Shown in pieces: positions 1-54,861 of a stretch of DNA of 54,861 nucleotides. The position numbers and the translations under genes are program-made. Position 1 is the stretch's first letter. Each line of letters opens with the position of its first letter. Source of the DNA: Thermodesulfobacteriota bacterium (lineage in GTDB: Bacteria > Desulfobacterota > Desulfobacteria > Desulfobacterales > SURF-7); contig JBMORA010000055.1 of assembly GCA_049320885.1 (NCBI GenBank), positions 1-54,861 on the forward strand, read 5' to 3'. A model generated the notes under the pieces. The model was not told the DNA's origin. It searched no databases and saw only the letters and a list, made by a program, of their open reading frames with translations.

Positions 1-146
1 CCGATTGTTTCGGGAAAGCGGACTTCGGGATTTGGCAGCGCCAGCGGTTGAAGTTGATAGTACCTTACGGGCGGCGTGGTTCCGAAACAGCCGTTGACCA
101 AAAGACAAGCGACGATGGGGAACAACTGCCACCAGCGGGCGCTCAT
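1..146 (-). CDS. pqiC: PqiC-like membrane integrity lipoprotein, N-terminal part (runs off the window edge)
   Basis: Manual translation MSARWWQLFPIVACLLVNGCFGTTPPVRYYQL...: signal peptide, lipobox LVNG-C and RYYxL motif; directly downstream of pqiB. Confidence 0.8.
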   Translation of the reverse strand, partial: MSARWWQLFPIVACLLVNGCFGTTPPVRYYQLQPLALPNPEVRFPETI

Positions 147-157
147 GGATTCTGTTT

Positions 158-1831
158 TCATTGTTCCTGTCCTTTCCCCTGGATGAAGGCCTCCGGGTGC
201 TGCTCCAGATAATCCATCAACAAGCGCAGGGACTTGGCGGCCGCCGAGATTTCATCGAGGGCTTCATTCGCCGTGACCGGCAGTTGCGCGTTCTCGTTCA
301 GCATGCCTTCGGCGGCCTTGAGGGACAACTGGGCCTGCCGGAGGGTCTTGTCGATTTCCGGGGTCACCTGGGTGCGCAGGTCGGCGATGAGCAGGCGAAG
401 TTCCGCCAGGGAGGCGTTCAGATTGACGACAGCGGCCCGGGTTTCCGGCGACTGGGTGATGGCTTTCGTTCCCTGGAGGGTGTCCTTCAGGTTGTCGGCG
501 ATCTGTTCCAGGGGCATGCTCTCGATCCGGGCGATGATCCGGCTTATTTTATTGCCGATGTTGACCATGGGCGAGGGTATGGTGGGTATTTCCGGATAGA
601 GTCCGTCCTTTTTGGCGGCTGCCGCCGGGGCTTCCGGATAGAAATCCAGGGAGACCAGTTTCCGGCCGGTGACCAGGTTGCCCGTGTCGATCCGGGCGCG
701 GAGTCCTTTTTCAATCAAATATTCGATTCGCTGCTGACGTTCTTCCGGGTTCGTCAGGCGTTCGTCTTTCTGCATGGCCCGATCCGGTTCCAGCTCGATG
801 ACCACCGTTGCGCGGTATTCGCTTTTTTTATCTCCGGTTTCCAGCCAGATATCGATGACCTGACCGATCTGAATACCATAGAATTCCACCGGCGATCCCG
901 GCACGAGACCGCGCACCGACTCATGGAAATGCAGGAGCCAGCGATGCTTCTGTTCGTACGTCTTGCGGAAGGCCTCTTCCCGGTTCTTGTACAGTCGAAA
1001 AACCGCTTCCTTCTCAGCATGCGGGGCGGGATCGGTTTTCGGCGGCAGGCCGAAAGCCACGCCGCCGATGGCGAAACTGACAAACGACTCCGTATCGAGC
1101 CGCATGCCTTCGGTGTCCAGTGTGATATCGAAGCCGCTGGATTCCCAGAAACGGGAGTTTTCATAGACGTATTGATCAAAGGGAGTATTGACGAACACCT
1201 CGATGTCAACGGATTCTCCGTTCTCCGCGAGCCGGTGGGCCACCACCTGCCCAACCTCGATCTTGCGGTAATATACGGGCGAGCCGATTTCCAGGGAGCC
1301 GCGGTCGGCGGCTTTCAGGAGGAAATGTTTTCCGCGCTGATCCGCCGTGACAATCGGCGGTTCCGCAAGACCGATGAATTTTTTCGACGGTTTGCCTTTC
1401 TTCCCCGGATCCAGGGCGATATAGGCGCCGGAAAAAAGTGTTCCCAGGCCGGAAACGCCGGTGGCGGCCACCCTGGCCCGGACCACCCAGAAACGGGTGT
1501 TTTCGGAAATGAATGCCTCGGCGGTTTTCACCAGTTCGGCGGTGACGATGACCTGGGACAGGTTTTCACTGAGATCGATGGAACTGACTTGGCCGAGGTC
1601 CACATCCTTGAAACGGATTTTGGTCTTGCCAGCCTCCAGGCCCTCGGCCGACTCAAATGCAATGGTGATGGTGGGGCCTTTTTCGGAAATGGTTTTGTAC
1701 ACCAGCCAGCCACCCACGATGATGGCCGCGATGGGCACAACCCAGACAATGGATATGGGAAAATGACGCGTCTGAACGTCCGCTGTGGGCAGATCCCTCA
1801 TTTCCGGCAGCTGATTCCCGGTTTCATTCAT
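158..1831 (-). CDS. pqiB: PqiB / MlaD(MCE)-domain intermembrane transport protein
   Basis: N-terminal TM (IVWVVPIAAIIVGGWL), repeated MCE motifs (AEGLEAGKT, GSLEIGSPVYYR, GLVPGSPVEFYG), C-terminal helical region ending YLEQHPEAFIQGK. Confidence 0.95.
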   Translation of the reverse strand: MNETGNQLPEMRDLPTADVQTRHFPISIVWVVPIAAIIVGGWLVYKTISEKGPTITIAFESAEGLEAGKTKIRFKDVDLGQVSSIDLSENLSQVIVTAELVKTAEAFISENTRFWVVRARVAATGVSGLGTLFSGAYIALDPGKKGKPSKKFIGLAEPPIVTADQRGKHFLLKAADRGSLEIGSPVYYRKIEVGQVVAHRLAENGESVDIEVFVNTPFDQYVYENSRFWESSGFDITLDTEGMRLDTESFVSFAIGGVAFGLPPKTDPAPHAEKEAVFRLYKNREEAFRKTYEQKHRWLLHFHESVRGLVPGSPVEFYGIQIGQVIDIWLETGDKKSEYRATVVIELEPDRAMQKDERLTNPEERQQRIEYLIEKGLRARIDTGNLVTGRKLVSLDFYPEAPAAAAKKDGLYPEIPTIPSPMVNIGNKISRIIARIESMPLEQIADNLKDTLQGTKAITQSPETRAAVVNLNASLAELRLLIADLRTQVTPEIDKTLRQAQLSLKAAEGMLNENAQLPVTANEALDEISAAAKSLRLLMDYLEQHPEAFIQGKGQEQ

Positions 1832-2471
1832 TTTCGGAGGCCTCCGTGTCCCAGATCAGGCGGGGATCGAAACTCATGGCGGCAAACATGGTGATGACCA
1901 CGACGGCGGAAAAATAGATCGCCGCCGGTCCTGCGTGAATGGTTGCCAGGGACCCCAGATTGACCAGGGCCACCAGGATGGTGACGACAAAGATATCCAC
2001 CATGGACCAGCGACCGACAATTTCGGTTATGCGATATAACCTTGTGCGGTCCTTGGGACGCCAGGAGGATTTACATTGGACGCTGATCAGGAGAAAAACC
2101 AGGATGCACAATTTCATCAGCGGCACAAAGATGCTGGCGACAAATATAACCAGGGCGATGGGCCACATTCCGGTCAGGATAAAATAGACGACCCCGCTCA
2201 TGATGGTGTCCGACTGGACATGACCCAGGGAAATCACAATGGTGATGGGCAGTACATTGGCCGGGATGTAAAAGACGAAGGCCGCCAGAATCAATGCCCA
2301 CGTGCGCTGGATGCTGTCGGGTTTGCGGGGATGGACGCGGGAACCGCATCGGGGGCAGACCATTCCCCGGGCTTGATGGTGCCTTCGCAACAGCAGATGG
2401 CAGCTGTGGCAGCTGACCAGTCCGTTTTTCAAGGCCGTTTGGTGGCTGGTTTGCATCGGAGTTTTTCCCAT
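1824..2471 (-). CDS. pqiA: Paraquat-inducible protein A (second PqiA-domain gene)
   Basis: CHSC...CPRC zinc motif, PANVLPI, GRWSMVDIFVV, FDPRLIWD; alternative start at 2456. Confidence 0.93.
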   Translation of the reverse strand: MGKTPMQTSHQTALKNGLVSCHSCHLLLRRHHQARGMVCPRCGSRVHPRKPDSIQRTWALILAAFVFYIPANVLPITIVISLGHVQSDTIMSGVVYFILTGMWPIALVIFVASIFVPLMKLCILVFLLISVQCKSSWRPKDRTRLYRITEIVGRWSMVDIFVVTILVALVNLGSLATIHAGPAAIYFSAVVVITMFAAMSFDPRLIWDTEASENE

Positions 2472-3055
2472 TGTTCCCAGATGTAATGATCGTCCAGGGC
2501 CGCGCTCATGGCGACGATGATAAAAATCAGCCCCAGAAAGGAAAATGCCGCCACTCCGGGAATAATGGTCGCCATTTTTTTCAGTTTCACCATGGCAACC
2601 AGGATTCCCAGCATAAAAACCTCCATCATGCTCCAGGGCTGCAGCCAGCGGATAAACCGGAACACCCGGGGCAGGCCCATGGGGATGCGCGCATATTTCA
2701 GCGGCAGGGTCACGTACAGCAGACCCAGCATCTGAAACAGCGGCACGATGATGATATTGAGCAGCACCAGCCCGGCCACGGCTTTCATATCCTGATCGAA
2801 CAAAGTCCGGATGCCGGTGATGAGGATGGTTTCCTGGATGGTGGCCTCGATTTTAAAGGCCAGAAATGGAAACGTGTTGGAAAGGGCGAAGAGCACCAGA
2901 CCGGCCAAGGCAAAGGCCAGGGTCCGATCCAGGGGGTTGATTTTTTTCCGGTACAGAACGGCGCCGCAGCGGACGCATCGGGCGGCCGCGCCGGGGGGCA
3001 GGGGCTCCAGCTTGTGGATCAGGTCGCATTCATGGCAGGCGATATAGGAACTCAT
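2429..3055 (-). CDS. pqiA: Paraquat-inducible protein A (first PqiA-domain gene)
   Basis: IACHECD...CVRCG, SNTFPFL, PWSMMEVFMLG; start moved to MSSYIAC (3055) from the longer track ORF. Confidence 0.92.
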   Translation of the reverse strand: MSSYIACHECDLIHKLEPLPPGAAARCVRCGAVLYRKKINPLDRTLAFALAGLVLFALSNTFPFLAFKIEATIQETILITGIRTLFDQDMKAVAGLVLLNIIIVPLFQMLGLLYVTLPLKYARIPMGLPRVFRFIRWLQPWSMMEVFMLGILVAMVKLKKMATIIPGVAAFSFLGLIFIIVAMSAALDDHYIWEQWEKLRCKPATKRP

Positions 3056-3344
3056 GTCCGCTCCTGGCAATGGGCGCGTGTTCTTGGCAATCCGGCGTTC
3101 CTCCGATGGATGCCGTTCTCCCAATGTTCGCAATTCAATACAAAGATTATGGGAAAGTGTCAATCGGGGGGAAGGCCTCCGCAGGGAAGTCAGCCCGCAT
3201 GGGGTGATGGGCTCCCTGGTGTTAAGCGGGATCGGCTTAGGTGAAGAAAATGAAGTGGCCGGATACCAATTGGGAAAATGTTGATAACGGCATCCCTTCC
3301 TTGGGCGAACTGCTTGGCCCCGGAAGTATTAGGGTTTGTGAATC

Positions 3345-3584
3345 TCAGGCGGGATAGGTGCAGGAATCGGCTTCCAGCAGCAGGAAGATCAGGCCCAGGG
3401 TGTGGTTGTCCAGCAGTTTTTCTTCCCAGCCGAGCCTGACCAGAGACTGTTTCAGGGTCATCATGTTCAAATTGCGTTTGTTGACGGTGATATTGGCGAC
3501 ATCGCGGGCCAGCCGGTTGATTTCGACAAGACGGAGTCCCCTGGCCTGGAGGCGCAGTGAAATATGTCCCCTGGTTTCCATCAT
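3345..3584 (-). CDS. Small hypothetical protein (~79 aa)
   Basis: Protein-like amphipathic sequence (EINRLARDV...LGWEEKLLDNHTLGLI); GAGGA upstream of ATG 3584; co-oriented with neighbours. Confidence 0.6.
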   Translation of the reverse strand: MMETRGHISLRLQARGLRLVEINRLARDVANITVNKRNLNMMTLKQSLVRLGWEEKLLDNHTLGLIFLLLEADSCTYPA

Positions 3585-3677
3585 GCTGATCCCATCCTCG
3601 AACCGGCGAGCCCGCAGGCATGTGGGTTCTCGCCGCACCGATGTCAATTCCCGTCGCGGGATCCGGATAGGCTCCGC

Positions 3678-3926
3678 TCACAGCGGAGGAGCCCCATTGG
3701 TCCACATCTGACGGCGATCCGTCTTGATATCCCAGGCGGTTGTTCCTGGTTGGTGGTAAAAAACCGGAAAGAAGTACGTTTTTCTTCTTTCCGGCCGGGC
3801 GATCCCGGAAATTTCATAACACTCCGAACAGAGAAAATGCCCGTAAACCGCAAGGGTCGGGGTCTTGATGGACCGGAAACGCTTCCCACAGTTGGTGCAA
3901 GACAGCACGGCTCTTTTTTTGCCCAT
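3678..3926 (-). CDS. Small putative zinc-finger protein (CxxC...CxxC)
   Basis: MGKKRAVLSCTNCGKRF...FLCSECY; AAGGAAG RBS-like sequence before ATG 3926. Confidence 0.55.
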   Translation of the reverse strand: MGKKRAVLSCTNCGKRFRSIKTPTLAVYGHFLCSECYEISGIARPERRKTYFFPVFYHQPGTTAWDIKTDRRQMWTNGAPPL

Positions 3927-4143
3927 CGGATGCTTCCTTTCCATACAAAAAAGAAGGTGATGCAAAAAAAATTACGATTGAGAGTCGTTCCTGGGTGAAG
4001 GCACTGCCGTATCGAAAAAGAGGTTGCCGAGACGCTTCGCTGGATGATTTCTGGGTGCGCCGGGATTGCAGCGTGTGCCTCACCATAAAAAAGCCGGGCA
4101 GGTTTGTCCATCAGGATAATCCTGATTTTTTATCGGAAAATTC

Positions 4144-5436
4144 CTATCCGAACAGGTACCAGCAGGCCAGCACGGAGCAGGCGATTCCCACCGCGTCGCC
4201 GAAGAGGGCGGCCGCCATGGTGTGGCGCAGGCGCCGGACCTGGATGGACCCATAATATACCGCCAGCACATAAAAGGTCGTTTCCGTGCACCCTTGCAGG
4301 GTGCTGACCAGATAGCCGGTATAGCTGTCCGGTCCGATGGCCGGATCATTGATGATCGCCGCCATGATGCCATAGGCACCCGAGCCGGACAGGGGGCGCA
4401 ACAGGGCCATGGGCAGGGCCTCGGCGGGCAGCCCGACCCTTGAGGTGAAGGCCCCCAGAAACGATACGATCAGATCCAGAGCGCCGCTGGCCCGCAACAT
4501 GCCCACCGCCACCAGGATGGCTACCAGGTAGGGAATGATGCGTATGGCCACCTGGAATCCCTCCTTGCCGCCTTCCACCAGTTCTTCATAAACCTTGACC
4601 CCGCGAAGCATCCCGAAGCCCAGAAAGAACACCATCAGGCCGGGGATCACCCACGGCGAAATCGTCTGGCCGTAAAGAACCGTCAGGGGAATCAGGGTTA
4701 CCAGCAGCACGAGGGCCGAAAGGGACACCCAATACGGATAGGCGCTGGCTTCCCCCGGGTCGGTGTTTTGGGCAGGGGCCGGCTCGCCGGAGGCTTCTGC
4801 TGGCCCGGGTTCGTCGGTGACGGTTTCCAGGGGCGACCAGCGGCAAAAGGTCTTGGCGGCGATGATCGCAGCCGTGGTGGAACAAATGGTGGCGAACAGG
4901 GTGGTGGGCAGGATGGCGGCCGGATCGGCGGAGCCGGCCGCGGCCCGCAGGGCGATGACGCCGGTGGGCAGGAGGGTCACCGATGAGGTGTTGATGGCCA
5001 GAAACAGGGCCATGGCGTTGGTGGCGGTCCCATGCCGGGGATTGAGTTTTTCCAGTTCCTGCATGGCGCGGATGCCGAAGGGGGTCGCGGCGTTGCCCAG
5101 CCCCAGCATATTGGCGGAAAGATTGAGAATCATGGCTCCCATGGCCGGATGATCGGCCGGCACCTCCGGAAACAGCCTCACCATCAGGGGTCGTATCAGC
5201 CTTGCCAGGATGGCGAGCATGCCGCCGGCTTCCGCCACCTTCATCAGCCCCAGGAAGAGGGTCATGACCCCCACCAGACCGATGGCCAGTTCCACGGCGC
5301 CTTTGGCGGATTCGACCATGGCGGTGGACAGCGCCTCCATGGGCGCGGTCTGCCCGGCTGCGGACGACCACAGGAGCTGCCGCCAGCCGGCGAAGCCGAA
5401 GGCGATTCCGACAATCACGATCAGGACGATGTTCAT
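4144..5436 (-). CDS. spmAB: Fused SpmA/SpmB (nucleoside recognition Gate domain) membrane protein
   Basis: ANMLGLGNAATPFG (SpmA) and LLRPLSGSGA / QGCTETTFYVLAVYYG (SpmB) in one chain. Confidence 0.9.
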   Translation of the reverse strand: MNIVLIVIVGIAFGFAGWRQLLWSSAAGQTAPMEALSTAMVESAKGAVELAIGLVGVMTLFLGLMKVAEAGGMLAILARLIRPLMVRLFPEVPADHPAMGAMILNLSANMLGLGNAATPFGIRAMQELEKLNPRHGTATNAMALFLAINTSSVTLLPTGVIALRAAAGSADPAAILPTTLFATICSTTAAIIAAKTFCRWSPLETVTDEPGPAEASGEPAPAQNTDPGEASAYPYWVSLSALVLLVTLIPLTVLYGQTISPWVIPGLMVFFLGFGMLRGVKVYEELVEGGKEGFQVAIRIIPYLVAILVAVGMLRASGALDLIVSFLGAFTSRVGLPAEALPMALLRPLSGSGAYGIMAAIINDPAIGPDSYTGYLVSTLQGCTETTFYVLAVYYGSIQVRRLRHTMAAALFGDAVGIACSVLACWYLFG

Positions 5437-5732
5437 AAGATTCCTTATTCCATTTTGCCGATTTTAACAAATTATTTCATTACGATCTCCTGGATTCTGA
5501 TTTCTGGATACGGGGCAGTTGCCAGCAATCATGCAGGATATCGTAAAAGTTGACAGGGGCGGGATGTGGTTGTAACTACGAAATCATGGTGGGACTCAAT
5601 GGCATTCGTCCTGACCATCGTTGACCGGGAAAGACGGGAAAAAACAGGCCTCCCCCGCTTGGCGCCTGTATGGCGATATCGGTTCCAAAAGAAAAGCGGG
5701 GGGGACGGGTGGCGGAAAGGGGGGGGCTTGCC

Positions 5733-6905
5733 GTGATCATTCATATGGATATGGATGCCTTTTATGCCGCCGTGGAGCAGCTGGACAACCCCGCCTTGCG
5801 GGGATTGCCGCTGATCGTGGGCGGAAAGTCCAAACGCGCGGTGGTGTCCACGGCCAGTTATGAGGCCCGGCGCTTCGGCGTACGTTCCGCCATGCCCATG
5901 TTCCAGGCGTTGCAGCTATGTCCCCGGGCTGTGGTGGTTCCGGTCCGCATGGGGCGCTATCAGGAAGTTTCCGCATCGGTCATGGCGGTTCTGGCGGAGT
6001 TTTCGCCGCTGGTGGAGCAGGTCGGCATAGACGAGGCCTATATCGACATCGGTGGACTGACCGGTCTCTTCGGTGATCCGCCGGCCATTGCCGGTGCCAT
6101 CCAGACAAAGATCCAGACCTCCTTGAACCTGAGTTGCTCCATGGGGGTGGCGCCGCTGAAATTTTTGGCGAAAATCGCCTCGGATATGAAGAAACCCGGC
6201 GGTCTGACCCTGATTCCACCGGACCGGATGATGGATTTCATTCGGGAATTACCCATTGAAAAAGTGCCGGGAGTGGGACCGGCAACGCTGGTCAGGCTCA
6301 AATCCCTGGGTATTCGAACCCTTGGGGATGTCCATGGATTCAATAAACGGCTCCTTCAGGAAACGATCGGAAAATTCGCATCGCGCCTGATGGCGCTGGC
6401 GCATGGAATGGATGATTCCGCGGTTACCCCCGGCCGGCCGGTTAAGTCCATCAGTGCGGAGAACACCCTGGATGAAAATACCGTCGACCCGGAGGTGCTC
6501 CATCGCTGCTTGTTGCAGCATGCGGAGCGGGTGGGCCGGGAGCTGCGCGAGTCCGGTATGCTGGCCCGCACCCTGACGCTGAAAATCAAATATGGCGATT
6601 TTCGTCAGATGACCCGCAGCGTCACCCTGGAAAATCCGACCCAGTCTTCCGGGGAGTTGTACACGGAAGCGGTCCGCTTACTGGCGGACGTCAAACTCGC
6701 CGGCTCCGTGCGCTTGATCGGGCTCGGCGCATCCGGGCTGCTCTCCCGCTCGACGCCGGTGCAGCAGGAACTTTTCGGCGAGGGAGCCGGCCGGAAAGGG
6801 AAATGGGAAAAACTGGAACGGACCGTCGATGGTATCGCGGCGAAATACGGCAATAAGGTCATCCAAAAAGCGTCATTGACGGATTCCCCTCCAGGTAAGC
6901 GGTGA
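5733..6905 (+). CDS. dinB: DNA polymerase IV (Y family)
   Basis: IIHMDMDAFYAAVEQ, STASYEAR, GIDEAYID, KFLAKIASD; probable GTG start at 5733. Confidence 0.96.
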   Translation: MIIHMDMDAFYAAVEQLDNPALRGLPLIVGGKSKRAVVSTASYEARRFGVRSAMPMFQALQLCPRAVVVPVRMGRYQEVSASVMAVLAEFSPLVEQVGIDEAYIDIGGLTGLFGDPPAIAGAIQTKIQTSLNLSCSMGVAPLKFLAKIASDMKKPGGLTLIPPDRMMDFIRELPIEKVPGVGPATLVRLKSLGIRTLGDVHGFNKRLLQETIGKFASRLMALAHGMDDSAVTPGRPVKSISAENTLDENTVDPEVLHRCLLQHAERVGRELRESGMLARTLTLKIKYGDFRQMTRSVTLENPTQSSGELYTEAVRLLADVKLAGSVRLIGLGASGLLSRSTPVQQELFGEGAGRKGKWEKLERTVDGIAAKYGNKVIQKASLTDSPPGKR

Positions 6906-7030
6906 CATTGCGCAGGTGCGGATGACAGGCGGTGCTAAGCGTGCAGCGTGTCGAACAGCGTGCCGCAACCGTTTCCCACCGCCACCATTTCGTTGCTGGC
7001 CAGTGAATATACTGCCGCATGGCTGCGGGG

Positions 7031-7495
7031 TTACGTGGGCCGTCTTTTCATCCCCACCAGGGCGATCAGACCGGAGGCGAACAGCAGCAATGCCGCCGGG
7101 ACCGGTGCTGCCGTGATCTGCAGGCCGTAAAGGCCGGTATCGTAAATGCCGCCGCCGACACCGAAGATGTTGCAGAAATAGGTCGTGCCGGGATCGATGG
7201 AAAAAGAAAAGCTGCCCGTGCCTTCAATGGTCCCGATCGGCTGGATCGCGGTGGAAATGGAAAGCCCCAGGAAATCAAAGGCCAGAGGGGCGAAGGACAG
7301 ATCACTGAGCGTTGCGGTGTAAATGGAGTGATTTCCCTCGGCCACAAAATGCAGGTTGATGCCTTCCATGCCGGTGATGTAGTCCGTGGTCTCATAAATC
7401 AACGCCGCCCGGGCCGGGGGAGCGACGACGAGAGTCAGCAGTGCCACGGAAAAGGCAACTGCCATGGATCCTGTCCATTTGTTTCTGTTTTTCAT
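7031..7495 (-). CDS. Secreted VPLPA/PEP-CTERM-type exosortase substrate protein
   Basis: Signal peptide ending ARA-A; C-terminus APVPAALLLFASGLIALVGMKRR (Pro motif, TM helix, basic tail); AGGAGG RBS. Confidence 0.88.
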   Translation of the reverse strand: MKNRNKWTGSMAVAFSVALLTLVVAPPARAALIYETTDYITGMEGINLHFVAEGNHSIYTATLSDLSFAPLAFDFLGLSISTAIQPIGTIEGTGSFSFSIDPGTTYFCNIFGVGGGIYDTGLYGLQITAAPVPAALLLFASGLIALVGMKRRPT

Positions 7496-7627
7496 GTTTC
7501 CTCCTGATTGTAAGTGGTTTGATCAAACAAGGTTGTTTTCACAAATGCTACCCGGCAGAGACGCCGGAACAGCAACAACGATAATGGCATTGTTCGAACT
7601 CGATGAGGAGTTTGCCAGCCAAAGGTT

Positions 7628-7643
7628 AGCAAGCCATGTGCCA
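7628..7643 (-). promoter_or_regulatory. Sigma-54 (-24/-12) promoter of the VPLPA-CTERM gene
   Basis: Minus strand reads TGGCAC-ATGGC-TTGCT, matching TGGCAC-N5-TTGC(A/T), about 130 bp upstream of the start. Confidence 0.8.
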
Positions 7644-7815
7644 TCAGACGGTAACCGGAGGAGGAAATTTCGTGAAATCCTGGCGAACGCGAAGTGCCAT
7701 TATGGAATCGAAATCCAATGAAAAAGTAATGTTAGATTATATCGTCGTGTTCGGTTGGCATGGGGATTTTTTTTTGCGGCAACGCTTGAATAGAGCTGGC
7801 GGGCTGTTTCGGCTG

Positions 7816-7850
7816 TCGTAATTTCACCGAATTTCGGTGAAAAGTTACGA
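7816..7850. promoter_or_regulatory. Palindrome, candidate enhancer (UAS) for a sigma-54 activator
   Basis: TTTCACCGAA-T-TTCGGTGAAA (7822-7842) flanked by TCGTAA/TTACGA; about 180-200 bp upstream of the -24/-12 element. Confidence 0.55.
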
Positions 7851-7983
7851 AATTTTCATGCGCTGTTACCAATTTTGCCGGCATGCCTCACCATCCCGGC
7901 AGAAAGGATTGCGCGCCGTGTCGGAACCGCCCGGCGCCGGCAGAAACCAGCGCCGCAGCGGGCGAATATCGGAAATACGCAGG

Positions 7984-8331
7984 TCAGCGGTTCGTTCGGG
8001 AAATGTCTTCCACCAGGAAAGGGGTGCAGCGCAGCCCCACGGATCGTTTTTTCACCCAGACCCGGACCATATGCACGGCTTCGCCGTCCGGATTGACGAT
8101 ATGGGGAAGCTCCTCCACGCAGGCGATATCGGATGCGCGGAATTCATAATAAAAGCTGGCGCTGCTGTAAGGATCGGCGACGAGTATCACATGGTTGTTA
8201 TCATAGGGATGCTTGCGGGGCGATCCGGAGAAGGGGATATGGTGCTTGCGCAGTTCCTGGATCCCCTGCGGTTTGCCGTAAGCCTGGATTTCAAACTTTT
8301 CCTTCTGGGCAAGAATTTGTGTTATCGTCAT
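7984..8331 (-). CDS. Conserved small protein (family I recall being labelled 'inorganic pyrophosphatase Ppa' in deltaproteobacteria; function doubtful)
   Basis: 115 aa, AAGGAGG RBS, PFSGSPRKHPYD...ILVADP...YYEF; no family I PPase DxDPxD motif. Confidence 0.7.
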   Translation of the reverse strand: MTITQILAQKEKFEIQAYGKPQGIQELRKHHIPFSGSPRKHPYDNNHVILVADPYSSASFYYEFRASDIACVEELPHIVNPDGEAVHMVRVWVKKRSVGLRCTPFLVEDISRTNR

Positions 8332-8503
8332 TCCCTATCCTCCTTGCGACTGAAAAAGGTCAAATCCCACGATTCGGTTTATCTGTTTTTACCCTAAATT
8401 GACAAACGGATCAACCGGGTAACGCCCGCTGTTCTCTGTCAAGACCTTTTGGCGATGTCGTCACCTGAAAGTCCGGTTGCCGACGCGGACAAAGGCTGTT
8501 ACA

Positions 8504-9763
8504 ATGGCGGACATGAAATCAAGAAACGCTTGTCTGCTTCTCGCAGCGCTCCTGATGATTGCCGGTCCCGGTGAAAAATGCGCGGCCCTGGAGCCGGGAC
8601 AGGTTCTCGTTCTGGCCAACAGGAAGCTTCCGGACAGCCTGACGCTCGCCAGGGAATACATGAAAAAACGGGGGATACCGGCAGCCAACCTGCTGGCCAT
8701 CCCCTTTGCGGAAAAGGAAAGCTGCACCCGGGATGAATATGAGAAATCGCTGGCGCTGCCGGTCCGGAATTTTTTACTGGATCGGGATCCCATGAAAATT
8801 CAATTCCGCTGTATCGTCTCCATGTACGGGATTCCGCTGGTGGTGACCGATCCCGGATTGTCGCTGGAAGACAGGGCCGAATTGTTGCAACTGCGCGGGA
8901 AAGTAAAGCTCCTGCAATCCCGTCTGAATCATTCAGAACCGCCGGAAAACCGGAGCCGGAAAGTGCTGGCAGATGAAATAGAGCAAAACCAACGGCGGAT
9001 TTCGGCCTTGGGGTTGAAGGACAAGACCGCGGCGGTGGATTCGGAACTTTCCCTGGTGCTGGAAAAGAATGTTCCCCTGGAAGGGTGGCTCCCCAATCCC
9101 GCTTGCCTGGGATACGGCGGCAGACGGATGCAGCGCATGCCGTCGGCCGCTCTCCTGGTTTCCCGGCTGGACGGTCCTACGCCGCAGATCGTCCGCCGGA
9201 TCATGGATGACAGTCTGATCACCGAGGAAAAAGGTTTCGGGGGGAAAAATGCCTATTTTGACGCCAGATGGCCGGATCAGGGGAAAACGGAGCTGTCCGG
9301 TTATGCGTTTTATGACCGTTCCATCCACCGGTCGGCGGAGATCGTCCGCAAGAGCGGCGTGATGCCCGTTGTCCTGAATGCGGACAGTCGCTTGTTCCAG
9401 CCCGGCGAATGTCCGGACGCCGCAATTTACTGCGGCTGGTACAGCCTGGGGAAATACGTGGACGCCTTCACCTGGGCTCCGGGAGCCGTGGGCTATCATA
9501 TCGCCAGCAGCGAATGCACGACCCTGAAAAAACGGAACAGCACCGTCTGGTGCAAGGTCATGCTGGAAAAAGGCGTCGCCGCCACCATCGGTCCGGTGGG
9601 CGAGCCCTATGTTCAGGCGTTCCCTCCTCCGGAGCTGTTTTTCAAGCTCCTGCTGAGCGGGAAACCGACCCTGGCGGAATGTTTCGCCCTGAGCAATCCT
9701 TTCCTGTCCTGGAAAATCATCCTGGTGGGGGACCCGCTGTACCGGCCCTTCAAATCCCGCTGA
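8504..9763 (+). CDS. TIGR03790-family protein (exosortase-associated, exported)
   Basis: Signal peptide; VLVLAN, AAVDSEL, VSRLDGP, YCGWYS, PGAVGYHIAS, GPVGEPY, VGDPLYRPF motifs recalled for this family. Confidence 0.85.
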   Translation: MADMKSRNACLLLAALLMIAGPGEKCAALEPGQVLVLANRKLPDSLTLAREYMKKRGIPAANLLAIPFAEKESCTRDEYEKSLALPVRNFLLDRDPMKIQFRCIVSMYGIPLVVTDPGLSLEDRAELLQLRGKVKLLQSRLNHSEPPENRSRKVLADEIEQNQRRISALGLKDKTAAVDSELSLVLEKNVPLEGWLPNPACLGYGGRRMQRMPSAALLVSRLDGPTPQIVRRIMDDSLITEEKGFGGKNAYFDARWPDQGKTELSGYAFYDRSIHRSAEIVRKSGVMPVVLNADSRLFQPGECPDAAIYCGWYSLGKYVDAFTWAPGAVGYHIASSECTTLKKRNSTVWCKVMLEKGVAATIGPVGEPYVQAFPPPELFFKLLLSGKPTLAECFALSNPFLSWKIILVGDPLYRPFKSR

Positions 9764-9773
9764 TCTGCACCGA

Positions 9774-11597
9774 TTACGGTTTCCCGTCCTTTTTCCGGTT
9801 CATCAGGCGGATCACCAGATCGGAAGACCACCGGGTGGCCCATCCCAGGGTCAGGCTGTGGTTCAGGTAAAGGAGGGCGGCGATTTTTCCCGGCACCACC
9901 AGGAAACGTCCGCGCCGGATGGCCCCGACAATTTTGCCCGCCACGTAAACGGCCGTGAGCGAACCGGCCAGCCGCTTGACGGCCCTGGCTTCCGGCGGAA
10001 TGGTTTTGGATTCCTCCTCGATCATGGCGGTTTTGACTTCCGGAGGGCATATCAGGGTGACGCCGATGCGGTGGCGCTTCAGTTCGGCGCGCAGACATTC
10101 GGCCAGGCCGACGGCCGCGAATTTCGATGTGCCGTAGGCCGTGTAGCTGAACATGCCCATGAGCCCTGCCGCGGAAGCGACGATGACAATCCGCCCGCCC
10201 CGCTGCTTCATGGCCGGCAGCAGGGCCGCCACCATATTCCGAATGCCGTAGACGTTGATTTTCATGACCCGGTCGAAATCCGCGCAGGAAATGTTTTCGA
10301 AATAGTCGGAGCGAATGACGCCGGCGCTGTTGATCAGGATGTCCGGCGGTCCGAACCGTTTCACGGCATCGGCCATTTTCCTTTGGACGTCGTCGCTGTC
10401 GGCCACATCGGCGGACAGGCCTTCAATACGCTGATGGTCGTTGCGGCGGACGGTCTGCAGCTCCCGACAGGCGGCTTCGATTCCGGAAAGATTCCGGGCG
10501 ATGAGGAGGATATGGGCGCCCTGGGCCGCCAGCAGACGGGCCGTTTCCAGGCCGATGCCGCTGGAACCCCCGGTGATGTAGGCGGTGACGTTGCGGAAAT
10601 CCTGGATCCGGCCGCTGAAAACCGGACGGTATTGACGGTCCACCCATTCATGGATTTCCTTCATGGCCTCCCGGACGGGGATACGGGTTTCCCAGCCCAG
10701 CTCCGTCTTCGCCCGGGTGCAGTCCACTTCGTTGTCGCACCCCATGACGCCGGCCGCCAGCCGGGTCAGGGGCGGGCGCAGGTTGAGCGGCGACAACAGG
10801 AATTCCAGAAACCCGCCGAGCTTCCATGCCAGCGAAAAGGGCAGAGAACCCAGCGGTTTTTTTCCGATCCAGCTTCCCAGTTCCCGCAGATAGTCGCCCC
10901 AGGTCAGGTCGTAATCGTCCCGGAAATGATAGGTCCGGCCCGCGGCCTGGGGGGCCTCGGCAGCCAGCAGGGCGCCTTCCACCAGGTTTTTGACGAATAC
11001 AAACGCCCCGGGAGCATGGCCGCCGGCGATGAGCGGCATGGGACCGCGATAATAGGCGTCCAGCACGTCCCGCACCCAGACGCTTCCCGGGCCGATGACG
11101 TTGGCCGGCCGGATGATGGTGTAGGGAATCGAGCGGGGCGTGCAAAATTGCTTTACCAGGGCTTCCGCCTCGATTTTCGTGTCGCAGTAGGGGATGCCGG
11201 TTGTCTCGCTCCCGGCGGTTTCATCAAGACCCGCCAGGTCCCGGTTGAGTCCCAGGGCGGCGATGGAAGAGAAGTAGACGAAACGCCCGATATCCCTGCC
11301 GCAGGCTTCCAACAGATGGCGCGTGCCCTCCACCATCACGGCCCGGAACAAATCGTAGGCCCCCCAGTCCAGAACCCGGCCGGCCAGGTGGAAGACCACA
11401 TCCACACCCTTGCCCACGCCGGAAAGGGTTTCAGGCCGGGTCAGATCCCCGCGGACGATCTCCGCTCCCAGTTCCATCGCCGCCGCGGCGTCTTCCTGCG
11501 GCAGCAGCAGGGCCCGGACCGTATGGCCGCGCCGGATGAGTTCCGCAACCAGAAACGAACCGATAAAACCTCCTGCGCCGGTGACCAGTGCTTTCAT
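9774..11597 (-). CDS. Fusion of an extended SDR (3beta-HSD/epimerase-like) and a classical SDR (KDSR-like)
   Basis: Two Rossmann motifs (TGAGGFIG; TGGSSGIG) and two YxxxK motifs (YCDTK; YGTSK) in one 607-aa frame; GGGAGG RBS. Confidence 0.88.
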   Translation of the reverse strand: MKALVTGAGGFIGSFLVAELIRRGHTVRALLLPQEDAAAAMELGAEIVRGDLTRPETLSGVGKGVDVVFHLAGRVLDWGAYDLFRAVMVEGTRHLLEACGRDIGRFVYFSSIAALGLNRDLAGLDETAGSETTGIPYCDTKIEAEALVKQFCTPRSIPYTIIRPANVIGPGSVWVRDVLDAYYRGPMPLIAGGHAPGAFVFVKNLVEGALLAAEAPQAAGRTYHFRDDYDLTWGDYLRELGSWIGKKPLGSLPFSLAWKLGGFLEFLLSPLNLRPPLTRLAAGVMGCDNEVDCTRAKTELGWETRIPVREAMKEIHEWVDRQYRPVFSGRIQDFRNVTAYITGGSSGIGLETARLLAAQGAHILLIARNLSGIEAACRELQTVRRNDHQRIEGLSADVADSDDVQRKMADAVKRFGPPDILINSAGVIRSDYFENISCADFDRVMKINVYGIRNMVAALLPAMKQRGGRIVIVASAAGLMGMFSYTAYGTSKFAAVGLAECLRAELKRHRIGVTLICPPEVKTAMIEEESKTIPPEARAVKRLAGSLTAVYVAGKIVGAIRRGRFLVVPGKIAALLYLNHSLTLGWATRWSSDLVIRLMNRKKDGKP

Positions 11598-11816
11598 GTT
11601 TCCTCCCTTCGCGGCAACAATTGAAACGGATCAGCCTCCCTCCCGACATGGCGTTGAGGTAACGATGTTGAGGGCTATTGTCAAGTTTTTTATGGATGAT
11701 TTCAGAGATTTCAAGGCTGATGTTGACAAACCGGTCGGTGGGTGCAAAACCATGCAAGCGGAACCTCGATTTCCGTCTGGAAACAATCCGGGAGAAGACC
11801 ATGGAAGGAGGACCAG

Positions 11817-12701
11817 ATGAACCCTTACGAACTCTATTTCCTCAGCAGGGGAACGCGCTGCGGCGCCAGACTCTTTTTACCGCATGATGTCGCAAAACCG
11901 CCGGTGGTGGTGATGGCCCACGGCTTTGCCGCCTGGCAGGAGTTCCGTTTGCCGGCATTCGCAGAGAAATTCGTCCGCAAGGGCCTGGGGGTGATGACCT
12001 TCGACTACCGCAATTTCGGTCTCAGCGACGGAGAGCCCAGAAACCTGGTTTCACCCGGGCGCCATGTGGAGGATTGGCGTGCCGCCATAGCGTGTGCCCG
12101 GGGATTGGAGCAGGTGGATGGCTCCCGGATAGGCCTGTGGGGCACTTCCTTCAGCGGAGGGCATGTGCTGACCGTCGCGGCGGAAGACCCCGGCATCGCG
12201 GCGGTGGTTTCCCAGATTCCGTTTGTCGACGGCTTGTCCGTTGCGTTGAACTTCGGCCTGCTCTTCAATCTGACCTGTCTCTGGCATGGGGTTGTGGATG
12301 GGATCGCCTCCATGTTCGGCCGGACGCATTTTGTACCCGTGGTTTCCGACCCCGACCGGTTCGGCCTGATGAATACGCCTGAATCCAAACCCGGATACCT
12401 GGCGCTGGTGCCGGAAAATTCCGGTTGGGAAAACCGGGTGCCGGCCAGGATCGCCTTGTCCCTGGCAGCCTATCGGCCCGTCCGTTACGCTGACCGGATC
12501 ACCTGCCCCGTGCTGATGATCTGCGCGGAAAAGGACACCCTGATCCCCCAACAGGCGGTGCGTAAATGCGCGTCCAGAATCCGATCGGTCAGGCTCGAAG
12601 TCCTGCCGGCGGGTCATTTTGAGCCCTACGTCGGAGAACTCTTTGAAAGAACGGCAACCATGGAAGCGGAATTCCTGGCGGGCGTTTTGTTGCCCGGCTG
12701 A
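11817..12701 (+). CDS. Alpha/beta-fold hydrolase
   Basis: VVMAHGF, FDYRNFGLSDG, nucleophile GTSFSGG, D and GHF triad candidates; GGAGG RBS before ATG 11817. Confidence 0.88.
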   Translation: MNPYELYFLSRGTRCGARLFLPHDVAKPPVVVMAHGFAAWQEFRLPAFAEKFVRKGLGVMTFDYRNFGLSDGEPRNLVSPGRHVEDWRAAIACARGLEQVDGSRIGLWGTSFSGGHVLTVAAEDPGIAAVVSQIPFVDGLSVALNFGLLFNLTCLWHGVVDGIASMFGRTHFVPVVSDPDRFGLMNTPESKPGYLALVPENSGWENRVPARIALSLAAYRPVRYADRITCPVLMICAEKDTLIPQQAVRKCASRIRSVRLEVLPAGHFEPYVGELFERTATMEAEFLAGVLLPG

Positions 12702-12721
12702 ATGCCAACCGGGGGGAGCCG

Positions 12722-15712
12722 TCATTCCTCGCGGGCCGGAAACGTAAGCACAACGGTGGTGCCTGTTTCATTTGCGCTTTCAATCTCGATGCGGCCGCCG
12801 TAATCGCGAACGATTTGATCGGCGATGGACAGTCCCAGCCCTTTGCCCTTGCCGGTTTCCCTGGTGGTGAAGAACGGTTCGAACACCCGTTCGCGCAGAT
12901 GCGTCGGAATACCGATGCCGGTATCGCTCACCGCGACCTTGACCCGGTTCCGATGCTCGTAACTGCGAATCCGGATGACGTGCCGGATTCCGAGGGTTTC
13001 CTTCTTGCAATCGGCGATCGCCTCGCCGGCATTGACGATCAGGTTGTAAAAAACCTGCCCCAGCCGATGATGATGGCCCGAGATCATCGGCAGATGCTCC
13101 CCGAGTTCCAGCACCAGTTCGATGTCGTCCAGAGCAAGCTGATGCTTCAGGATGGCGGCGGTGTCCTGGATGGGACGGTTGATGTCCACCGCTTCCTTCG
13201 TAAAATGCGGTTTTTCTCCAAAGACCTGCAACCGGTGAATGATTTCCGAGGCGCGATCCACCTGGGCGCCGACTTCATTCACCACCTGGGCCAGATCTTC
13301 CCGCGGGATTTCCCCACCTTGCTGGAGCAGGATTTTGAGAAATTCGCTGCCCATTTTGATGGCGTTCAGGGGCTGATTGAGTTCATGCACCACGCCTGCC
13401 GACATGCCGTTCAGGCTGGGCATCAGCCGCAGCAAATCCCAGGCCGTGACCAGTTCCACATGGAGCATCAGGGCCGGAAGCAGGATCAGGTCGCCCACCA
13501 GGGCGGAAATGATGGTGATGACCATCAGGGAGCCGAAGACCGCCGTGGGGATGAAATGAGAAAACATCAACAGGGAAAACCCCAGGCTGATGGTCAGGGT
13601 GAAGAAAACCATGGGCTTGCCGACGCTGATGATACAGTCCCGCAGGGCGCGGTCCTTGTCCAGGTCTTTCTTGAATTCCCGGTTGTAGCGGGTCAGGTAG
13701 TGAATGATGTCATCCACGGCCAGGCCGATGGCGATGCTGGCGATCAGGCCGGTTCCCATATTCAGTTCAATGCCGAACCATCCCATGACGCCGAAGGTGA
13801 TGAGGATGGGAAACGTATTGATCAGGATGGCCACGAATCCGACCTTGGCGGATAAAAAAAGCACGAACATCATGGCGAAAATCAGCGCCATGGTGGAAAA
13901 AAGACTGTTGATTTGACCCTTGGCCAGTTGGTCGCTGCTTTCGGCGATAACCGTGCCGATGCCGGTCACCTGAAAGGAACGGAACTCCGGGAAATGCTCC
14001 CGGGTGTAGGCATGAATCCGCTCCCGGACGGAAAGGAATTCCCTGGAGCTGGCGAGATGGGTCAGCATCAGGATGTTGGCCTTGGAGTAGGTTTCATCCA
14101 GAAAAGGAGTGAGCATGTCCTGGCCGAGAATCATTTTGTAGTTGTTGATGAGCATCCGGACCTCAAAGGTTTCCTCGGGCAGGGCGTAGAACTTGGGATC
14201 GTATTTGTTGACCGCATAGTTGACCAGTTTGAGGTAATCGGCGAAGGAAACCGTTTTGTCCACCTTGGGCAGGGTTTCCAGGTATTTCTGCAATTCGATG
14301 ATCCGGGTGAGATGCTCGGGTGACTCGAAATAGTCCTCTCCCGGTCCTTCCATGACCACATGGATCGGAAAACTGCCGGACAGGGACTTGTAGATGTCGT
14401 GGAAATGGCGGCTGACCGGCGTGCTCTCCCGGAAATAGGCCACCGGATTGGTTTCAACCTGGACAAAAAAGATTCCCGACGTGCAGATCAGCAGAAGGAT
14501 CCCGGTCCCGGCAAATATATACTTCTGTTTTTTTGAAACGAGATGGATCACAAAATGGAGAAACCGGTCTATATACACCCGGGAGACGGCGTGAGTGACT
14601 TTGATGCGCAGTTGCGCCAGGGGGATGAGGGCGAATACCGCCGGCAGCAGCGTCAGGAAAATGAAAAGCAGCAGCAGCATGCCGATACCGGCAAAAATCG
14701 CGAATTCCTGGATGGCGGTAATGCGCATGATCAAGAGGGAGCCGAAGCCGATGAGGTCGGTGAGCACCGCAAGGCCGGTGGGCAGGGACATCACCATGAA
14801 CGTCTCCACAATGGCGGTCTGGGAGGTTTCCGCCTTCTGGACGTTTTCGATCAGGGAGGCGCAGATGTGCGTGCAGTAAGCCGTGCCCACAGCCACGATG
14901 AAGACCGGCACAATCATGGTCAGCATGGAAAAAGGGACCCGGGTCCAGGCCATGATGCCGAAGGTCCAGACAAGGGACAGGGAAACCGACACCAGGGGAA
15001 ACAGCGTATACCAGATGTTGCGGTAGAGAAAATAAAGCAGCGCGGCGATGGTCAGAACCGTGAGGGGCAGCAGGGTCAATAAATCCCCCTGGGTGTAATC
15101 CGTCATGGCCTGGGAGACAAGGGGGATTCCGATCTGGTACCGCTGCAATTCATTCCGGGTTTCCCGGAGCAGTTTCTCGACGTTTTCAACCACGGCCTTT
15201 ATTTCAGCGTCTTCGTTCAGCACCAGGGTGACGGCGGTGGTGTTGCGATCCTCGGAAAGGAGGTTTTTGGTGAACAGCTCGATGGACGAACAAATCCCGG
15301 CGAATTTTTCCAGGGACCACTGGTTGCGCGGATCCACATCTTTTTTAACCCCGGAGATGCTGATCACCCGGCGTACACCCTTTATTGCGGCGGCGTCCGC
15401 GGACAGCTTTTCCACCAGGTTGAAAAAGTCAGGGCTGAAAACATCCCGGCCCTTGATGACGATCCGGATGAGATCGTCCGAGCCGAAAATTTTTTGAAAT
15501 TCCCGGTATTGCTTGGTGACGGGAAGGTCTTCGATCACCAGGTCGTAAATGGATGTCCGCACGCTGAGGCTCGGGAGACGCCACCCCAAGGCAAGGGTGA
15601 TCACCGCCATAAGAAGCAGGGCCCGCTTGGGATGACGCACCTGCCAGGACAATATCCTGCGGCCGAATCGGTGAAGCGAGAATCGTTCCGGACGATAAGA
15701 CTTAGGACGCAT
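12722..15712 (-). CDS. MMPL/RND-family membrane protein fused to a C-terminal histidine kinase (HisKA + HATPase_c)
   Basis: Two RND/MMPL repeats with TM bundles (GLAVDDIIH in repeat 2), then H-box HELNQPL, N-box NLIVNA, G1 DTGIGI, F/G2 FEPFFTT..GKGLGL. Confidence 0.9.
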   Translation of the reverse strand: MRPKSYRPERFSLHRFGRRILSWQVRHPKRALLLMAVITLALGWRLPSLSVRTSIYDLVIEDLPVTKQYREFQKIFGSDDLIRIVIKGRDVFSPDFFNLVEKLSADAAAIKGVRRVISISGVKKDVDPRNQWSLEKFAGICSSIELFTKNLLSEDRNTTAVTLVLNEDAEIKAVVENVEKLLRETRNELQRYQIGIPLVSQAMTDYTQGDLLTLLPLTVLTIAALLYFLYRNIWYTLFPLVSVSLSLVWTFGIMAWTRVPFSMLTMIVPVFIVAVGTAYCTHICASLIENVQKAETSQTAIVETFMVMSLPTGLAVLTDLIGFGSLLIMRITAIQEFAIFAGIGMLLLLFIFLTLLPAVFALIPLAQLRIKVTHAVSRVYIDRFLHFVIHLVSKKQKYIFAGTGILLLICTSGIFFVQVETNPVAYFRESTPVSRHFHDIYKSLSGSFPIHVVMEGPGEDYFESPEHLTRIIELQKYLETLPKVDKTVSFADYLKLVNYAVNKYDPKFYALPEETFEVRMLINNYKMILGQDMLTPFLDETYSKANILMLTHLASSREFLSVRERIHAYTREHFPEFRSFQVTGIGTVIAESSDQLAKGQINSLFSTMALIFAMMFVLFLSAKVGFVAILINTFPILITFGVMGWFGIELNMGTGLIASIAIGLAVDDIIHYLTRYNREFKKDLDKDRALRDCIISVGKPMVFFTLTISLGFSLLMFSHFIPTAVFGSLMVITIISALVGDLILLPALMLHVELVTAWDLLRLMPSLNGMSAGVVHELNQPLNAIKMGSEFLKILLQQGGEIPREDLAQVVNEVGAQVDRASEIIHRLQVFGEKPHFTKEAVDINRPIQDTAAILKHQLALDDIELVLELGEHLPMISGHHHRLGQVFYNLIVNAGEAIADCKKETLGIRHVIRIRSYEHRNRVKVAVSDTGIGIPTHLRERVFEPFFTTRETGKGKGLGLSIADQIVRDYGGRIEIESANETGTTVVLTFPAREE

Positions 15713-15722
15713 GGATTATTCC

Positions 15723-16973
15723 TCAGCTTTTAAGATCCGTCGAAAGATACCGGCGCGCTTCCCTCTCGTTGCCCTGGAGCTGGTAAATGCTCCCGATGCG
15801 ATTGAAATAATGCTGGCGGTTGGCGGGATCCTCCCGGGTCAGGGAAAAAAACAATTCCAGAATTTTTGAAGAATGATCGCCGGTGGTAAAACTGGTTTCC
15901 GCAAACCGCTGCTTGATGAACACATCCACCGTATTTCCGCATCCCCGGCAGGAGTTGAGAATGTCGGCATACAAATCGCGGGCCAAATGGGGCAATCCCA
16001 ACGCTTCATAGGCTTTTGCCAGGGATTGGGCGACCAGCTGGTTGTAGCCGTCCATAGCCAGCATCTTGAGGAAATGGTCGGCGGCTTCTTGCGGCTTTCC
16101 GGCGCGCAGGAGCGTTTCGCCCATCATCATCCTGACGGCAAAGGAAGCGGCGATTTCCGGGGGGCGGGAATGCAGGAACTCCAAGGCGGAACCGTACTCC
16201 TTTTGTTCCCACAGAACTTCGCACAGCAGATAGCAGGCTTTAAGGGATTCGGGGTGAGCGGACAAATAATCGAGCAGCAGGCGGCGCGCCGCGCCATGGT
16301 TGCCGAGATTGAGGTGGGCCGTGGCAAGTTCCAGGGGAATATAACCGCCGGCGGGCGTTTCTTCCATGGCCCGGGCCAGGAGGATCACGGCGGAGTCAAA
16401 ATCGCCCTGATTCAAGGCGATATACCCTTGTCGAAAGACCGGCCCGTAGCTTTGATAGACCTCGCGTTCCTCATCCGGCAGGGCATTGCAGGCGGCAATG
16501 AAATTTTCCTCTTCCGTCACCTCATATTCCATGAAAACGTCCGGCTGCTCGCCGGATGTGGTAACGGCGCGTTCATCGTGAATCGTCTCCGGGGAAAATA
16601 TTCCGGAAGAGAGCTTGGCGGGGGCCGGGGGGATCTGCGAGAGTCTTTTCTCGATCTCGGCGGATCGATGGGTATCCCTGGTCAAATCCAGCGCCAAGCG
16701 CAATAGTTCGATGGCGTCTTCATACCAGCCCTCTTCGATCAGGTTTTCGGCCTTTTTTTGATGCCCGGCCGCCAGGCTTTCCTTGCTCGACTGCAATTTT
16801 TTTTCGAGCCGGTGTCGTCCCGGGGCATCCAGGACGGTTGATTTTTCGAGTTTCTCCAAAGCCTTTTCGAATTCGATTTTCGCCGAACCGTACTCCCCGG
16901 CCGCAAAAAAAGCGTCAGCCTTTTTTTCAATCGCCGCGGGAGTTTTTCCGGTCAACAACGCAAACAAGCCCAT
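15723..16973 (-). CDS. Tetratricopeptide repeat protein
   Basis: Repeated TPR-like helices (GEYGSAKIEFEKAL, GDFDSAVILLARA, GKPQEAADHF); 10 nt upstream of the MMPL-kinase gene. Confidence 0.8.
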   Translation of the reverse strand: MGLFALLTGKTPAAIEKKADAFFAAGEYGSAKIEFEKALEKLEKSTVLDAPGRHRLEKKLQSSKESLAAGHQKKAENLIEEGWYEDAIELLRLALDLTRDTHRSAEIEKRLSQIPPAPAKLSSGIFSPETIHDERAVTTSGEQPDVFMEYEVTEEENFIAACNALPDEEREVYQSYGPVFRQGYIALNQGDFDSAVILLARAMEETPAGGYIPLELATAHLNLGNHGAARRLLLDYLSAHPESLKACYLLCEVLWEQKEYGSALEFLHSRPPEIAASFAVRMMMGETLLRAGKPQEAADHFLKMLAMDGYNQLVAQSLAKAYEALGLPHLARDLYADILNSCRGCGNTVDVFIKQRFAETSFTTGDHSSKILELFFSLTREDPANRQHYFNRIGSIYQLQGNEREARRYLSTDLKS

Positions 16974-17240
16974 GGTCTGATCCCTTTGTGGCGCCGGGTC
17001 CGCCGGTTTTTTGAAACAGCCGGTCGCGGAATTTTCTGATCCGATGGTTATGCATAATGGAGGCAGGCCGGAAAAACAAGTCTGTTTTCCAGACCGGCGG
17101 TACCCGTATATCCGGGTTTCTTTTTTCTTGCATATCCACGCGAAGTCGGATAGGGAGCAAACCGAATGAAATCAAGATCATGCTTATACCAGGCGGGAAG
17201 GGTTCACCGGCCTTTCCAGCAGGAAGCGGGGAATTGTTTC

Positions 17241-18263
17241 GTGAATGAACAAGAATTAAGGGATTTTAGCGCTCTGACCCCGGACCTGATCCTGGGGACT
17301 GTTGAAAGAGCCATCGGGCGTTCCATGACCGGGTTGACCTATCCCCTGCCCAGCTACATCAACCGGGTGTATGAACTGCAAACCCGGGACGGGGAACGGA
17401 TCATCGCCAAGTTTTACCGCCCGGGGCGCTGGTCCAGCGCGGCGATTGTGGATGAACATCGGTTTGTAATGGATTGCGCTGCAGAGGAAATTCCGGTGGC
17501 GGCGCCCCTGGTGCTTGCCGATGGATCGACCCTGGCGGAAGCGGACGGATATCGGCTGGCGGTCTTCCCCAAAAAATCCGGCCGGGAATTCGATATCAAG
17601 GACGATACGGATTGGCTCCGGATCGGACGGTTGGTGGCGCGCATGCATCTTGTCGGCTGCCGGAGAACAGCCGATGCCCGGATCCGGATGCATCCCCGAT
17701 TTTCCATGGCCGCGGATGTCGAATACCTGAAGACGAGCGGAGCCGTCAGTTCCCGCTGTTTGCCCGAATTTACCAAGATCACCGACCGGATGCTGGCGGC
17801 CATCGACGACCTATTCACGGAGGTTGAGACCATCCGTATCCACGGCGATTGCCATCGCGCCAACCTGCTGGAAAGGCCCGGGGAAGGTCTGATGGTGATT
17901 GATTTCGACGACATGGTCATGGGACCGCCGGTGCAGGATATCTGGCTGCTGCTGCCGGATCATGCCGGGTATTGCCGGCGGGAAATCGACCTCCTTTTGG
18001 AAGGATATGAACAATTCCGGAAATTTGACCGCGATACCCTCGTCCTGATCGAGCCACTGCGGGCCATGCGGATTATTTATTACCTGGCCTGGTGCGGCCG
18101 TCAACGCCAGGATTATCATTTCCGGCATCATTTCCCGGAATGGGGTAACGAGCGATTCTGGGAGCATGAGATTGCGGATTTGCACCGGCAGTTGCAGCAG
18201 GTGGAGGGGAAAGGGATGCCCGCTGGCAGTGGGTGGCGAAGGGAAGGACGCCGAAATGTTTGA
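17241..18263 (+). CDS. srkA: Stress response Ser/Thr kinase SrkA/RdoA (YihE family)
   Basis: SYINRVY, AKFYRPGRW, IHGDCHRANL, IDFDD, PVQDIWLLL; probable GTG start. Confidence 0.92.
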   Translation: MNEQELRDFSALTPDLILGTVERAIGRSMTGLTYPLPSYINRVYELQTRDGERIIAKFYRPGRWSSAAIVDEHRFVMDCAAEEIPVAAPLVLADGSTLAEADGYRLAVFPKKSGREFDIKDDTDWLRIGRLVARMHLVGCRRTADARIRMHPRFSMAADVEYLKTSGAVSSRCLPEFTKITDRMLAAIDDLFTEVETIRIHGDCHRANLLERPGEGLMVIDFDDMVMGPPVQDIWLLLPDHAGYCRREIDLLLEGYEQFRKFDRDTLVLIEPLRAMRIIYYLAWCGRQRQDYHFRHHFPEWGNERFWEHEIADLHRQLQQVEGKGMPAGSGWRREGRRNV

Positions 18264-19398
18264 GTATCAGAAAACGGGTAAATATTTCGCTCAGATTTCC
18301 GATGGATTGGAGTCCCTCGCCGCCGAGGAATTGACGTCCCTGGGTGGAACGCAGGTCAGGCCGGGATACCGTGGGCTGCATTTTCATGCGGATCGGAAAA
18401 CCCTGTATGCCATCCATTACAATACCCGGCTGGCGACGCGCATTCTGACTCCCCTGCGAACCTTCGATTGCCGCAACCGCGATGACCTCTACCGGGTCGG
18501 AAAGGACATCGACTGGACGGAACTCTTTTCCATTCACCACACCTTTGCCGTCTCCGCCAATGTATCCGGGAATGAAGCCATCCGGCATTCCAAATTCGCG
18601 GCCCTTTGCCTCAAGGACGCCGTGGCGGACCGGTTCCGCCAGCGCTGCGGCTGCCGGCCGGATGTGGATGCCAGAAATCCGGATGTCTGGCTGAACCTGT
18701 ATATCGAAAGAAACCGGGCCACCATTTATCTCGATACCTCCGGCGGTTCCCTGCACCGCCGCGGCTATCGTATGGAAACCGTGACCGCGCCCATGCCGGA
18801 GACGCTGGCGGCGGCCGTGGTGGCTTTTTCCGGCTGGGATGGCGCAAAACCCCTTCATGACCCGCTGTGCGGTTCCGCCACGCTGTTGTGCGAGGCCCTG
18901 ATGAAGGTTTGCCGGATTCCGGCCGGTTTCCTGCGCAAGCATTTCGGTTGCCGGTTTTTACCGGATTTTGACAAAATCCTCTGGGATCAAATGAAGCGGG
19001 AATGGGATGAAGGGATCGTACCGTTGCCCGAAGGACTGATCGCCGGCAGCGACCTGGACGCGGAAGCCCTGAACGCCGCCCGGGCAAATTGCCGCATGCT
19101 CCCCGGTGGCGATTCCATTTTGTTTTCCCGGAATGATTTCAGGGCCATCGGCAACCTGGAAAACCGGGTGATCCTGTGCAACCCGCCATACGGCCTGCGG
19201 ATGCGGGAAGAAGCTGATCTGCCTGGATTTTACAAGGAACTGGGGGATTTTCTGAAGCAACGTTGCAAGGGCTCGGAGGCCTATATCTATTTCGGCAACC
19301 GGGAAATGCTGAAGTGCATCGGTTTGAAGCCGGCCTGGAAAAAGCCGGTCCGGAACGCCGATCTGGACGGCCGGATCGCGAAATATGAATTGTACTGA
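18256..19398 (+). CDS. THUMP-domain class I SAM-dependent RNA methyltransferase (RlmL/YpsC-like)
   Basis: DTSGGSLHRRGYR, APMPETLAAA, DPLCGSATL, NPPYG; overlaps the srkA stop. Confidence 0.9.
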   Translation: MFEYQKTGKYFAQISDGLESLAAEELTSLGGTQVRPGYRGLHFHADRKTLYAIHYNTRLATRILTPLRTFDCRNRDDLYRVGKDIDWTELFSIHHTFAVSANVSGNEAIRHSKFAALCLKDAVADRFRQRCGCRPDVDARNPDVWLNLYIERNRATIYLDTSGGSLHRRGYRMETVTAPMPETLAAAVVAFSGWDGAKPLHDPLCGSATLLCEALMKVCRIPAGFLRKHFGCRFLPDFDKILWDQMKREWDEGIVPLPEGLIAGSDLDAEALNAARANCRMLPGGDSILFSRNDFRAIGNLENRVILCNPPYGLRMREEADLPGFYKELGDFLKQRCKGSEAYIYFGNREMLKCIGLKPAWKKPVRNADLDGRIAKYELY

Positions 19399-19437
19399 AA
19401 ACGGATCGTTACATGGAGACCGGCGGGAGATGATGGG

Positions 19438-21342
19438 ATGTCCTTGATCAGCATGCAGGAAGTGTCCTGGGGATTCGGCGGGCAGCCGCTTCTGGACCAT
19501 ATTTCCCTCCGCGTTGAAAAAGGCGACCGCGTCTGCCTGCTGGGCCGCAACGGGGTTGGGAAATCCAGCCTTTTAAAAATTATAGAAGGGCGGATTGTAC
19601 CGGACAGCGGAGAAATCCGGCGGCAGCCCGGCCTCCGGCTTTCCTGTCTGGAACAGAATGTCCCCGAAGGGGCGGAGGAGACCATTTTTGACATTGTGGC
19701 CGGCGGCCTGGGAGTCACGGGTGCGGCCATTGCCGAGCATCGCCATCTCTGCGCCATGGCCGAACAAAACGGGGAGTCGGGCTTTACGGTGCGGCGTGAT
19801 GAATTGCAGCATTTTCTGGACGCGGAAAATGCTTGGCCCCTGGTCCGGCGGATTGAAAACATTCTGTCCCGGACCAACCTGGAACCGGAAAAACCGTTTG
19901 CCGATCTTTCCGCCGGCATGAAACGGCGGGTCCTGTTCGCCCGATCCCTGGCTCCGGAGCCGGACCTGCTGTTGCTGGATGAACCCACCAACCACTTGGA
20001 CATCGACAGTATCCTGTGGATGGAAGAGTTTCTGCTCCGGCATGTGAAAACACTCCTGTTCGTGACCCACGATCGAACCTTTTTACGAAAAATCGCCAAT
20101 CGTATTGTGGAGTTGGATCGGGGGCGGCTTTCAGCTTATTCCGGCGGATATGACGCCTATCTTGTCCGCCGACAGGCGGATCTGGAATCCGAGGAACGCA
20201 GGGACAGCGTTTTTGATAAAAAACTGTCGGCCGAGGAAGCCTGGATACGGCAAGGCGTCAAGGCCCGGCGGACACGGAATGAAGGCCGGGTCAGATCGCT
20301 TTTGGAGATGCGCGAGCGATACAAAAACCGCCGGAAGAAAATCGGCGATATCCGCCTGCAGGTCCAGGAAGCGGAACGGAGCGGACGCCTGGTGATCGAG
20401 GCGGATACGATTCGACATTCCTTTGATGGGGTTCCCGTCATTCAGGATTTTTCGGGCGTCATCATGCGGGGGGACAAGGTCGGTATCATCGGTCCCAACG
20501 GCGCCGGCAAAACCACCTTGCTGCGGATTTTGCTGCGGGAGATGGCGCCGGAGGCCGGCACGGTCCGTCATGGTACGAATTTGCAGGTGGCCTATTTCGA
20601 CCAGCTTCGCGACCAGCTGGATGAAACCAAGACCGTTCAGGAGAACATTGCGGAGGGTAACGACTTTATTCTGCATAACGGCGCCAAGCGGCATGTGATC
20701 GGCTATCTTCGGGATTTCCTTTTTGCGCCGGATCGTTGCCGTACGCCCGTGCATGTTCTTTCCGGCGGTGAAAAAAACCGGCTGTTGCTGGCCAAACTGT
20801 TCACCCGGCCGGCCAATCTGCTGGTGATGGACGAACCGACCAACGACCTGGACATGGAAACACTGGAACTTCTTGAAGAACTGCTGTTTGAATACCAGGG
20901 CACCCTGCTGCTGGTCAGCCATGATCGTTCTTTTCTGAACAATGTGGTCACCGGCACCATTGCCTTTGAAGGCGGGGGGAGGTTGTCGTCCTATGCAGGC
21001 GGCTATGATGACTGGTTGTCCCAGCGACCAAAGGAGCCGATTCCCGAGTTGTGCCCGGCAGCCGCGCCGAGAGAGGAACGACGGAAGGCGGCCTCCAGGT
21101 CCATACGCAAACTCGGCTTCATGGAAAAGCGGGAACTGGCGGAGCTGCCGCAGCGGATCGAACTGCTGGAGAAGGAGAAAAAATCCATATATGACCAAAT
21201 GGCCCAGCCGTCTTTTTACAAACGTGAAAAAGGCGAAATTACCAAAATGAAACAGCATCTTGAAGATATAAACCAGGAAATAGAGGCAGCGTATTCCCGT
21301 TGGGTGGAATTGGAAGAAACGGAATCGGCGCAAAATTTATAA
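19438..21342 (+). CDS. uup: ABC-F family ATPase Uup
   Basis: Two ABC domains (GRNGVGKS, LLLDEPTNHLD; GPNGAGKT, LSGGEKNR, DEPTNDLD), WIRQGVKARRTRNEGR linker, C-terminal coiled coil. Confidence 0.93.
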   Translation: MSLISMQEVSWGFGGQPLLDHISLRVEKGDRVCLLGRNGVGKSSLLKIIEGRIVPDSGEIRRQPGLRLSCLEQNVPEGAEETIFDIVAGGLGVTGAAIAEHRHLCAMAEQNGESGFTVRRDELQHFLDAENAWPLVRRIENILSRTNLEPEKPFADLSAGMKRRVLFARSLAPEPDLLLLDEPTNHLDIDSILWMEEFLLRHVKTLLFVTHDRTFLRKIANRIVELDRGRLSAYSGGYDAYLVRRQADLESEERRDSVFDKKLSAEEAWIRQGVKARRTRNEGRVRSLLEMRERYKNRRKKIGDIRLQVQEAERSGRLVIEADTIRHSFDGVPVIQDFSGVIMRGDKVGIIGPNGAGKTTLLRILLREMAPEAGTVRHGTNLQVAYFDQLRDQLDETKTVQENIAEGNDFILHNGAKRHVIGYLRDFLFAPDRCRTPVHVLSGGEKNRLLLAKLFTRPANLLVMDEPTNDLDMETLELLEELLFEYQGTLLLVSHDRSFLNNVVTGTIAFEGGGRLSSYAGGYDDWLSQRPKEPIPELCPAAAPREERRKAASRSIRKLGFMEKRELAELPQRIELLEKEKKSIYDQMAQPSFYKREKGEITKMKQHLEDINQEIEAAYSRWVELEETESAQNL

Positions 21343-21361
21343 CGTTATTTATAACGTTATT
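21336..21361. repeat. Tandem duplication of TTTATAACGTTA (each copy carries the palindrome ATAACGTTAT)
   Basis: Seen directly; overlaps the uup stop codon. Confidence 0.85.
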
Positions 21362-21466
21362 CGAGAAAAAGCCCGACCTGATTTTTTTTCGGTTTTTTGC
21401 TGGCGGGACGACTGTTGGGATTGGAAGGAAGAATTTAAGCTCAATGGATCATTTTGAGCTTGCTTA

Positions 21467-21616
21467 TCATGGAAATTTGCGGTAAGGAAATGGGTAATCG
21501 GCTGCCTGTAGTAGAAGTCGGCCGTCCTCTGTTTGAAGCTGTTTCTCTTCACTGTGGTCCGTCGCTCCGGCACTCACGGTTCCTGTGTGTAAGTAACGAT
21601 TCAGATAAACAGTCAT
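21467..21616 (-). CDS. Candidate small protein (49 aa)
   Basis: GGAGG 9 nt before the ATG; MTVYLNRYLHTG...PYRKFP; no recognisable motif. Confidence 0.3.
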   Translation of the reverse strand: MTVYLNRYLHTGTVSAGATDHSEEKQLQTEDGRLLLQAADYPFPYRKFP

Positions 21617-21780
21617 TATCCGACGCCTCCAGAGGTGGTGGTGCGGCGGATAACCCAGGCAAACAGTATGGTCGGCAATCAGCGGCACACTTACCCGGCA
21701 GTATGCTTCCACGGGGAACGGTTTTTGGTTTCAAACCCGCGATTCCCTTTTGAAAACCCCTTTGATTCCAAGATGTGATG

Positions 21781-21814
21781 CCAGCAGCAAGGATCCAGCA
21801 GCAAGGATAAGGAT
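21781..21814. repeat. Tandem (CCAGCAG CAAGGAT)x2 + AAGGAT, heptamer-based repeat
   Basis: Seen directly in intergenic DNA. Confidence 0.75.
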
Positions 21815-21908
21815 GAGGAAAGAGGACGGGGTGCGCCGAATGCCGATGCCGGTTCGAATGTCCTGTATGGACGCAAACACCAACCCTGAATTGAGGTAAC
21901 AGAAGAAC

Positions 21909-22067
21909 ATGGATGAGGACAAAAGAAAAAAAATCGAAGCCAAATTGAGACAGATGATCGCGGCGGAGAAAAACACATCGGAGGAAAACCGGTCCAATGA
22001 AGTGAAATCCTACGGCGCCACCATCATTCGGCGCCGGAAAGGAACTCCGGACACCCAGATTGAATAG
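21909..22067 (+). CDS. Small charged protein (52 aa, below the ORF-track cut-off)
   Basis: MDEDKRKKIEAKLRQMIAAEKNTSEENRSNEVKSYGATIIRRRKGTPDTQIE; GAGGT upstream; helical N-terminus and IIRRRKG motif. Confidence 0.7.
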   Translation: MDEDKRKKIEAKLRQMIAAEKNTSEENRSNEVKSYGATIIRRRKGTPDTQIE

Positions 22068-22104
22068 CCGCCAGATCGGGTTTGAGATGGCAACTCTCCG
22101 ATGG

Positions 22105-22854
22105 TCATGAGGACCTTCCGAGGTTTTCCATCCAACCGTTCCAATTGAATTGAATCAGCAACGCCGCGAAACCGCCGTCGGGTTTTGCAGCGATGGTCAC
22201 TCCTTTCCGCGTCACCGGGTGCTTGAATTTCAATTCAACCGCCGCGAGCAGCAAACGATTACATTCCAGATATGTCCTGAAAAATCGGTTATGGGTGCTT
22301 TTCCCATATCGGGTGTCCCCGATGATGGGGTGGCCGACGTGTTTCATGTGTTTCCGCAACTGGTGCCGGCGTCCTGTCCGGGGCCGAAGGACGGCAAGGG
22401 AATACCGGCTGGTGGGATAACGATCCACCTGGAACGGCAGTTCGACGGTCCCCACCCGCTGATAGTCCGTGACAGCGGGGAATCGCCGGCTGTCCTTTGA
22501 TTCCCCTTCTGGAATGCGCTTGTCCCGCACTTTTTTCACCGGATGATCGATCCGGCCGGTTTCATTTATAATTCCACGCACAACAGCCAGATATGTTTTT
22601 TCCACTGCCCCGTTTTGAAAAATGGCGGCGGTTTGTCCGGTGATTTCAGGAGAAAAAGCAAACAGCAGAACCCCGGATGTGGCTCTATCCAGGCGGTGCA
22701 CGGGATAGACATGACACCCCACCTGGTTCCGAACCATCTGCAGGGCGAAGTGTTTCTCATGCCGATCCACCGGACTGCGATGAACCAGCAGGCCGGCCGG
22801 TTTATGGACGGCTATGTAATACGGATCCTGATATACAATTTCCAGGGGTTCCAT
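22105..22854 (-). CDS. truC: tRNA pseudouridine synthase, TruC-like (RluA family)
   Basis: HKPAGLLVHRS, VHRLDRATSG, YPTSRYSL, TGRRHQLRKH, HPIIGD. Confidence 0.88.
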   Translation of the reverse strand: MEPLEIVYQDPYYIAVHKPAGLLVHRSPVDRHEKHFALQMVRNQVGCHVYPVHRLDRATSGVLLFAFSPEITGQTAAIFQNGAVEKTYLAVVRGIINETGRIDHPVKKVRDKRIPEGESKDSRRFPAVTDYQRVGTVELPFQVDRYPTSRYSLAVLRPRTGRRHQLRKHMKHVGHPIIGDTRYGKSTHNRFFRTYLECNRLLLAAVELKFKHPVTRKGVTIAAKPDGGFAALLIQFNWNGWMENLGRSS

Positions 22855-22915
22855 GGTCCCCTCCCGTGGCGGCCGACTATTCGGAACACGAATGAAATGA
22901 ATCGCCGTTGTCGGG

Positions 22916-23983
22916 TCATCCGTTCAGCAAACCGGCCAACGGCTTGACAGCGCGGACGGAATGCGCGGCCCCCAATTGACCGCAGGCCGCCATGATCCGG
23001 TTGCCGTAGGATCGTCGCAGCCGGGTGAAAATGTTTTTCCCCACCAGTTGTTGCTGGAACCGGTGGACGGTTTCCATGTCAGGAGGGGAGTATACCGCGC
23101 CGGGGCTTGGATTGAAAGCAATCAGATTGACGCGCACCTTCAGACCATCCACCAGGGCGGCCAGTTCCTCGGCATGCCGTGGGGAATCGTTGATACGGCG
23201 GATCAGCACGTACTCGATGAACAGAACGCTGTCCCGGCCAAGGGGAAATCGGACCAGGGTTTTTCGGAGTTCCTCCAGGGGAAATTTCCGGTTGATGGGC
23301 ATCAGAATATCCCTCAGCCCGTCCTCCGCGGCGTTAAGGGATACGGCCAGTCGCAGATTGGGCTTGTTCCTGGCGGCCAGCCTGCGAATGCCGTCCGCAT
23401 GGCCGGCGGTCGAAACGGTGATGCGGCGGAGGGGAACATCCAGGCCTTGCTGATCGCTGATCACTTCGATTGCCCCAAGAACATTTTCGAAATTGTCAAG
23501 CGGTTCGCCCATGCCCATGAATACGATGTTATTCACCGGCTGGCGCAGCAGAAAGCGGGCTGCAACCACCTGCCAGACGATTTCTTCCACGGTCAGATCC
23601 CGTACGAACCCCATGCCGCCCGTGGCGCAGAATCGGCAGCCCATGCGGCAGCCCACCTGGGAGGAAACGCACAAGGTACTGCGCTTCCCTGCCGGGATGA
23701 GGACGGATTCAATGGTATTTCTGTCCGGCAGGCGGGAAACGAACTTGAGGACCGCGTCTTCCTGCACTTCCAGGATGCGGCAGGACGGAAAGGCGAGATC
23801 CCTGATGATGTCACAGGCCAGCTTGGGTGAAGACCGGAATTCCGGAATTTCCGTGAGCCGGAAACCACCGTTTCGGAAGACCTCCCGATAGACCCCGGTG
23901 GCATGATACCTTCCTTTCCCGTACCGGCGTTTGAATTCAGCCGCCAGTTCCGTGCATGTATGGGCGAAAAGGTTCAGAGCCAT
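22916..23983 (-). CDS. rlmN: RlmN-family radical SAM RNA methyltransferase
   Basis: CVSSQVGCRMGCRFC, FMGMGEP, SLNA, AACGQL; atypical N-terminus, so possibly a second paralogue. Confidence 0.85.
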   Translation of the reverse strand: MALNLFAHTCTELAAEFKRRYGKGRYHATGVYREVFRNGGFRLTEIPEFRSSPKLACDIIRDLAFPSCRILEVQEDAVLKFVSRLPDRNTIESVLIPAGKRSTLCVSSQVGCRMGCRFCATGGMGFVRDLTVEEIVWQVVAARFLLRQPVNNIVFMGMGEPLDNFENVLGAIEVISDQQGLDVPLRRITVSTAGHADGIRRLAARNKPNLRLAVSLNAAEDGLRDILMPINRKFPLEELRKTLVRFPLGRDSVLFIEYVLIRRINDSPRHAEELAALVDGLKVRVNLIAFNPSPGAVYSPPDMETVHRFQQQLVGKNIFTRLRRSYGNRIMAACGQLGAAHSVRAVKPLAGLLNG

Positions 23984-24012
23984 GACCGTTCTTGAAGCTC
24001 CCCATGGATACA

Positions 24013-24087
24013 ATTTGAGATTTGAGATTTGAGATCCAAAATCGGCAGTCTCAAATCTGAAATCTCAAATCTCAAATCCCAAATCCC
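24013..24087. repeat. Inverted heptamer arrays (ATTTGAG)x3 ... (TCTCAAA-like)x5
   Basis: Seen directly; the two arrays are reverse complements separated by ~14 nt. Confidence 0.9.
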
Positions 24088-24185
24088 CTCCTCCAACCAT
24101 CGGATTTACAGTTGAAATTCCAAGTCCAGGCGCTGCCGCTCTTCCTGTAGGCCATTGCCGGGTGAAAATCAACTGAAAAAGGCTC

Positions 24186-24215
24186 TTGACATCTTTCCGG
24201 GGTTGCGTTTATAGA
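24186..24215 (+). promoter_or_regulatory. Sigma-70-type promoter of the acyl-CoA catabolic cluster
   Basis: TTGACA (24186-24191), 18-nt spacer, TATAGA (24210-24215). Confidence 0.55.
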
Positions 24216-24219
24216 AAAA

Positions 24220-24235
24220 TCCATCAAATGATGGA
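24220..24235. promoter_or_regulatory. Candidate repressor operator TCCATCA-AA-TGATGGA
   Basis: Perfect inverted repeat at the predicted transcription start; extra half-site TGATGGA at 24256-24262. Confidence 0.6.
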
Positions 24236-24359
24236 AACAAAGCATGGTATATTTTTGATGGAATTCATCCCGGGGGGCCGCAGCCGTCCGGGCGGATCGG
24301 ATACCATAAGAAACGATTGTCATCATTTATTCACCGTTTAATCCAAAGGAGGGATGGAT

Positions 24360-26489
24360 ATGGCCTTGAACATGGACGCATTGGGGAAAAAAATCGGTCC
24401 TGTTTCCAAGGACTACAGCTGGAAGGATGTGGTCCTGTACGCCCTAGGCGTGGGCGCCGGATTTTCCAATCTGGAATATTGCTACGAGAAAGACCTGAAG
24501 GTCATTCCGAGCTTTTCCATTGCATCGATTTTTGAGTTTATCGCCCAGTTCGGCATTGAGTCCGGCGTGAATCTGGCCGGTATTCTGCACGGCGAACAGG
24601 AACTGATTTTCCACAACCCGATTCCCACGGAAGGGACATTGACCACCGAGGGCAAGCTGACCCATTACTATGACAAGGGCAAGAAAAAAGGCGCCCTGGT
24701 GGTGGGCGAAAGTGAAACCCGGCATTCCAACGGGAAAAAGCTGTTCACCAGCATCCTCAGTATCTTTGCCCGCCTGGACGGCGGCTTTGACGGTCCGGAT
24801 GCCCCCAAGAAAGAGGTCATTTTCCCGGATCGGGCCCCGGATTTCGTGGTGGAGGAGGCGCCCGCCGGAAACCAGCCCCTGTTGTACCGATTGTCCGGCG
24901 ATCTCTTCGCCCTGCACGCGGATCCGGACTTCGCCAAGATGGCCGGGTTTGAAATGCCGATCATGCACGGCCTTTGCACCCATGGGTATGCCTGCCGGGC
25001 CCTGATCAACAACCTCATCCCCGGCGCACCGGAAAAAGCCCGGCGCATGTATTGCCGTTTTTCCAAAACCCTGTATCCGGGAACCCCGATTCAGATTCTG
25101 ATCTGGAAAACCGGCGCGGGCAAGGCGGTCTGGCGGGTGCTCAATTCCCGGAACGGGGAAACGGTCATCGACATGGGTGAATTTGAATACGGCGATATCC
25201 CCAAGGACGAGATTCGCTTTGATGGCCGCGTGGCCATCATCACCGGTGCCGGCGCCGGTCTGGGGCGGGTATACGCGCTGGAATTGGCCAAACGCGGCGC
25301 CATGGTGGTGGTGAACGACCTGGGCGGATCCCGGGATGGCTCGGGTGGAGGGTCCTCCGCCGCGGCCGACAAGGTCGTCAAGGAGATCCAGGAGGCGGGC
25401 GGCAAGGCTGTGGCCAACTATGACAATGTGGCCACGCCGGAAGGCGGCGAGAATATCGTCAAGACGGCCCTTTCCGCATTCGGCAAGGTGGATATCCTGA
25501 TCAACAACGCGGGCATCCTGCGGGACAAGAGCTTCACCAAGATGGAACCGGAAAACTGGCAGGCCGTCATGAAGGTCCACCTGGACGGGGCCTTCCATGT
25601 CACTCGGCCGGCGTTTGCGGCCATGAAGGACAACGGCTACGGACGCATCATCATGACCACTTCCGCGGCCGGTTTGTACGGCAATTTCGGGCAGACCAAT
25701 TATTCATCCGCCAAGATGGCCCTGGTGGGATTCATGAACACCCTGAAACTGGAAGGCCAGAAATATGACATCAAGGTCAACACCATCGCCCCGGTGGCCG
25801 CTTCACGGTTGACGGAGGATATCATGCCTCCCGATCTGTTCGAAAAGATGAAACCGGAATATGTGGCGCCCATGACCATCTATCTCTGCTCCGATAAATG
25901 CCAGGCAAGCGGCAATATTTACAACGCCGGCATGGGCTTTTACAACCGGGTGGCGGTGGTGACCGGTCCCGGCGCCGTGATCAAGGGCAGCGGTGAATTT
26001 CCGACGGTGGAGGATGTGCAGAAGAACCTGGGGAATATTGCCAGTCTCAAGGGCGGCAAGGAATACTTCCAGCTGAACGACCAGGTGGGCGACGTATTCA
26101 CGGCTCTCACCGGTCCGCCTTCGGGAGCCAAGGCCGGCGCGGAAACGGCGGCTGGAACGGCCGCCAGATTCGCCAGCGCGGCGGCTGTTTTCGAGGCCAT
26201 GCCCGGCGCTTTCCGGGCCGACAAGGCCGCCGGAAAGGATGTCGTCTTTCAATACATCATTTCCGGAAGCGGGGGCGGAGAATGGATTTGCGCCATCCAG
26301 AACGGAACCTGCGACATCCGGGCCGGGAAACATGAAAAACCGGCCTGCACCCTTAAAATGAAGGATGCCGATTTTCTGGACATGATGAACGGGAAGATGA
26401 ATCCCATGCAGGCGTTCACTTCCGGTAAGCTGGCCATTGAAGGCGATGTCATGAAGTCCCAACTGATCGAGAAGGTATTCAAGCTGTAG
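24360..26489 (+). CDS. MFE-2-like multifunctional enzyme: double-hotdog (R)-enoyl-CoA hydratase + SDR dehydrogenase + SCP2
   Basis: LYALGVG, LHGEQ, YRLSGDLFALHADP and PIMHGLCT (hydratase-2); TGAGAGLGR, NNAGILRD, GNFGQTNYSSAK (MFE-2 SDR); NPMQAFTSGKLAIEGD (SCP2); AAGGAGG RBS favours ATG 24360. Confidence 0.92.
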   Translation: MALNMDALGKKIGPVSKDYSWKDVVLYALGVGAGFSNLEYCYEKDLKVIPSFSIASIFEFIAQFGIESGVNLAGILHGEQELIFHNPIPTEGTLTTEGKLTHYYDKGKKKGALVVGESETRHSNGKKLFTSILSIFARLDGGFDGPDAPKKEVIFPDRAPDFVVEEAPAGNQPLLYRLSGDLFALHADPDFAKMAGFEMPIMHGLCTHGYACRALINNLIPGAPEKARRMYCRFSKTLYPGTPIQILIWKTGAGKAVWRVLNSRNGETVIDMGEFEYGDIPKDEIRFDGRVAIITGAGAGLGRVYALELAKRGAMVVVNDLGGSRDGSGGGSSAAADKVVKEIQEAGGKAVANYDNVATPEGGENIVKTALSAFGKVDILINNAGILRDKSFTKMEPENWQAVMKVHLDGAFHVTRPAFAAMKDNGYGRIIMTTSAAGLYGNFGQTNYSSAKMALVGFMNTLKLEGQKYDIKVNTIAPVAASRLTEDIMPPDLFEKMKPEYVAPMTIYLCSDKCQASGNIYNAGMGFYNRVAVVTGPGAVIKGSGEFPTVEDVQKNLGNIASLKGGKEYFQLNDQVGDVFTALTGPPSGAKAGAETAAGTAARFASAAAVFEAMPGAFRADKAAGKDVVFQYIISGSGGGEWICAIQNGTCDIRAGKHEKPACTLKMKDADFLDMMNGKMNPMQAFTSGKLAIEGDVMKSQLIEKVFKL

Positions 26490-26578
26490 GCCGTCGGCCG
26501 TTCGGCGCCGGTTCGTATCCGGCCGCCGGAGGATGACCGCTGATCATTAACGAAAATTGAAAAAAGAGGAGACCCGCA

Positions 26579-29311
26579 ATGATTGGTATCACTTCTTATG
26601 GGGCATATATTCCGCGTTTACGGTTGAACCGGATGTCCATTTTCCAGAGCATGGGCTGGTTCGCACCCGCCATTATGATGGTGGCCCAGGGGGAACGATC
26701 CATGTGCAATTGGGACGAAGATTCCATCACCATGGCGGTGGCCGCGGCCCGCGATTGCATCGCCGGGATGGACAAAATCGGCCTGGACGGCCTGTACATG
26801 GCCTCCACCACCATGCCTTTCGCCGACCGCCAGAATGCCGGTGTGGTGGCCACGGCCCTGAACCTGCGTGAAGACATCGTTACTTCCGATTTCACCGCTT
26901 CCCAGAAGGCCGGCAGTACGGCCCTGCTGACGGCCCTGGAGTCCGTGAAAAGCGGAGAGCGCAACCAGATTCTGGTGGCCGCCGCCGACCGCCGGGAAAC
27001 CAAGTCCGCCTATTTTTACGAAATGTGGTACGGCGACGGCGCCGCCGCCCTCACCGTGGGGAACCGGAACGTCATTGCCGAGTATCTGGGATCCTATTCG
27101 GTGTCCTGTGATTTCGTGGAACATTACCGGGGCAGCGACAACAAGTTCGACTATGTCTGGGAAGAACGCTGGGCAAGAGACGAGGGCTATTCCAAGATCA
27201 TCCCCGAGGCGGTCAACGGGTTGATGAAAAAGCTGAACATCACCATGGAGGCAGTGGACAAGCTGGTTTACCCCTGTTTTTTCAAGGCCGAGCACAAGAA
27301 TATCGCCAAAAAGCTCGGCGCCGGACCGGAGAAGGTCATGGACAACCTGCATGAAGTCTGCGGAGAAACCGGCACGGCCCACGCCCTGCTGATGTTTACG
27401 GCGGCCCTGCAGGAAGCCAAGCCCGGCGACCGGATACTCATGGCCGGATTCGGCCAGGGATGCAACGCCTTGTATTTCCGGGTGACCGACAATATCGCCC
27501 AACTGCCCGGCCGTTGCGGCCTCAAGGGCGCCCTCGCGAACAAGGAAATCGTCGACAATTACGCCAAATTCCTCAAGTTCCGGGATTTGCTGCCGACGGA
27601 AATGGGCATCCGCGCCGAGGCGCCCACCCAGACGGCCATGACCGTGCTGTGGCGCAAGCGCAAGATGATCCTTGGCCTGGTGGGCGGCAAGTGTCGGAAA
27701 TGCGGCACGGCCCAGTTTCCCAAGATGGATATCTGCGTTCGGCCTGACTGCGGGGCCATCCGCAGCCAGGATGAGTATGAGTTCGCCGATATCCCCGCCG
27801 CGGTGAAAACCTTCACCGGCGATCTCCTGGCGGTTTCGGTGGATCCGCCCCATATCTACGGCATGGTCCAGTTCAAGGGCGGCGGCCGCTTCATGGCTGA
27901 TTTCACCGACTGCAAGCTGGATGACGTCAAGGTGGGTTTGCCCATGCAGATGGTGTTCCGCAAACGGGTCACGGACAAGGAACGCGGATTCGTGAATTAC
28001 TTCTGGAAGGCGGCACCGGTACCGGGAGCCGCGGAAGCCATGAACCGGATCAATTTCGAGGGCCGCGTGGCGGTCATCACCGGCGCGGGCGGCGGATTGG
28101 GGCGCGTGTACGCCCTGGAACTGGCCAAACGCGGCGCCAAGGTGGTGGTCAACGATCTGGGCGGCTCCCGGGACGGCTCCGGAACCGGGTCGGCGACTCC
28201 GGCCCAGCAGGTAGTGTCGGAAATCGAAGCCCTGGGAGGCAAAGCCGTGGCCAATTATGACAACGTGGCCACGCCCGAAGGCGGTGAGAACATCATCAAG
28301 ACCGCCCTGGAAGCCTTCGGCCGGGTGGACATCCTCATCAACAACGCGGGGATTCTGCGGGACAAGAGTTTCCTGAAACAGGATCCCCAGAACTGGCAGG
28401 CGGTACTGGATGTCCATCTGAACGGGGCCTATCATGTCACCAAGCCGGCGTTCATCGCCATGAAGGAGCAGGGATACGGACGCATCATCATGACGACTTC
28501 GGCGGCCGGACTGTACGGCAATTTCGGCCAGACCAATTATTCCGCCGCCAAGATGGGACTCATCGGTCTGATGAACACCTTGAAACTGGAAGGGGCCAAA
28601 TACGACATCAAGGTCAACACCATCGCGCCGCTGGCTGCCTCGCGGCTGACCGAGGACATCATGCCGCCGGAGGTGTTCGCCAAAATGAAACCGGAATACG
28701 TGGCGCCCATGGTGGTCTATCTGTGCAGCGAAGCCTGTAAGGAGACCGGCCGGATCTATAACGCCGGCATGGGCTATTTCAACCGGGCCGCCATCATGAC
28801 CGGGCCGGCGGTTCAATTGGGCGATGCCGGACAGCTGCCCACCCCGGAAATGATTCACGAGAATTTCGATAAGATCAATCATTTCGAAGGCGCCCAGGAA
28901 ATGGCCGATCTGAATGCGGCCCTTTTCGCCATGATGACGCCGGCGGAGACCAAAAAAGAGGCGGCGCCGGCTGAAGCTGGAGGGGATGTGGCGCCGCAGC
29001 AGATTTTTGACCAGATGCCCGGGGCCTTTCAGAAATCCGCGGCGGCCGGAGTGGACGTTGTTTTCCAGTACACCATTTCCGGACCCAAGGGCGGCGACTG
29101 GGTGGTGACCGTCAAGGACGGGACCTGCAAGGTGGAAACCGGCAAGGCCGCCAAGGCGACCTGCACCATCAAGATGGCCGACAGTGATTTCGTGGCCATG
29201 GTGACCGGTAAATTGGATCCCATGAAGGCCTTCACCTCGGGCAAACTGGCCATCGACGGCGATGTTATGAAATCCCAGCTTATCCAAAAGCTGTTCAAAC
29301 TGAATCGATAG
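26579..29311 (+). CDS. Fusion: HMG-CoA-synthase-like domain + DUF35 (Zn ribbon/OB fold) + MFE-2-type SDR + SCP2
   Basis: GITSYGAYIPRLR, DEDSITMAV, GDGAAAL; CRKCG...CVRPDC plus OB fold; TGAGGGLGR...NYSAAK; DPMKAFTSGKLAIDGD. Confidence 0.9.
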   Translation: MIGITSYGAYIPRLRLNRMSIFQSMGWFAPAIMMVAQGERSMCNWDEDSITMAVAAARDCIAGMDKIGLDGLYMASTTMPFADRQNAGVVATALNLREDIVTSDFTASQKAGSTALLTALESVKSGERNQILVAAADRRETKSAYFYEMWYGDGAAALTVGNRNVIAEYLGSYSVSCDFVEHYRGSDNKFDYVWEERWARDEGYSKIIPEAVNGLMKKLNITMEAVDKLVYPCFFKAEHKNIAKKLGAGPEKVMDNLHEVCGETGTAHALLMFTAALQEAKPGDRILMAGFGQGCNALYFRVTDNIAQLPGRCGLKGALANKEIVDNYAKFLKFRDLLPTEMGIRAEAPTQTAMTVLWRKRKMILGLVGGKCRKCGTAQFPKMDICVRPDCGAIRSQDEYEFADIPAAVKTFTGDLLAVSVDPPHIYGMVQFKGGGRFMADFTDCKLDDVKVGLPMQMVFRKRVTDKERGFVNYFWKAAPVPGAAEAMNRINFEGRVAVITGAGGGLGRVYALELAKRGAKVVVNDLGGSRDGSGTGSATPAQQVVSEIEALGGKAVANYDNVATPEGGENIIKTALEAFGRVDILINNAGILRDKSFLKQDPQNWQAVLDVHLNGAYHVTKPAFIAMKEQGYGRIIMTTSAAGLYGNFGQTNYSAAKMGLIGLMNTLKLEGAKYDIKVNTIAPLAASRLTEDIMPPEVFAKMKPEYVAPMVVYLCSEACKETGRIYNAGMGYFNRAAIMTGPAVQLGDAGQLPTPEMIHENFDKINHFEGAQEMADLNAALFAMMTPAETKKEAAPAEAGGDVAPQQIFDQMPGAFQKSAAAGVDVVFQYTISGPKGGDWVVTVKDGTCKVETGKAAKATCTIKMADSDFVAMVTGKLDPMKAFTSGKLAIDGDVMKSQLIQKLFKLNR

Positions 29312-29323
29312 GAGGAACAAACC

Positions 29324-30532
29324 ATGGCAACAGGAATCAGAGACAAGGTTGCAATTATCGGTATGGGATGCACCAGGTTCGGTGAACGCTGGGATATGGG
29401 TGCCGAAGAACTGATGGTGGAGGCTTTTGAAGAATGCCTGCTGGATGCGGGAATCGAGAAGAAGGACATCCAGGCGGCCTGGTTCGGCACCTGCATGGAT
29501 GAAATCAACGTGGGCAAGACCGGCATGCCGCTGGCGGTGACCTTGAGGCTGCCCATGATCCCCGTTACCCGGGTCGAAAATTACTGCGCCACCGGCACTG
29601 AGGCCTTCCGCGGCGCCTGCTATGCGGTGGCCTCCGGCGCCTATGACATCTGTCTGGCCCAGGGCGTGGAAAAATTGAAGGATACGGGATACGGCGGGTT
29701 GCCCAATCCCGGTTCGGGAGTGGGCAGCCTCACCTGGCAGTGGTGGCCGAACCTGTCGGCCCCGGGCTCTTTCGCCCAACTGGCCAGCGCTTATGCCGCC
29801 AAATACAAGGTGGCGGACAAGGACTTGAAACGGGCCATCGCCCATGTATCGGTCAAGAGTCACGCCAACGGCACCTTGAATCCCAAGGCCCATCTGCGCA
29901 AGGCCGTGACCATCGAGCAGGTGCTGGCAGCCCCCATCATCGCCCATCCCTTGGGGTTGTTCGACTGCTGCGGGGTGAGCGACGGATCGGCCTGCGCCAT
30001 CGTCACCACCCCGGAAATCGCCAGGAAGCTCGGTAAAAAAGACTTCGTCACCGTCAAGGCCCTGCAGCTGGCACTCTCCAGCGGCGAAGAGATGGCTTAC
30101 AACGAATGGGACGGCGATCATTTCATGACCACGTCCAAATGCAGCCTCGCCGCCTACAAGGAAGCCGGCATAACGGACCCGCGAAAGGAAATCAGCATGA
30201 TGGAAGTTCATGACTGCTTCTCCATCACCGAGTTGGTGACCTATGAGGATTTGCACATTTCCGAACGCGGCCAGGCCTGGAAGGACGCCCTGAACGGCAT
30301 GTACGATCTGAACGGCCAGGTGCCCTGCCAGGTGGACGGTGGTTTGAAATGTTTCGGCCATCCCATCGGCGCCTCGGGACTGCGGATGATCTATGAAATG
30401 TATCTACAGTTGCACGGACGGGCCGACAAGCGTCAGCTCAAAGATCCCAAGTTCGGCCTGACCCACAACCTGGGAGGCTTTCCCTTCCAGAATATCTGCG
30501 CCATTTCCATCATCGGGAAATACGGCCGGTAG
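29324..30532 (+). CDS. SCP2/SCPx-type thiolase (acetyl-CoA acetyltransferase)
   Basis: VENYCATG (nucleophile Cys), EVHDCF, GHPIGASG, HNLGG; AGGAGG RBS. Confidence 0.92.
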   Translation: MATGIRDKVAIIGMGCTRFGERWDMGAEELMVEAFEECLLDAGIEKKDIQAAWFGTCMDEINVGKTGMPLAVTLRLPMIPVTRVENYCATGTEAFRGACYAVASGAYDICLAQGVEKLKDTGYGGLPNPGSGVGSLTWQWWPNLSAPGSFAQLASAYAAKYKVADKDLKRAIAHVSVKSHANGTLNPKAHLRKAVTIEQVLAAPIIAHPLGLFDCCGVSDGSACAIVTTPEIARKLGKKDFVTVKALQLALSSGEEMAYNEWDGDHFMTTSKCSLAAYKEAGITDPRKEISMMEVHDCFSITELVTYEDLHISERGQAWKDALNGMYDLNGQVPCQVDGGLKCFGHPIGASGLRMIYEMYLQLHGRADKRQLKDPKFGLTHNLGGFPFQNICAISIIGKYGR

Positions 30533-30544
30533 GAGACCGTAAAA

Positions 30545-30579
30545 CCGGATGCCGTGAGGCCAGGCCTCTCGGCATCCGG
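30545..30579. other. Strong intergenic GC hairpin without U-tract
   Basis: CCGGATGCCG-T-GAGGC-CAG-GCCTC-T-CGGCATCCGG. Confidence 0.75.
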
Positions 30580-30605
30580 CGGACATATGGACTAAAGGAG
30601 TCTGC

Positions 30606-31748
30606 ATGCAGCTGTTGCCGTATACAGAGGATCATCACCGCTTCCGGGCGCGCCTGCGGAAATTCATGGCCGAGGAAGTCGTGCCCTGCGTGGAAGAATG
30701 GGAAAAAGAACACATCGTCCCCAGGGATATCTGGAAAAAAATGGGACGGGAGGGGTTTGTCTGTCCGGCCTTGTCCAGGGAGTATGGCGGAGGCGGCGGG
30801 GATTTCCTGCACTCCGCCATCGTGATCGAGGAAATCGCCCGCACCAATCACAGCGGTCTCGCCACGCCGTTGCACAGCGACATCGTGGTTCCCTATATTG
30901 AATCCTATGCTTCGGAGGAGCTGAAGCGGAAATATCTTCCCCTGTGCGCCGCGGGTGAGATGATCACCGCCGTGGCCATGACCGAACCCGATGCCGGCAG
31001 CGACCTCGCTTCCATGCAAACCACGGCGGAAGCCGACGGTGATGATATCGTCCTGAACGGCTCCAAGACTTTCATCACCAACGGGATCAATTGCGACCTG
31101 GTGATTGTGGCGGCAAAACAACCGGGGGCCGACAATCCCCACAAGGCCCTTTCCCTGTACCTGGTGGAAGACGGCACCCCCGGTTTCAACAAAGGCCGCC
31201 GGCTGGAAAAAATGGGCTTTCACAGTCAGGATACGGCCGAACTGTTTTTCACCGACTGCCGGATTCCCCAAACCAACCGTCTGGGGGCGGAGGGCGCCGG
31301 TTTTTACATGCTGATGGAAAAACTCCAGCAGGAGCGACTGGTATGCGCGGTCATGGGGGTTGCCGCTGCCGAACAGATCATGGAATGGACCATGCGCCAT
31401 TGCCGGGAAACCGTGGGTCCCAAAGGTCCGCTGACCCGCTCCCAGGCCGTTTCGTTCGCCCTGGTGGAAATGTGTACCGATGTGAAACTGGGAAGAACTT
31501 TCCTGGATAAGCTCATCGTCCAGCACATGGCCGGAGAGAATATCGTGATCGAGACCTCCATGGCCAAATACTGGACCACCGAACTGGCCAAACGCATTGC
31601 GGACCGGGCCCTTGACCTGATCGGCCAGGGGGGCACCCTGGAGACGACTCCGCCGGTCAGGGCCTTCCGGGATGCCCGGGTCATGTCGATTTTTGCCGGG
31701 ACCAATGAAATCATGAAGGGGATCGTGGCCAAGTTCATGGGAATGTGA
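30606..31748 (+). CDS. Acyl-CoA dehydrogenase, LCAD-type (putative alpha subunit 1)
   Basis: AMTEPDAGSD, KTFITNG, KMGFHSQDT, LQQERL, IFAGTNEIMK. Confidence 0.93.
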   Translation: MQLLPYTEDHHRFRARLRKFMAEEVVPCVEEWEKEHIVPRDIWKKMGREGFVCPALSREYGGGGGDFLHSAIVIEEIARTNHSGLATPLHSDIVVPYIESYASEELKRKYLPLCAAGEMITAVAMTEPDAGSDLASMQTTAEADGDDIVLNGSKTFITNGINCDLVIVAAKQPGADNPHKALSLYLVEDGTPGFNKGRRLEKMGFHSQDTAELFFTDCRIPQTNRLGAEGAGFYMLMEKLQQERLVCAVMGVAAAEQIMEWTMRHCRETVGPKGPLTRSQAVSFALVEMCTDVKLGRTFLDKLIVQHMAGENIVIETSMAKYWTTELAKRIADRALDLIGQGGTLETTPPVRAFRDARVMSIFAGTNEIMKGIVAKFMGM

Positions 31749-31755
31749 AAACAGC

Positions 31756-31925
31756 AATTACGAATTAGGAATTACGAATTAGGAATGGAGGTATGCTGTC
31801 AATTAAAATATTTGGAAAGCGAATCGGGGAAAGTCTGGCGTAAGGCACCAATGAGAAAGCCGGACGATCCTTCATTCGTAATTCCTAATTCCTAATTCCT
31901 AATTCCTAATTCGTAATTCGTAATT
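31756..31925. repeat. ~170-bp element with inverted heptamer arms: (AATTACG/AATTAGG)x4, 87-bp core, (CGTAATT/CCTAATT)x7
   Basis: Seen directly between two acyl-CoA dehydrogenase genes. Confidence 0.92.
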
Positions 31926-31941
31926 TAAAAAAGGGGGCTGC

Positions 31942-33090
31942 ATGTGTGAACTGACAAGATCGCAAAAAGAAATACAGAAGGCTGCGCAGGAATTCGCCAA
32001 GGGTGAGTTCGACAAGGAAGTGACCACGGAACTGGAAAAAGAGCATTCCTATCCCGAACGGATCTGGAAGAAGGCCGCCGACCTGGGATTCGTCGGTATC
32101 CAGTTCGCGGAAAAATACGGTGGCGGCGGTCTGGGTCTCATGGACGCCTGCCTGGTGGCTGAGACCCTTTGCCGCAGGGATTCCACCATGGGCAGCGCCA
32201 TATCCCTCGCGACGTTCGGTGCGGAATGCCTGCACCGGTTCGGGGATGAAAAACTGAAAGCGGCGTTTCTGCCGAAGGTGATCGAAGGAGAGGTGTTGAC
32301 CGGCATCGCCTTGTTTGAAACCGAACGCGGCGACGATTTCAGCGTCTTGGAAACCACGGCGAAGAATGCGGGATCGGAATGGGTGATCACCGGCAAAAAG
32401 CGCTATGTGATCAACGGCGGGAAAGCCGGATTTTATCTGGTGCTCTGCCGCACCGAAGACCGGTTTGATGAGAACGGCGGGACCTGCCTGCTGCTGGTGG
32501 AGGCGGACCGGGAGGGACTCGGTGTGACGTCCCTGGGGGATAAACTCGCGCTCAATTCCGTGGCCACCGCCGATCTGTCCTTCTCCCAGGTGCGGGTGCC
32601 GCAGACGAATGCGGTGGGTAAGGAGGGCCGGGGCATCTCCCAGGTCAAGGCGTTTCTGGATGAGGTGAAAATCCTGGCGGCTGCCAGGGCCGTGGGGATT
32701 GCCGCGGGCGCGCTGGACCGTGCATTGGTCTATGTCAAACAGCGGGAGCAGTTTGACCGGAAACTGGCCCAGTTCCAGATCACCCGGCATAAAATCGCCG
32801 ATATGGCCACCAAGGTGGAACTGGCCCGGCTCATCACCTACCGCGCGGCTGCGGATTTCGACAAGGGCAAATCCGATCCGGTGTTGAGCGCCATGGCCAA
32901 AATGGCGGCGGGCCGGATGGCGGTGGAAGTGGCGGACGAGGCCATTCAGCTGTTCGGCGGATACGGATACATGACCGAACAGGAGGTTGAACGGTATTAC
33001 CGGGACGCCAAGACCATCGAACTGTGTCTGGGAACCCGGGAGAGCCAGAAGGATCTCATTGCCGACACGGTCATCGGCAAATTGAAATAG
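31942..33090 (+). CDS. Acyl-CoA dehydrogenase-family protein with degenerate active site (putative beta subunit)
   Basis: ACAD fold with QREQF and QLFGGYGY, but LFETERGDD, KRYVING and ELCLGT where TEPxxGSD, KxFITNG and IYEGT are expected. Confidence 0.9.
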   Translation: MCELTRSQKEIQKAAQEFAKGEFDKEVTTELEKEHSYPERIWKKAADLGFVGIQFAEKYGGGGLGLMDACLVAETLCRRDSTMGSAISLATFGAECLHRFGDEKLKAAFLPKVIEGEVLTGIALFETERGDDFSVLETTAKNAGSEWVITGKKRYVINGGKAGFYLVLCRTEDRFDENGGTCLLLVEADREGLGVTSLGDKLALNSVATADLSFSQVRVPQTNAVGKEGRGISQVKAFLDEVKILAAARAVGIAAGALDRALVYVKQREQFDRKLAQFQITRHKIADMATKVELARLITYRAAADFDKGKSDPVLSAMAKMAAGRMAVEVADEAIQLFGGYGYMTEQEVERYYRDAKTIELCLGTRESQKDLIADTVIGKLK

Positions 33091-33116
33091 CAGGGCAGGC
33101 GTTGGGAGGACAGCAT

Positions 33117-34259
33117 ATGGAAATCATTACGTACACGCAGGAACAGAAGGAATTCCGGCAGCGGCTGCGCGTTTTCCTGGAAAACGAGGTGGCGCCCCGG
33201 GTGGATCAGTGGGAAGCGGACCACCTGATGCCCAAGTCGGTCTGGAAAAGAATGGGTGCCGGCGGGTTTTTATGTCCGTCGGTTTCCAGGGAATACGGCG
33301 GGATCGGCGGGGACTACCGGTATGCGGTGATCGTCGCCGAGGAAATGGCCCGCACCCGCTTCACGGGACTGGCGGCCTCGCTGCACAGCGATGTGGTGGT
33401 GCCGTATCTGGATTCCTTCGGGACGCCCGAACAGAAAAAAAAATACCTGCCTGGTTGCGTCTCCGGCGATGTCGTCACGGCGGTGGCCATGACCGAACCG
33501 GATGCCGGCTCTGATGTGGCCGGTATGAAAACCACGGCCGTGGAATCCGGGGATGAAGTGATCATCAACGGCTCCAAAACCTTCATTTCCAACGGAATCA
33601 ACTGCGACCTGCTGATTCTGGCGGCCCGGGACCCGGAAATCGGCAGCAAGCACCAGGCGGTATCGCTCTATCTGGTGGAGGACGGGACGCCGGGATTCGA
33701 CAAGGGCCGCCGACTGGAAAAAATGGGTTGGCACAGCCAGGACACCGCCGAGATGTTTTTCAACGATTGCCGGATTCCAAAGTCGAACCGGCTGGGGGAT
33801 AAAGGCGGCGGCTTCATCATGTTGATGCAGAAGCTGCAGCAGGAACGTCTGACCTGTGTGCTGGGCGCCGTTCCGGCGGCGGAGTTGATTCTGGAATGGA
33901 CCATCGATTGCTGCCGGAAATTTTTCCGGAACGGCAAACCCCTGATCAAGTCCCAGGCGATTCAGTTCGCCCTGGTGGAGATGATGACGGAAGTCAAACT
34001 GGGACGCACGTTCATGGAAAAACTGGTGATGGATCATATCGAAGGCCAGACCATCGTCATTGAAACGTCCATGGCCAAGTACTGGACCACGGAGATGGTC
34101 AACCGCATCGCCGACCGCTCCCTGGAGATCGTCGGTGAATTCGGCACCCTTGAATCCTGTCCCATTGTCCGGGCCAAACGCGATGTGCGGGTTATGTCGA
34201 TTTTCGCCGGAACCAATGAGATCATGAAAGGTATCGCGGCCAAGTTCATGGGAATGTGA
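33117..34259 (+). CDS. Acyl-CoA dehydrogenase, LCAD-type (putative alpha subunit 2), close paralogue of 30606-31748
   Basis: AMTEPDAGSD, KTFISNG, LQQERL, IFAGTNEIMK; GGAGG RBS before ATG 33117; same length (380 aa) as the paralogue. Confidence 0.93.
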   Translation: MEIITYTQEQKEFRQRLRVFLENEVAPRVDQWEADHLMPKSVWKRMGAGGFLCPSVSREYGGIGGDYRYAVIVAEEMARTRFTGLAASLHSDVVVPYLDSFGTPEQKKKYLPGCVSGDVVTAVAMTEPDAGSDVAGMKTTAVESGDEVIINGSKTFISNGINCDLLILAARDPEIGSKHQAVSLYLVEDGTPGFDKGRRLEKMGWHSQDTAEMFFNDCRIPKSNRLGDKGGGFIMLMQKLQQERLTCVLGAVPAAELILEWTIDCCRKFFRNGKPLIKSQAIQFALVEMMTEVKLGRTFMEKLVMDHIEGQTIVIETSMAKYWTTEMVNRIADRSLEIVGEFGTLESCPIVRAKRDVRVMSIFAGTNEIMKGIAAKFMGM

Positions 34260-34266
34260 TGGGGGC

Positions 34267-34313
34267 AATTACGAATTAGGAATTACGAACTACGAATTTT
34301 AGGAATTGGGAAT
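34267..34313. repeat. Heptamer array (AATTACG/AATTAGG family)
   Basis: AATTACG AATTAGG AATTACG AACTACG AATTTTAGG AATTGGG AAT, 7 nt after a stop codon. Confidence 0.88.
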
Positions 34314-34329
34314 GAAAGGAGTCGGTGCG

Positions 34330-36024
34330 ATGGGACTTGAGGACAGGAAGTGGGTCAGACACTATGATCCGGGAGTACTGCCGGAGATTCCGATTCCGGA
34401 CATTACTTTCACGGATATGCTGCTGGAAGGCATCAAGGCAAAGCCCCAGCGGCCGGCGCTGCATTTTCTCGGGCGGACGATCACTTTCAAGGAACTGGAT
34501 ACACTCTCGGGAAGATTCGTTTCCTTTTTGAAAAATCATGGCTATGGGCCGGGCAGCGTGGTGGGCATCAACCTGCCCAATATTCCGGAATATCCCATTG
34601 CCCTGACCGGGGCCCTGCGGGCCGGCTGCACCGTCACCGGCATATCGCCGCTGCTGACCCCCAAGGAGCTGGCCTACCAGCTGACGGATGCCGGCGTGGG
34701 CGTTCTCGTGATCCTGGACAATCTGTTCGCGGAGCGTCTGGTGAAAATCGCCGCCGGCGTTGCCTGCCTGAAGCACGTCGTGGTGGTCAATGTGGGGGAT
34801 TCCCTTCCCTGGATCAAGAGACTGCTCGGCACGGCTCTGAAAAAAATACCCCGGGGCGAGATCACGCCTCTTTCGGCCAAGGAAGTGTTGCGGTTCAAGG
34901 AGATTCTTTCCGCATACCCGCCGGGGGAGGACAAGCCCCGGCTATCCCCGGAGGACACCTGCCTGATTCAATATACCGGCGGCACCACGGGAATGCCCAA
35001 GGGCGCGGAGCTTTCCCATCGGAATCTGGTGGCCAATACCCTGCATGTGCGCGAATGGGTGGGCTGGGAAATGGGCCAGGATGTGCTCTGTTCGGCCTTC
35101 CCGTTTTTTCATTTGGCGGGTCTGGCTTTCGGCATGGTGGCCATGAGTACGGCCAATACCCAGTGCCTGATCCCCGATCCCCGCAATATCCGGCATTTCT
35201 GCAATGAAATCAAAAACCGCAAACCCACGGTGATGGCCAATGTGCCGACCCTGTATCAGATGCTGCTGAATGAGCCGGTCTTCAAGACCCTGGATTTTTC
35301 CATGCTGAAAATCTGTGTGTCCGGCGCCGCGCCGTTTTCCATGGAAAGTATCCAGACCTTCGAAAAAGTCGTGGGCAAGGGCAAGGTGATGGAAGTCTAT
35401 GGCATGACCGAGGCCAGCCCCCTGCTCACCATGAACCCCTATGCAGGCAAGAAAAAAATCGGCTCGGTGGGGGTTCCGGTGATGAATACGGATATCAAGA
35501 TCGTGGACCTGGAAACCAGAAGCCGGGAAACGGCTGTCGGTGAGCCCGGCGAACTCATCGCCCGGGGCCCCCAGGTGATGAAGGGGTATCACAACAAACC
35601 GGAAGAAACGGCCAATACCCTGCGGGAGTTGGCGGGGGCGACCTGGCTGTTCACCGGCGACGTGGCCCGCATGGACGAGGATGGGTTTATCTACGTTGTG
35701 GACCGGGCCAAGGATATGCTCATCGTCGGAGGATACAAGGTTTTTTCGCGGGAGGTGGAGGAAACCCTGTATCAGCATCCGGATATCGAATTTTGCGCCA
35801 TTGTCGGCTTGCCGGACGCGAACCGGCCCGGCAGCGAGATCGTCAAGGTCGTCATTCAGCTGAAAAGCGCTTCCCGGGAGAAAGACCGGCGGCAGGTGGA
35901 GGCGGATATCGTCGCCTATTGCAGGGAAAACATGGCCCCGTATAAAGTGCCGAAAATCGTGGAGGTCGTGGACCAGATGCCGTTGACGGCGGTGGGGAAG
36001 GTGGACAAGAAAAAACTGAGATAA
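34330..36024 (+). CDS. Long-chain fatty acid-CoA ligase (AMP-forming, FadD-like)
   Basis: QYTGGTTGMPKG, VYGMTEASP, FTGDVA, DRAKDMLIVGG, PLTAVGKVDK; AAGGAG RBS. Confidence 0.93.
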   Translation: MGLEDRKWVRHYDPGVLPEIPIPDITFTDMLLEGIKAKPQRPALHFLGRTITFKELDTLSGRFVSFLKNHGYGPGSVVGINLPNIPEYPIALTGALRAGCTVTGISPLLTPKELAYQLTDAGVGVLVILDNLFAERLVKIAAGVACLKHVVVVNVGDSLPWIKRLLGTALKKIPRGEITPLSAKEVLRFKEILSAYPPGEDKPRLSPEDTCLIQYTGGTTGMPKGAELSHRNLVANTLHVREWVGWEMGQDVLCSAFPFFHLAGLAFGMVAMSTANTQCLIPDPRNIRHFCNEIKNRKPTVMANVPTLYQMLLNEPVFKTLDFSMLKICVSGAAPFSMESIQTFEKVVGKGKVMEVYGMTEASPLLTMNPYAGKKKIGSVGVPVMNTDIKIVDLETRSRETAVGEPGELIARGPQVMKGYHNKPEETANTLRELAGATWLFTGDVARMDEDGFIYVVDRAKDMLIVGGYKVFSREVEETLYQHPDIEFCAIVGLPDANRPGSEIVKVVIQLKSASREKDRRQVEADIVAYCRENMAPYKVPKIVEVVDQMPLTAVGKVDKKKLR

Positions 36025-36028
36025 CGGC

Positions 36029-36059
36029 AATTAGGAATTACGAATTAGGAATTACGAAT
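36029..36059. repeat. Heptamer array (AATTAGG AATTACG)x2
   Basis: Seen directly, 4 nt after a stop codon. Confidence 0.88.
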
Positions 36060-36118
36060 GGCGGATGAGGGGTGATTTTTATTTCTCACTCACCAGCCAG
36101 GGGTTTCAGGAAATTGAT

Positions 36119-36463
36119 ATGCAGGATAGGCCAACGGTCATTGAATACAGTCATCAGCCGCTGAATCAGGAAATCGTCGCCATCGGCGGACGGTATATCC
36201 TGATCAAGGAGGTGCGCCTGAAAACAGCGGAACAGGAAGTGCTGTATCAGGTGGGGTGCGCCATGGTGGACAGCTCCTGCTGCGGACCAGCCGGGTGCGG
36301 CTATGCTGTGGTCCAGGGCTTTGTCCGTGACTGGCAGTACCGCCGCGATGAGCGGGGATTGCCGGTGACCCGGGTGGAGCGCATTCAGGAGCCGGCCGCG
36401 CAGGCGGAGATCGGGACTCTGATCCGCAAAAAAGAGCTGGTGACCCAGGTGAATTTTTTATAG
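36119..36463 (+). CDS. Hypothetical protein with DSSCCGPAGC motif
   Basis: Co-oriented in the cluster, 8 nt before the next gene; Cys cluster; start 36119 or 36065. Confidence 0.75.
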   Translation: MQDRPTVIEYSHQPLNQEIVAIGGRYILIKEVRLKTAEQEVLYQVGCAMVDSSCCGPAGCGYAVVQGFVRDWQYRRDERGLPVTRVERIQEPAAQAEIGTLIRKKELVTQVNFL

Positions 36464-36471
36464 GGGATTAC

Positions 36472-37635
36472 ATGAAAGAACCGAAAATGACAAAAAAGGG
36501 GGCTCTGGACGGTATTCTGGTGGTGGATCTGTCCCGCCTGCTGCCCGGACCGTATTGTTCGATGATTCTTGCCGATCATGGGGCGCGGGTCATCGCCATC
36601 GAGGATAAACGCTACCAGGCCGAAGGCCTTTTTCTGTCCACGGTCAACCGCAACAAGGAGCATATGTCCCTGGATCTGAAGACTCCCGAGGGCAAGGCCG
36701 TCTTTTTCCGTCTGGCGGAGAAGGCGGATGTGGTGCTGGAAGGCTTCCGGCCGGGGGTGGTGGCGCGTCTGGGAGTGGATTACGAGGCGGTCCGCCGGAT
36801 CAATCCCGGGATAATCTACTGTTCCATCACCGGATACGGCCAGACCGGACCCTACCGGGACCGGGCGGGACATGACGCCAATTACATGAGCGTGGCCGGG
36901 GTTCTGGATCTGATCGGCGAAGCGGATCGTCCGCCTTCCATACCGGGCGTCCAACTGGCGGATATCGCCGGAGGGGGCATGAACGCCGCCATCGGAGTGC
37001 TGCTGGCCCTCCACGCCCGGGAGAAGACCGGCCAGGGTCAGTATATCGACATTTCCATGACCGACGGCATGGCCGGCCTGCTGGCCGTGCCGCTGTTCTT
37101 CCGGCAGCTGACCGGACAAATTCCCGGGCGCGCCGACACCATGCTGTCCCATCGCTATGCCTGTTACAACACCTACGAAACCGCCGACGGCCGCCACATT
37201 TCCATCGGAGCGGTGGAATTGCGTTTCTGGAAGGTATTGTGCGATCACCTGGGGGTCCCCGAGTACATCCCCCTCCAGTATGACGACGCACGGCGGAAAG
37301 AGATCATCGGATTCATGCGCAAGACCTTCCGGGGCAAAACCATGGCGGAATGGGAAAGGGAGTTCGGCGATCTGGATATCTGTTTCGGTCCGGTAAAGCG
37401 TCTGGATGAGGCCATGCAGGATCCCCAGCTGCGGAGCCGGGACATGTTTCCGGAGTTGGAGTCGGCGCCGGGACGGAAAACCGACGCCATCGGCATCCCC
37501 GTCAAGCTGAGCGGGACGCCCGGAACGCTGCGGACCCCGCCGGTGCGGTTCGGCCAGAGCACGGCGAGCGTTCTGACCGAGTTCGGCTACAGCGGGGAAG
37601 AGATCGAAGACCTGACCCGCAAGGGAGTCATTTAA
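36472..37635 (+). CDS. CaiB/BaiF family III CoA-transferase, AMACR-like
   Basis: DLSRLLPGPY, NRNK..SLDLK, EGFRPGV..RLG, SITGYGQTGP, GHDANY, LADIAGGG. Confidence 0.9.
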   Translation: MKEPKMTKKGALDGILVVDLSRLLPGPYCSMILADHGARVIAIEDKRYQAEGLFLSTVNRNKEHMSLDLKTPEGKAVFFRLAEKADVVLEGFRPGVVARLGVDYEAVRRINPGIIYCSITGYGQTGPYRDRAGHDANYMSVAGVLDLIGEADRPPSIPGVQLADIAGGGMNAAIGVLLALHAREKTGQGQYIDISMTDGMAGLLAVPLFFRQLTGQIPGRADTMLSHRYACYNTYETADGRHISIGAVELRFWKVLCDHLGVPEYIPLQYDDARRKEIIGFMRKTFRGKTMAEWEREFGDLDICFGPVKRLDEAMQDPQLRSRDMFPELESAPGRKTDAIGIPVKLSGTPGTLRTPPVRFGQSTASVLTEFGYSGEEIEDLTRKGVI

Positions 37636-37651
37636 ATTGACAACAACCTTT

Positions 37652-37682
37652 ATTCGTAATTCGTAATTCCAAATTCCTAATT
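37652..37682. repeat. Heptamer array in reverse orientation (CGTAATT/CCTAATT)x4
   Basis: Seen directly, 6 nt before the next start codon. Confidence 0.85.
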
Positions 37683-37688
37683 GCCGTT

Positions 37689-38729
37689 ATGAAAACTCGT
37701 GTCACGGAATTATTCGGCATCCGCTATCCGATCCTGTTGTCCGGCATGACCGGCATCAGCAATCCCCGTCTGACGGCCGCCGTGTCCAATGCCGGCGGAC
37801 TGGGCATTCTGGCCACGGCCGACATCGTCCCGGACCGGTTGCGCCGGGCCGTTCAGGAGGTCCGGGGGCTGACCGACAAACCCTTCGGCGCCAACGTCCC
37901 CTTCCTTCTTCCCGGATCTGCGGAAAAGGCCGCCGTGCTGGTGGCAGAAAAAGTGCCGGTGATCAATTACACCCTCGGTAAAGGCCAGGGCCTGATCGAT
38001 GCCGTTCATGAATACGGCGGCCGGGTGATCGCCACTGTGACCCTGAAAAAACATGCCCTTTCAGCGGAAAAGAGCGGCGCCGACGCGGTGATCGTCACCG
38101 GGCACGAGGCCGCGGCCCATGGGGGCGAGGCCACCTCCCTGGTGCTGATACCCCATATCGCCGATGCCCTGGCCATCCCGGTGGTCGCCGCCGGCGGCTT
38201 TTCGGACGGCAGGGGGCTCGCGGCGGCGCTGGCGCTGGGTGCGGAGGGCATCGCCATGGGCACCCGCTTCATGAATACGCTGGAGAGTCCCGCGCATGCC
38301 AACATGAAGCAGATGAGCAATACAAAAGGCGTGCAGGACACCGTCTATTCGGATCGCATCGACGGTCTCCCCTGCCGCGCCCTGAAAACCAATGGGACCC
38401 GGCGCTTGATGAACCAGCGACTGTATATGATTTCAGCGCTGGTCAATTCCCGGAATGCGGCCCGGGCATTCGGATTTCCCTGGTTCAAAATGTTCCTCGG
38501 CATTTTGCTTTCCGGCTACCGGCGGTCCAGGCAGCTGGCCCGCATGGCCAATGCCTTCCAGCCCATCCAACGGGCCATCGAGACCGGGGACCTGGAGAAA
38601 GGCGTTTTCCTCATGGGGCAGGTGACGGGGAATATCCGACATACGCCCGCGGTGGCGGAACTGATGGAGACCATTATCCGGGAGGCCCTGACGGCGAGAA
38701 TGATGGTTGCGGAGAAACTGGTTTTGTGA
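37689..38729 (+). CDS. Nitronate monooxygenase / FabK-like flavin oxidoreductase
   Basis: AVSNAGGLG, GHEAAAHG, PVVAAGGF.DGRGLAAALALGA..MGTRF. Confidence 0.88.
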   Translation: MKTRVTELFGIRYPILLSGMTGISNPRLTAAVSNAGGLGILATADIVPDRLRRAVQEVRGLTDKPFGANVPFLLPGSAEKAAVLVAEKVPVINYTLGKGQGLIDAVHEYGGRVIATVTLKKHALSAEKSGADAVIVTGHEAAAHGGEATSLVLIPHIADALAIPVVAAGGFSDGRGLAAALALGAEGIAMGTRFMNTLESPAHANMKQMSNTKGVQDTVYSDRIDGLPCRALKTNGTRRLMNQRLYMISALVNSRNAARAFGFPWFKMFLGILLSGYRRSRQLARMANAFQPIQRAIETGDLEKGVFLMGQVTGNIRHTPAVAELMETIIREALTARMMVAEKLVL

Positions 38730-38828
38730 AATACAACCATGCAGATTGAAGGCGGAAAGGAAAAGAGAGCTTCTCTTTTACAATAACAACCTGTTTACAA
38801 TTGTTCAAAACAAGAAAAGGAGAACACC

Positions 38829-40682
38829 ATGGCACAACAAATCGCTGATCGACGGGATGTGGACTTCGTTATCTACGAGCAGCTGGAAGGGGAAAACCTG
38901 ACCAAATTCGCCCGGTATAAGGACATGAACCGTAAAATGTTCGACATGATCATCACCGAGGCGCGCAATTTCGCCATCAAGGAGATCCTGCCGGTCAACG
39001 AGGAAGGGGACCGGGTGGGGCTTATTTTTGAAAACAACCAGGTCACGGTGCCGGAGTGCTTCCACCGTCCCTATGAACTCCTGCGGGAAGGGGAGTGGAT
39101 CGCCATGATGGAGGACCCGGAAGTCGGCGGTCAGGGACTGCCCAACCTGGTGGCCCAGGCGGCACTGGAATATATCATCGGCGCGGACTTTTCCTTTGCC
39201 GCCTTCGGATTCGCCACCCACGGGGCGGCCAAGATGGTCGAGGTTTTCGGTACGGAAAAACAGAAGAATCTTTTTCTGCGAAAGATGTACAGCGGCCAAT
39301 GGGGCGGCACCATGGTCCTGACCGAGCCGGAGGCCGGTTCCGACGTCGGCAATCTGACCACTTCGGCCGTCAGGAATCCGGACGGCACCTACTCCATCTC
39401 CGGGAACAAGATCTTCATCACCTGCGGTGAGCATAACCTGACGGAAAACATCATCCATCCGGTGCTGGCCAGGATCGAAGGCGCGCCCAAGGGGACCAAG
39501 GGCATTTCCCTGTTCCTGGTGCCCAAAATTTGGGTCAATGACGACGGCAGCCTGGGCGAACCCAACGACGTGGTGTGCACCGGCATCGAGGAAAAACTCG
39601 GACTGCACGCCAGCCCCACCTGCCAGCTGACCTTCGGCGGCAAGGGCAAATGCCGCGGAACATTGCTGGGAGAGGAGAACAAGGGCATGCATGTCATGTT
39701 CCACATGATGAACGAGGCCCGCCTGGGCGTCGGCGCTCTGGGCCTCTTCAATGCCTCCTGCGCGTACCTGTACGCCGTCAACTATGCGCGGGAGCGTGTC
39801 CAGGGCCGTGATCTGGCCGATATGCTCAACAAGGACGCCCTGTCGGTGAATATCATCCGTCATCCCGATGTGCGGCGGATGCTGATGTGGATGAAATCCC
39901 ACGTGGAAGGCATGCGCAGCCTGGTGTATTACACCGGGTACCTGTTCGACAAGGTCGCCTGCACCACGGATGAAGCCGAGCGCACAAGCTGCAACGATCT
40001 GATCGAGCTCTTGACCCCCATCATCAAATCCTATTGCACGGACCGCGGTTTCGAAGCCACGGTCATGGCCATGCAGGTGTACGGCGGCTATGGCTACACC
40101 GCCGATTATCCGGTGGAACGGCTGATGCGGGATTCCAAGATCAATTCCATTTACGAGGGCACCAACGGCATCCAGGCCATGGATCTGCTGGGCCGGAAAA
40201 TGGGCATGAAAAAAGGCGCGGTGTTCATGCAGTTCATGGGCGAAGTGCAGAAGATCATTGCCAAGGCCAGGGAAATGGAAGGGCTGGCCGGACTGGCGGG
40301 TGACCTGGAGGCAACTCTCAACCGGCTGGGCGAGATCGCCATGCACATGGGCAAAACCGCCATGAGCGCCGACTTCAAAATCGCCTTTTCCTTTGCTTCA
40401 CCGTTCCTGGACGTCATGGGCGACGTGATCATGGCCTGGATGCTGCTGTGGCGGGCCACCGTGGCCAAACCGGCCCTGGACAAAATCGTGGGCAACGCTC
40501 AGGGAGACGAGCGGCTGGACAAAATCCAGAAAAACAAGAACGCCGCCTTTTATGAAGGCCAGGTCAAATCGGCGGAATATTTCATCCAGGCCATACTGCC
40601 CCTGACCCATGGCAGGATGAAGGCCATCAAGGCCGGCAGCCGCGCCGTCATCGATATACCCGAAGTCGCTTTCGGAGGGTGA
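38829..40682 (+). CDS. Long-form acyl-CoA dehydrogenase with C-terminal extension
   Basis: MVLTEPEAGSD, KIFITCG, EEKLGLHASPT, MNEARL, RVQG, QVYGGYGY, SIYEGTNGIQAMDL all intact. Confidence 0.93.
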   Translation: MAQQIADRRDVDFVIYEQLEGENLTKFARYKDMNRKMFDMIITEARNFAIKEILPVNEEGDRVGLIFENNQVTVPECFHRPYELLREGEWIAMMEDPEVGGQGLPNLVAQAALEYIIGADFSFAAFGFATHGAAKMVEVFGTEKQKNLFLRKMYSGQWGGTMVLTEPEAGSDVGNLTTSAVRNPDGTYSISGNKIFITCGEHNLTENIIHPVLARIEGAPKGTKGISLFLVPKIWVNDDGSLGEPNDVVCTGIEEKLGLHASPTCQLTFGGKGKCRGTLLGEENKGMHVMFHMMNEARLGVGALGLFNASCAYLYAVNYARERVQGRDLADMLNKDALSVNIIRHPDVRRMLMWMKSHVEGMRSLVYYTGYLFDKVACTTDEAERTSCNDLIELLTPIIKSYCTDRGFEATVMAMQVYGGYGYTADYPVERLMRDSKINSIYEGTNGIQAMDLLGRKMGMKKGAVFMQFMGEVQKIIAKAREMEGLAGLAGDLEATLNRLGEIAMHMGKTAMSADFKIAFSFASPFLDVMGDVIMAWMLLWRATVAKPALDKIVGNAQGDERLDKIQKNKNAAFYEGQVKSAEYFIQAILPLTHGRMKAIKAGSRAVIDIPEVAFGG

Positions 40683-40700
40683 TCCCGAAAAACGGAATCC

Positions 40701-41411
40701 ATGAGGACGGTACCTTCACAGCCGAAACCGGTGAACGCCGGCGGATCAACCGCCGGCGTCCCCATCGGGATCATGGCGGACAGCCACGGAAAGGTGGAAA
40801 CCATCGCCGGGGCTCTTGCCCTGTTTCGGCAATGGGGATGCGGCAAGGCGGTTCACCTGGGGGATATCTGTGATTCCTTCCGGCCGGCCGAGTCCGACGC
40901 CTGCGTGCGGTTGTTGAAAGCCGAATCGGTGCTATCGGTCAAAGGCAACAACGATCATGCGCTGGTGGTGAACCGGACCCATGTCGCTGGTGATTCCGTT
41001 TCTTCCGAGACCATCGACTATCTGAACAACCTGCCCATGCAGATCCGGGAAGGGAGAACGGTTTTCGCCCATTCGCTGCCTTTTGAGGCCGTCCTCGGTC
41101 TTTCCTGCATGGTGCGGACCCCGGGTGCCATGGAGTCGGAATGGTTTTTCCGGGAGTATCCGGATGGCGTATTGTTTCGCGGGCACAGCCATCAACCCGA
41201 GATGAAATGGCGGCGGGGTGGCCACATCGTAACGGAACCGATTGCCATGGGGCAACGGATCGGTCTGGAGGAACGCCGGCCCTGCATCGTCACTTGCGGG
41301 GCGTTGACCAGGGGATGGTGCATGATCTTTCAACCGGACAGGATGGAAATCGTTTGCCGGAGTATCGGGGAACCAGGGAAGATAAGGTCAAAGCTGAAGG
41401 CACAAGGTTGA
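40701..41411 (+). CDS. Metallophosphoesterase (calcineurin-like, YfcE-type)
   Basis: DSHG, HLGD, KGNND, AHS, GHSH. Confidence 0.85.
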   Translation: MRTVPSQPKPVNAGGSTAGVPIGIMADSHGKVETIAGALALFRQWGCGKAVHLGDICDSFRPAESDACVRLLKAESVLSVKGNNDHALVVNRTHVAGDSVSSETIDYLNNLPMQIREGRTVFAHSLPFEAVLGLSCMVRTPGAMESEWFFREYPDGVLFRGHSHQPEMKWRRGGHIVTEPIAMGQRIGLEERRPCIVTCGALTRGWCMIFQPDRMEIVCRSIGEPGKIRSKLKAQG

Positions 41412-41418
41412 AAGCGCA
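41384..41418. repeat. Degenerate heptamer array (AAGGTCA AAGCTGA AGGCACA AGGTTGA AAGCGCA)
   Basis: Period-7 pattern across the phosphoesterase stop codon. Confidence 0.55.
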
Positions 41419-41444
41419 ACGGAACAGCAACAAAGGAGTTTGGT

Positions 41445-42095
41445 ATGGCAACGCCGCTTGAAAAAGCCAGGCAGAACCCGAAATCCATGAAGGGCAAAAT
41501 TCTGGCGGCCGCCCGGAAACTGTTCGGAGAATACGGTTTCCATGGCACAACGACCCGCATGATCGCCAAATATGTGGGGATCGATATTTCAACCCTGTAC
41601 TATCATTGGGGGGAAAAAACCGATCTGTACGAGGCGGTGGTGCTGGACATCAATGAAGGTCTCCGGCAGAAGCTCATGGAAGTGGAAAAGAGTATCAAGG
41701 GCCGTCCCCTGACCGAGCGCCTGGAATACGCCATCGACGAGATGACTCAGTATTTGTTCGAATATCCCCAGATTTCGAACATGACGATTTTCCGTTATTT
41801 CACCAAAACCCGCCACAAGACCAGCCTGGACGCCCGGGTGCCGGAATTCATTTCCGATATCGCCTATTCCATGGGACTTGCCAGTGACAAACGCCGGGTC
41901 ACCGCCGAAGCCAAAATGAAGGTGCTCACCATCATGAACACCATGCACAATTTCGTTTCCGGCCAGAGCTTTTTCATGCCCATGCTCAATCTGGAACGGG
42001 ACGCCTATATCCGCATGGTCAAGGAGACCCTGAAATTCTCGTATGTGGCTGCCTACGCCCGCCTGGAAACCGAGGGAACGAACCGGAATTCATAA
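41445..42095 (+). CDS. TetR/AcrR family transcriptional regulator
   Basis: ILAAARKLFGEYGFHGTTTRMIAKYVGIDISTLYYHWGEK HTH; AAGGAG RBS. Confidence 0.93.
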   Translation: MATPLEKARQNPKSMKGKILAAARKLFGEYGFHGTTTRMIAKYVGIDISTLYYHWGEKTDLYEAVVLDINEGLRQKLMEVEKSIKGRPLTERLEYAIDEMTQYLFEYPQISNMTIFRYFTKTRHKTSLDARVPEFISDIAYSMGLASDKRRVTAEAKMKVLTIMNTMHNFVSGQSFFMPMLNLERDAYIRMVKETLKFSYVAAYARLETEGTNRNS

Positions 42096-42243
42096 CTCCG
42101 TCTTCATTTCCGCTCCACGCATTCATTAATACCGTATAAAAAAGACGATTCGGCGATTTCCCCCTTGTCGATTTCAAAAAACCTGATAAGATACATTCCT
42201 TCCATGGGGAGCTGCCGGATGTTGCCGGTGAAAGGGAGACGTC

Positions 42244-42627
42244 GTGAAAATCACCAGCTTTTTTCTCTTGTTGGCCTGCTTCGCCTGTACGGGAGCGCGG
42301 GTCGATTCAGCGGAAGGGCTTCGGGAACAAACCATTTCCGTGGCGGTCGTCGCCCCGGATTCAGCCTGGAAGATCCGGATTGAAACCATCCGCCGGGTGG
42401 AGGATGCCCTGCTGGTCGTATCCCGGCTTTCCCGCGGAAATGTCCGCGCCACCCAGACCATTACGGTCGTTTCGGACAGGGTGCGCGTCAAAGCGCCTGA
42501 ATTGGCCGTTCGGCACTATATTGTCGGCAAAACTTGGGAATGGCGGAATTCGGAACCCTATACGTTCCTGAAATCCCCGGACGAGGTCGCCGGTATCCGG
42601 AATGCCGGCGTTCCGTTGTATCCCTGA
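42244..42627 (+). CDS. Exported hypothetical protein
   Basis: GTG start with GGGAG RBS, hydrophobic N-terminus (FFLLLACFAC), beta-rich body. Confidence 0.65.
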   Translation: MKITSFFLLLACFACTGARVDSAEGLREQTISVAVVAPDSAWKIRIETIRRVEDALLVVSRLSRGNVRATQTITVVSDRVRVKAPELAVRHYIVGKTWEWRNSEPYTFLKSPDEVAGIRNAGVPLYP

Positions 42628-42666
42628 TGATGGCATTTCATTTTTTTTAACCAGGAGGCGAAGAAT

Positions 42667-43290
42667 ATGCAGCGGTCGTTACAGCATCGTGCACGGATGG
42701 GCGTGTTGTTGTTCATGGTTATCGGGGCAATGGCCTGCGCCGGCAAGCGGGATTTGTATGTGTACTACCAGCTGCCCCAGCCTAACGCCGGGATGAAGGG
42801 AACCATCGTGGGCGTGGAATTCGAGGACAAACGCCCGGTCAAGCAATTTCTGACCAAGGAAGCCTTGGAGGAATTCTATACGTTTTCCGGAAAATTCTCT
42901 TTTTCCGTCACCCAGGGGGAAGTCACGGAGACCACCGGGATCCTGGATCTGCCCCGGGTCATGACCCTGACCATGACCAAACGATTGGAGAACGAAGGGA
43001 TGACCGTGCTGCCCAATCCGGCGCCGGAAAATCCGGTCGTGCGCCTGGTGCTCCAGGATTTTCAGCTGCATTATGTGGATCGAAGATGGAAAGTGCGGCT
43101 GGCCTATGAAGCCCAGTTGCTTGCCGGCGGCGAGGTCCGCAACCGCCAGGTCATCAAGGGCAGCGCCGAGCGGGCGCAGATCATCGGCACCGGGGATGCG
43201 GACAAGGTCGTCTCCGAATTGTACAATGACATGATCAACCAGTTGAATGTGGCGAAGCTGTTCGCAAACTCCGGCGGCGATTTCCAGTAG
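42667..43290 (+). CDS. Lipoprotein, YajG-like
   Basis: AGGAGG RBS, lipobox AMA-C, FEDKRP motif. Confidence 0.7.
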   Translation: MQRSLQHRARMGVLLFMVIGAMACAGKRDLYVYYQLPQPNAGMKGTIVGVEFEDKRPVKQFLTKEALEEFYTFSGKFSFSVTQGEVTETTGILDLPRVMTLTMTKRLENEGMTVLPNPAPENPVVRLVLQDFQLHYVDRRWKVRLAYEAQLLAGGEVRNRQVIKGSAERAQIIGTGDADKVVSELYNDMINQLNVAKLFANSGGDFQ

Positions 43291-43305
43291 CCCGGGGAGG
43301 GTCAC

Positions 43306-44052
43306 ATGTCGACATACCGGATTCACCCCATCGTCATGGGGACCAAAATCTTCGACAAAAGCATGATGACCTACCAGTACGGCCAGGGCGTCCCGTTCAC
43401 CATACCGATCTATTGCTGGTATATCGAGGGTGGGGACCGGACGATCCTGGTGGACACCGGCGAGATGAGTCCCATCCGTTCACCGGATCGTGAAAAGGCC
43501 GTGGGCGGGAGGATTTATACCTTTGAGGAAGGCCTGGCCCGCTGGAACCTTGCGCCCGGCGGGATCGATATCATCATCCACACCCATCTGCACAACGATC
43601 ATTGCGAAAACGACCACAAGTGCGAGAACGCCCTGGTTTTCGTTCACGCCCTGGAGATGGACAGCATCCATCAGCCCCATCCCCTGGACTATCGCTACCT
43701 GGAGGATCATATCCTGGACGTGGAGGAGCGGGGGCAGCTGCGGGTTCTGGACGGCGACACGGACCTGCTGCCGGGCATCCGCCTTGTCCACACCCCGGTT
43801 CACACCAGGGGCGGCATGACGGTGTTCGTCGATACCCCCAAGGGCAAGGCCGCCATCACCGGTTTCTGCGTAATCAACGAAAACTTCCATCCTCCCGCGG
43901 AGATCCGGGCCATGGAGATGGACGTCATCCCGCCCGGAACCCACGTAAACGTCTACGAGGCCTACGACATCATGCAGCGGGTGCGGGACGCGGCCGACAT
44001 CCTGCTGCCCCTGCACGAGCCCGCATTCGCGGCTATGGACACCATCGGCTAG
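43306..44052 (+). CDS. Metallo-beta-lactamase fold hydrolase, N-acyl homoserine lactonase-like family
   Basis: ILVDTG, THLHNDH, TPVHT, LPLHE. Confidence 0.85.
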   Translation: MSTYRIHPIVMGTKIFDKSMMTYQYGQGVPFTIPIYCWYIEGGDRTILVDTGEMSPIRSPDREKAVGGRIYTFEEGLARWNLAPGGIDIIIHTHLHNDHCENDHKCENALVFVHALEMDSIHQPHPLDYRYLEDHILDVEERGQLRVLDGDTDLLPGIRLVHTPVHTRGGMTVFVDTPKGKAAITGFCVINENFHPPAEIRAMEMDVIPPGTHVNVYEAYDIMQRVRDAADILLPLHEPAFAAMDTIG

Positions 44053-44092
44053 GCATCGCTTTCGGTTGCACCGACGATCTTCCCATATGGGA

Positions 44093-44848
44093 TTACAGAC
44101 CGATTTTGTTGATGGTGGCGGCCATGTAACCGGCGCCGAAGCCGTTGTCGATGTTGACCACGGCGACATTGGAGCTGCAGCTGTTCAACATGGCGAACAA
44201 GGCCGTCAGCCCCCCCAGGCTGGCGCCGTAACCGACGCTGGTGGGAACGGCGATGACCGGCCGGTCCACCAGGCCCGCCACCACGCTGGGCAGGGCGCCC
44301 TCCATCCCGGCCACGACGATGAGAACCGAGGCCTGATCCAGCAGGGCCTTGTGGCTCAGGAGGCGATGAATGCCGGCTACCCCCACGTCATGTACCGCCG
44401 CAACGGGGTTGCCCATGTATTTGGCCGTGAGAAAGGCTTCCCGGGCCACGGGGATGTCGGAGGTCCCGGCGCACAGGACCAGAATGGTGCCTTTGCCGGC
44501 GGCCGGGAGAGCCTGCCGGCAGCAGACCAGCATGCGGGCGTCGGCAAAGTATTCCGCTTCGGGATAATGGGGCAGGATGCGTTCGGCTTTGTCGGCGGAC
44601 AGCCGGGTGACCAGCACGGTCTGTTCCTGGGGCAGCATGTGCTCCAGAATGCCGATGATCTGTTCCGCCGTCTTGCCCTCCCCGAAAATGACTTCGGGAA
44701 AACCCTTGCGCAGGGAGCGGTGATGGTCTATATGGGCGAAGTCGATATCCTGAAACGCCAAGTGCTTGAGCTGCTCGGCGGCTTCGGGAACCGAGGCCTT
44801 GCCGCGGGCGACTTGCTCCAGTATTTGCTTCAGTGATTCATGGTTCAT
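44093..44848 (-). CDS. larB: Nickel pincer cofactor biosynthesis protein LarB (AIR carboxylase-like)
   Basis: IDHHR..RKGFPEVIFGEGK, AGTSDIPVA, DVGVAGIHRL, AGMEGALPS, PTSVGYG, VNIDNGFGA. Confidence 0.95.
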   Translation of the reverse strand: MNHESLKQILEQVARGKASVPEAAEQLKHLAFQDIDFAHIDHHRSLRKGFPEVIFGEGKTAEQIIGILEHMLPQEQTVLVTRLSADKAERILPHYPEAEYFADARMLVCCRQALPAAGKGTILVLCAGTSDIPVAREAFLTAKYMGNPVAAVHDVGVAGIHRLLSHKALLDQASVLIVVAGMEGALPSVVAGLVDRPVIAVPTSVGYGASLGGLTALFAMLNSCSSNVAVVNIDNGFGAGYMAATINKIGL

Positions 44849-44942
44849 GGGGCTTCTTTCCGGTTACGGTCATCGGTGAACAGATCAGGGTATTCCATAT
44901 CCCAAATCCAATGCAGGGTCAACGGCAGGCAAGGAGATAGTT

Positions 44943-45695
44943 ATGAAAACAGTCGTCATCATTCCCTCGCGTTATGGTTCCAGTCGTTTTGAGGGCAAGC
45001 CCCTGGCGAAAATTGCGGGCCGGTCCATGATCGAGCGGGTGTATCAAAATGCAAGCGCCGCCGGCCGGGTTACCGATGTCGTCGTGGCTACGGATGACCG
45101 GCGGATTGCGGCGGCGGTTGAGGCGTTCGGCGGACGGGCGGTGATGACATCCGCAGCCAACCGTTCCGGAACCGACCGGGTGGGGGAGGCGGCCGGGATT
45201 CTGGGATTGGCCCGGGACGATATCATCATCAATATCCAGGGAGACCAGCCGCTCATTGATCCGCGGTGCCTGGACGAAGTGGTGGAACCGTTTTCCATGG
45301 ACCCGGAGCTGGGAATGTCAACCCTTGCCTTCGCCATTGTCCGCAAGCAGGAGATCGTCGATCCCAAGGATGTCAAGGTGACCTTCGATAACAACGGTTT
45401 CGCCCTGTATTTTTCCCGCGCCACCATCCCCCATGACCGGGACGGCGACATGGTGTTCGATACCTATAAACATCTGGGGGTATACGCCTACACCCGGAGA
45501 TTTCTGGATCTGTTTCGAACCCTGCCGGAGGGCCGGCTGGAGCGCATTGAAAAACTGGAACAGCTGCGGGTCCTGGAACACGGCCATCGCATCAAGGTGG
45601 TGATCACGGAGTATGATTCCCCGGAAGTGGACCTGCCGGAGGATATTCCACGGATCGAGGCCCTGCTGAAGGCCGGGACAGCCTATAGACCATAG
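44943..45695 (+). CDS. kdsB: 3-deoxy-manno-octulosonate cytidylyltransferase
   Basis: IPSRYGSSRFEGKPL, SGTDR, NIQGDQP, ALYFSR, KHLGVYAY, EKLEQLRVLE. Confidence 0.96.
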   Translation: MKTVVIIPSRYGSSRFEGKPLAKIAGRSMIERVYQNASAAGRVTDVVVATDDRRIAAAVEAFGGRAVMTSAANRSGTDRVGEAAGILGLARDDIIINIQGDQPLIDPRCLDEVVEPFSMDPELGMSTLAFAIVRKQEIVDPKDVKVTFDNNGFALYFSRATIPHDRDGDMVFDTYKHLGVYAYTRRFLDLFRTLPEGRLERIEKLEQLRVLEHGHRIKVVITEYDSPEVDLPEDIPRIEALLKAGTAYRP

Positions 45696-45718
45696 ACTTA
45701 TAGACCATAGGCTATAGG
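45683..45718. repeat. Heptamer array (CTATAGA/CCATAGA-like)x5
   Basis: Spans the kdsB stop codon at a convergent gene junction. Confidence 0.75.
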
Positions 45719-45731
45719 TTACGGCCTGTTT

Positions 45732-47849
45732 TCACTCATAAAACGAAACCAACGGTTCCCGGGTGATCGCCTCGATGGCGGCAAGGGCGTTGCGGGCCAC
45801 CAGGGGGAAAACTTCCTCCAGGTTATGGATGTGACGCAGATTGTCGGCGGTCCGCAGGATCAACCGCGCCAGATCCCCTTCCGACAATCCCGAGATGCGC
45901 AGGCAGTCTTCCCAGGAGCGGCCATCGGCCCATGCATGCAGGGTGACCGCGGGTTGGAGGCAGAGGGGTCTGGTCTCGAATCCCTGGGAGGTCATCTGTT
46001 TGGCAAAGGGCCGCAGGCTTTTTTTCACCATCAGAAACCGGTGCAGCAATGCTTTGGGGACAATGCTGGAATTCAGCTCCTCATCAACGGTTTCCCGTTC
46101 ATTGACAAAGGTGGCGATGAGTCCCGCGAGGAGAGGGGCGTCCGTATCCGGGAATATTTCCCGGCGGAAGCCTTCGGCGATCAGCAGGGGCTGATCGATC
46201 CGTAACCGGGCGGTCCAGCGGCCGTCTTCCGTCAACTCGTCTTTTGCCGTAACGAAATCGTGCTGCTTCAGGAAATTGAGGTGCTGCAGGAAATCGCGCC
46301 ACAGATAGCTGCGGTCCTCGGTGAAGATCCGATTGTTGTTGCGTTTCCGCGCCGATGCCAGCTGAAAGGAAGCAAAGGATTTTTCCAGCAGTTCCTGGAT
46401 CTGGGAGGGGGTATGGGACATGAGCAGATTCAGCACCATGGAAAAATTGATCTTGATCTGGCTGTTCACATCCGAAGGCTTGGATTGGATCAGTTCGGCC
46501 GCTAAGCGCAGGTCCATGAACTTGCCGGGAATCATGACGGCGAAACCGATATTGTCCTTGCCCCTTCTTCCGCAGCGGCCGGTCATCTGGTGAAATTCCG
46601 TGGCGGTGAGGGGCTGGAAATCCGTGCCGTTGTAACGGTCGGAATTCAGGATGACCACGCTGCGGGCCGGGAAATTGACTCCGGCCGCGACGGTGGAGGT
46701 GGCGAAAACGGCATCCAGCAAGCCTTCGGTCATCAGGGTTTCGATGACGATTTTCCAGGCGGGCAGCTGGCCGCTGTGATGAGCGCCCACCCCCAGATGT
46801 TCCAGCTGCCACCGCTGCTTGTGGCCGGCGATGTGGGGACTCTGGGATACCAAAGCTTCAATGCGCTGATTGAGGGATAGTTTCCGTTCCGGATCATGGA
46901 GCAGGTTTTCTTCCGTGCAGAGATCCAGCGCATTATCGCAGTCGGCTCGCGATTTCATGAAAAAGATGGCCGGCAGCAGGTCGTATTTACCCAGAACCCG
47001 GATAATATCTCCCAGGGGCGGCAGTTTTCCGCCTCTGTCCAGGTGGCGGCCCTGATGATCATGGAGATGGGACGCCACTTTTTTATGGAGGAGCTGCCGG
47101 TCGTGTTTCTCGCTGAAACGCAGCAGGGGCAGCAGGGTGCCGGAGGGATGAAAAAAGAGCGGATAGAGGGGGACCGGCCGCCTGGTTTCTTCCACGATGA
47201 TGCATTTCCGCTTGCGGATGGATTTGAGCCAGTCGGCGATCTGGCGGGCATTCCCGATGGTGGCGGAAAGCATCAGCAGCGGAATGCGATGCGGGAGATA
47301 GATCATGATTTCTTCCCAGACCACTCCGCGGTCCTCGTCTCCCAGAAAATGGGCTTCATCCAGGATGACGAAATCCGTGGCCAGGTCCTCGCCGCTGACC
47401 ATGGCATCATACAGATGGTTGCGAAGGATTTCGGTGGTGCCGACGATCAGGGGGGCCGTGGGGTTTTCCTTGCGGTCGCCCGTCAGAATCCCCACGTTTT
47501 CCCGGCCGAAGGAATGGCTCAGGATGGAGTAGACGCCGTTGGTCAGGGCCTTGAGCGGCGACGCGTACCAGGCCCGTCCTTTCCGGGAAAAAATATGGGC
47601 GATGGCGGTCTCGGCGATCCAGGTTTTCCCCGCACCGGTGGGCGCCGTTACCAGGCAGTCGGAAGTCTCGATGGCGGACAGGGCTTCCAGTTGAAAGGGA
47701 TCGGGCTGAAAAGGCGCCTCCTCCGGCCTGCCGATTTCAGCGAAAACCTCCTTGAGCTCCGGATCCCGTCCGGGCTTGATTTTCATCGGTCTCGCTTTCC
47801 CGGGGGGCAGGGCGGCGCGTTTTTTGCGTTTGTGAAAGTGTCGGATCAT
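45732..47849 (-). CDS. Ski2-like DEAH-box helicase (HelY-like)
   Basis: APTGAGKT, SPLKAL, TTEILRN, DEAH, LSAT, HHSG, QMTGRCGRRG; start overlaps the cooC stop. Confidence 0.92.
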   Translation of the reverse strand: MIRHFHKRKKRAALPPGKARPMKIKPGRDPELKEVFAEIGRPEEAPFQPDPFQLEALSAIETSDCLVTAPTGAGKTWIAETAIAHIFSRKGRAWYASPLKALTNGVYSILSHSFGRENVGILTGDRKENPTAPLIVGTTEILRNHLYDAMVSGEDLATDFVILDEAHFLGDEDRGVVWEEIMIYLPHRIPLLMLSATIGNARQIADWLKSIRKRKCIIVEETRRPVPLYPLFFHPSGTLLPLLRFSEKHDRQLLHKKVASHLHDHQGRHLDRGGKLPPLGDIIRVLGKYDLLPAIFFMKSRADCDNALDLCTEENLLHDPERKLSLNQRIEALVSQSPHIAGHKQRWQLEHLGVGAHHSGQLPAWKIVIETLMTEGLLDAVFATSTVAAGVNFPARSVVILNSDRYNGTDFQPLTATEFHQMTGRCGRRGKDNIGFAVMIPGKFMDLRLAAELIQSKPSDVNSQIKINFSMVLNLLMSHTPSQIQELLEKSFASFQLASARKRNNNRIFTEDRSYLWRDFLQHLNFLKQHDFVTAKDELTEDGRWTARLRIDQPLLIAEGFRREIFPDTDAPLLAGLIATFVNERETVDEELNSSIVPKALLHRFLMVKKSLRPFAKQMTSQGFETRPLCLQPAVTLHAWADGRSWEDCLRISGLSEGDLARLILRTADNLRHIHNLEEVFPLVARNALAAIEAITREPLVSFYE

Positions 47850-48613
47850 GCGGTTCGCATCAGTTTGTCAATGAGTTCGATCACGCGGGTCTTGGCGGAG
47901 CCTTCCACGTCGAAGGGCGACCCGCCTTTCAGGTCGGCCTCGATCAGGTGATTGTCATAGGGAAGAAAACCAAGGAATTCGAAATCGGCCAGATGGGTTT
48001 TCAGATATTCCTCATCCCGGGGGCCGCGAATTTTATTGCCCACCACGACGATGGCGTTCAATCGAATTTCGGAGGCCAGCTGTCGGATATGGTTGGCGGT
48101 TTCAATGCTGCGACGCCCGGGCTCCACCACCACGATCAGTTTGTCCACGGCCTGGGCGGTGCCCCTTCCCAGATGCTCGATGCCGGCTTCCATATCCATG
48201 ACAACGAATTCATCCCGGGCAAGGACCACATGAGTGACCAGGGCCTTCAACAACGTGCTTTCGGGGCAGATGCAGCCGGCGCCTCCCTTTTTCACGCCCC
48301 CCAGGCGCATAAGCTTGATATTGCCGAGACGCTTGGACAGGGCTTCCGGCAGATCGTCCACCTTGGGGTTCAATTTAAAGAAACCGCCGATGGTGCCGGG
48401 CTGGGCCTCGGTTCGTTCGAAGATCAGCTCCTTCATTTCGGCGATGGGGACGATCTTGTCGGCTTCCGCTATTCCCACGGCCGCGGCCAGGTTCGCGTCC
48501 GGATCCGCATCGATGGCCAGAACATGCTTGCCGCGATCGTTCAGGGTCCGGATGAGAAGAGCCGCGAAAGTGGTCTTGCCAACTCCGCCTTTGCCGCTGA
48601 CTGCTATTTTCAT
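47846..48613 (-). CDS. cooC: CooC-type nickel-insertion ATPase
   Basis: MKIAVSGKGGVGKTT, DADPDANL, GCICPE, DMEAGIEHLGRGT. Confidence 0.92.
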   Translation of the reverse strand: MKIAVSGKGGVGKTTFAALLIRTLNDRGKHVLAIDADPDANLAAAVGIAEADKIVPIAEMKELIFERTEAQPGTIGGFFKLNPKVDDLPEALSKRLGNIKLMRLGGVKKGGAGCICPESTLLKALVTHVVLARDEFVVMDMEAGIEHLGRGTAQAVDKLIVVVEPGRRSIETANHIRQLASEIRLNAIVVVGNKIRGPRDEEYLKTHLADFEFLGFLPYDNHLIEADLKGGSPFDVEGSAKTRVIELIDKLMRTA

Positions 48614-48813
48614 GAAATTCTCCTTTTGAACGTGTGGAACAGTTGCCGGATAATATAATCATATCCCGGCAAAGTGCAAGAGATACAAGGGGAGACGGAA
48701 AGGATTGCAAGCCTTCCCGGGATTTGGTAGGCTGGCGGGCATTGGTTATCGAGTATGCGTGTGGCAGGCCGAAGCGTGGTCGCAGAAGGCTGCGGCAGAA
48801 TATGGGGAGCAGG

Positions 48814-50808
48814 ATGCAGGTAGCCGAAACAGGGAACAGACCGTTGATTCTGGCACCGGCCGGGGGAAAAGATTCTTTCCTCGCCGCGCTTGCGGCCGGA
48901 GCCGATGCCGTCTATTGCGGCCTGAAAATGTTTTCCGCCCGCATGGCCGCGGAAAACTTTACCGTGGCGGAACTCGCCCGGCTCACTTCCCTGGCCCATG
49001 CTCGGGGCGTGAAGGTGTATGTGGCCTTCAATACCCTGCTGAAACAGGGCGAGGCGGACGCGGCGGCCGGGCTGCTTGAGCAGGTTCATCGCCATGTCCG
49101 TCCCGATGCCCTGATTATCCAGGATCTGGCTTTTATCAGGCTGTCCCGCCTGGCGGGCTTCAGCGGAGAATTGCATCTGTCGACCCTGGCCAATGTCAGT
49201 TTCCCAGCGGCCCTTGAGCTCGTCGCCGGGCTTAGGGATATCCAGCGCGTGGTCGTCCCCCGGGAACTCAGCGTCGATGAAATCAAAGCCATGGCGGCGG
49301 TTTGCCCGGAAAATCTATCCCTGGAAGTGTTCGTGCACGGCGCCCTCTGCTATGGCGTTTCCGGCAGATGTTATTGGAGCAGCTACCTGGGGGGACGCAG
49401 CGGACTCCGGGGGCGATGCGTTCAACCCTGCCGGCGGATGTACCGGAGCGGGGCCGATACAAAACGGTTTTTTTCCTGCCAGGACCTCAGTCTCGACGTG
49501 CTGGCCAAGGTTCTTCTGCCGGAGGAAAAAATCAGCGCCTGGAAGATTGAAGGCCGTAAAAAAGGTCCCCATTATGTCTACTCGACGGTCAACGCCTACC
49601 GGCTGTTCCGGGATCACGCCCATGATCCGGCGGCCAAGAAAGAAGCCCTGGGCCTGCTGGCCAATGCCCTTGGAAGGACTGGAACCCACTATCATTTTTT
49701 GAGCCAGCGCCCCCAGCCGCCGGTGCGCACCGATATTCAGACCGGTTCCGGCCGACTGATCGGAAACATCATGGGCGCCGCGAAACAACCGTTTTTACGT
49801 CCCAATCTGGAGCTTATGACGGGGGATATCCTGAGGTTCGGTTACGAGGACGAAGCCGGACATCAGACCCAGCGGGTGAAGCGTCCGATCCCCAAGCGAG
49901 GACGATTGGTGCTCGGAGCCGCATCCGGTTCATCCCCGAGGCCCGGCGCTCCCGTGTTTCTGATCGACCGCAGGGAGAAGGTCCTGGCGGTTCAATTGGC
50001 GGAGCTGGAAACCGAACTGGAGCGGCTGCCGGTTCCGGTGGTTGCACCGCCGACGGTAACGGCGCGGCATGCGCGCCGATCCGGTTATGGGAAAAAAAAG
50101 CGTGCCCGGGACATCCGGGAAATGACGGTCTATCGGAGGCCCGTCCGCAGCCGCGCGGACGGCGAGACCGGTTTTTGGTTGTCGGAAGAAACTGAATCAC
50201 CGGGTTCGAAAAAGGAAGCGGAGCGTCACTGGTGGTGGCTGCCGCCGGTAATATGGCCGGCCCGGGAATCCGCCGTAACGGATCGGATCGGGCGGTTGCG
50301 ACAACTGGGCGGTCGAAGGTTCGTGTTGAATGCGCCCTGGCAGATGGCCCTGTTTTCAGGCGATCCGTCCGTCGTTCTCTGGGCTGGTCCTTTTTGCAAC
50401 ATCACGAATATTCCGGCAGTGGAACAACTGGCCGGGATGGGATTTCACGGCGTGATCGTCAGCCCGGAACTCGGCGCAACGGATTACGAACATCTGGTTT
50501 CGGCCTGCCCGCTGCCCCTCGGCATTGTGGTGTCCGGCCATTGGCCCCTCTGCGTGTCCCGGACGATTTCAACTGAGTTCCAAGTCGAAAAACCCTTTAC
50601 CAGCCCCAAGGGAGAACAGGGCTGGGTGAAAGCATATGATGGAGACTTCTGGGTATACCCCAACTGGCGTCTGGACATCCGCGGTCAGCAGGATATCTTG
50701 ATCAAGCTCGGGTTCCAGGTGTTTGTCCATCTGTCGGAACCGGTTCCCGGGGAGGTGGAGCTGAAGACCAGACAAGGATTGTGGAACTGGGAGATTGAAT
50801 TGCAATAG
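48814..50808 (+). CDS. Peptidase U32-family protein (RlhA-like RNA hydroxylation protein)
   Basis: ILAPAG, AGADAVYCG, HLSTLA, PRELS, EVFVHGALCYGVSGRC, RGRCVQPCR, KIEGR; start 48802 or 48814. Confidence 0.88.
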   Translation: MQVAETGNRPLILAPAGGKDSFLAALAAGADAVYCGLKMFSARMAAENFTVAELARLTSLAHARGVKVYVAFNTLLKQGEADAAAGLLEQVHRHVRPDALIIQDLAFIRLSRLAGFSGELHLSTLANVSFPAALELVAGLRDIQRVVVPRELSVDEIKAMAAVCPENLSLEVFVHGALCYGVSGRCYWSSYLGGRSGLRGRCVQPCRRMYRSGADTKRFFSCQDLSLDVLAKVLLPEEKISAWKIEGRKKGPHYVYSTVNAYRLFRDHAHDPAAKKEALGLLANALGRTGTHYHFLSQRPQPPVRTDIQTGSGRLIGNIMGAAKQPFLRPNLELMTGDILRFGYEDEAGHQTQRVKRPIPKRGRLVLGAASGSSPRPGAPVFLIDRREKVLAVQLAELETELERLPVPVVAPPTVTARHARRSGYGKKKRARDIREMTVYRRPVRSRADGETGFWLSEETESPGSKKEAERHWWWLPPVIWPARESAVTDRIGRLRQLGGRRFVLNAPWQMALFSGDPSVVLWAGPFCNITNIPAVEQLAGMGFHGVIVSPELGATDYEHLVSACPLPLGIVVSGHWPLCVSRTISTEFQVEKPFTSPKGEQGWVKAYDGDFWVYPNWRLDIRGQQDILIKLGFQVFVHLSEPVPGEVELKTRQGLWNWEIELQ

Positions 50809-50833
50809 AATTGATTTGTCAAAGGAGTGATTC

Positions 50834-51127
50834 GTGGAAAAAAACATACGGAACGAGGACTGGTTGTGGGTGGTGATTCAGGATCCGGAAGCGGAAGCCC
50901 AGATCGTCGGACAACAGGATGAGAAACAGGGGGTAGCCTTTATACCGGTCTTCTCGCGCAAGGAGGAGGCCTTCCAATGTCTCAACTTGCTGGCAAAACA
51001 ACCCGGCAAAAAATACGAACCCCAGGCCATTATTTATGAAGATCTGGCGCGCTATGCTTCCAGTAACGGGCTGCTGATTTTTATTCTGGACGGGGAAGGA
51101 CGGGTTTTGGACAAAATCAGGGTTTGA
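50834..51127 (+). CDS. Hypothetical protein
   Basis: GTG start with AAGGAG RBS; WLWVVIQDP...FIPVF..KEEA. Confidence 0.72.
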   Translation: MEKNIRNEDWLWVVIQDPEAEAQIVGQQDEKQGVAFIPVFSRKEEAFQCLNLLAKQPGKKYEPQAIIYEDLARYASSNGLLIFILDGEGRVLDKIRV

Positions 51128-51476
51128 CTTCCGAAGGCGCAGCCAGCTTGGGATTCAATCGGTGGCGGTCCTTGTCTCTTTCGGTTTTTTTTTGCAGATT
51201 CCGCCGGATGGCTGCCGATAAATCCACACCGGTCTGGTTGGCGATGCAGACAAGCACAAACAGGACATCGGCCAGTTCGTCCGCCAGATCGGATTTCGGC
51301 TGTCCGCGTTTAAAACTCTGTTCTCCGTAGGTTCTTGCCATAATCCGCGCCAGTTCACCCACTTCCTCCATGAGGACGGCAAGGTTGGTCAGCTCCGAAA
51401 AATACCGTACCCCGTAGGTTTTGACCCAATCGTCGATCTCTTTCTGGAGCATGGGAACGCTCATTTCGGATGCCAC
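51117..51476 (-). CDS. MazG-like nucleotide pyrophosphohydrolase (YpjD-like)
   Basis: YFSELTN, EEVGELAR, DELADVLFVL.CIAN, RDKDRH; start GTG 51476 or ATG 51464. Confidence 0.9.
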   Translation of the reverse strand: MASEMSVPMLQKEIDDWVKTYGVRYFSELTNLAVLMEEVGELARIMARTYGEQSFKRGQPKSDLADELADVLFVLVCIANQTGVDLSAAIRRNLQKKTERDKDRHRLNPKLAAPSEVKP

Positions 51477-51486
51477 GGGTATCCCC

Positions 51487-52431
51487 CTATTCGATGTTCT
51501 GCTCCACGATATCGCCGTTGCCGACCGGCGGGGACGCCTTTGGAAAGACGGGCTGGGTGGTGACCCTTGGAACCACCGGTGTTTTGGAGAGCGGGGTCTG
51601 GGGCATGGAGGAGGACGGTGTTTTTGTCTGGATGGCCGGAGACGAAGCGATCTTCTTTTCCAATGTCTGCAATTTGCTTTCAATGGACCGGGACAGCCTG
51701 TTCAATTCCTCCCGGTACTGGCCCTGCTGTTTTTCCAGGGCGGCTTTGTATTCGTTCCGGTCCACCCGGTTTTTTGCCTGGGCCGCGGCTTCCTCTTTCA
51801 AGCTGTCCAGTTCCGTTTCCAGCACCTTGATTCGCTGGGTAAAGACAGCCAGTTCCCGGGAAAGGCGTTCATCCAGGGATTGGATTTCGCCTGCGGTGTT
51901 CTGGAATTCCTTGCGAACGGCTTCTATCTTTTTTTGCAGGTCGGCAGAAGTTTCTTCCACCATTTTTTTGTCCGCGGCGGCGGCGGCGACAGCCTTTACC
52001 GCGGCGGTTTCCTGTTGCATCTTTTTCACGGCGGCGGCGACCTGCTGGCTGGCGGTGTCAAGGCCTTTGATCAAGCGCTCCTGCATTTTCCCGTTTTCTT
52101 CCTTCAGTTGCTCCACCTGCTGTGAGACCGAGGAAAAACTTGTGTCCACCTGGCTGGACAGCTTTTCCACGTCCGTCTGCCCGGTGCTTTGGATGGCGGC
52201 AATCCGTTGCTTGAGGGAACTGTATCCGAAAAAGACGATGAGCGCGGTAAGGATCGGCAGCAGCACCGCCAAGGCGGCGATGCGACGCTTGAGCCGTTGC
52301 GCGTCAAGATCGGGGGCGGCAAGGGATTGATCCGGAACCGGTTGCACCGTTTCCGGTTCCGGGGCCGGTTCCGGCTCCGGTTCCTCTTCGTCGGGGCGGA
52401 AGGTGAATCTGGTTGAATCGTTTTCCTGCAT
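51487..52431 (-). CDS. Single-pass membrane coiled-coil protein
   Basis: Acidic Pro-rich N-terminus, one TM segment, long heptad region, Pro/Thr-rich tail. Confidence 0.8.
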   Translation of the reverse strand: MQENDSTRFTFRPDEEEPEPEPAPEPETVQPVPDQSLAAPDLDAQRLKRRIAALAVLLPILTALIVFFGYSSLKQRIAAIQSTGQTDVEKLSSQVDTSFSSVSQQVEQLKEENGKMQERLIKGLDTASQQVAAAVKKMQQETAAVKAVAAAAADKKMVEETSADLQKKIEAVRKEFQNTAGEIQSLDERLSRELAVFTQRIKVLETELDSLKEEAAAQAKNRVDRNEYKAALEKQQGQYREELNRLSRSIESKLQTLEKKIASSPAIQTKTPSSSMPQTPLSKTPVVPRVTTQPVFPKASPPVGNGDIVEQNIE

Positions 52432-52437
52432 GTCGGC

Positions 52438-53967
52438 CTACTCCCATTCAATCGTGCTGGGTGGTTTGGAGCTGATATCGTACACGACACGGTTGACGCC
52501 GCGGACTTCGTTGATGATGCGGTTGGAAATCCGGGCGAGAAGTTTCTGGGGCAGTCTTGCCCAGTCGGCGGTCATGGCATCCTTGCTGGTGACGGCCCTT
52601 ATGGCCACGATATTCTCGTAGGTTCTTTTATCTCCCATGATGCCGACACTTTTAATCGGCAGCAAGACGGCGAAGGACTGCCATAATTTGCGGTAATATC
52701 CGCCGGCCCGGATTTCTTCCTGGAGCACGGCGTCCACTTCCCGCAGGATGGAAAGCCGGTTTGCGGTGATTTCGCCGATGACGCGGATGGCCAGGCCCGG
52801 ACCCGGGAAAGGCTGGCGCCAGATCAGATTGTCTTCCAGTCCCAGCGCCTTTCCCAGCAACCGGACTTCATCCTTGAACAGATATTTTAACGGTTCCACC
52901 AGCTTGAGTTTCATTTTCAGCGGCAACCCCCCCACATTGTGGTGGGATTTGATGACCGATGTGGGGCCGCCGAAAGCGGATTGGGATTCGATGATATCCG
53001 GATACAGGGTTCCCTGGGCCAGAAACTCGGCATCGGACAATTTCCGGGCCTCGGCCTCGAAAACATCCATGAATATCTTGCCGATGATCTTGCGCTTTTT
53101 CTCCGGGTCGGACACGCCGGCAAGCGCGCGCAGAAACGGTTGCGCGGCGTTGACAAAGCGGATATTCAATTTCAGATGCTGCTGGAAGCTCTTTTTCAGC
53201 TGGGCCGCCTCGTTTTTCCGCAACAAGCCGTTGTCCACGAAAATACAGGTCAGATTTTTGCCAATGGCTTTGTGAATCAACAGGGCCGTCACGGTGGAAT
53301 CGACGCCGCCGCTGAGACCAAGAATGACCTTTTTTTCTCCCACGGTTTGCCGGATCTGATGAACGGCATCCCTGGCGAAATTTTTCATTGTCCAGTTGCG
53401 GCGGCATCCGCAGACATCGAAAAGGAAATTCCGTAGAATCAGTCTCCCCTTGGGAGTGTGTTGAACTTCCGGGTGGAACTGGACACCGTAAAACTTCCTC
53501 CGGGGGTCGACGGTGGCGGCGATGGCGGTATTGTCGGTGGAAGCGGTGATGTGGAATCCGGATGGAAGACGTTCGATGGAATCCCCGTGGCTCATCCAGC
53601 AGATGGTTTTTTCATGGATATCATGGAAAAGTCCCTGATGGTCCTTGATGGCCAGTTCCGCGAAGCCGTATTCCCGTTTTTCCGCTTTTTTGACCCTGCC
53701 GCCAAGAGAATGGATCATGTACTGCATGCCGTAACAGATGCCGAGGATGGGAATATCCAGATTGAAAATATCGGCTTTCATTTTGGGGCTGTTTTTTTCA
53801 TAAATACTGGAAGGACCGCCGGAGAGGATGATCCCTTCCGGTTTGATCGCATGGATTTCCGCAATCGAGATTCCGGGCGGCGCGATTTGACAATACACAC
53901 GGCATTCCCTTACACGCCGTGCAATCAACTGATTGAACTGTGATCCAAAATCAATGATCAGTATCAT
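52438..53967 (-). CDS. guaA: GMP synthase (glutamine-hydrolysing)
   Basis: IDFGSQF, GICYGMQ, QFHPEV, LSGGVDS, IKSHHNVGG, QPFPGPGLA, SKPPSTIEWE. Confidence 0.98.
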   Translation of the reverse strand: MILIIDFGSQFNQLIARRVRECRVYCQIAPPGISIAEIHAIKPEGIILSGGPSSIYEKNSPKMKADIFNLDIPILGICYGMQYMIHSLGGRVKKAEKREYGFAELAIKDHQGLFHDIHEKTICWMSHGDSIERLPSGFHITASTDNTAIAATVDPRRKFYGVQFHPEVQHTPKGRLILRNFLFDVCGCRRNWTMKNFARDAVHQIRQTVGEKKVILGLSGGVDSTVTALLIHKAIGKNLTCIFVDNGLLRKNEAAQLKKSFQQHLKLNIRFVNAAQPFLRALAGVSDPEKKRKIIGKIFMDVFEAEARKLSDAEFLAQGTLYPDIIESQSAFGGPTSVIKSHHNVGGLPLKMKLKLVEPLKYLFKDEVRLLGKALGLEDNLIWRQPFPGPGLAIRVIGEITANRLSILREVDAVLQEEIRAGGYYRKLWQSFAVLLPIKSVGIMGDKRTYENIVAIRAVTSKDAMTADWARLPQKLLARISNRIINEVRGVNRVVYDISSKPPSTIEWE

Positions 53968-54215
53968 ACCCTTCCTTTACAGACGCAAGCGCGGTGCTCT
54001 TATTCTGGATAATGGTATCGTCCGACTTCACTACCCCATCCGATCTTGAAAGCGAAATACCTGTGAAGCCGATAAAAATCAAGTCCTTTAAATAATTTGC
54101 CAAAAAATTGTGGATATGGTAGACCCAGCTGGAAATGACGGTGGATAATTTTGTTTCAATTAAGACAATTAGTTGCATGTCATCGGCCGGGAACTGGAGA
54201 ATCGCTTGGGGGGAA

Positions 54216-54861
54216 ATGCAGAAAATCATCGTTCAGATTTATGAAATTCAGGATGCGGCGGAGGCCGGGAAACTGGTGGAAATCGGCGTGGATCATATCG
54301 GCAGCGTGATTGTATCCGCAGCGGATTGGAAAGAGCCCGGTGTTAAAGAAACCATCGATTTGATACGTCAATCAGACAGCCGCAGCAGCCTGATCCTGCT
54401 GTTTCATGATCCGCAGACCGTCTATCGCGCATTGGATTACTATCAGCCGCACATCGTGCATTTCTGTGAAGCCCTGAGCCATACAAACGGCATACCCGAT
54501 GAGTTCTGCCACAGGCTGTTCCAATTGCAGGCCGATATCCGGGATCGTTATCCACAGCTCCGGATCATGCGATCCATTCCCATGGGAAGGCAACCTGCCG
54601 TTGCGGCTTCGGCTTATCGGGAGATGGCGGCCCTGTTCGAGCCGGTGAGTGATTTTTTTTTGACCGACACGGTACTCCCCGGCGATGGTGACACGACCGG
54701 CGAGAATCAACCGGTTCAGGGTTTTGTCGGCATCACGGGCAAAACCTGCGATTGGCGGGCGGCCAGGATTCTGGTTCAGACCAGCCGGATTCCGGTAATT
54801 CTGGCGGGCGGTCTCTCTCCCGGGAATGTCGGCGATGGTATCCGGCAGGTCGGACCGGCGG
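54216..54861 (+). CDS. Phosphoribosylanthranilate isomerase (TrpF)-like protein, truncated by the window end
   Basis: Manual translation MQKIIVQIYEIQD...GVDHIG...FLTDT...GITGKTCDW...PVILAGGLSPGNV; frame stays open to the edge. Confidence 0.8.
   Translation, partial: MQKIIVQIYEIQDAAEAGKLVEIGVDHIGSVIVSAADWKEPGVKETIDLIRQSDSRSSLILLFHDPQTVYRALDYYQPHIVHFCEALSHTNGIPDEFCHRLFQLQADIRDRYPQLRIMRSIPMGRQPAVAASAYREMAALFEPVSDFFLTDTVLPGDGDTTGENQPVQGFVGITGKTCDWRAARILVQTSRIPVILAGGLSPGNVGDGIRQVGPA

Follow-up and report, generated by a model that had tools for sequence, protein, structure and literature searches.

A predicted half-site acyl-CoA dehydrogenase system in which two catalytic subunits may share one non-catalytic partner

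Three adjacent genes, A1, B and A2, in a genome of a Thermodesulfobacteriota bacterium (SURF-7; assembly GCA_049320885.1, contig JBMORA010000055.1, genome label G000) probably encode a half-site heteromeric acyl-CoA dehydrogenase (ACAD) system, in which a catalytically dead subunit B would complete the FAD pocket of the catalytic alpha-type subunits within a peroxisome-like beta-oxidation operon. We hold this reading with somewhat better than even confidence, based on the motifs of the three proteins, the reciprocal conservation of these motifs, the linkage of beta-type to alpha-type genes and purifying selection on B. The window, that is the whole stretch of 54,861 nucleotides analysed, contains the genes in the following arrangement.

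24354..30532, plus strand: upstream operon genes (hydratase-2/SDR/SCP2 fusion; HMGS-like/DUF35/SDR/SCP2 fusion; SCPx-type thiolase), assigned by Pfam and NCBIfam
30606..31748, plus strand: A1, predicted LCAD-type catalytic (alpha-type) ACAD, 380 aa
31756..31925, no strand: inverted arrays of the heptamers AATTACG/AATTAGG, inserted in the A1-B gap
31942..33090, plus strand: B, predicted non-catalytic (beta-type) ACAD, 382 aa, assigned from Pfam, PDB, tree and dN/dS
33117..34259, plus strand: A2, predicted as a further catalytic (alpha-type) ACAD of LCAD type, 380 aa, with 63% identity to A1
34306..42095, plus strand: downstream operon genes (acyl-CoA ligase, small unknown ORF, racemase-like family-III CoA-transferase fold, NMO/FabK-like protein, 617-aa FadE-type ACAD, phosphoesterase, TetR), assigned by Pfam and NCBIfam

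Each of the three proteins carried the N, M and C domains of ACADs (Pfam PF02771, PF02770 and PF00441; E 1e-15 to 1e-44, above the gathering score). The genes are co-oriented on one strand, with gaps of 193 bp between A1 and B and 26 bp between B and A2, the start of A2 being the ATG at 33117, which is preceded by a GGGAGG ribosome-binding site, and not the GTG at 33024. Arrays of the heptamer type found in the A1-B gap occur 31 times on 12 contigs of the host genome, and the same gap in a genus-mate (G111) measures 14 bp. Upstream of alpha-type genes in relatives we again found the two SCP2 fusions and the SCPx-type thiolase, and for the ORF at 36472-37635 the best PDB matches were alpha-methylacyl-CoA racemases (E 2e-63). 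Steroid-ring genes are absent here, unlike in the ChsE setting. The substrate of the system is probably a 2-methyl-branched or bulky acyl-CoA.

An ACAD subunit normally donates two motifs, Arg-x-x-Phe-Gly and Gln-x-x-Gly-Gly-x-Gly-Tyr, to the FAD of its partner (hereafter the lent motifs). We judged motif homology on ungapped pairwise alignments to PDB sequences (2pg0, 8w0t and 8w0z; 3mdd, 5ol2_C and 4l1f). The best match of A1 among the PDB entries listed was the homotetrameric LCAD-type enzyme 2pg0 of Geobacillus kaustophilus (E 1.7e-126); A1 matched human LCAD at E 8.6e-89, and A2 matched 2pg0 at E 3.6e-118. Both proteins resemble 2pg0 and human LCAD (8w0t) in aligning full-length and ungapped, with a Glu on helix G and Ala or Gly at the MCAD Glu position: the Glu of "QQERL" lies opposite E in 8w0t ("PQERL") and Q in the inactive mutant 8w0z ("PQQRL"), and "IFAGT" lies opposite "IYGGT" of LCAD, leaving no Glu at the MCAD Glu376 position. 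An earlier paper names this LCAD residue as the catalytic Glu291 (PMC11153573). By these alignments A1 and A2 are LCAD/IVD-type ACADs with their predicted catalytic base on helix G. Both lent motifs, R-x-x-F-G and Q-x-x-G-G-x-G-Y, are present in 2pg0 and LCAD but have been lost from the alpha-type family; the canonical R of "kqRtaFGk" in 2pg0 stands opposite T269 in A1 and F in A2, and "QlhGGyGY" opposite "DliGQgGT" and "EivGEfGT", respectively.

The top PDB matches of B among those listed were the Bcd/SCAD-type entries 5ol2_C and 4l1f (E 1e-64 to 1e-65). Compared with pig MCAD (3mdd) and 5ol2_C, "TEPgaGSD" has become "FETerGDD" and "KmWITNG" has become "KrYVING", with Leu at the Glu position of "YEGT" and Val at the LCAD Glu position, while the lent motifs are kept ("RktFG" opposite "REqFD", "QvFGGnGF" opposite "QlFGGyGY"). 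B bears the signature of a non-catalytic partner, retaining only the residues lent to the neighbour's FAD. The motifs lie at the following positions.

30981..31004, plus strand: A1 TEPDAGSD, own flavin-site motif, residues 126-133 (mean entropy 0.19-0.34 bits in 60 alpha-type relatives; contacts B 270-271 in the model described below)
31332..31334, plus strand: A1 Glu243 codon, predicted catalytic base on helix G (the LCAD/IVD position), from alignment to 8w0t and 8w0z
31407..31427, plus strand: A1 ETVGPKG, replacing lent R-x-x-F-G in the 2pg0 alignment (2.0-2.3 bits mean entropy, the protein mean being 1.06-1.09)
31614..31637, plus strand: A1 DLIGQGGT, replacing lent Q-x-x-G-G-x-G-Y in the 2pg0 alignment (mean entropy 1.7-1.8 bits)
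32314..32337, plus strand: B FETERGDD, degenerate own flavin-site motif, canonically TEPxxGSD (mean entropy over 26 beta-type genes 2.14 bits; over 30 canonical relatives 0.14 bits)
32743..32754, plus strand: B REQF (Arg268-Phe271), lent motif 1 kept, touching A1 132-133 in the model
32947..32970, plus strand: B QLFGGYGY (Gln336-Tyr343), lent motif 2 kept, touching A1 156 and 359-368 in the model
33028..33030, plus strand: B Leu363 codon at the MCAD catalytic-Glu position, opposite E of "YEGT" in 3mdd, 5ol2_C and 4l1f; canonical relatives have IYEGT

A sequence-only reading of this locus had proposed complementary motif loss between alpha and beta subunits derived from different ACAD subfamilies. 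All the motifs that it quoted for A1, B and A2 are present, the complementary loss held in the pairwise alignments to 2pg0, LCAD, MCAD and 5ol2_C, and the nearest relatives (2pg0 and LCAD for A1 and A2, 5ol2_C and 4l1f for B) agree with separate subfamily origins. Its prediction that B is non-catalytic fits the loss of the own flavin-site motifs and of both catalytic-Glu positions alongside the kept lent motifs.

Conservation among relatives was reciprocal. In the 26 beta-type genes mean entropy was 0.68 bits for lent motif 1 and 0.33 bits for lent motif 2, R, Q, F and Q-L-x-G-G-Y-G being invariant, against 2.14, 1.27 and 2.24 bits for the own-site and catalytic motifs and a protein mean of 1.48; across the 60 alpha-type genes entropy was at most 0.34 bits in the own-site and catalytic motifs, and both lent regions lay above the protein mean (values above). 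QQERL showed no variation in the 29 paired alpha-type genes and almost none in the 31 lone ones. The motif pattern exceeds chance, being both reciprocal and conserved in relatives. We reject B as a pseudogene on dN/dS and conservation, and a decaying duplicate without function is scarcely credible, even with its catalytic Glu and own flavin-site motifs lost and its clade long-branched: the ORF was intact (~382 aa) in 27/27 beta-clade rows drawn from several families of the order, nine lent-motif residues (R268, Q270 and F271; Q336, L337, G339, G340, Y341 and G342) were invariant across the same rows, and dN/dS against the genus-mate was 0.108 for B (0.069 for A1, 0.083 for A2 and 0.024 for the thiolase). 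B is under purifying selection and is not a relic.

In trees built by quick searches, with support by SH-aLRT alone, the beta genes formed a single clade (SH-aLRT 91) on long branches, sister to a clade of canonical stand-alone ACADs of the same order, which fits one old duplication followed by active-site loss. Among the best 80 homologues of B in the genome contigs, 77 were canonical (TEPDHGSD, KTFITNG, YEGT), none of them beside an alpha-type gene, and the remaining three had beta-type motifs, all in A1-B-A2 synteny. A1 and A2 fell in different old alpha sub-lineages, and LCAD-like relatives of the alphas at 50-51% identity (G007) still carry both lent motifs.

Co-occurrence of the homologues, whose absence the sequence-only reading had named among its refuting results, held for beta but failed for alpha. 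In the sample of 121 genomes of the order, 43 contained the alpha-type family (60 genes). From the beta side, 26 of the 27 tree rows adjoined an alpha-type ACAD, the sole exception (L134) lying on a contig of 5.6 kb in a genome that is 75% complete, and the proposed arrangement of two alphas with one beta recurred in operons of G111, G011, G016, L004 and L005 that combine different alpha sub-lineages. Spacing was ≤20 bp or overlapping in 14 of 22 distinct beta-then-alpha pairs. From the alpha side, 31 of the 60 genes had no beta-type gene within the fetched flanks (in six of these, one of the two flanks was <1 kb). The third alpha-type gene of the host genome, on contig C34 (G000:C34), is among the 31. 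At four of five lone loci with ~8-10 kb of flank on each side (L147, L149, L150 and L151), alpha was the only ACAD of an operon otherwise complete for beta-oxidation (hydratase/SDR, scaffold, thiolase, alpha). Among the B-like genes classified in 19 lone-alpha-only genomes, all were canonical except in G086, which has a beta-type gene on another small contig, and in G085 and G094, where the catalytic Glu of a B-like gene is replaced by Gln and, in a partial gene, by Ala. Classification of all ~380-440-aa ACADs in the lone-alpha genomes G085 and G054 found no unpaired B-clade beta; only PimCD-like pairs, each with an alpha of its own, turned up.

Lone and paired alpha-type genes were interspersed on the tree, with 11-12 state changes, and comparison of the 29 paired with the 31 lone genes found no sequence difference in the lent regions, which were equally degenerate. 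The chief evidence against the half-site system lies here: because so many alphas are lone, with lent regions equally scrambled, and two genomes have no spare beta, alpha-type subunits may be active without B, and the word obligate in the sequence-only reading is not supported for them. An unlikely but serious possibility is that the alphas need no partner and form homotetramers that bind FAD in the absence of the usual trans Arg and Gln, with B as an optional stabiliser, regulator or substrate-binding partner. A lone alpha is often the only ACAD of a complete operon, and in lent region 2 the alpha-type genes retain a Gly and a residue that is mostly acidic, with a K/R two residues before the lost Arg; these could provide substitute contacts. 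However, the lent motifs of B are invariant while the remainder of the protein evolves fast, a contrast that is difficult to account for if they do not serve the FAD of a partner, and the lent regions of lone alphas vary above the protein average, unlike an alternative binding site.

A more doubtful proposal is that the whole alpha-type family cannot complete its own FAD pocket and always borrows the trans half from a Bcd-like subunit, either a dedicated beta serving two to three alphas or a canonical ACAD ("canon57"). The canon57 ACAD, ubiquitous and sister to the beta clade, occurred in all lone-alpha genomes examined; in two of them its catalytic Glu is gone. If it were the donor, heteromerisation would be promiscuous across ACAD subfamilies, and beta would be a subfunctionalised copy of a moonlighting housekeeping enzyme.

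Returning to the favoured half-site system, we modelled A1 and B with FAD and obtained the canonical ACAD dimer with ipSAE values of 0.91, 0.90 and 0.91 against 0.00 for the best control, a mark attained by 116/157 solved complexes and 2/215 mismatched pairs. The runs agreed in at least 96% of contacts, with a partner pLDDT of 93 and with B 269-272 and 335-346 placed against A1 129-133, 156 and 358-368. This pass was expected because of the likeness to solved ACAD dimers and tetramers, and it does not separate alpha-beta from alpha-alpha pairing. The model also bears on whether B partners just one flanking alpha, more likely A2 than A1, with the other working without it. The beta-then-alpha order is commoner (22 distinct pairs against five alpha-then-beta), and the B-A2 gap here is the shorter, the A1-B gap being widened by the repeat insertion. 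We nevertheless consider a single partner improbable, as the A1-B gap is so short in the genus-mate, A1-lineage alphas adjoin beta in L085 and in the G016 and G011 operons, and A1 and B gave the model scores above.

From these data we infer physical pairing in a half-site system, as follows. B would be a catalytically dead ACAD paralogue that no longer binds its own flavin and would form alpha-beta dimers in the normal ACAD geometry, with its Arg268/Phe271 and Gln336/Gly339-Gly340 crossing the interface to complete the ADP-ribose half of the FAD pocket in the LCAD-type catalytic subunit; it would have been retained on account of these lent residues. FAD would then be held in the alphas. A1 and A2 would be anciently diverged catalytic subunits, presumably with different substrate preferences, and either could take B, so that A1-B and A2-B dimers would assemble into tetramers. 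The product of the remaining alpha-type gene, that on contig C34, may also use B, in trans.

The layout matches that of ChsE-type half-site enzymes, judging by gene adjacency, co-orientation and motif split. As in ChsE4-ChsE5 (FadE26-FadE27) and ChsE1-ChsE2 (FadE28-FadE29), alpha2beta2 enzymes of M. tuberculosis (4x28), and the steroid ACAD of Thermomonospora curvata (6wy8), adjacent genes would have split roles. Two papers describe this division for both ChsE pairs: the catalytic Glu (LCAD/IVD position), the isoalloxazine site and the substrate site belong to one subunit, and the other contributes nothing but ADP-ribose-binding residues for its partner's FAD (PMC11153573; PMC8399759). Kinship is another matter: A1 scored 114.6 bits against 4x28_A and 425 bits against 2pg0, and 4x28 ranked 59th among the 60 PDB matches listed for A1 and was absent from the best 60 of B. 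Also unlike ChsE, the alpha is LCAD-like and the beta Bcd/SCAD-like, there are two to three alpha genes per beta, and many alpha homologues lack a beta. Given no close ChsE kinship and a beta that is sister to a canonical ACAD of the same order, the half-site architecture here seems to have arisen separately.

Both subunits resemble ordinary homomeric ACADs more closely than they do ChsE, IpdE or PimCD; B scored 87 bits against NCBIfam IpdE2, below the cut-off of 450. Wipperman et al. are said to have reported in 2013 that FadE31 pairs with both FadE32 and FadE33. FadE31-FadE32/FadE31-FadE33 and IpdE1-IpdE2 of M. tuberculosis may offer a precedent for one subunit with several partners, differing in belonging to a steroid C/D-ring pathway and an unrelated lineage. 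Part of a review mentions a heteromeric FadE31-FadE32 (PMC6678751). PimCD, the large and small subunits of pimeloyl-CoA dehydrogenase in Rhodopseudomonas palustris (TIGR03204/TIGR03203), is likewise a two-gene ACAD, and a section of a preprint treats it as a suspected heterotetramer of anaerobic metabolism (bioRxiv 10.1101/2025.02.21.639450). PimCD-like pairs with the same motif split occur in relatives of the host genome (L201, L211). PimCD is of a different lineage from the present genes: against pimD_small (cut-off 652.7) B reached 160 bits, and against pimC_large (cut-off 623.85) A1 reached 89 bits, in a match confined to its N-terminal 254 residues. We also considered ThnO/ThnT of N47, a naphthalene degrader, as a precedent, but they are ordinary ACADs, ThnO being a homotetramer with 0.8 FAD per subunit (PMC11659651). 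The anaerobe setting in itself is not new, since homologues of the heteromeric steroid ACADs are reported in denitrifiers (PMC8399759) and PimCD-like pairs occur in the same genomes.

Lone alphas raise the question of whether FAD is held without trans Arg and Gln contacts or whether these are borrowed from another ACAD. To our knowledge, steroid catabolism in actinobacteria and proteobacteria is the only textbook setting of heteromeric ACADs with a dead subunit, PimCD being a suspected case. In strictly anaerobic bacteria of Desulfobacterales type, the same solution appears to have re-evolved from two ordinary ACAD subfamilies, within a widespread, uncharacterised peroxisome-like operon probably serving branched or bulky lipids. 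Beta-type genes annotated as acyl-CoA dehydrogenases would, by their motifs, not be dehydrogenases, and the family may offer a natural experiment in which a pseudoenzyme is kept for a few trans-acting residues.

Three neighbouring, co-oriented genes encode acyl-CoA dehydrogenases (ACADs):

30606-31748, co-oriented with B and A2: A1, ACAD N, M and C domains (Pfam)
31942-33090, co-oriented with A1 and A2: B, ACAD N, M and C domains (Pfam)
33117-34259, co-oriented with A1 and B: A2, ACAD N, M and C domains (Pfam)

A2 starts at an ATG preceded by a GGGAGG ribosome-binding site; an alternative longer frame from a GTG at 33024 would overlap B. Gap-free alignments matched A1 and A2 to 2pg0, a homomeric enzyme of the LCAD type (E 1.7e-126 and 3.6e-118, respectively), and to human LCAD. 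Both kept TEPDAGSD and KTFI[TS]NG, and the Glu of their "QQERL" aligned with the LCAD residue that is Glu in 8w0t and Gln in the inactive mutant 8w0z, named as catalytic Glu291 in PMC11153573, while the MCAD-position Glu was replaced by Ala. The motifs normally donated to the partner subunit's FAD were lost from both: pairwise alignment placed A1 "crETVGPKG" and A2 "crKFFRNGK" against 2pg0 "kqRtaFGk", and "DLIGQGGT" and "EIVGEFGT" against "QlhGGyGY". B, for which the best PDB alignments were Bcd/SCAD/MCAD-type enzymes (5ol2_C, 4l1f and 3mdd), retained the lent motifs "REQF" and "QLFGGYGY", and its own site was altered from TEPxxGSD to FETERGDD and from KxWITNG to KRYVING; the Glu of YEGT was Leu, and the LCAD-position residue was Val. 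These alignments confirmed the complementary motif loss described by the sequence-only reading, and the LCAD-type matches of A1 and A2 beside those of B bore out its suggestion that alpha-type (A1, A2) and beta-type (B) genes descend from different ACAD subfamilies.

The three genes lie within a single operon, approximately 24354 to 42095, arranged as follows:

Before A1, in order: hydratase-2/SDR/SCP2 fusion; HMG-CoA-synthase-like/DUF35/SDR/SCP2 fusion; SCPx-type thiolase
26579-29311, + strand: the second of these, a 910-aa fusion of HMG-CoA-synthase-like, DUF35 zinc-ribbon/OB, SDR and SCP2 modules, adjoining the thiolase
3' of A2, in order: acyl-CoA ligase; small ORF; family-III CoA-transferase-fold protein
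Thereafter: NMO/FabK-like flavoprotein; 617-aa FadE-type ACAD; phosphoesterase; TetR regulator
31756-31925, 34267-34287 and 36029-36056, intergenic gaps of the operon: tandem AATTACG/AATTAGG heptamers

The operon is a peroxisome-like enzyme set, and the closest named relatives in genome_contigs were Desulfobacterales MAGs. The best solved relatives of the CoA-transferase-fold protein were alpha-methylacyl-CoA racemases (E 2e-63), and this racemase-like gene points to a 2-methyl-branched or bulky acyl-CoA as the probable substrate. The small ORF (132 aa, 36065-36463, + strand), between the ligase and the racemase-like gene, had no Pfam or NCBIfam match and kept its operon place in relatives (75% identity in loci L002 and L153; 41% in L005 and L164). 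The A1-B gap is 193 bp, compared with 14 bp in the genus-mate genome G111, because an inverted array of the heptamers was inserted; given the 14-bp gap of the genus-mate, the array resembles a mobile element of small size or one of REP-like kind. The array between A1 and B forms an inverted repeat with 31-nt arms (94-97% complementary), and 31 arrays of at least 3 units each were found on 12 contigs of this genome. Elsewhere in the window (12722-15712, - strand), an unusual transporter-like sensor kinase of 996 aa combines HisKA and HATPase histidine kinase domains with a membrane domain of MMPL/RND type that has a sterol-sensing domain match as well.

The motif pattern is not peculiar to this genome. 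The protein collection yielded 120 best homologues of A1 (64-100% identity), all of which kept the own-site and catalytic motifs; inspection by eye showed neither R-x-x-F-G nor Q-x-x-G-G-x-G-Y in the corresponding columns of any of them, and both stretches were hypervariable across the set. Among the best 80 loci for relatives of B in genome_contigs, 77 encoded canonical ACADs (54-60% identity; TEPDHGSD, K[TI]FITNG, REQFGKK, QLLGGYGY, YEGT) lacking an alpha-type neighbour; the remaining three (L002, L004 and L005) showed beta-type decay in other letters than B (SETDFGLD, KTHV[IL]NG, LCFGN), all with A1-B-A2 synteny. In a sample of 121 genomes of the order, A1 had 62 matches at E 1e-120 or better in 44 genomes, and 89 genomes carried a B-like gene at a cut-off of E 1e-75. 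After flank retrieval, 60 of the 62 proved alpha-type, the other two, both in G007, being canonical LCAD-like ACADs (50-51% identity).

When 66 B-like proteins were placed on a quick maximum-likelihood tree, 25 beta-type rows fell in a single clade (SH-aLRT 91), with one more, L090, unresolved beside it. This clade was sister to a canonical one (support 89; both together 100), and beta end branches were several times longer. An LCAD-like alpha-type gene adjoined 24 of 27 beta-clade rows. Two others, L139 (2971-5372) and L140 (1783-4140), paired the beta-clade member with an ACAD of MCAD type (32-33% identity to A1) in which the YEGT Glu was kept and both lent motifs were lost; the L139 pair adjoins an enoyl-CoA hydratase gene. 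Only L134 had no ACAD neighbour; its contig spans 5.6 kb, and its genome is 75% complete. The usual order was beta then alpha (22 distinct pairs, of which 14 overlapped or were separated by at most 20 bp). Two-alpha, one-beta operons recurred, as A-B-A in G111, G011, L004 and L005 and as B-A-A in G016. A quick alpha tree of 63 rows put A1 and A2 in separate old sub-lineages, both of which include genes that adjoin a beta elsewhere. Selection on B is purifying, with a dN/dS against the genus-mate of 0.108 (A1, 0.069; A2, 0.083; thiolase, 0.024). Per-motif entropy was compared with the protein-wide mean in four groups, and R268, Q270, F271, Q336, L337, G339, G340, Y341 and G342 were invariant when 27 beta-type and canonical rows were aligned.

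Table. Mean entropy (bits) per motif and protein-wide mean.
26 beta-type: own-site/catalytic 2.14, 1.27, 2.24; lent 0.68, 0.33; protein mean 1.48
30 canonical sisters of beta: own-site/catalytic 0.14, 0.27, 0.16; lent 0.11, 0.04; protein mean 0.56
29 alpha-type, paired with beta: own-site/catalytic 0.19 or less; lent 2.34, 1.77; protein mean 1.06
31 alpha-type, lone: own-site/catalytic 0.34 or less; lent 1.99, 1.73; protein mean 1.09

Modelling A1 + B + FAD gave ipSAE values of 0.91, 0.90 and 0.91 (best control, 0.00), passing a mark that 116 of 157 solved complexes but also 2 of 215 mismatched pairs attained, with a partner pLDDT of 93 and at least 96% of contacts shared between runs. The predicted contacts set B 269-272 and 335-346 against A1 129-133, 156 and 358-368. 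Because this interface is the canonical ACAD dimer interface, the pass may reflect likeness to solved ACADs, and the predicted complex does not separate alpha-beta from alpha-alpha pairing.

The sample supported neither the proposal that these heteromers are obligate nor the expectation that an alpha-type gene always adjoins a beta-type gene. For 28 of the 60 alpha-type genes, a co-oriented beta-type gene lay no more than 3 kb away, and one alpha-type gene (G092:C34) had a B-like gene, possibly of beta type, one gene away; 31 had no beta-type gene in the fetched flanks, although for 6 of these the flank on one side was shorter than 1 kb. This genome itself carries a third alpha-type LCAD-like gene (G000:C34:3510-4694, - strand; L001:3510-4694), 62% identical to A1 and with lent stretches degenerate as in A1 and A2. 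It belongs to another operon, alongside two genes for enoyl-CoA hydratases and a divergent MerR gene, and has no beta nearby; on the alpha tree, the genes closest to it from other genomes are paired with a beta (support 100). Five lone loci were fetched with approximately 8-10 kb on each side. In four (L147, L149, L150 and L151), alpha was the sole ACAD of an otherwise complete operon ordered hydratase/SDR, scaffold, thiolase, alpha; in L148, the one recognisable neighbour of alpha was a short hydratase/SDR-like fragment. Lone and paired genes were interspersed on the alpha tree, with 11-12 changes of state.

In 19 genomes whose alpha-type genes were all lone, B-like genes elsewhere were canonical except in G086, where a beta sits on another small contig, and in G085 and G094, both with an alpha-type gene and no beta; the G085 alpha-type gene lies at C1:1195760-1196899. 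The latter two exceptions are otherwise canonical sister ACADs changed only at the catalytic Glu (to Gln in G085, L132:2998-4152; to Ala in the partial G094 gene, L137:1-762). Their neighbourhood is conserved and includes an adjacent ABC1 kinase gene, with deacetylase and CBS genes also present in G085. Classification of all mid-size ACADs found no spare B-clade beta in G085 or G054. The only alpha/beta pairs found there were PimCD-like (L201, G085:C1:5562300-5565400; L211, G054:C42:6000-9100), large and small ACADs with the same complementary motif split as A1 and B, whose best NCBIfam matches among two-subunit families were pimC_large and pimD_small, under their cut-offs. A further ACAD pair, L208, has one member degenerate in both motif sets. 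A B-like gene, beta or canonical sister, occurred in 43 of 43 alpha-type-bearing genomes versus 48 of 78 others, a comparison confounded by relatedness and genome content. It may be that alpha-type enzymes need no dedicated beta to function; otherwise they would take the trans half-site from some other ACAD.

For the A1-B-A2 locus, where the motif pattern is confirmed, we lean towards a heteromer as the best explanation, and one beta common to two alpha subunits is plausible. The division of labour is that of the alpha2beta2 ACADs of steroid catabolism, in which, according to PMC11153573 and PMC8399759, alpha binds the isoalloxazine and carries the Glu and substrate site, beta binds ADP-ribose and each tetramer carries two FAD; bioRxiv 10.1101/2025.02.21.639450 suspects PimCD of the same kind. 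A place in the ChsE, IpdE or PimCD sequence families was not borne out. NCBIfam scores fell far under the cut-offs (B against IpdE2 and pimD_small, A1 against pimC_large), the ChsE structure 4x28 ranked 59 among the 60 PDB matches listed for A1 and was absent among the best 60 for B, and the beta clade has a canonical ACAD from this bacterial order as its sister. The locus would therefore work like the ChsE type but outside that lineage, and we read its origin as probably independent. Literature searches turned up no description of a heteromeric ACAD in Desulfobacterales that combines LCAD-like and Bcd-like subunits. The ChsE-type half-site division of labour is known; what appears to be new is its probable occurrence here in an LCAD-like/Bcd-like lineage.
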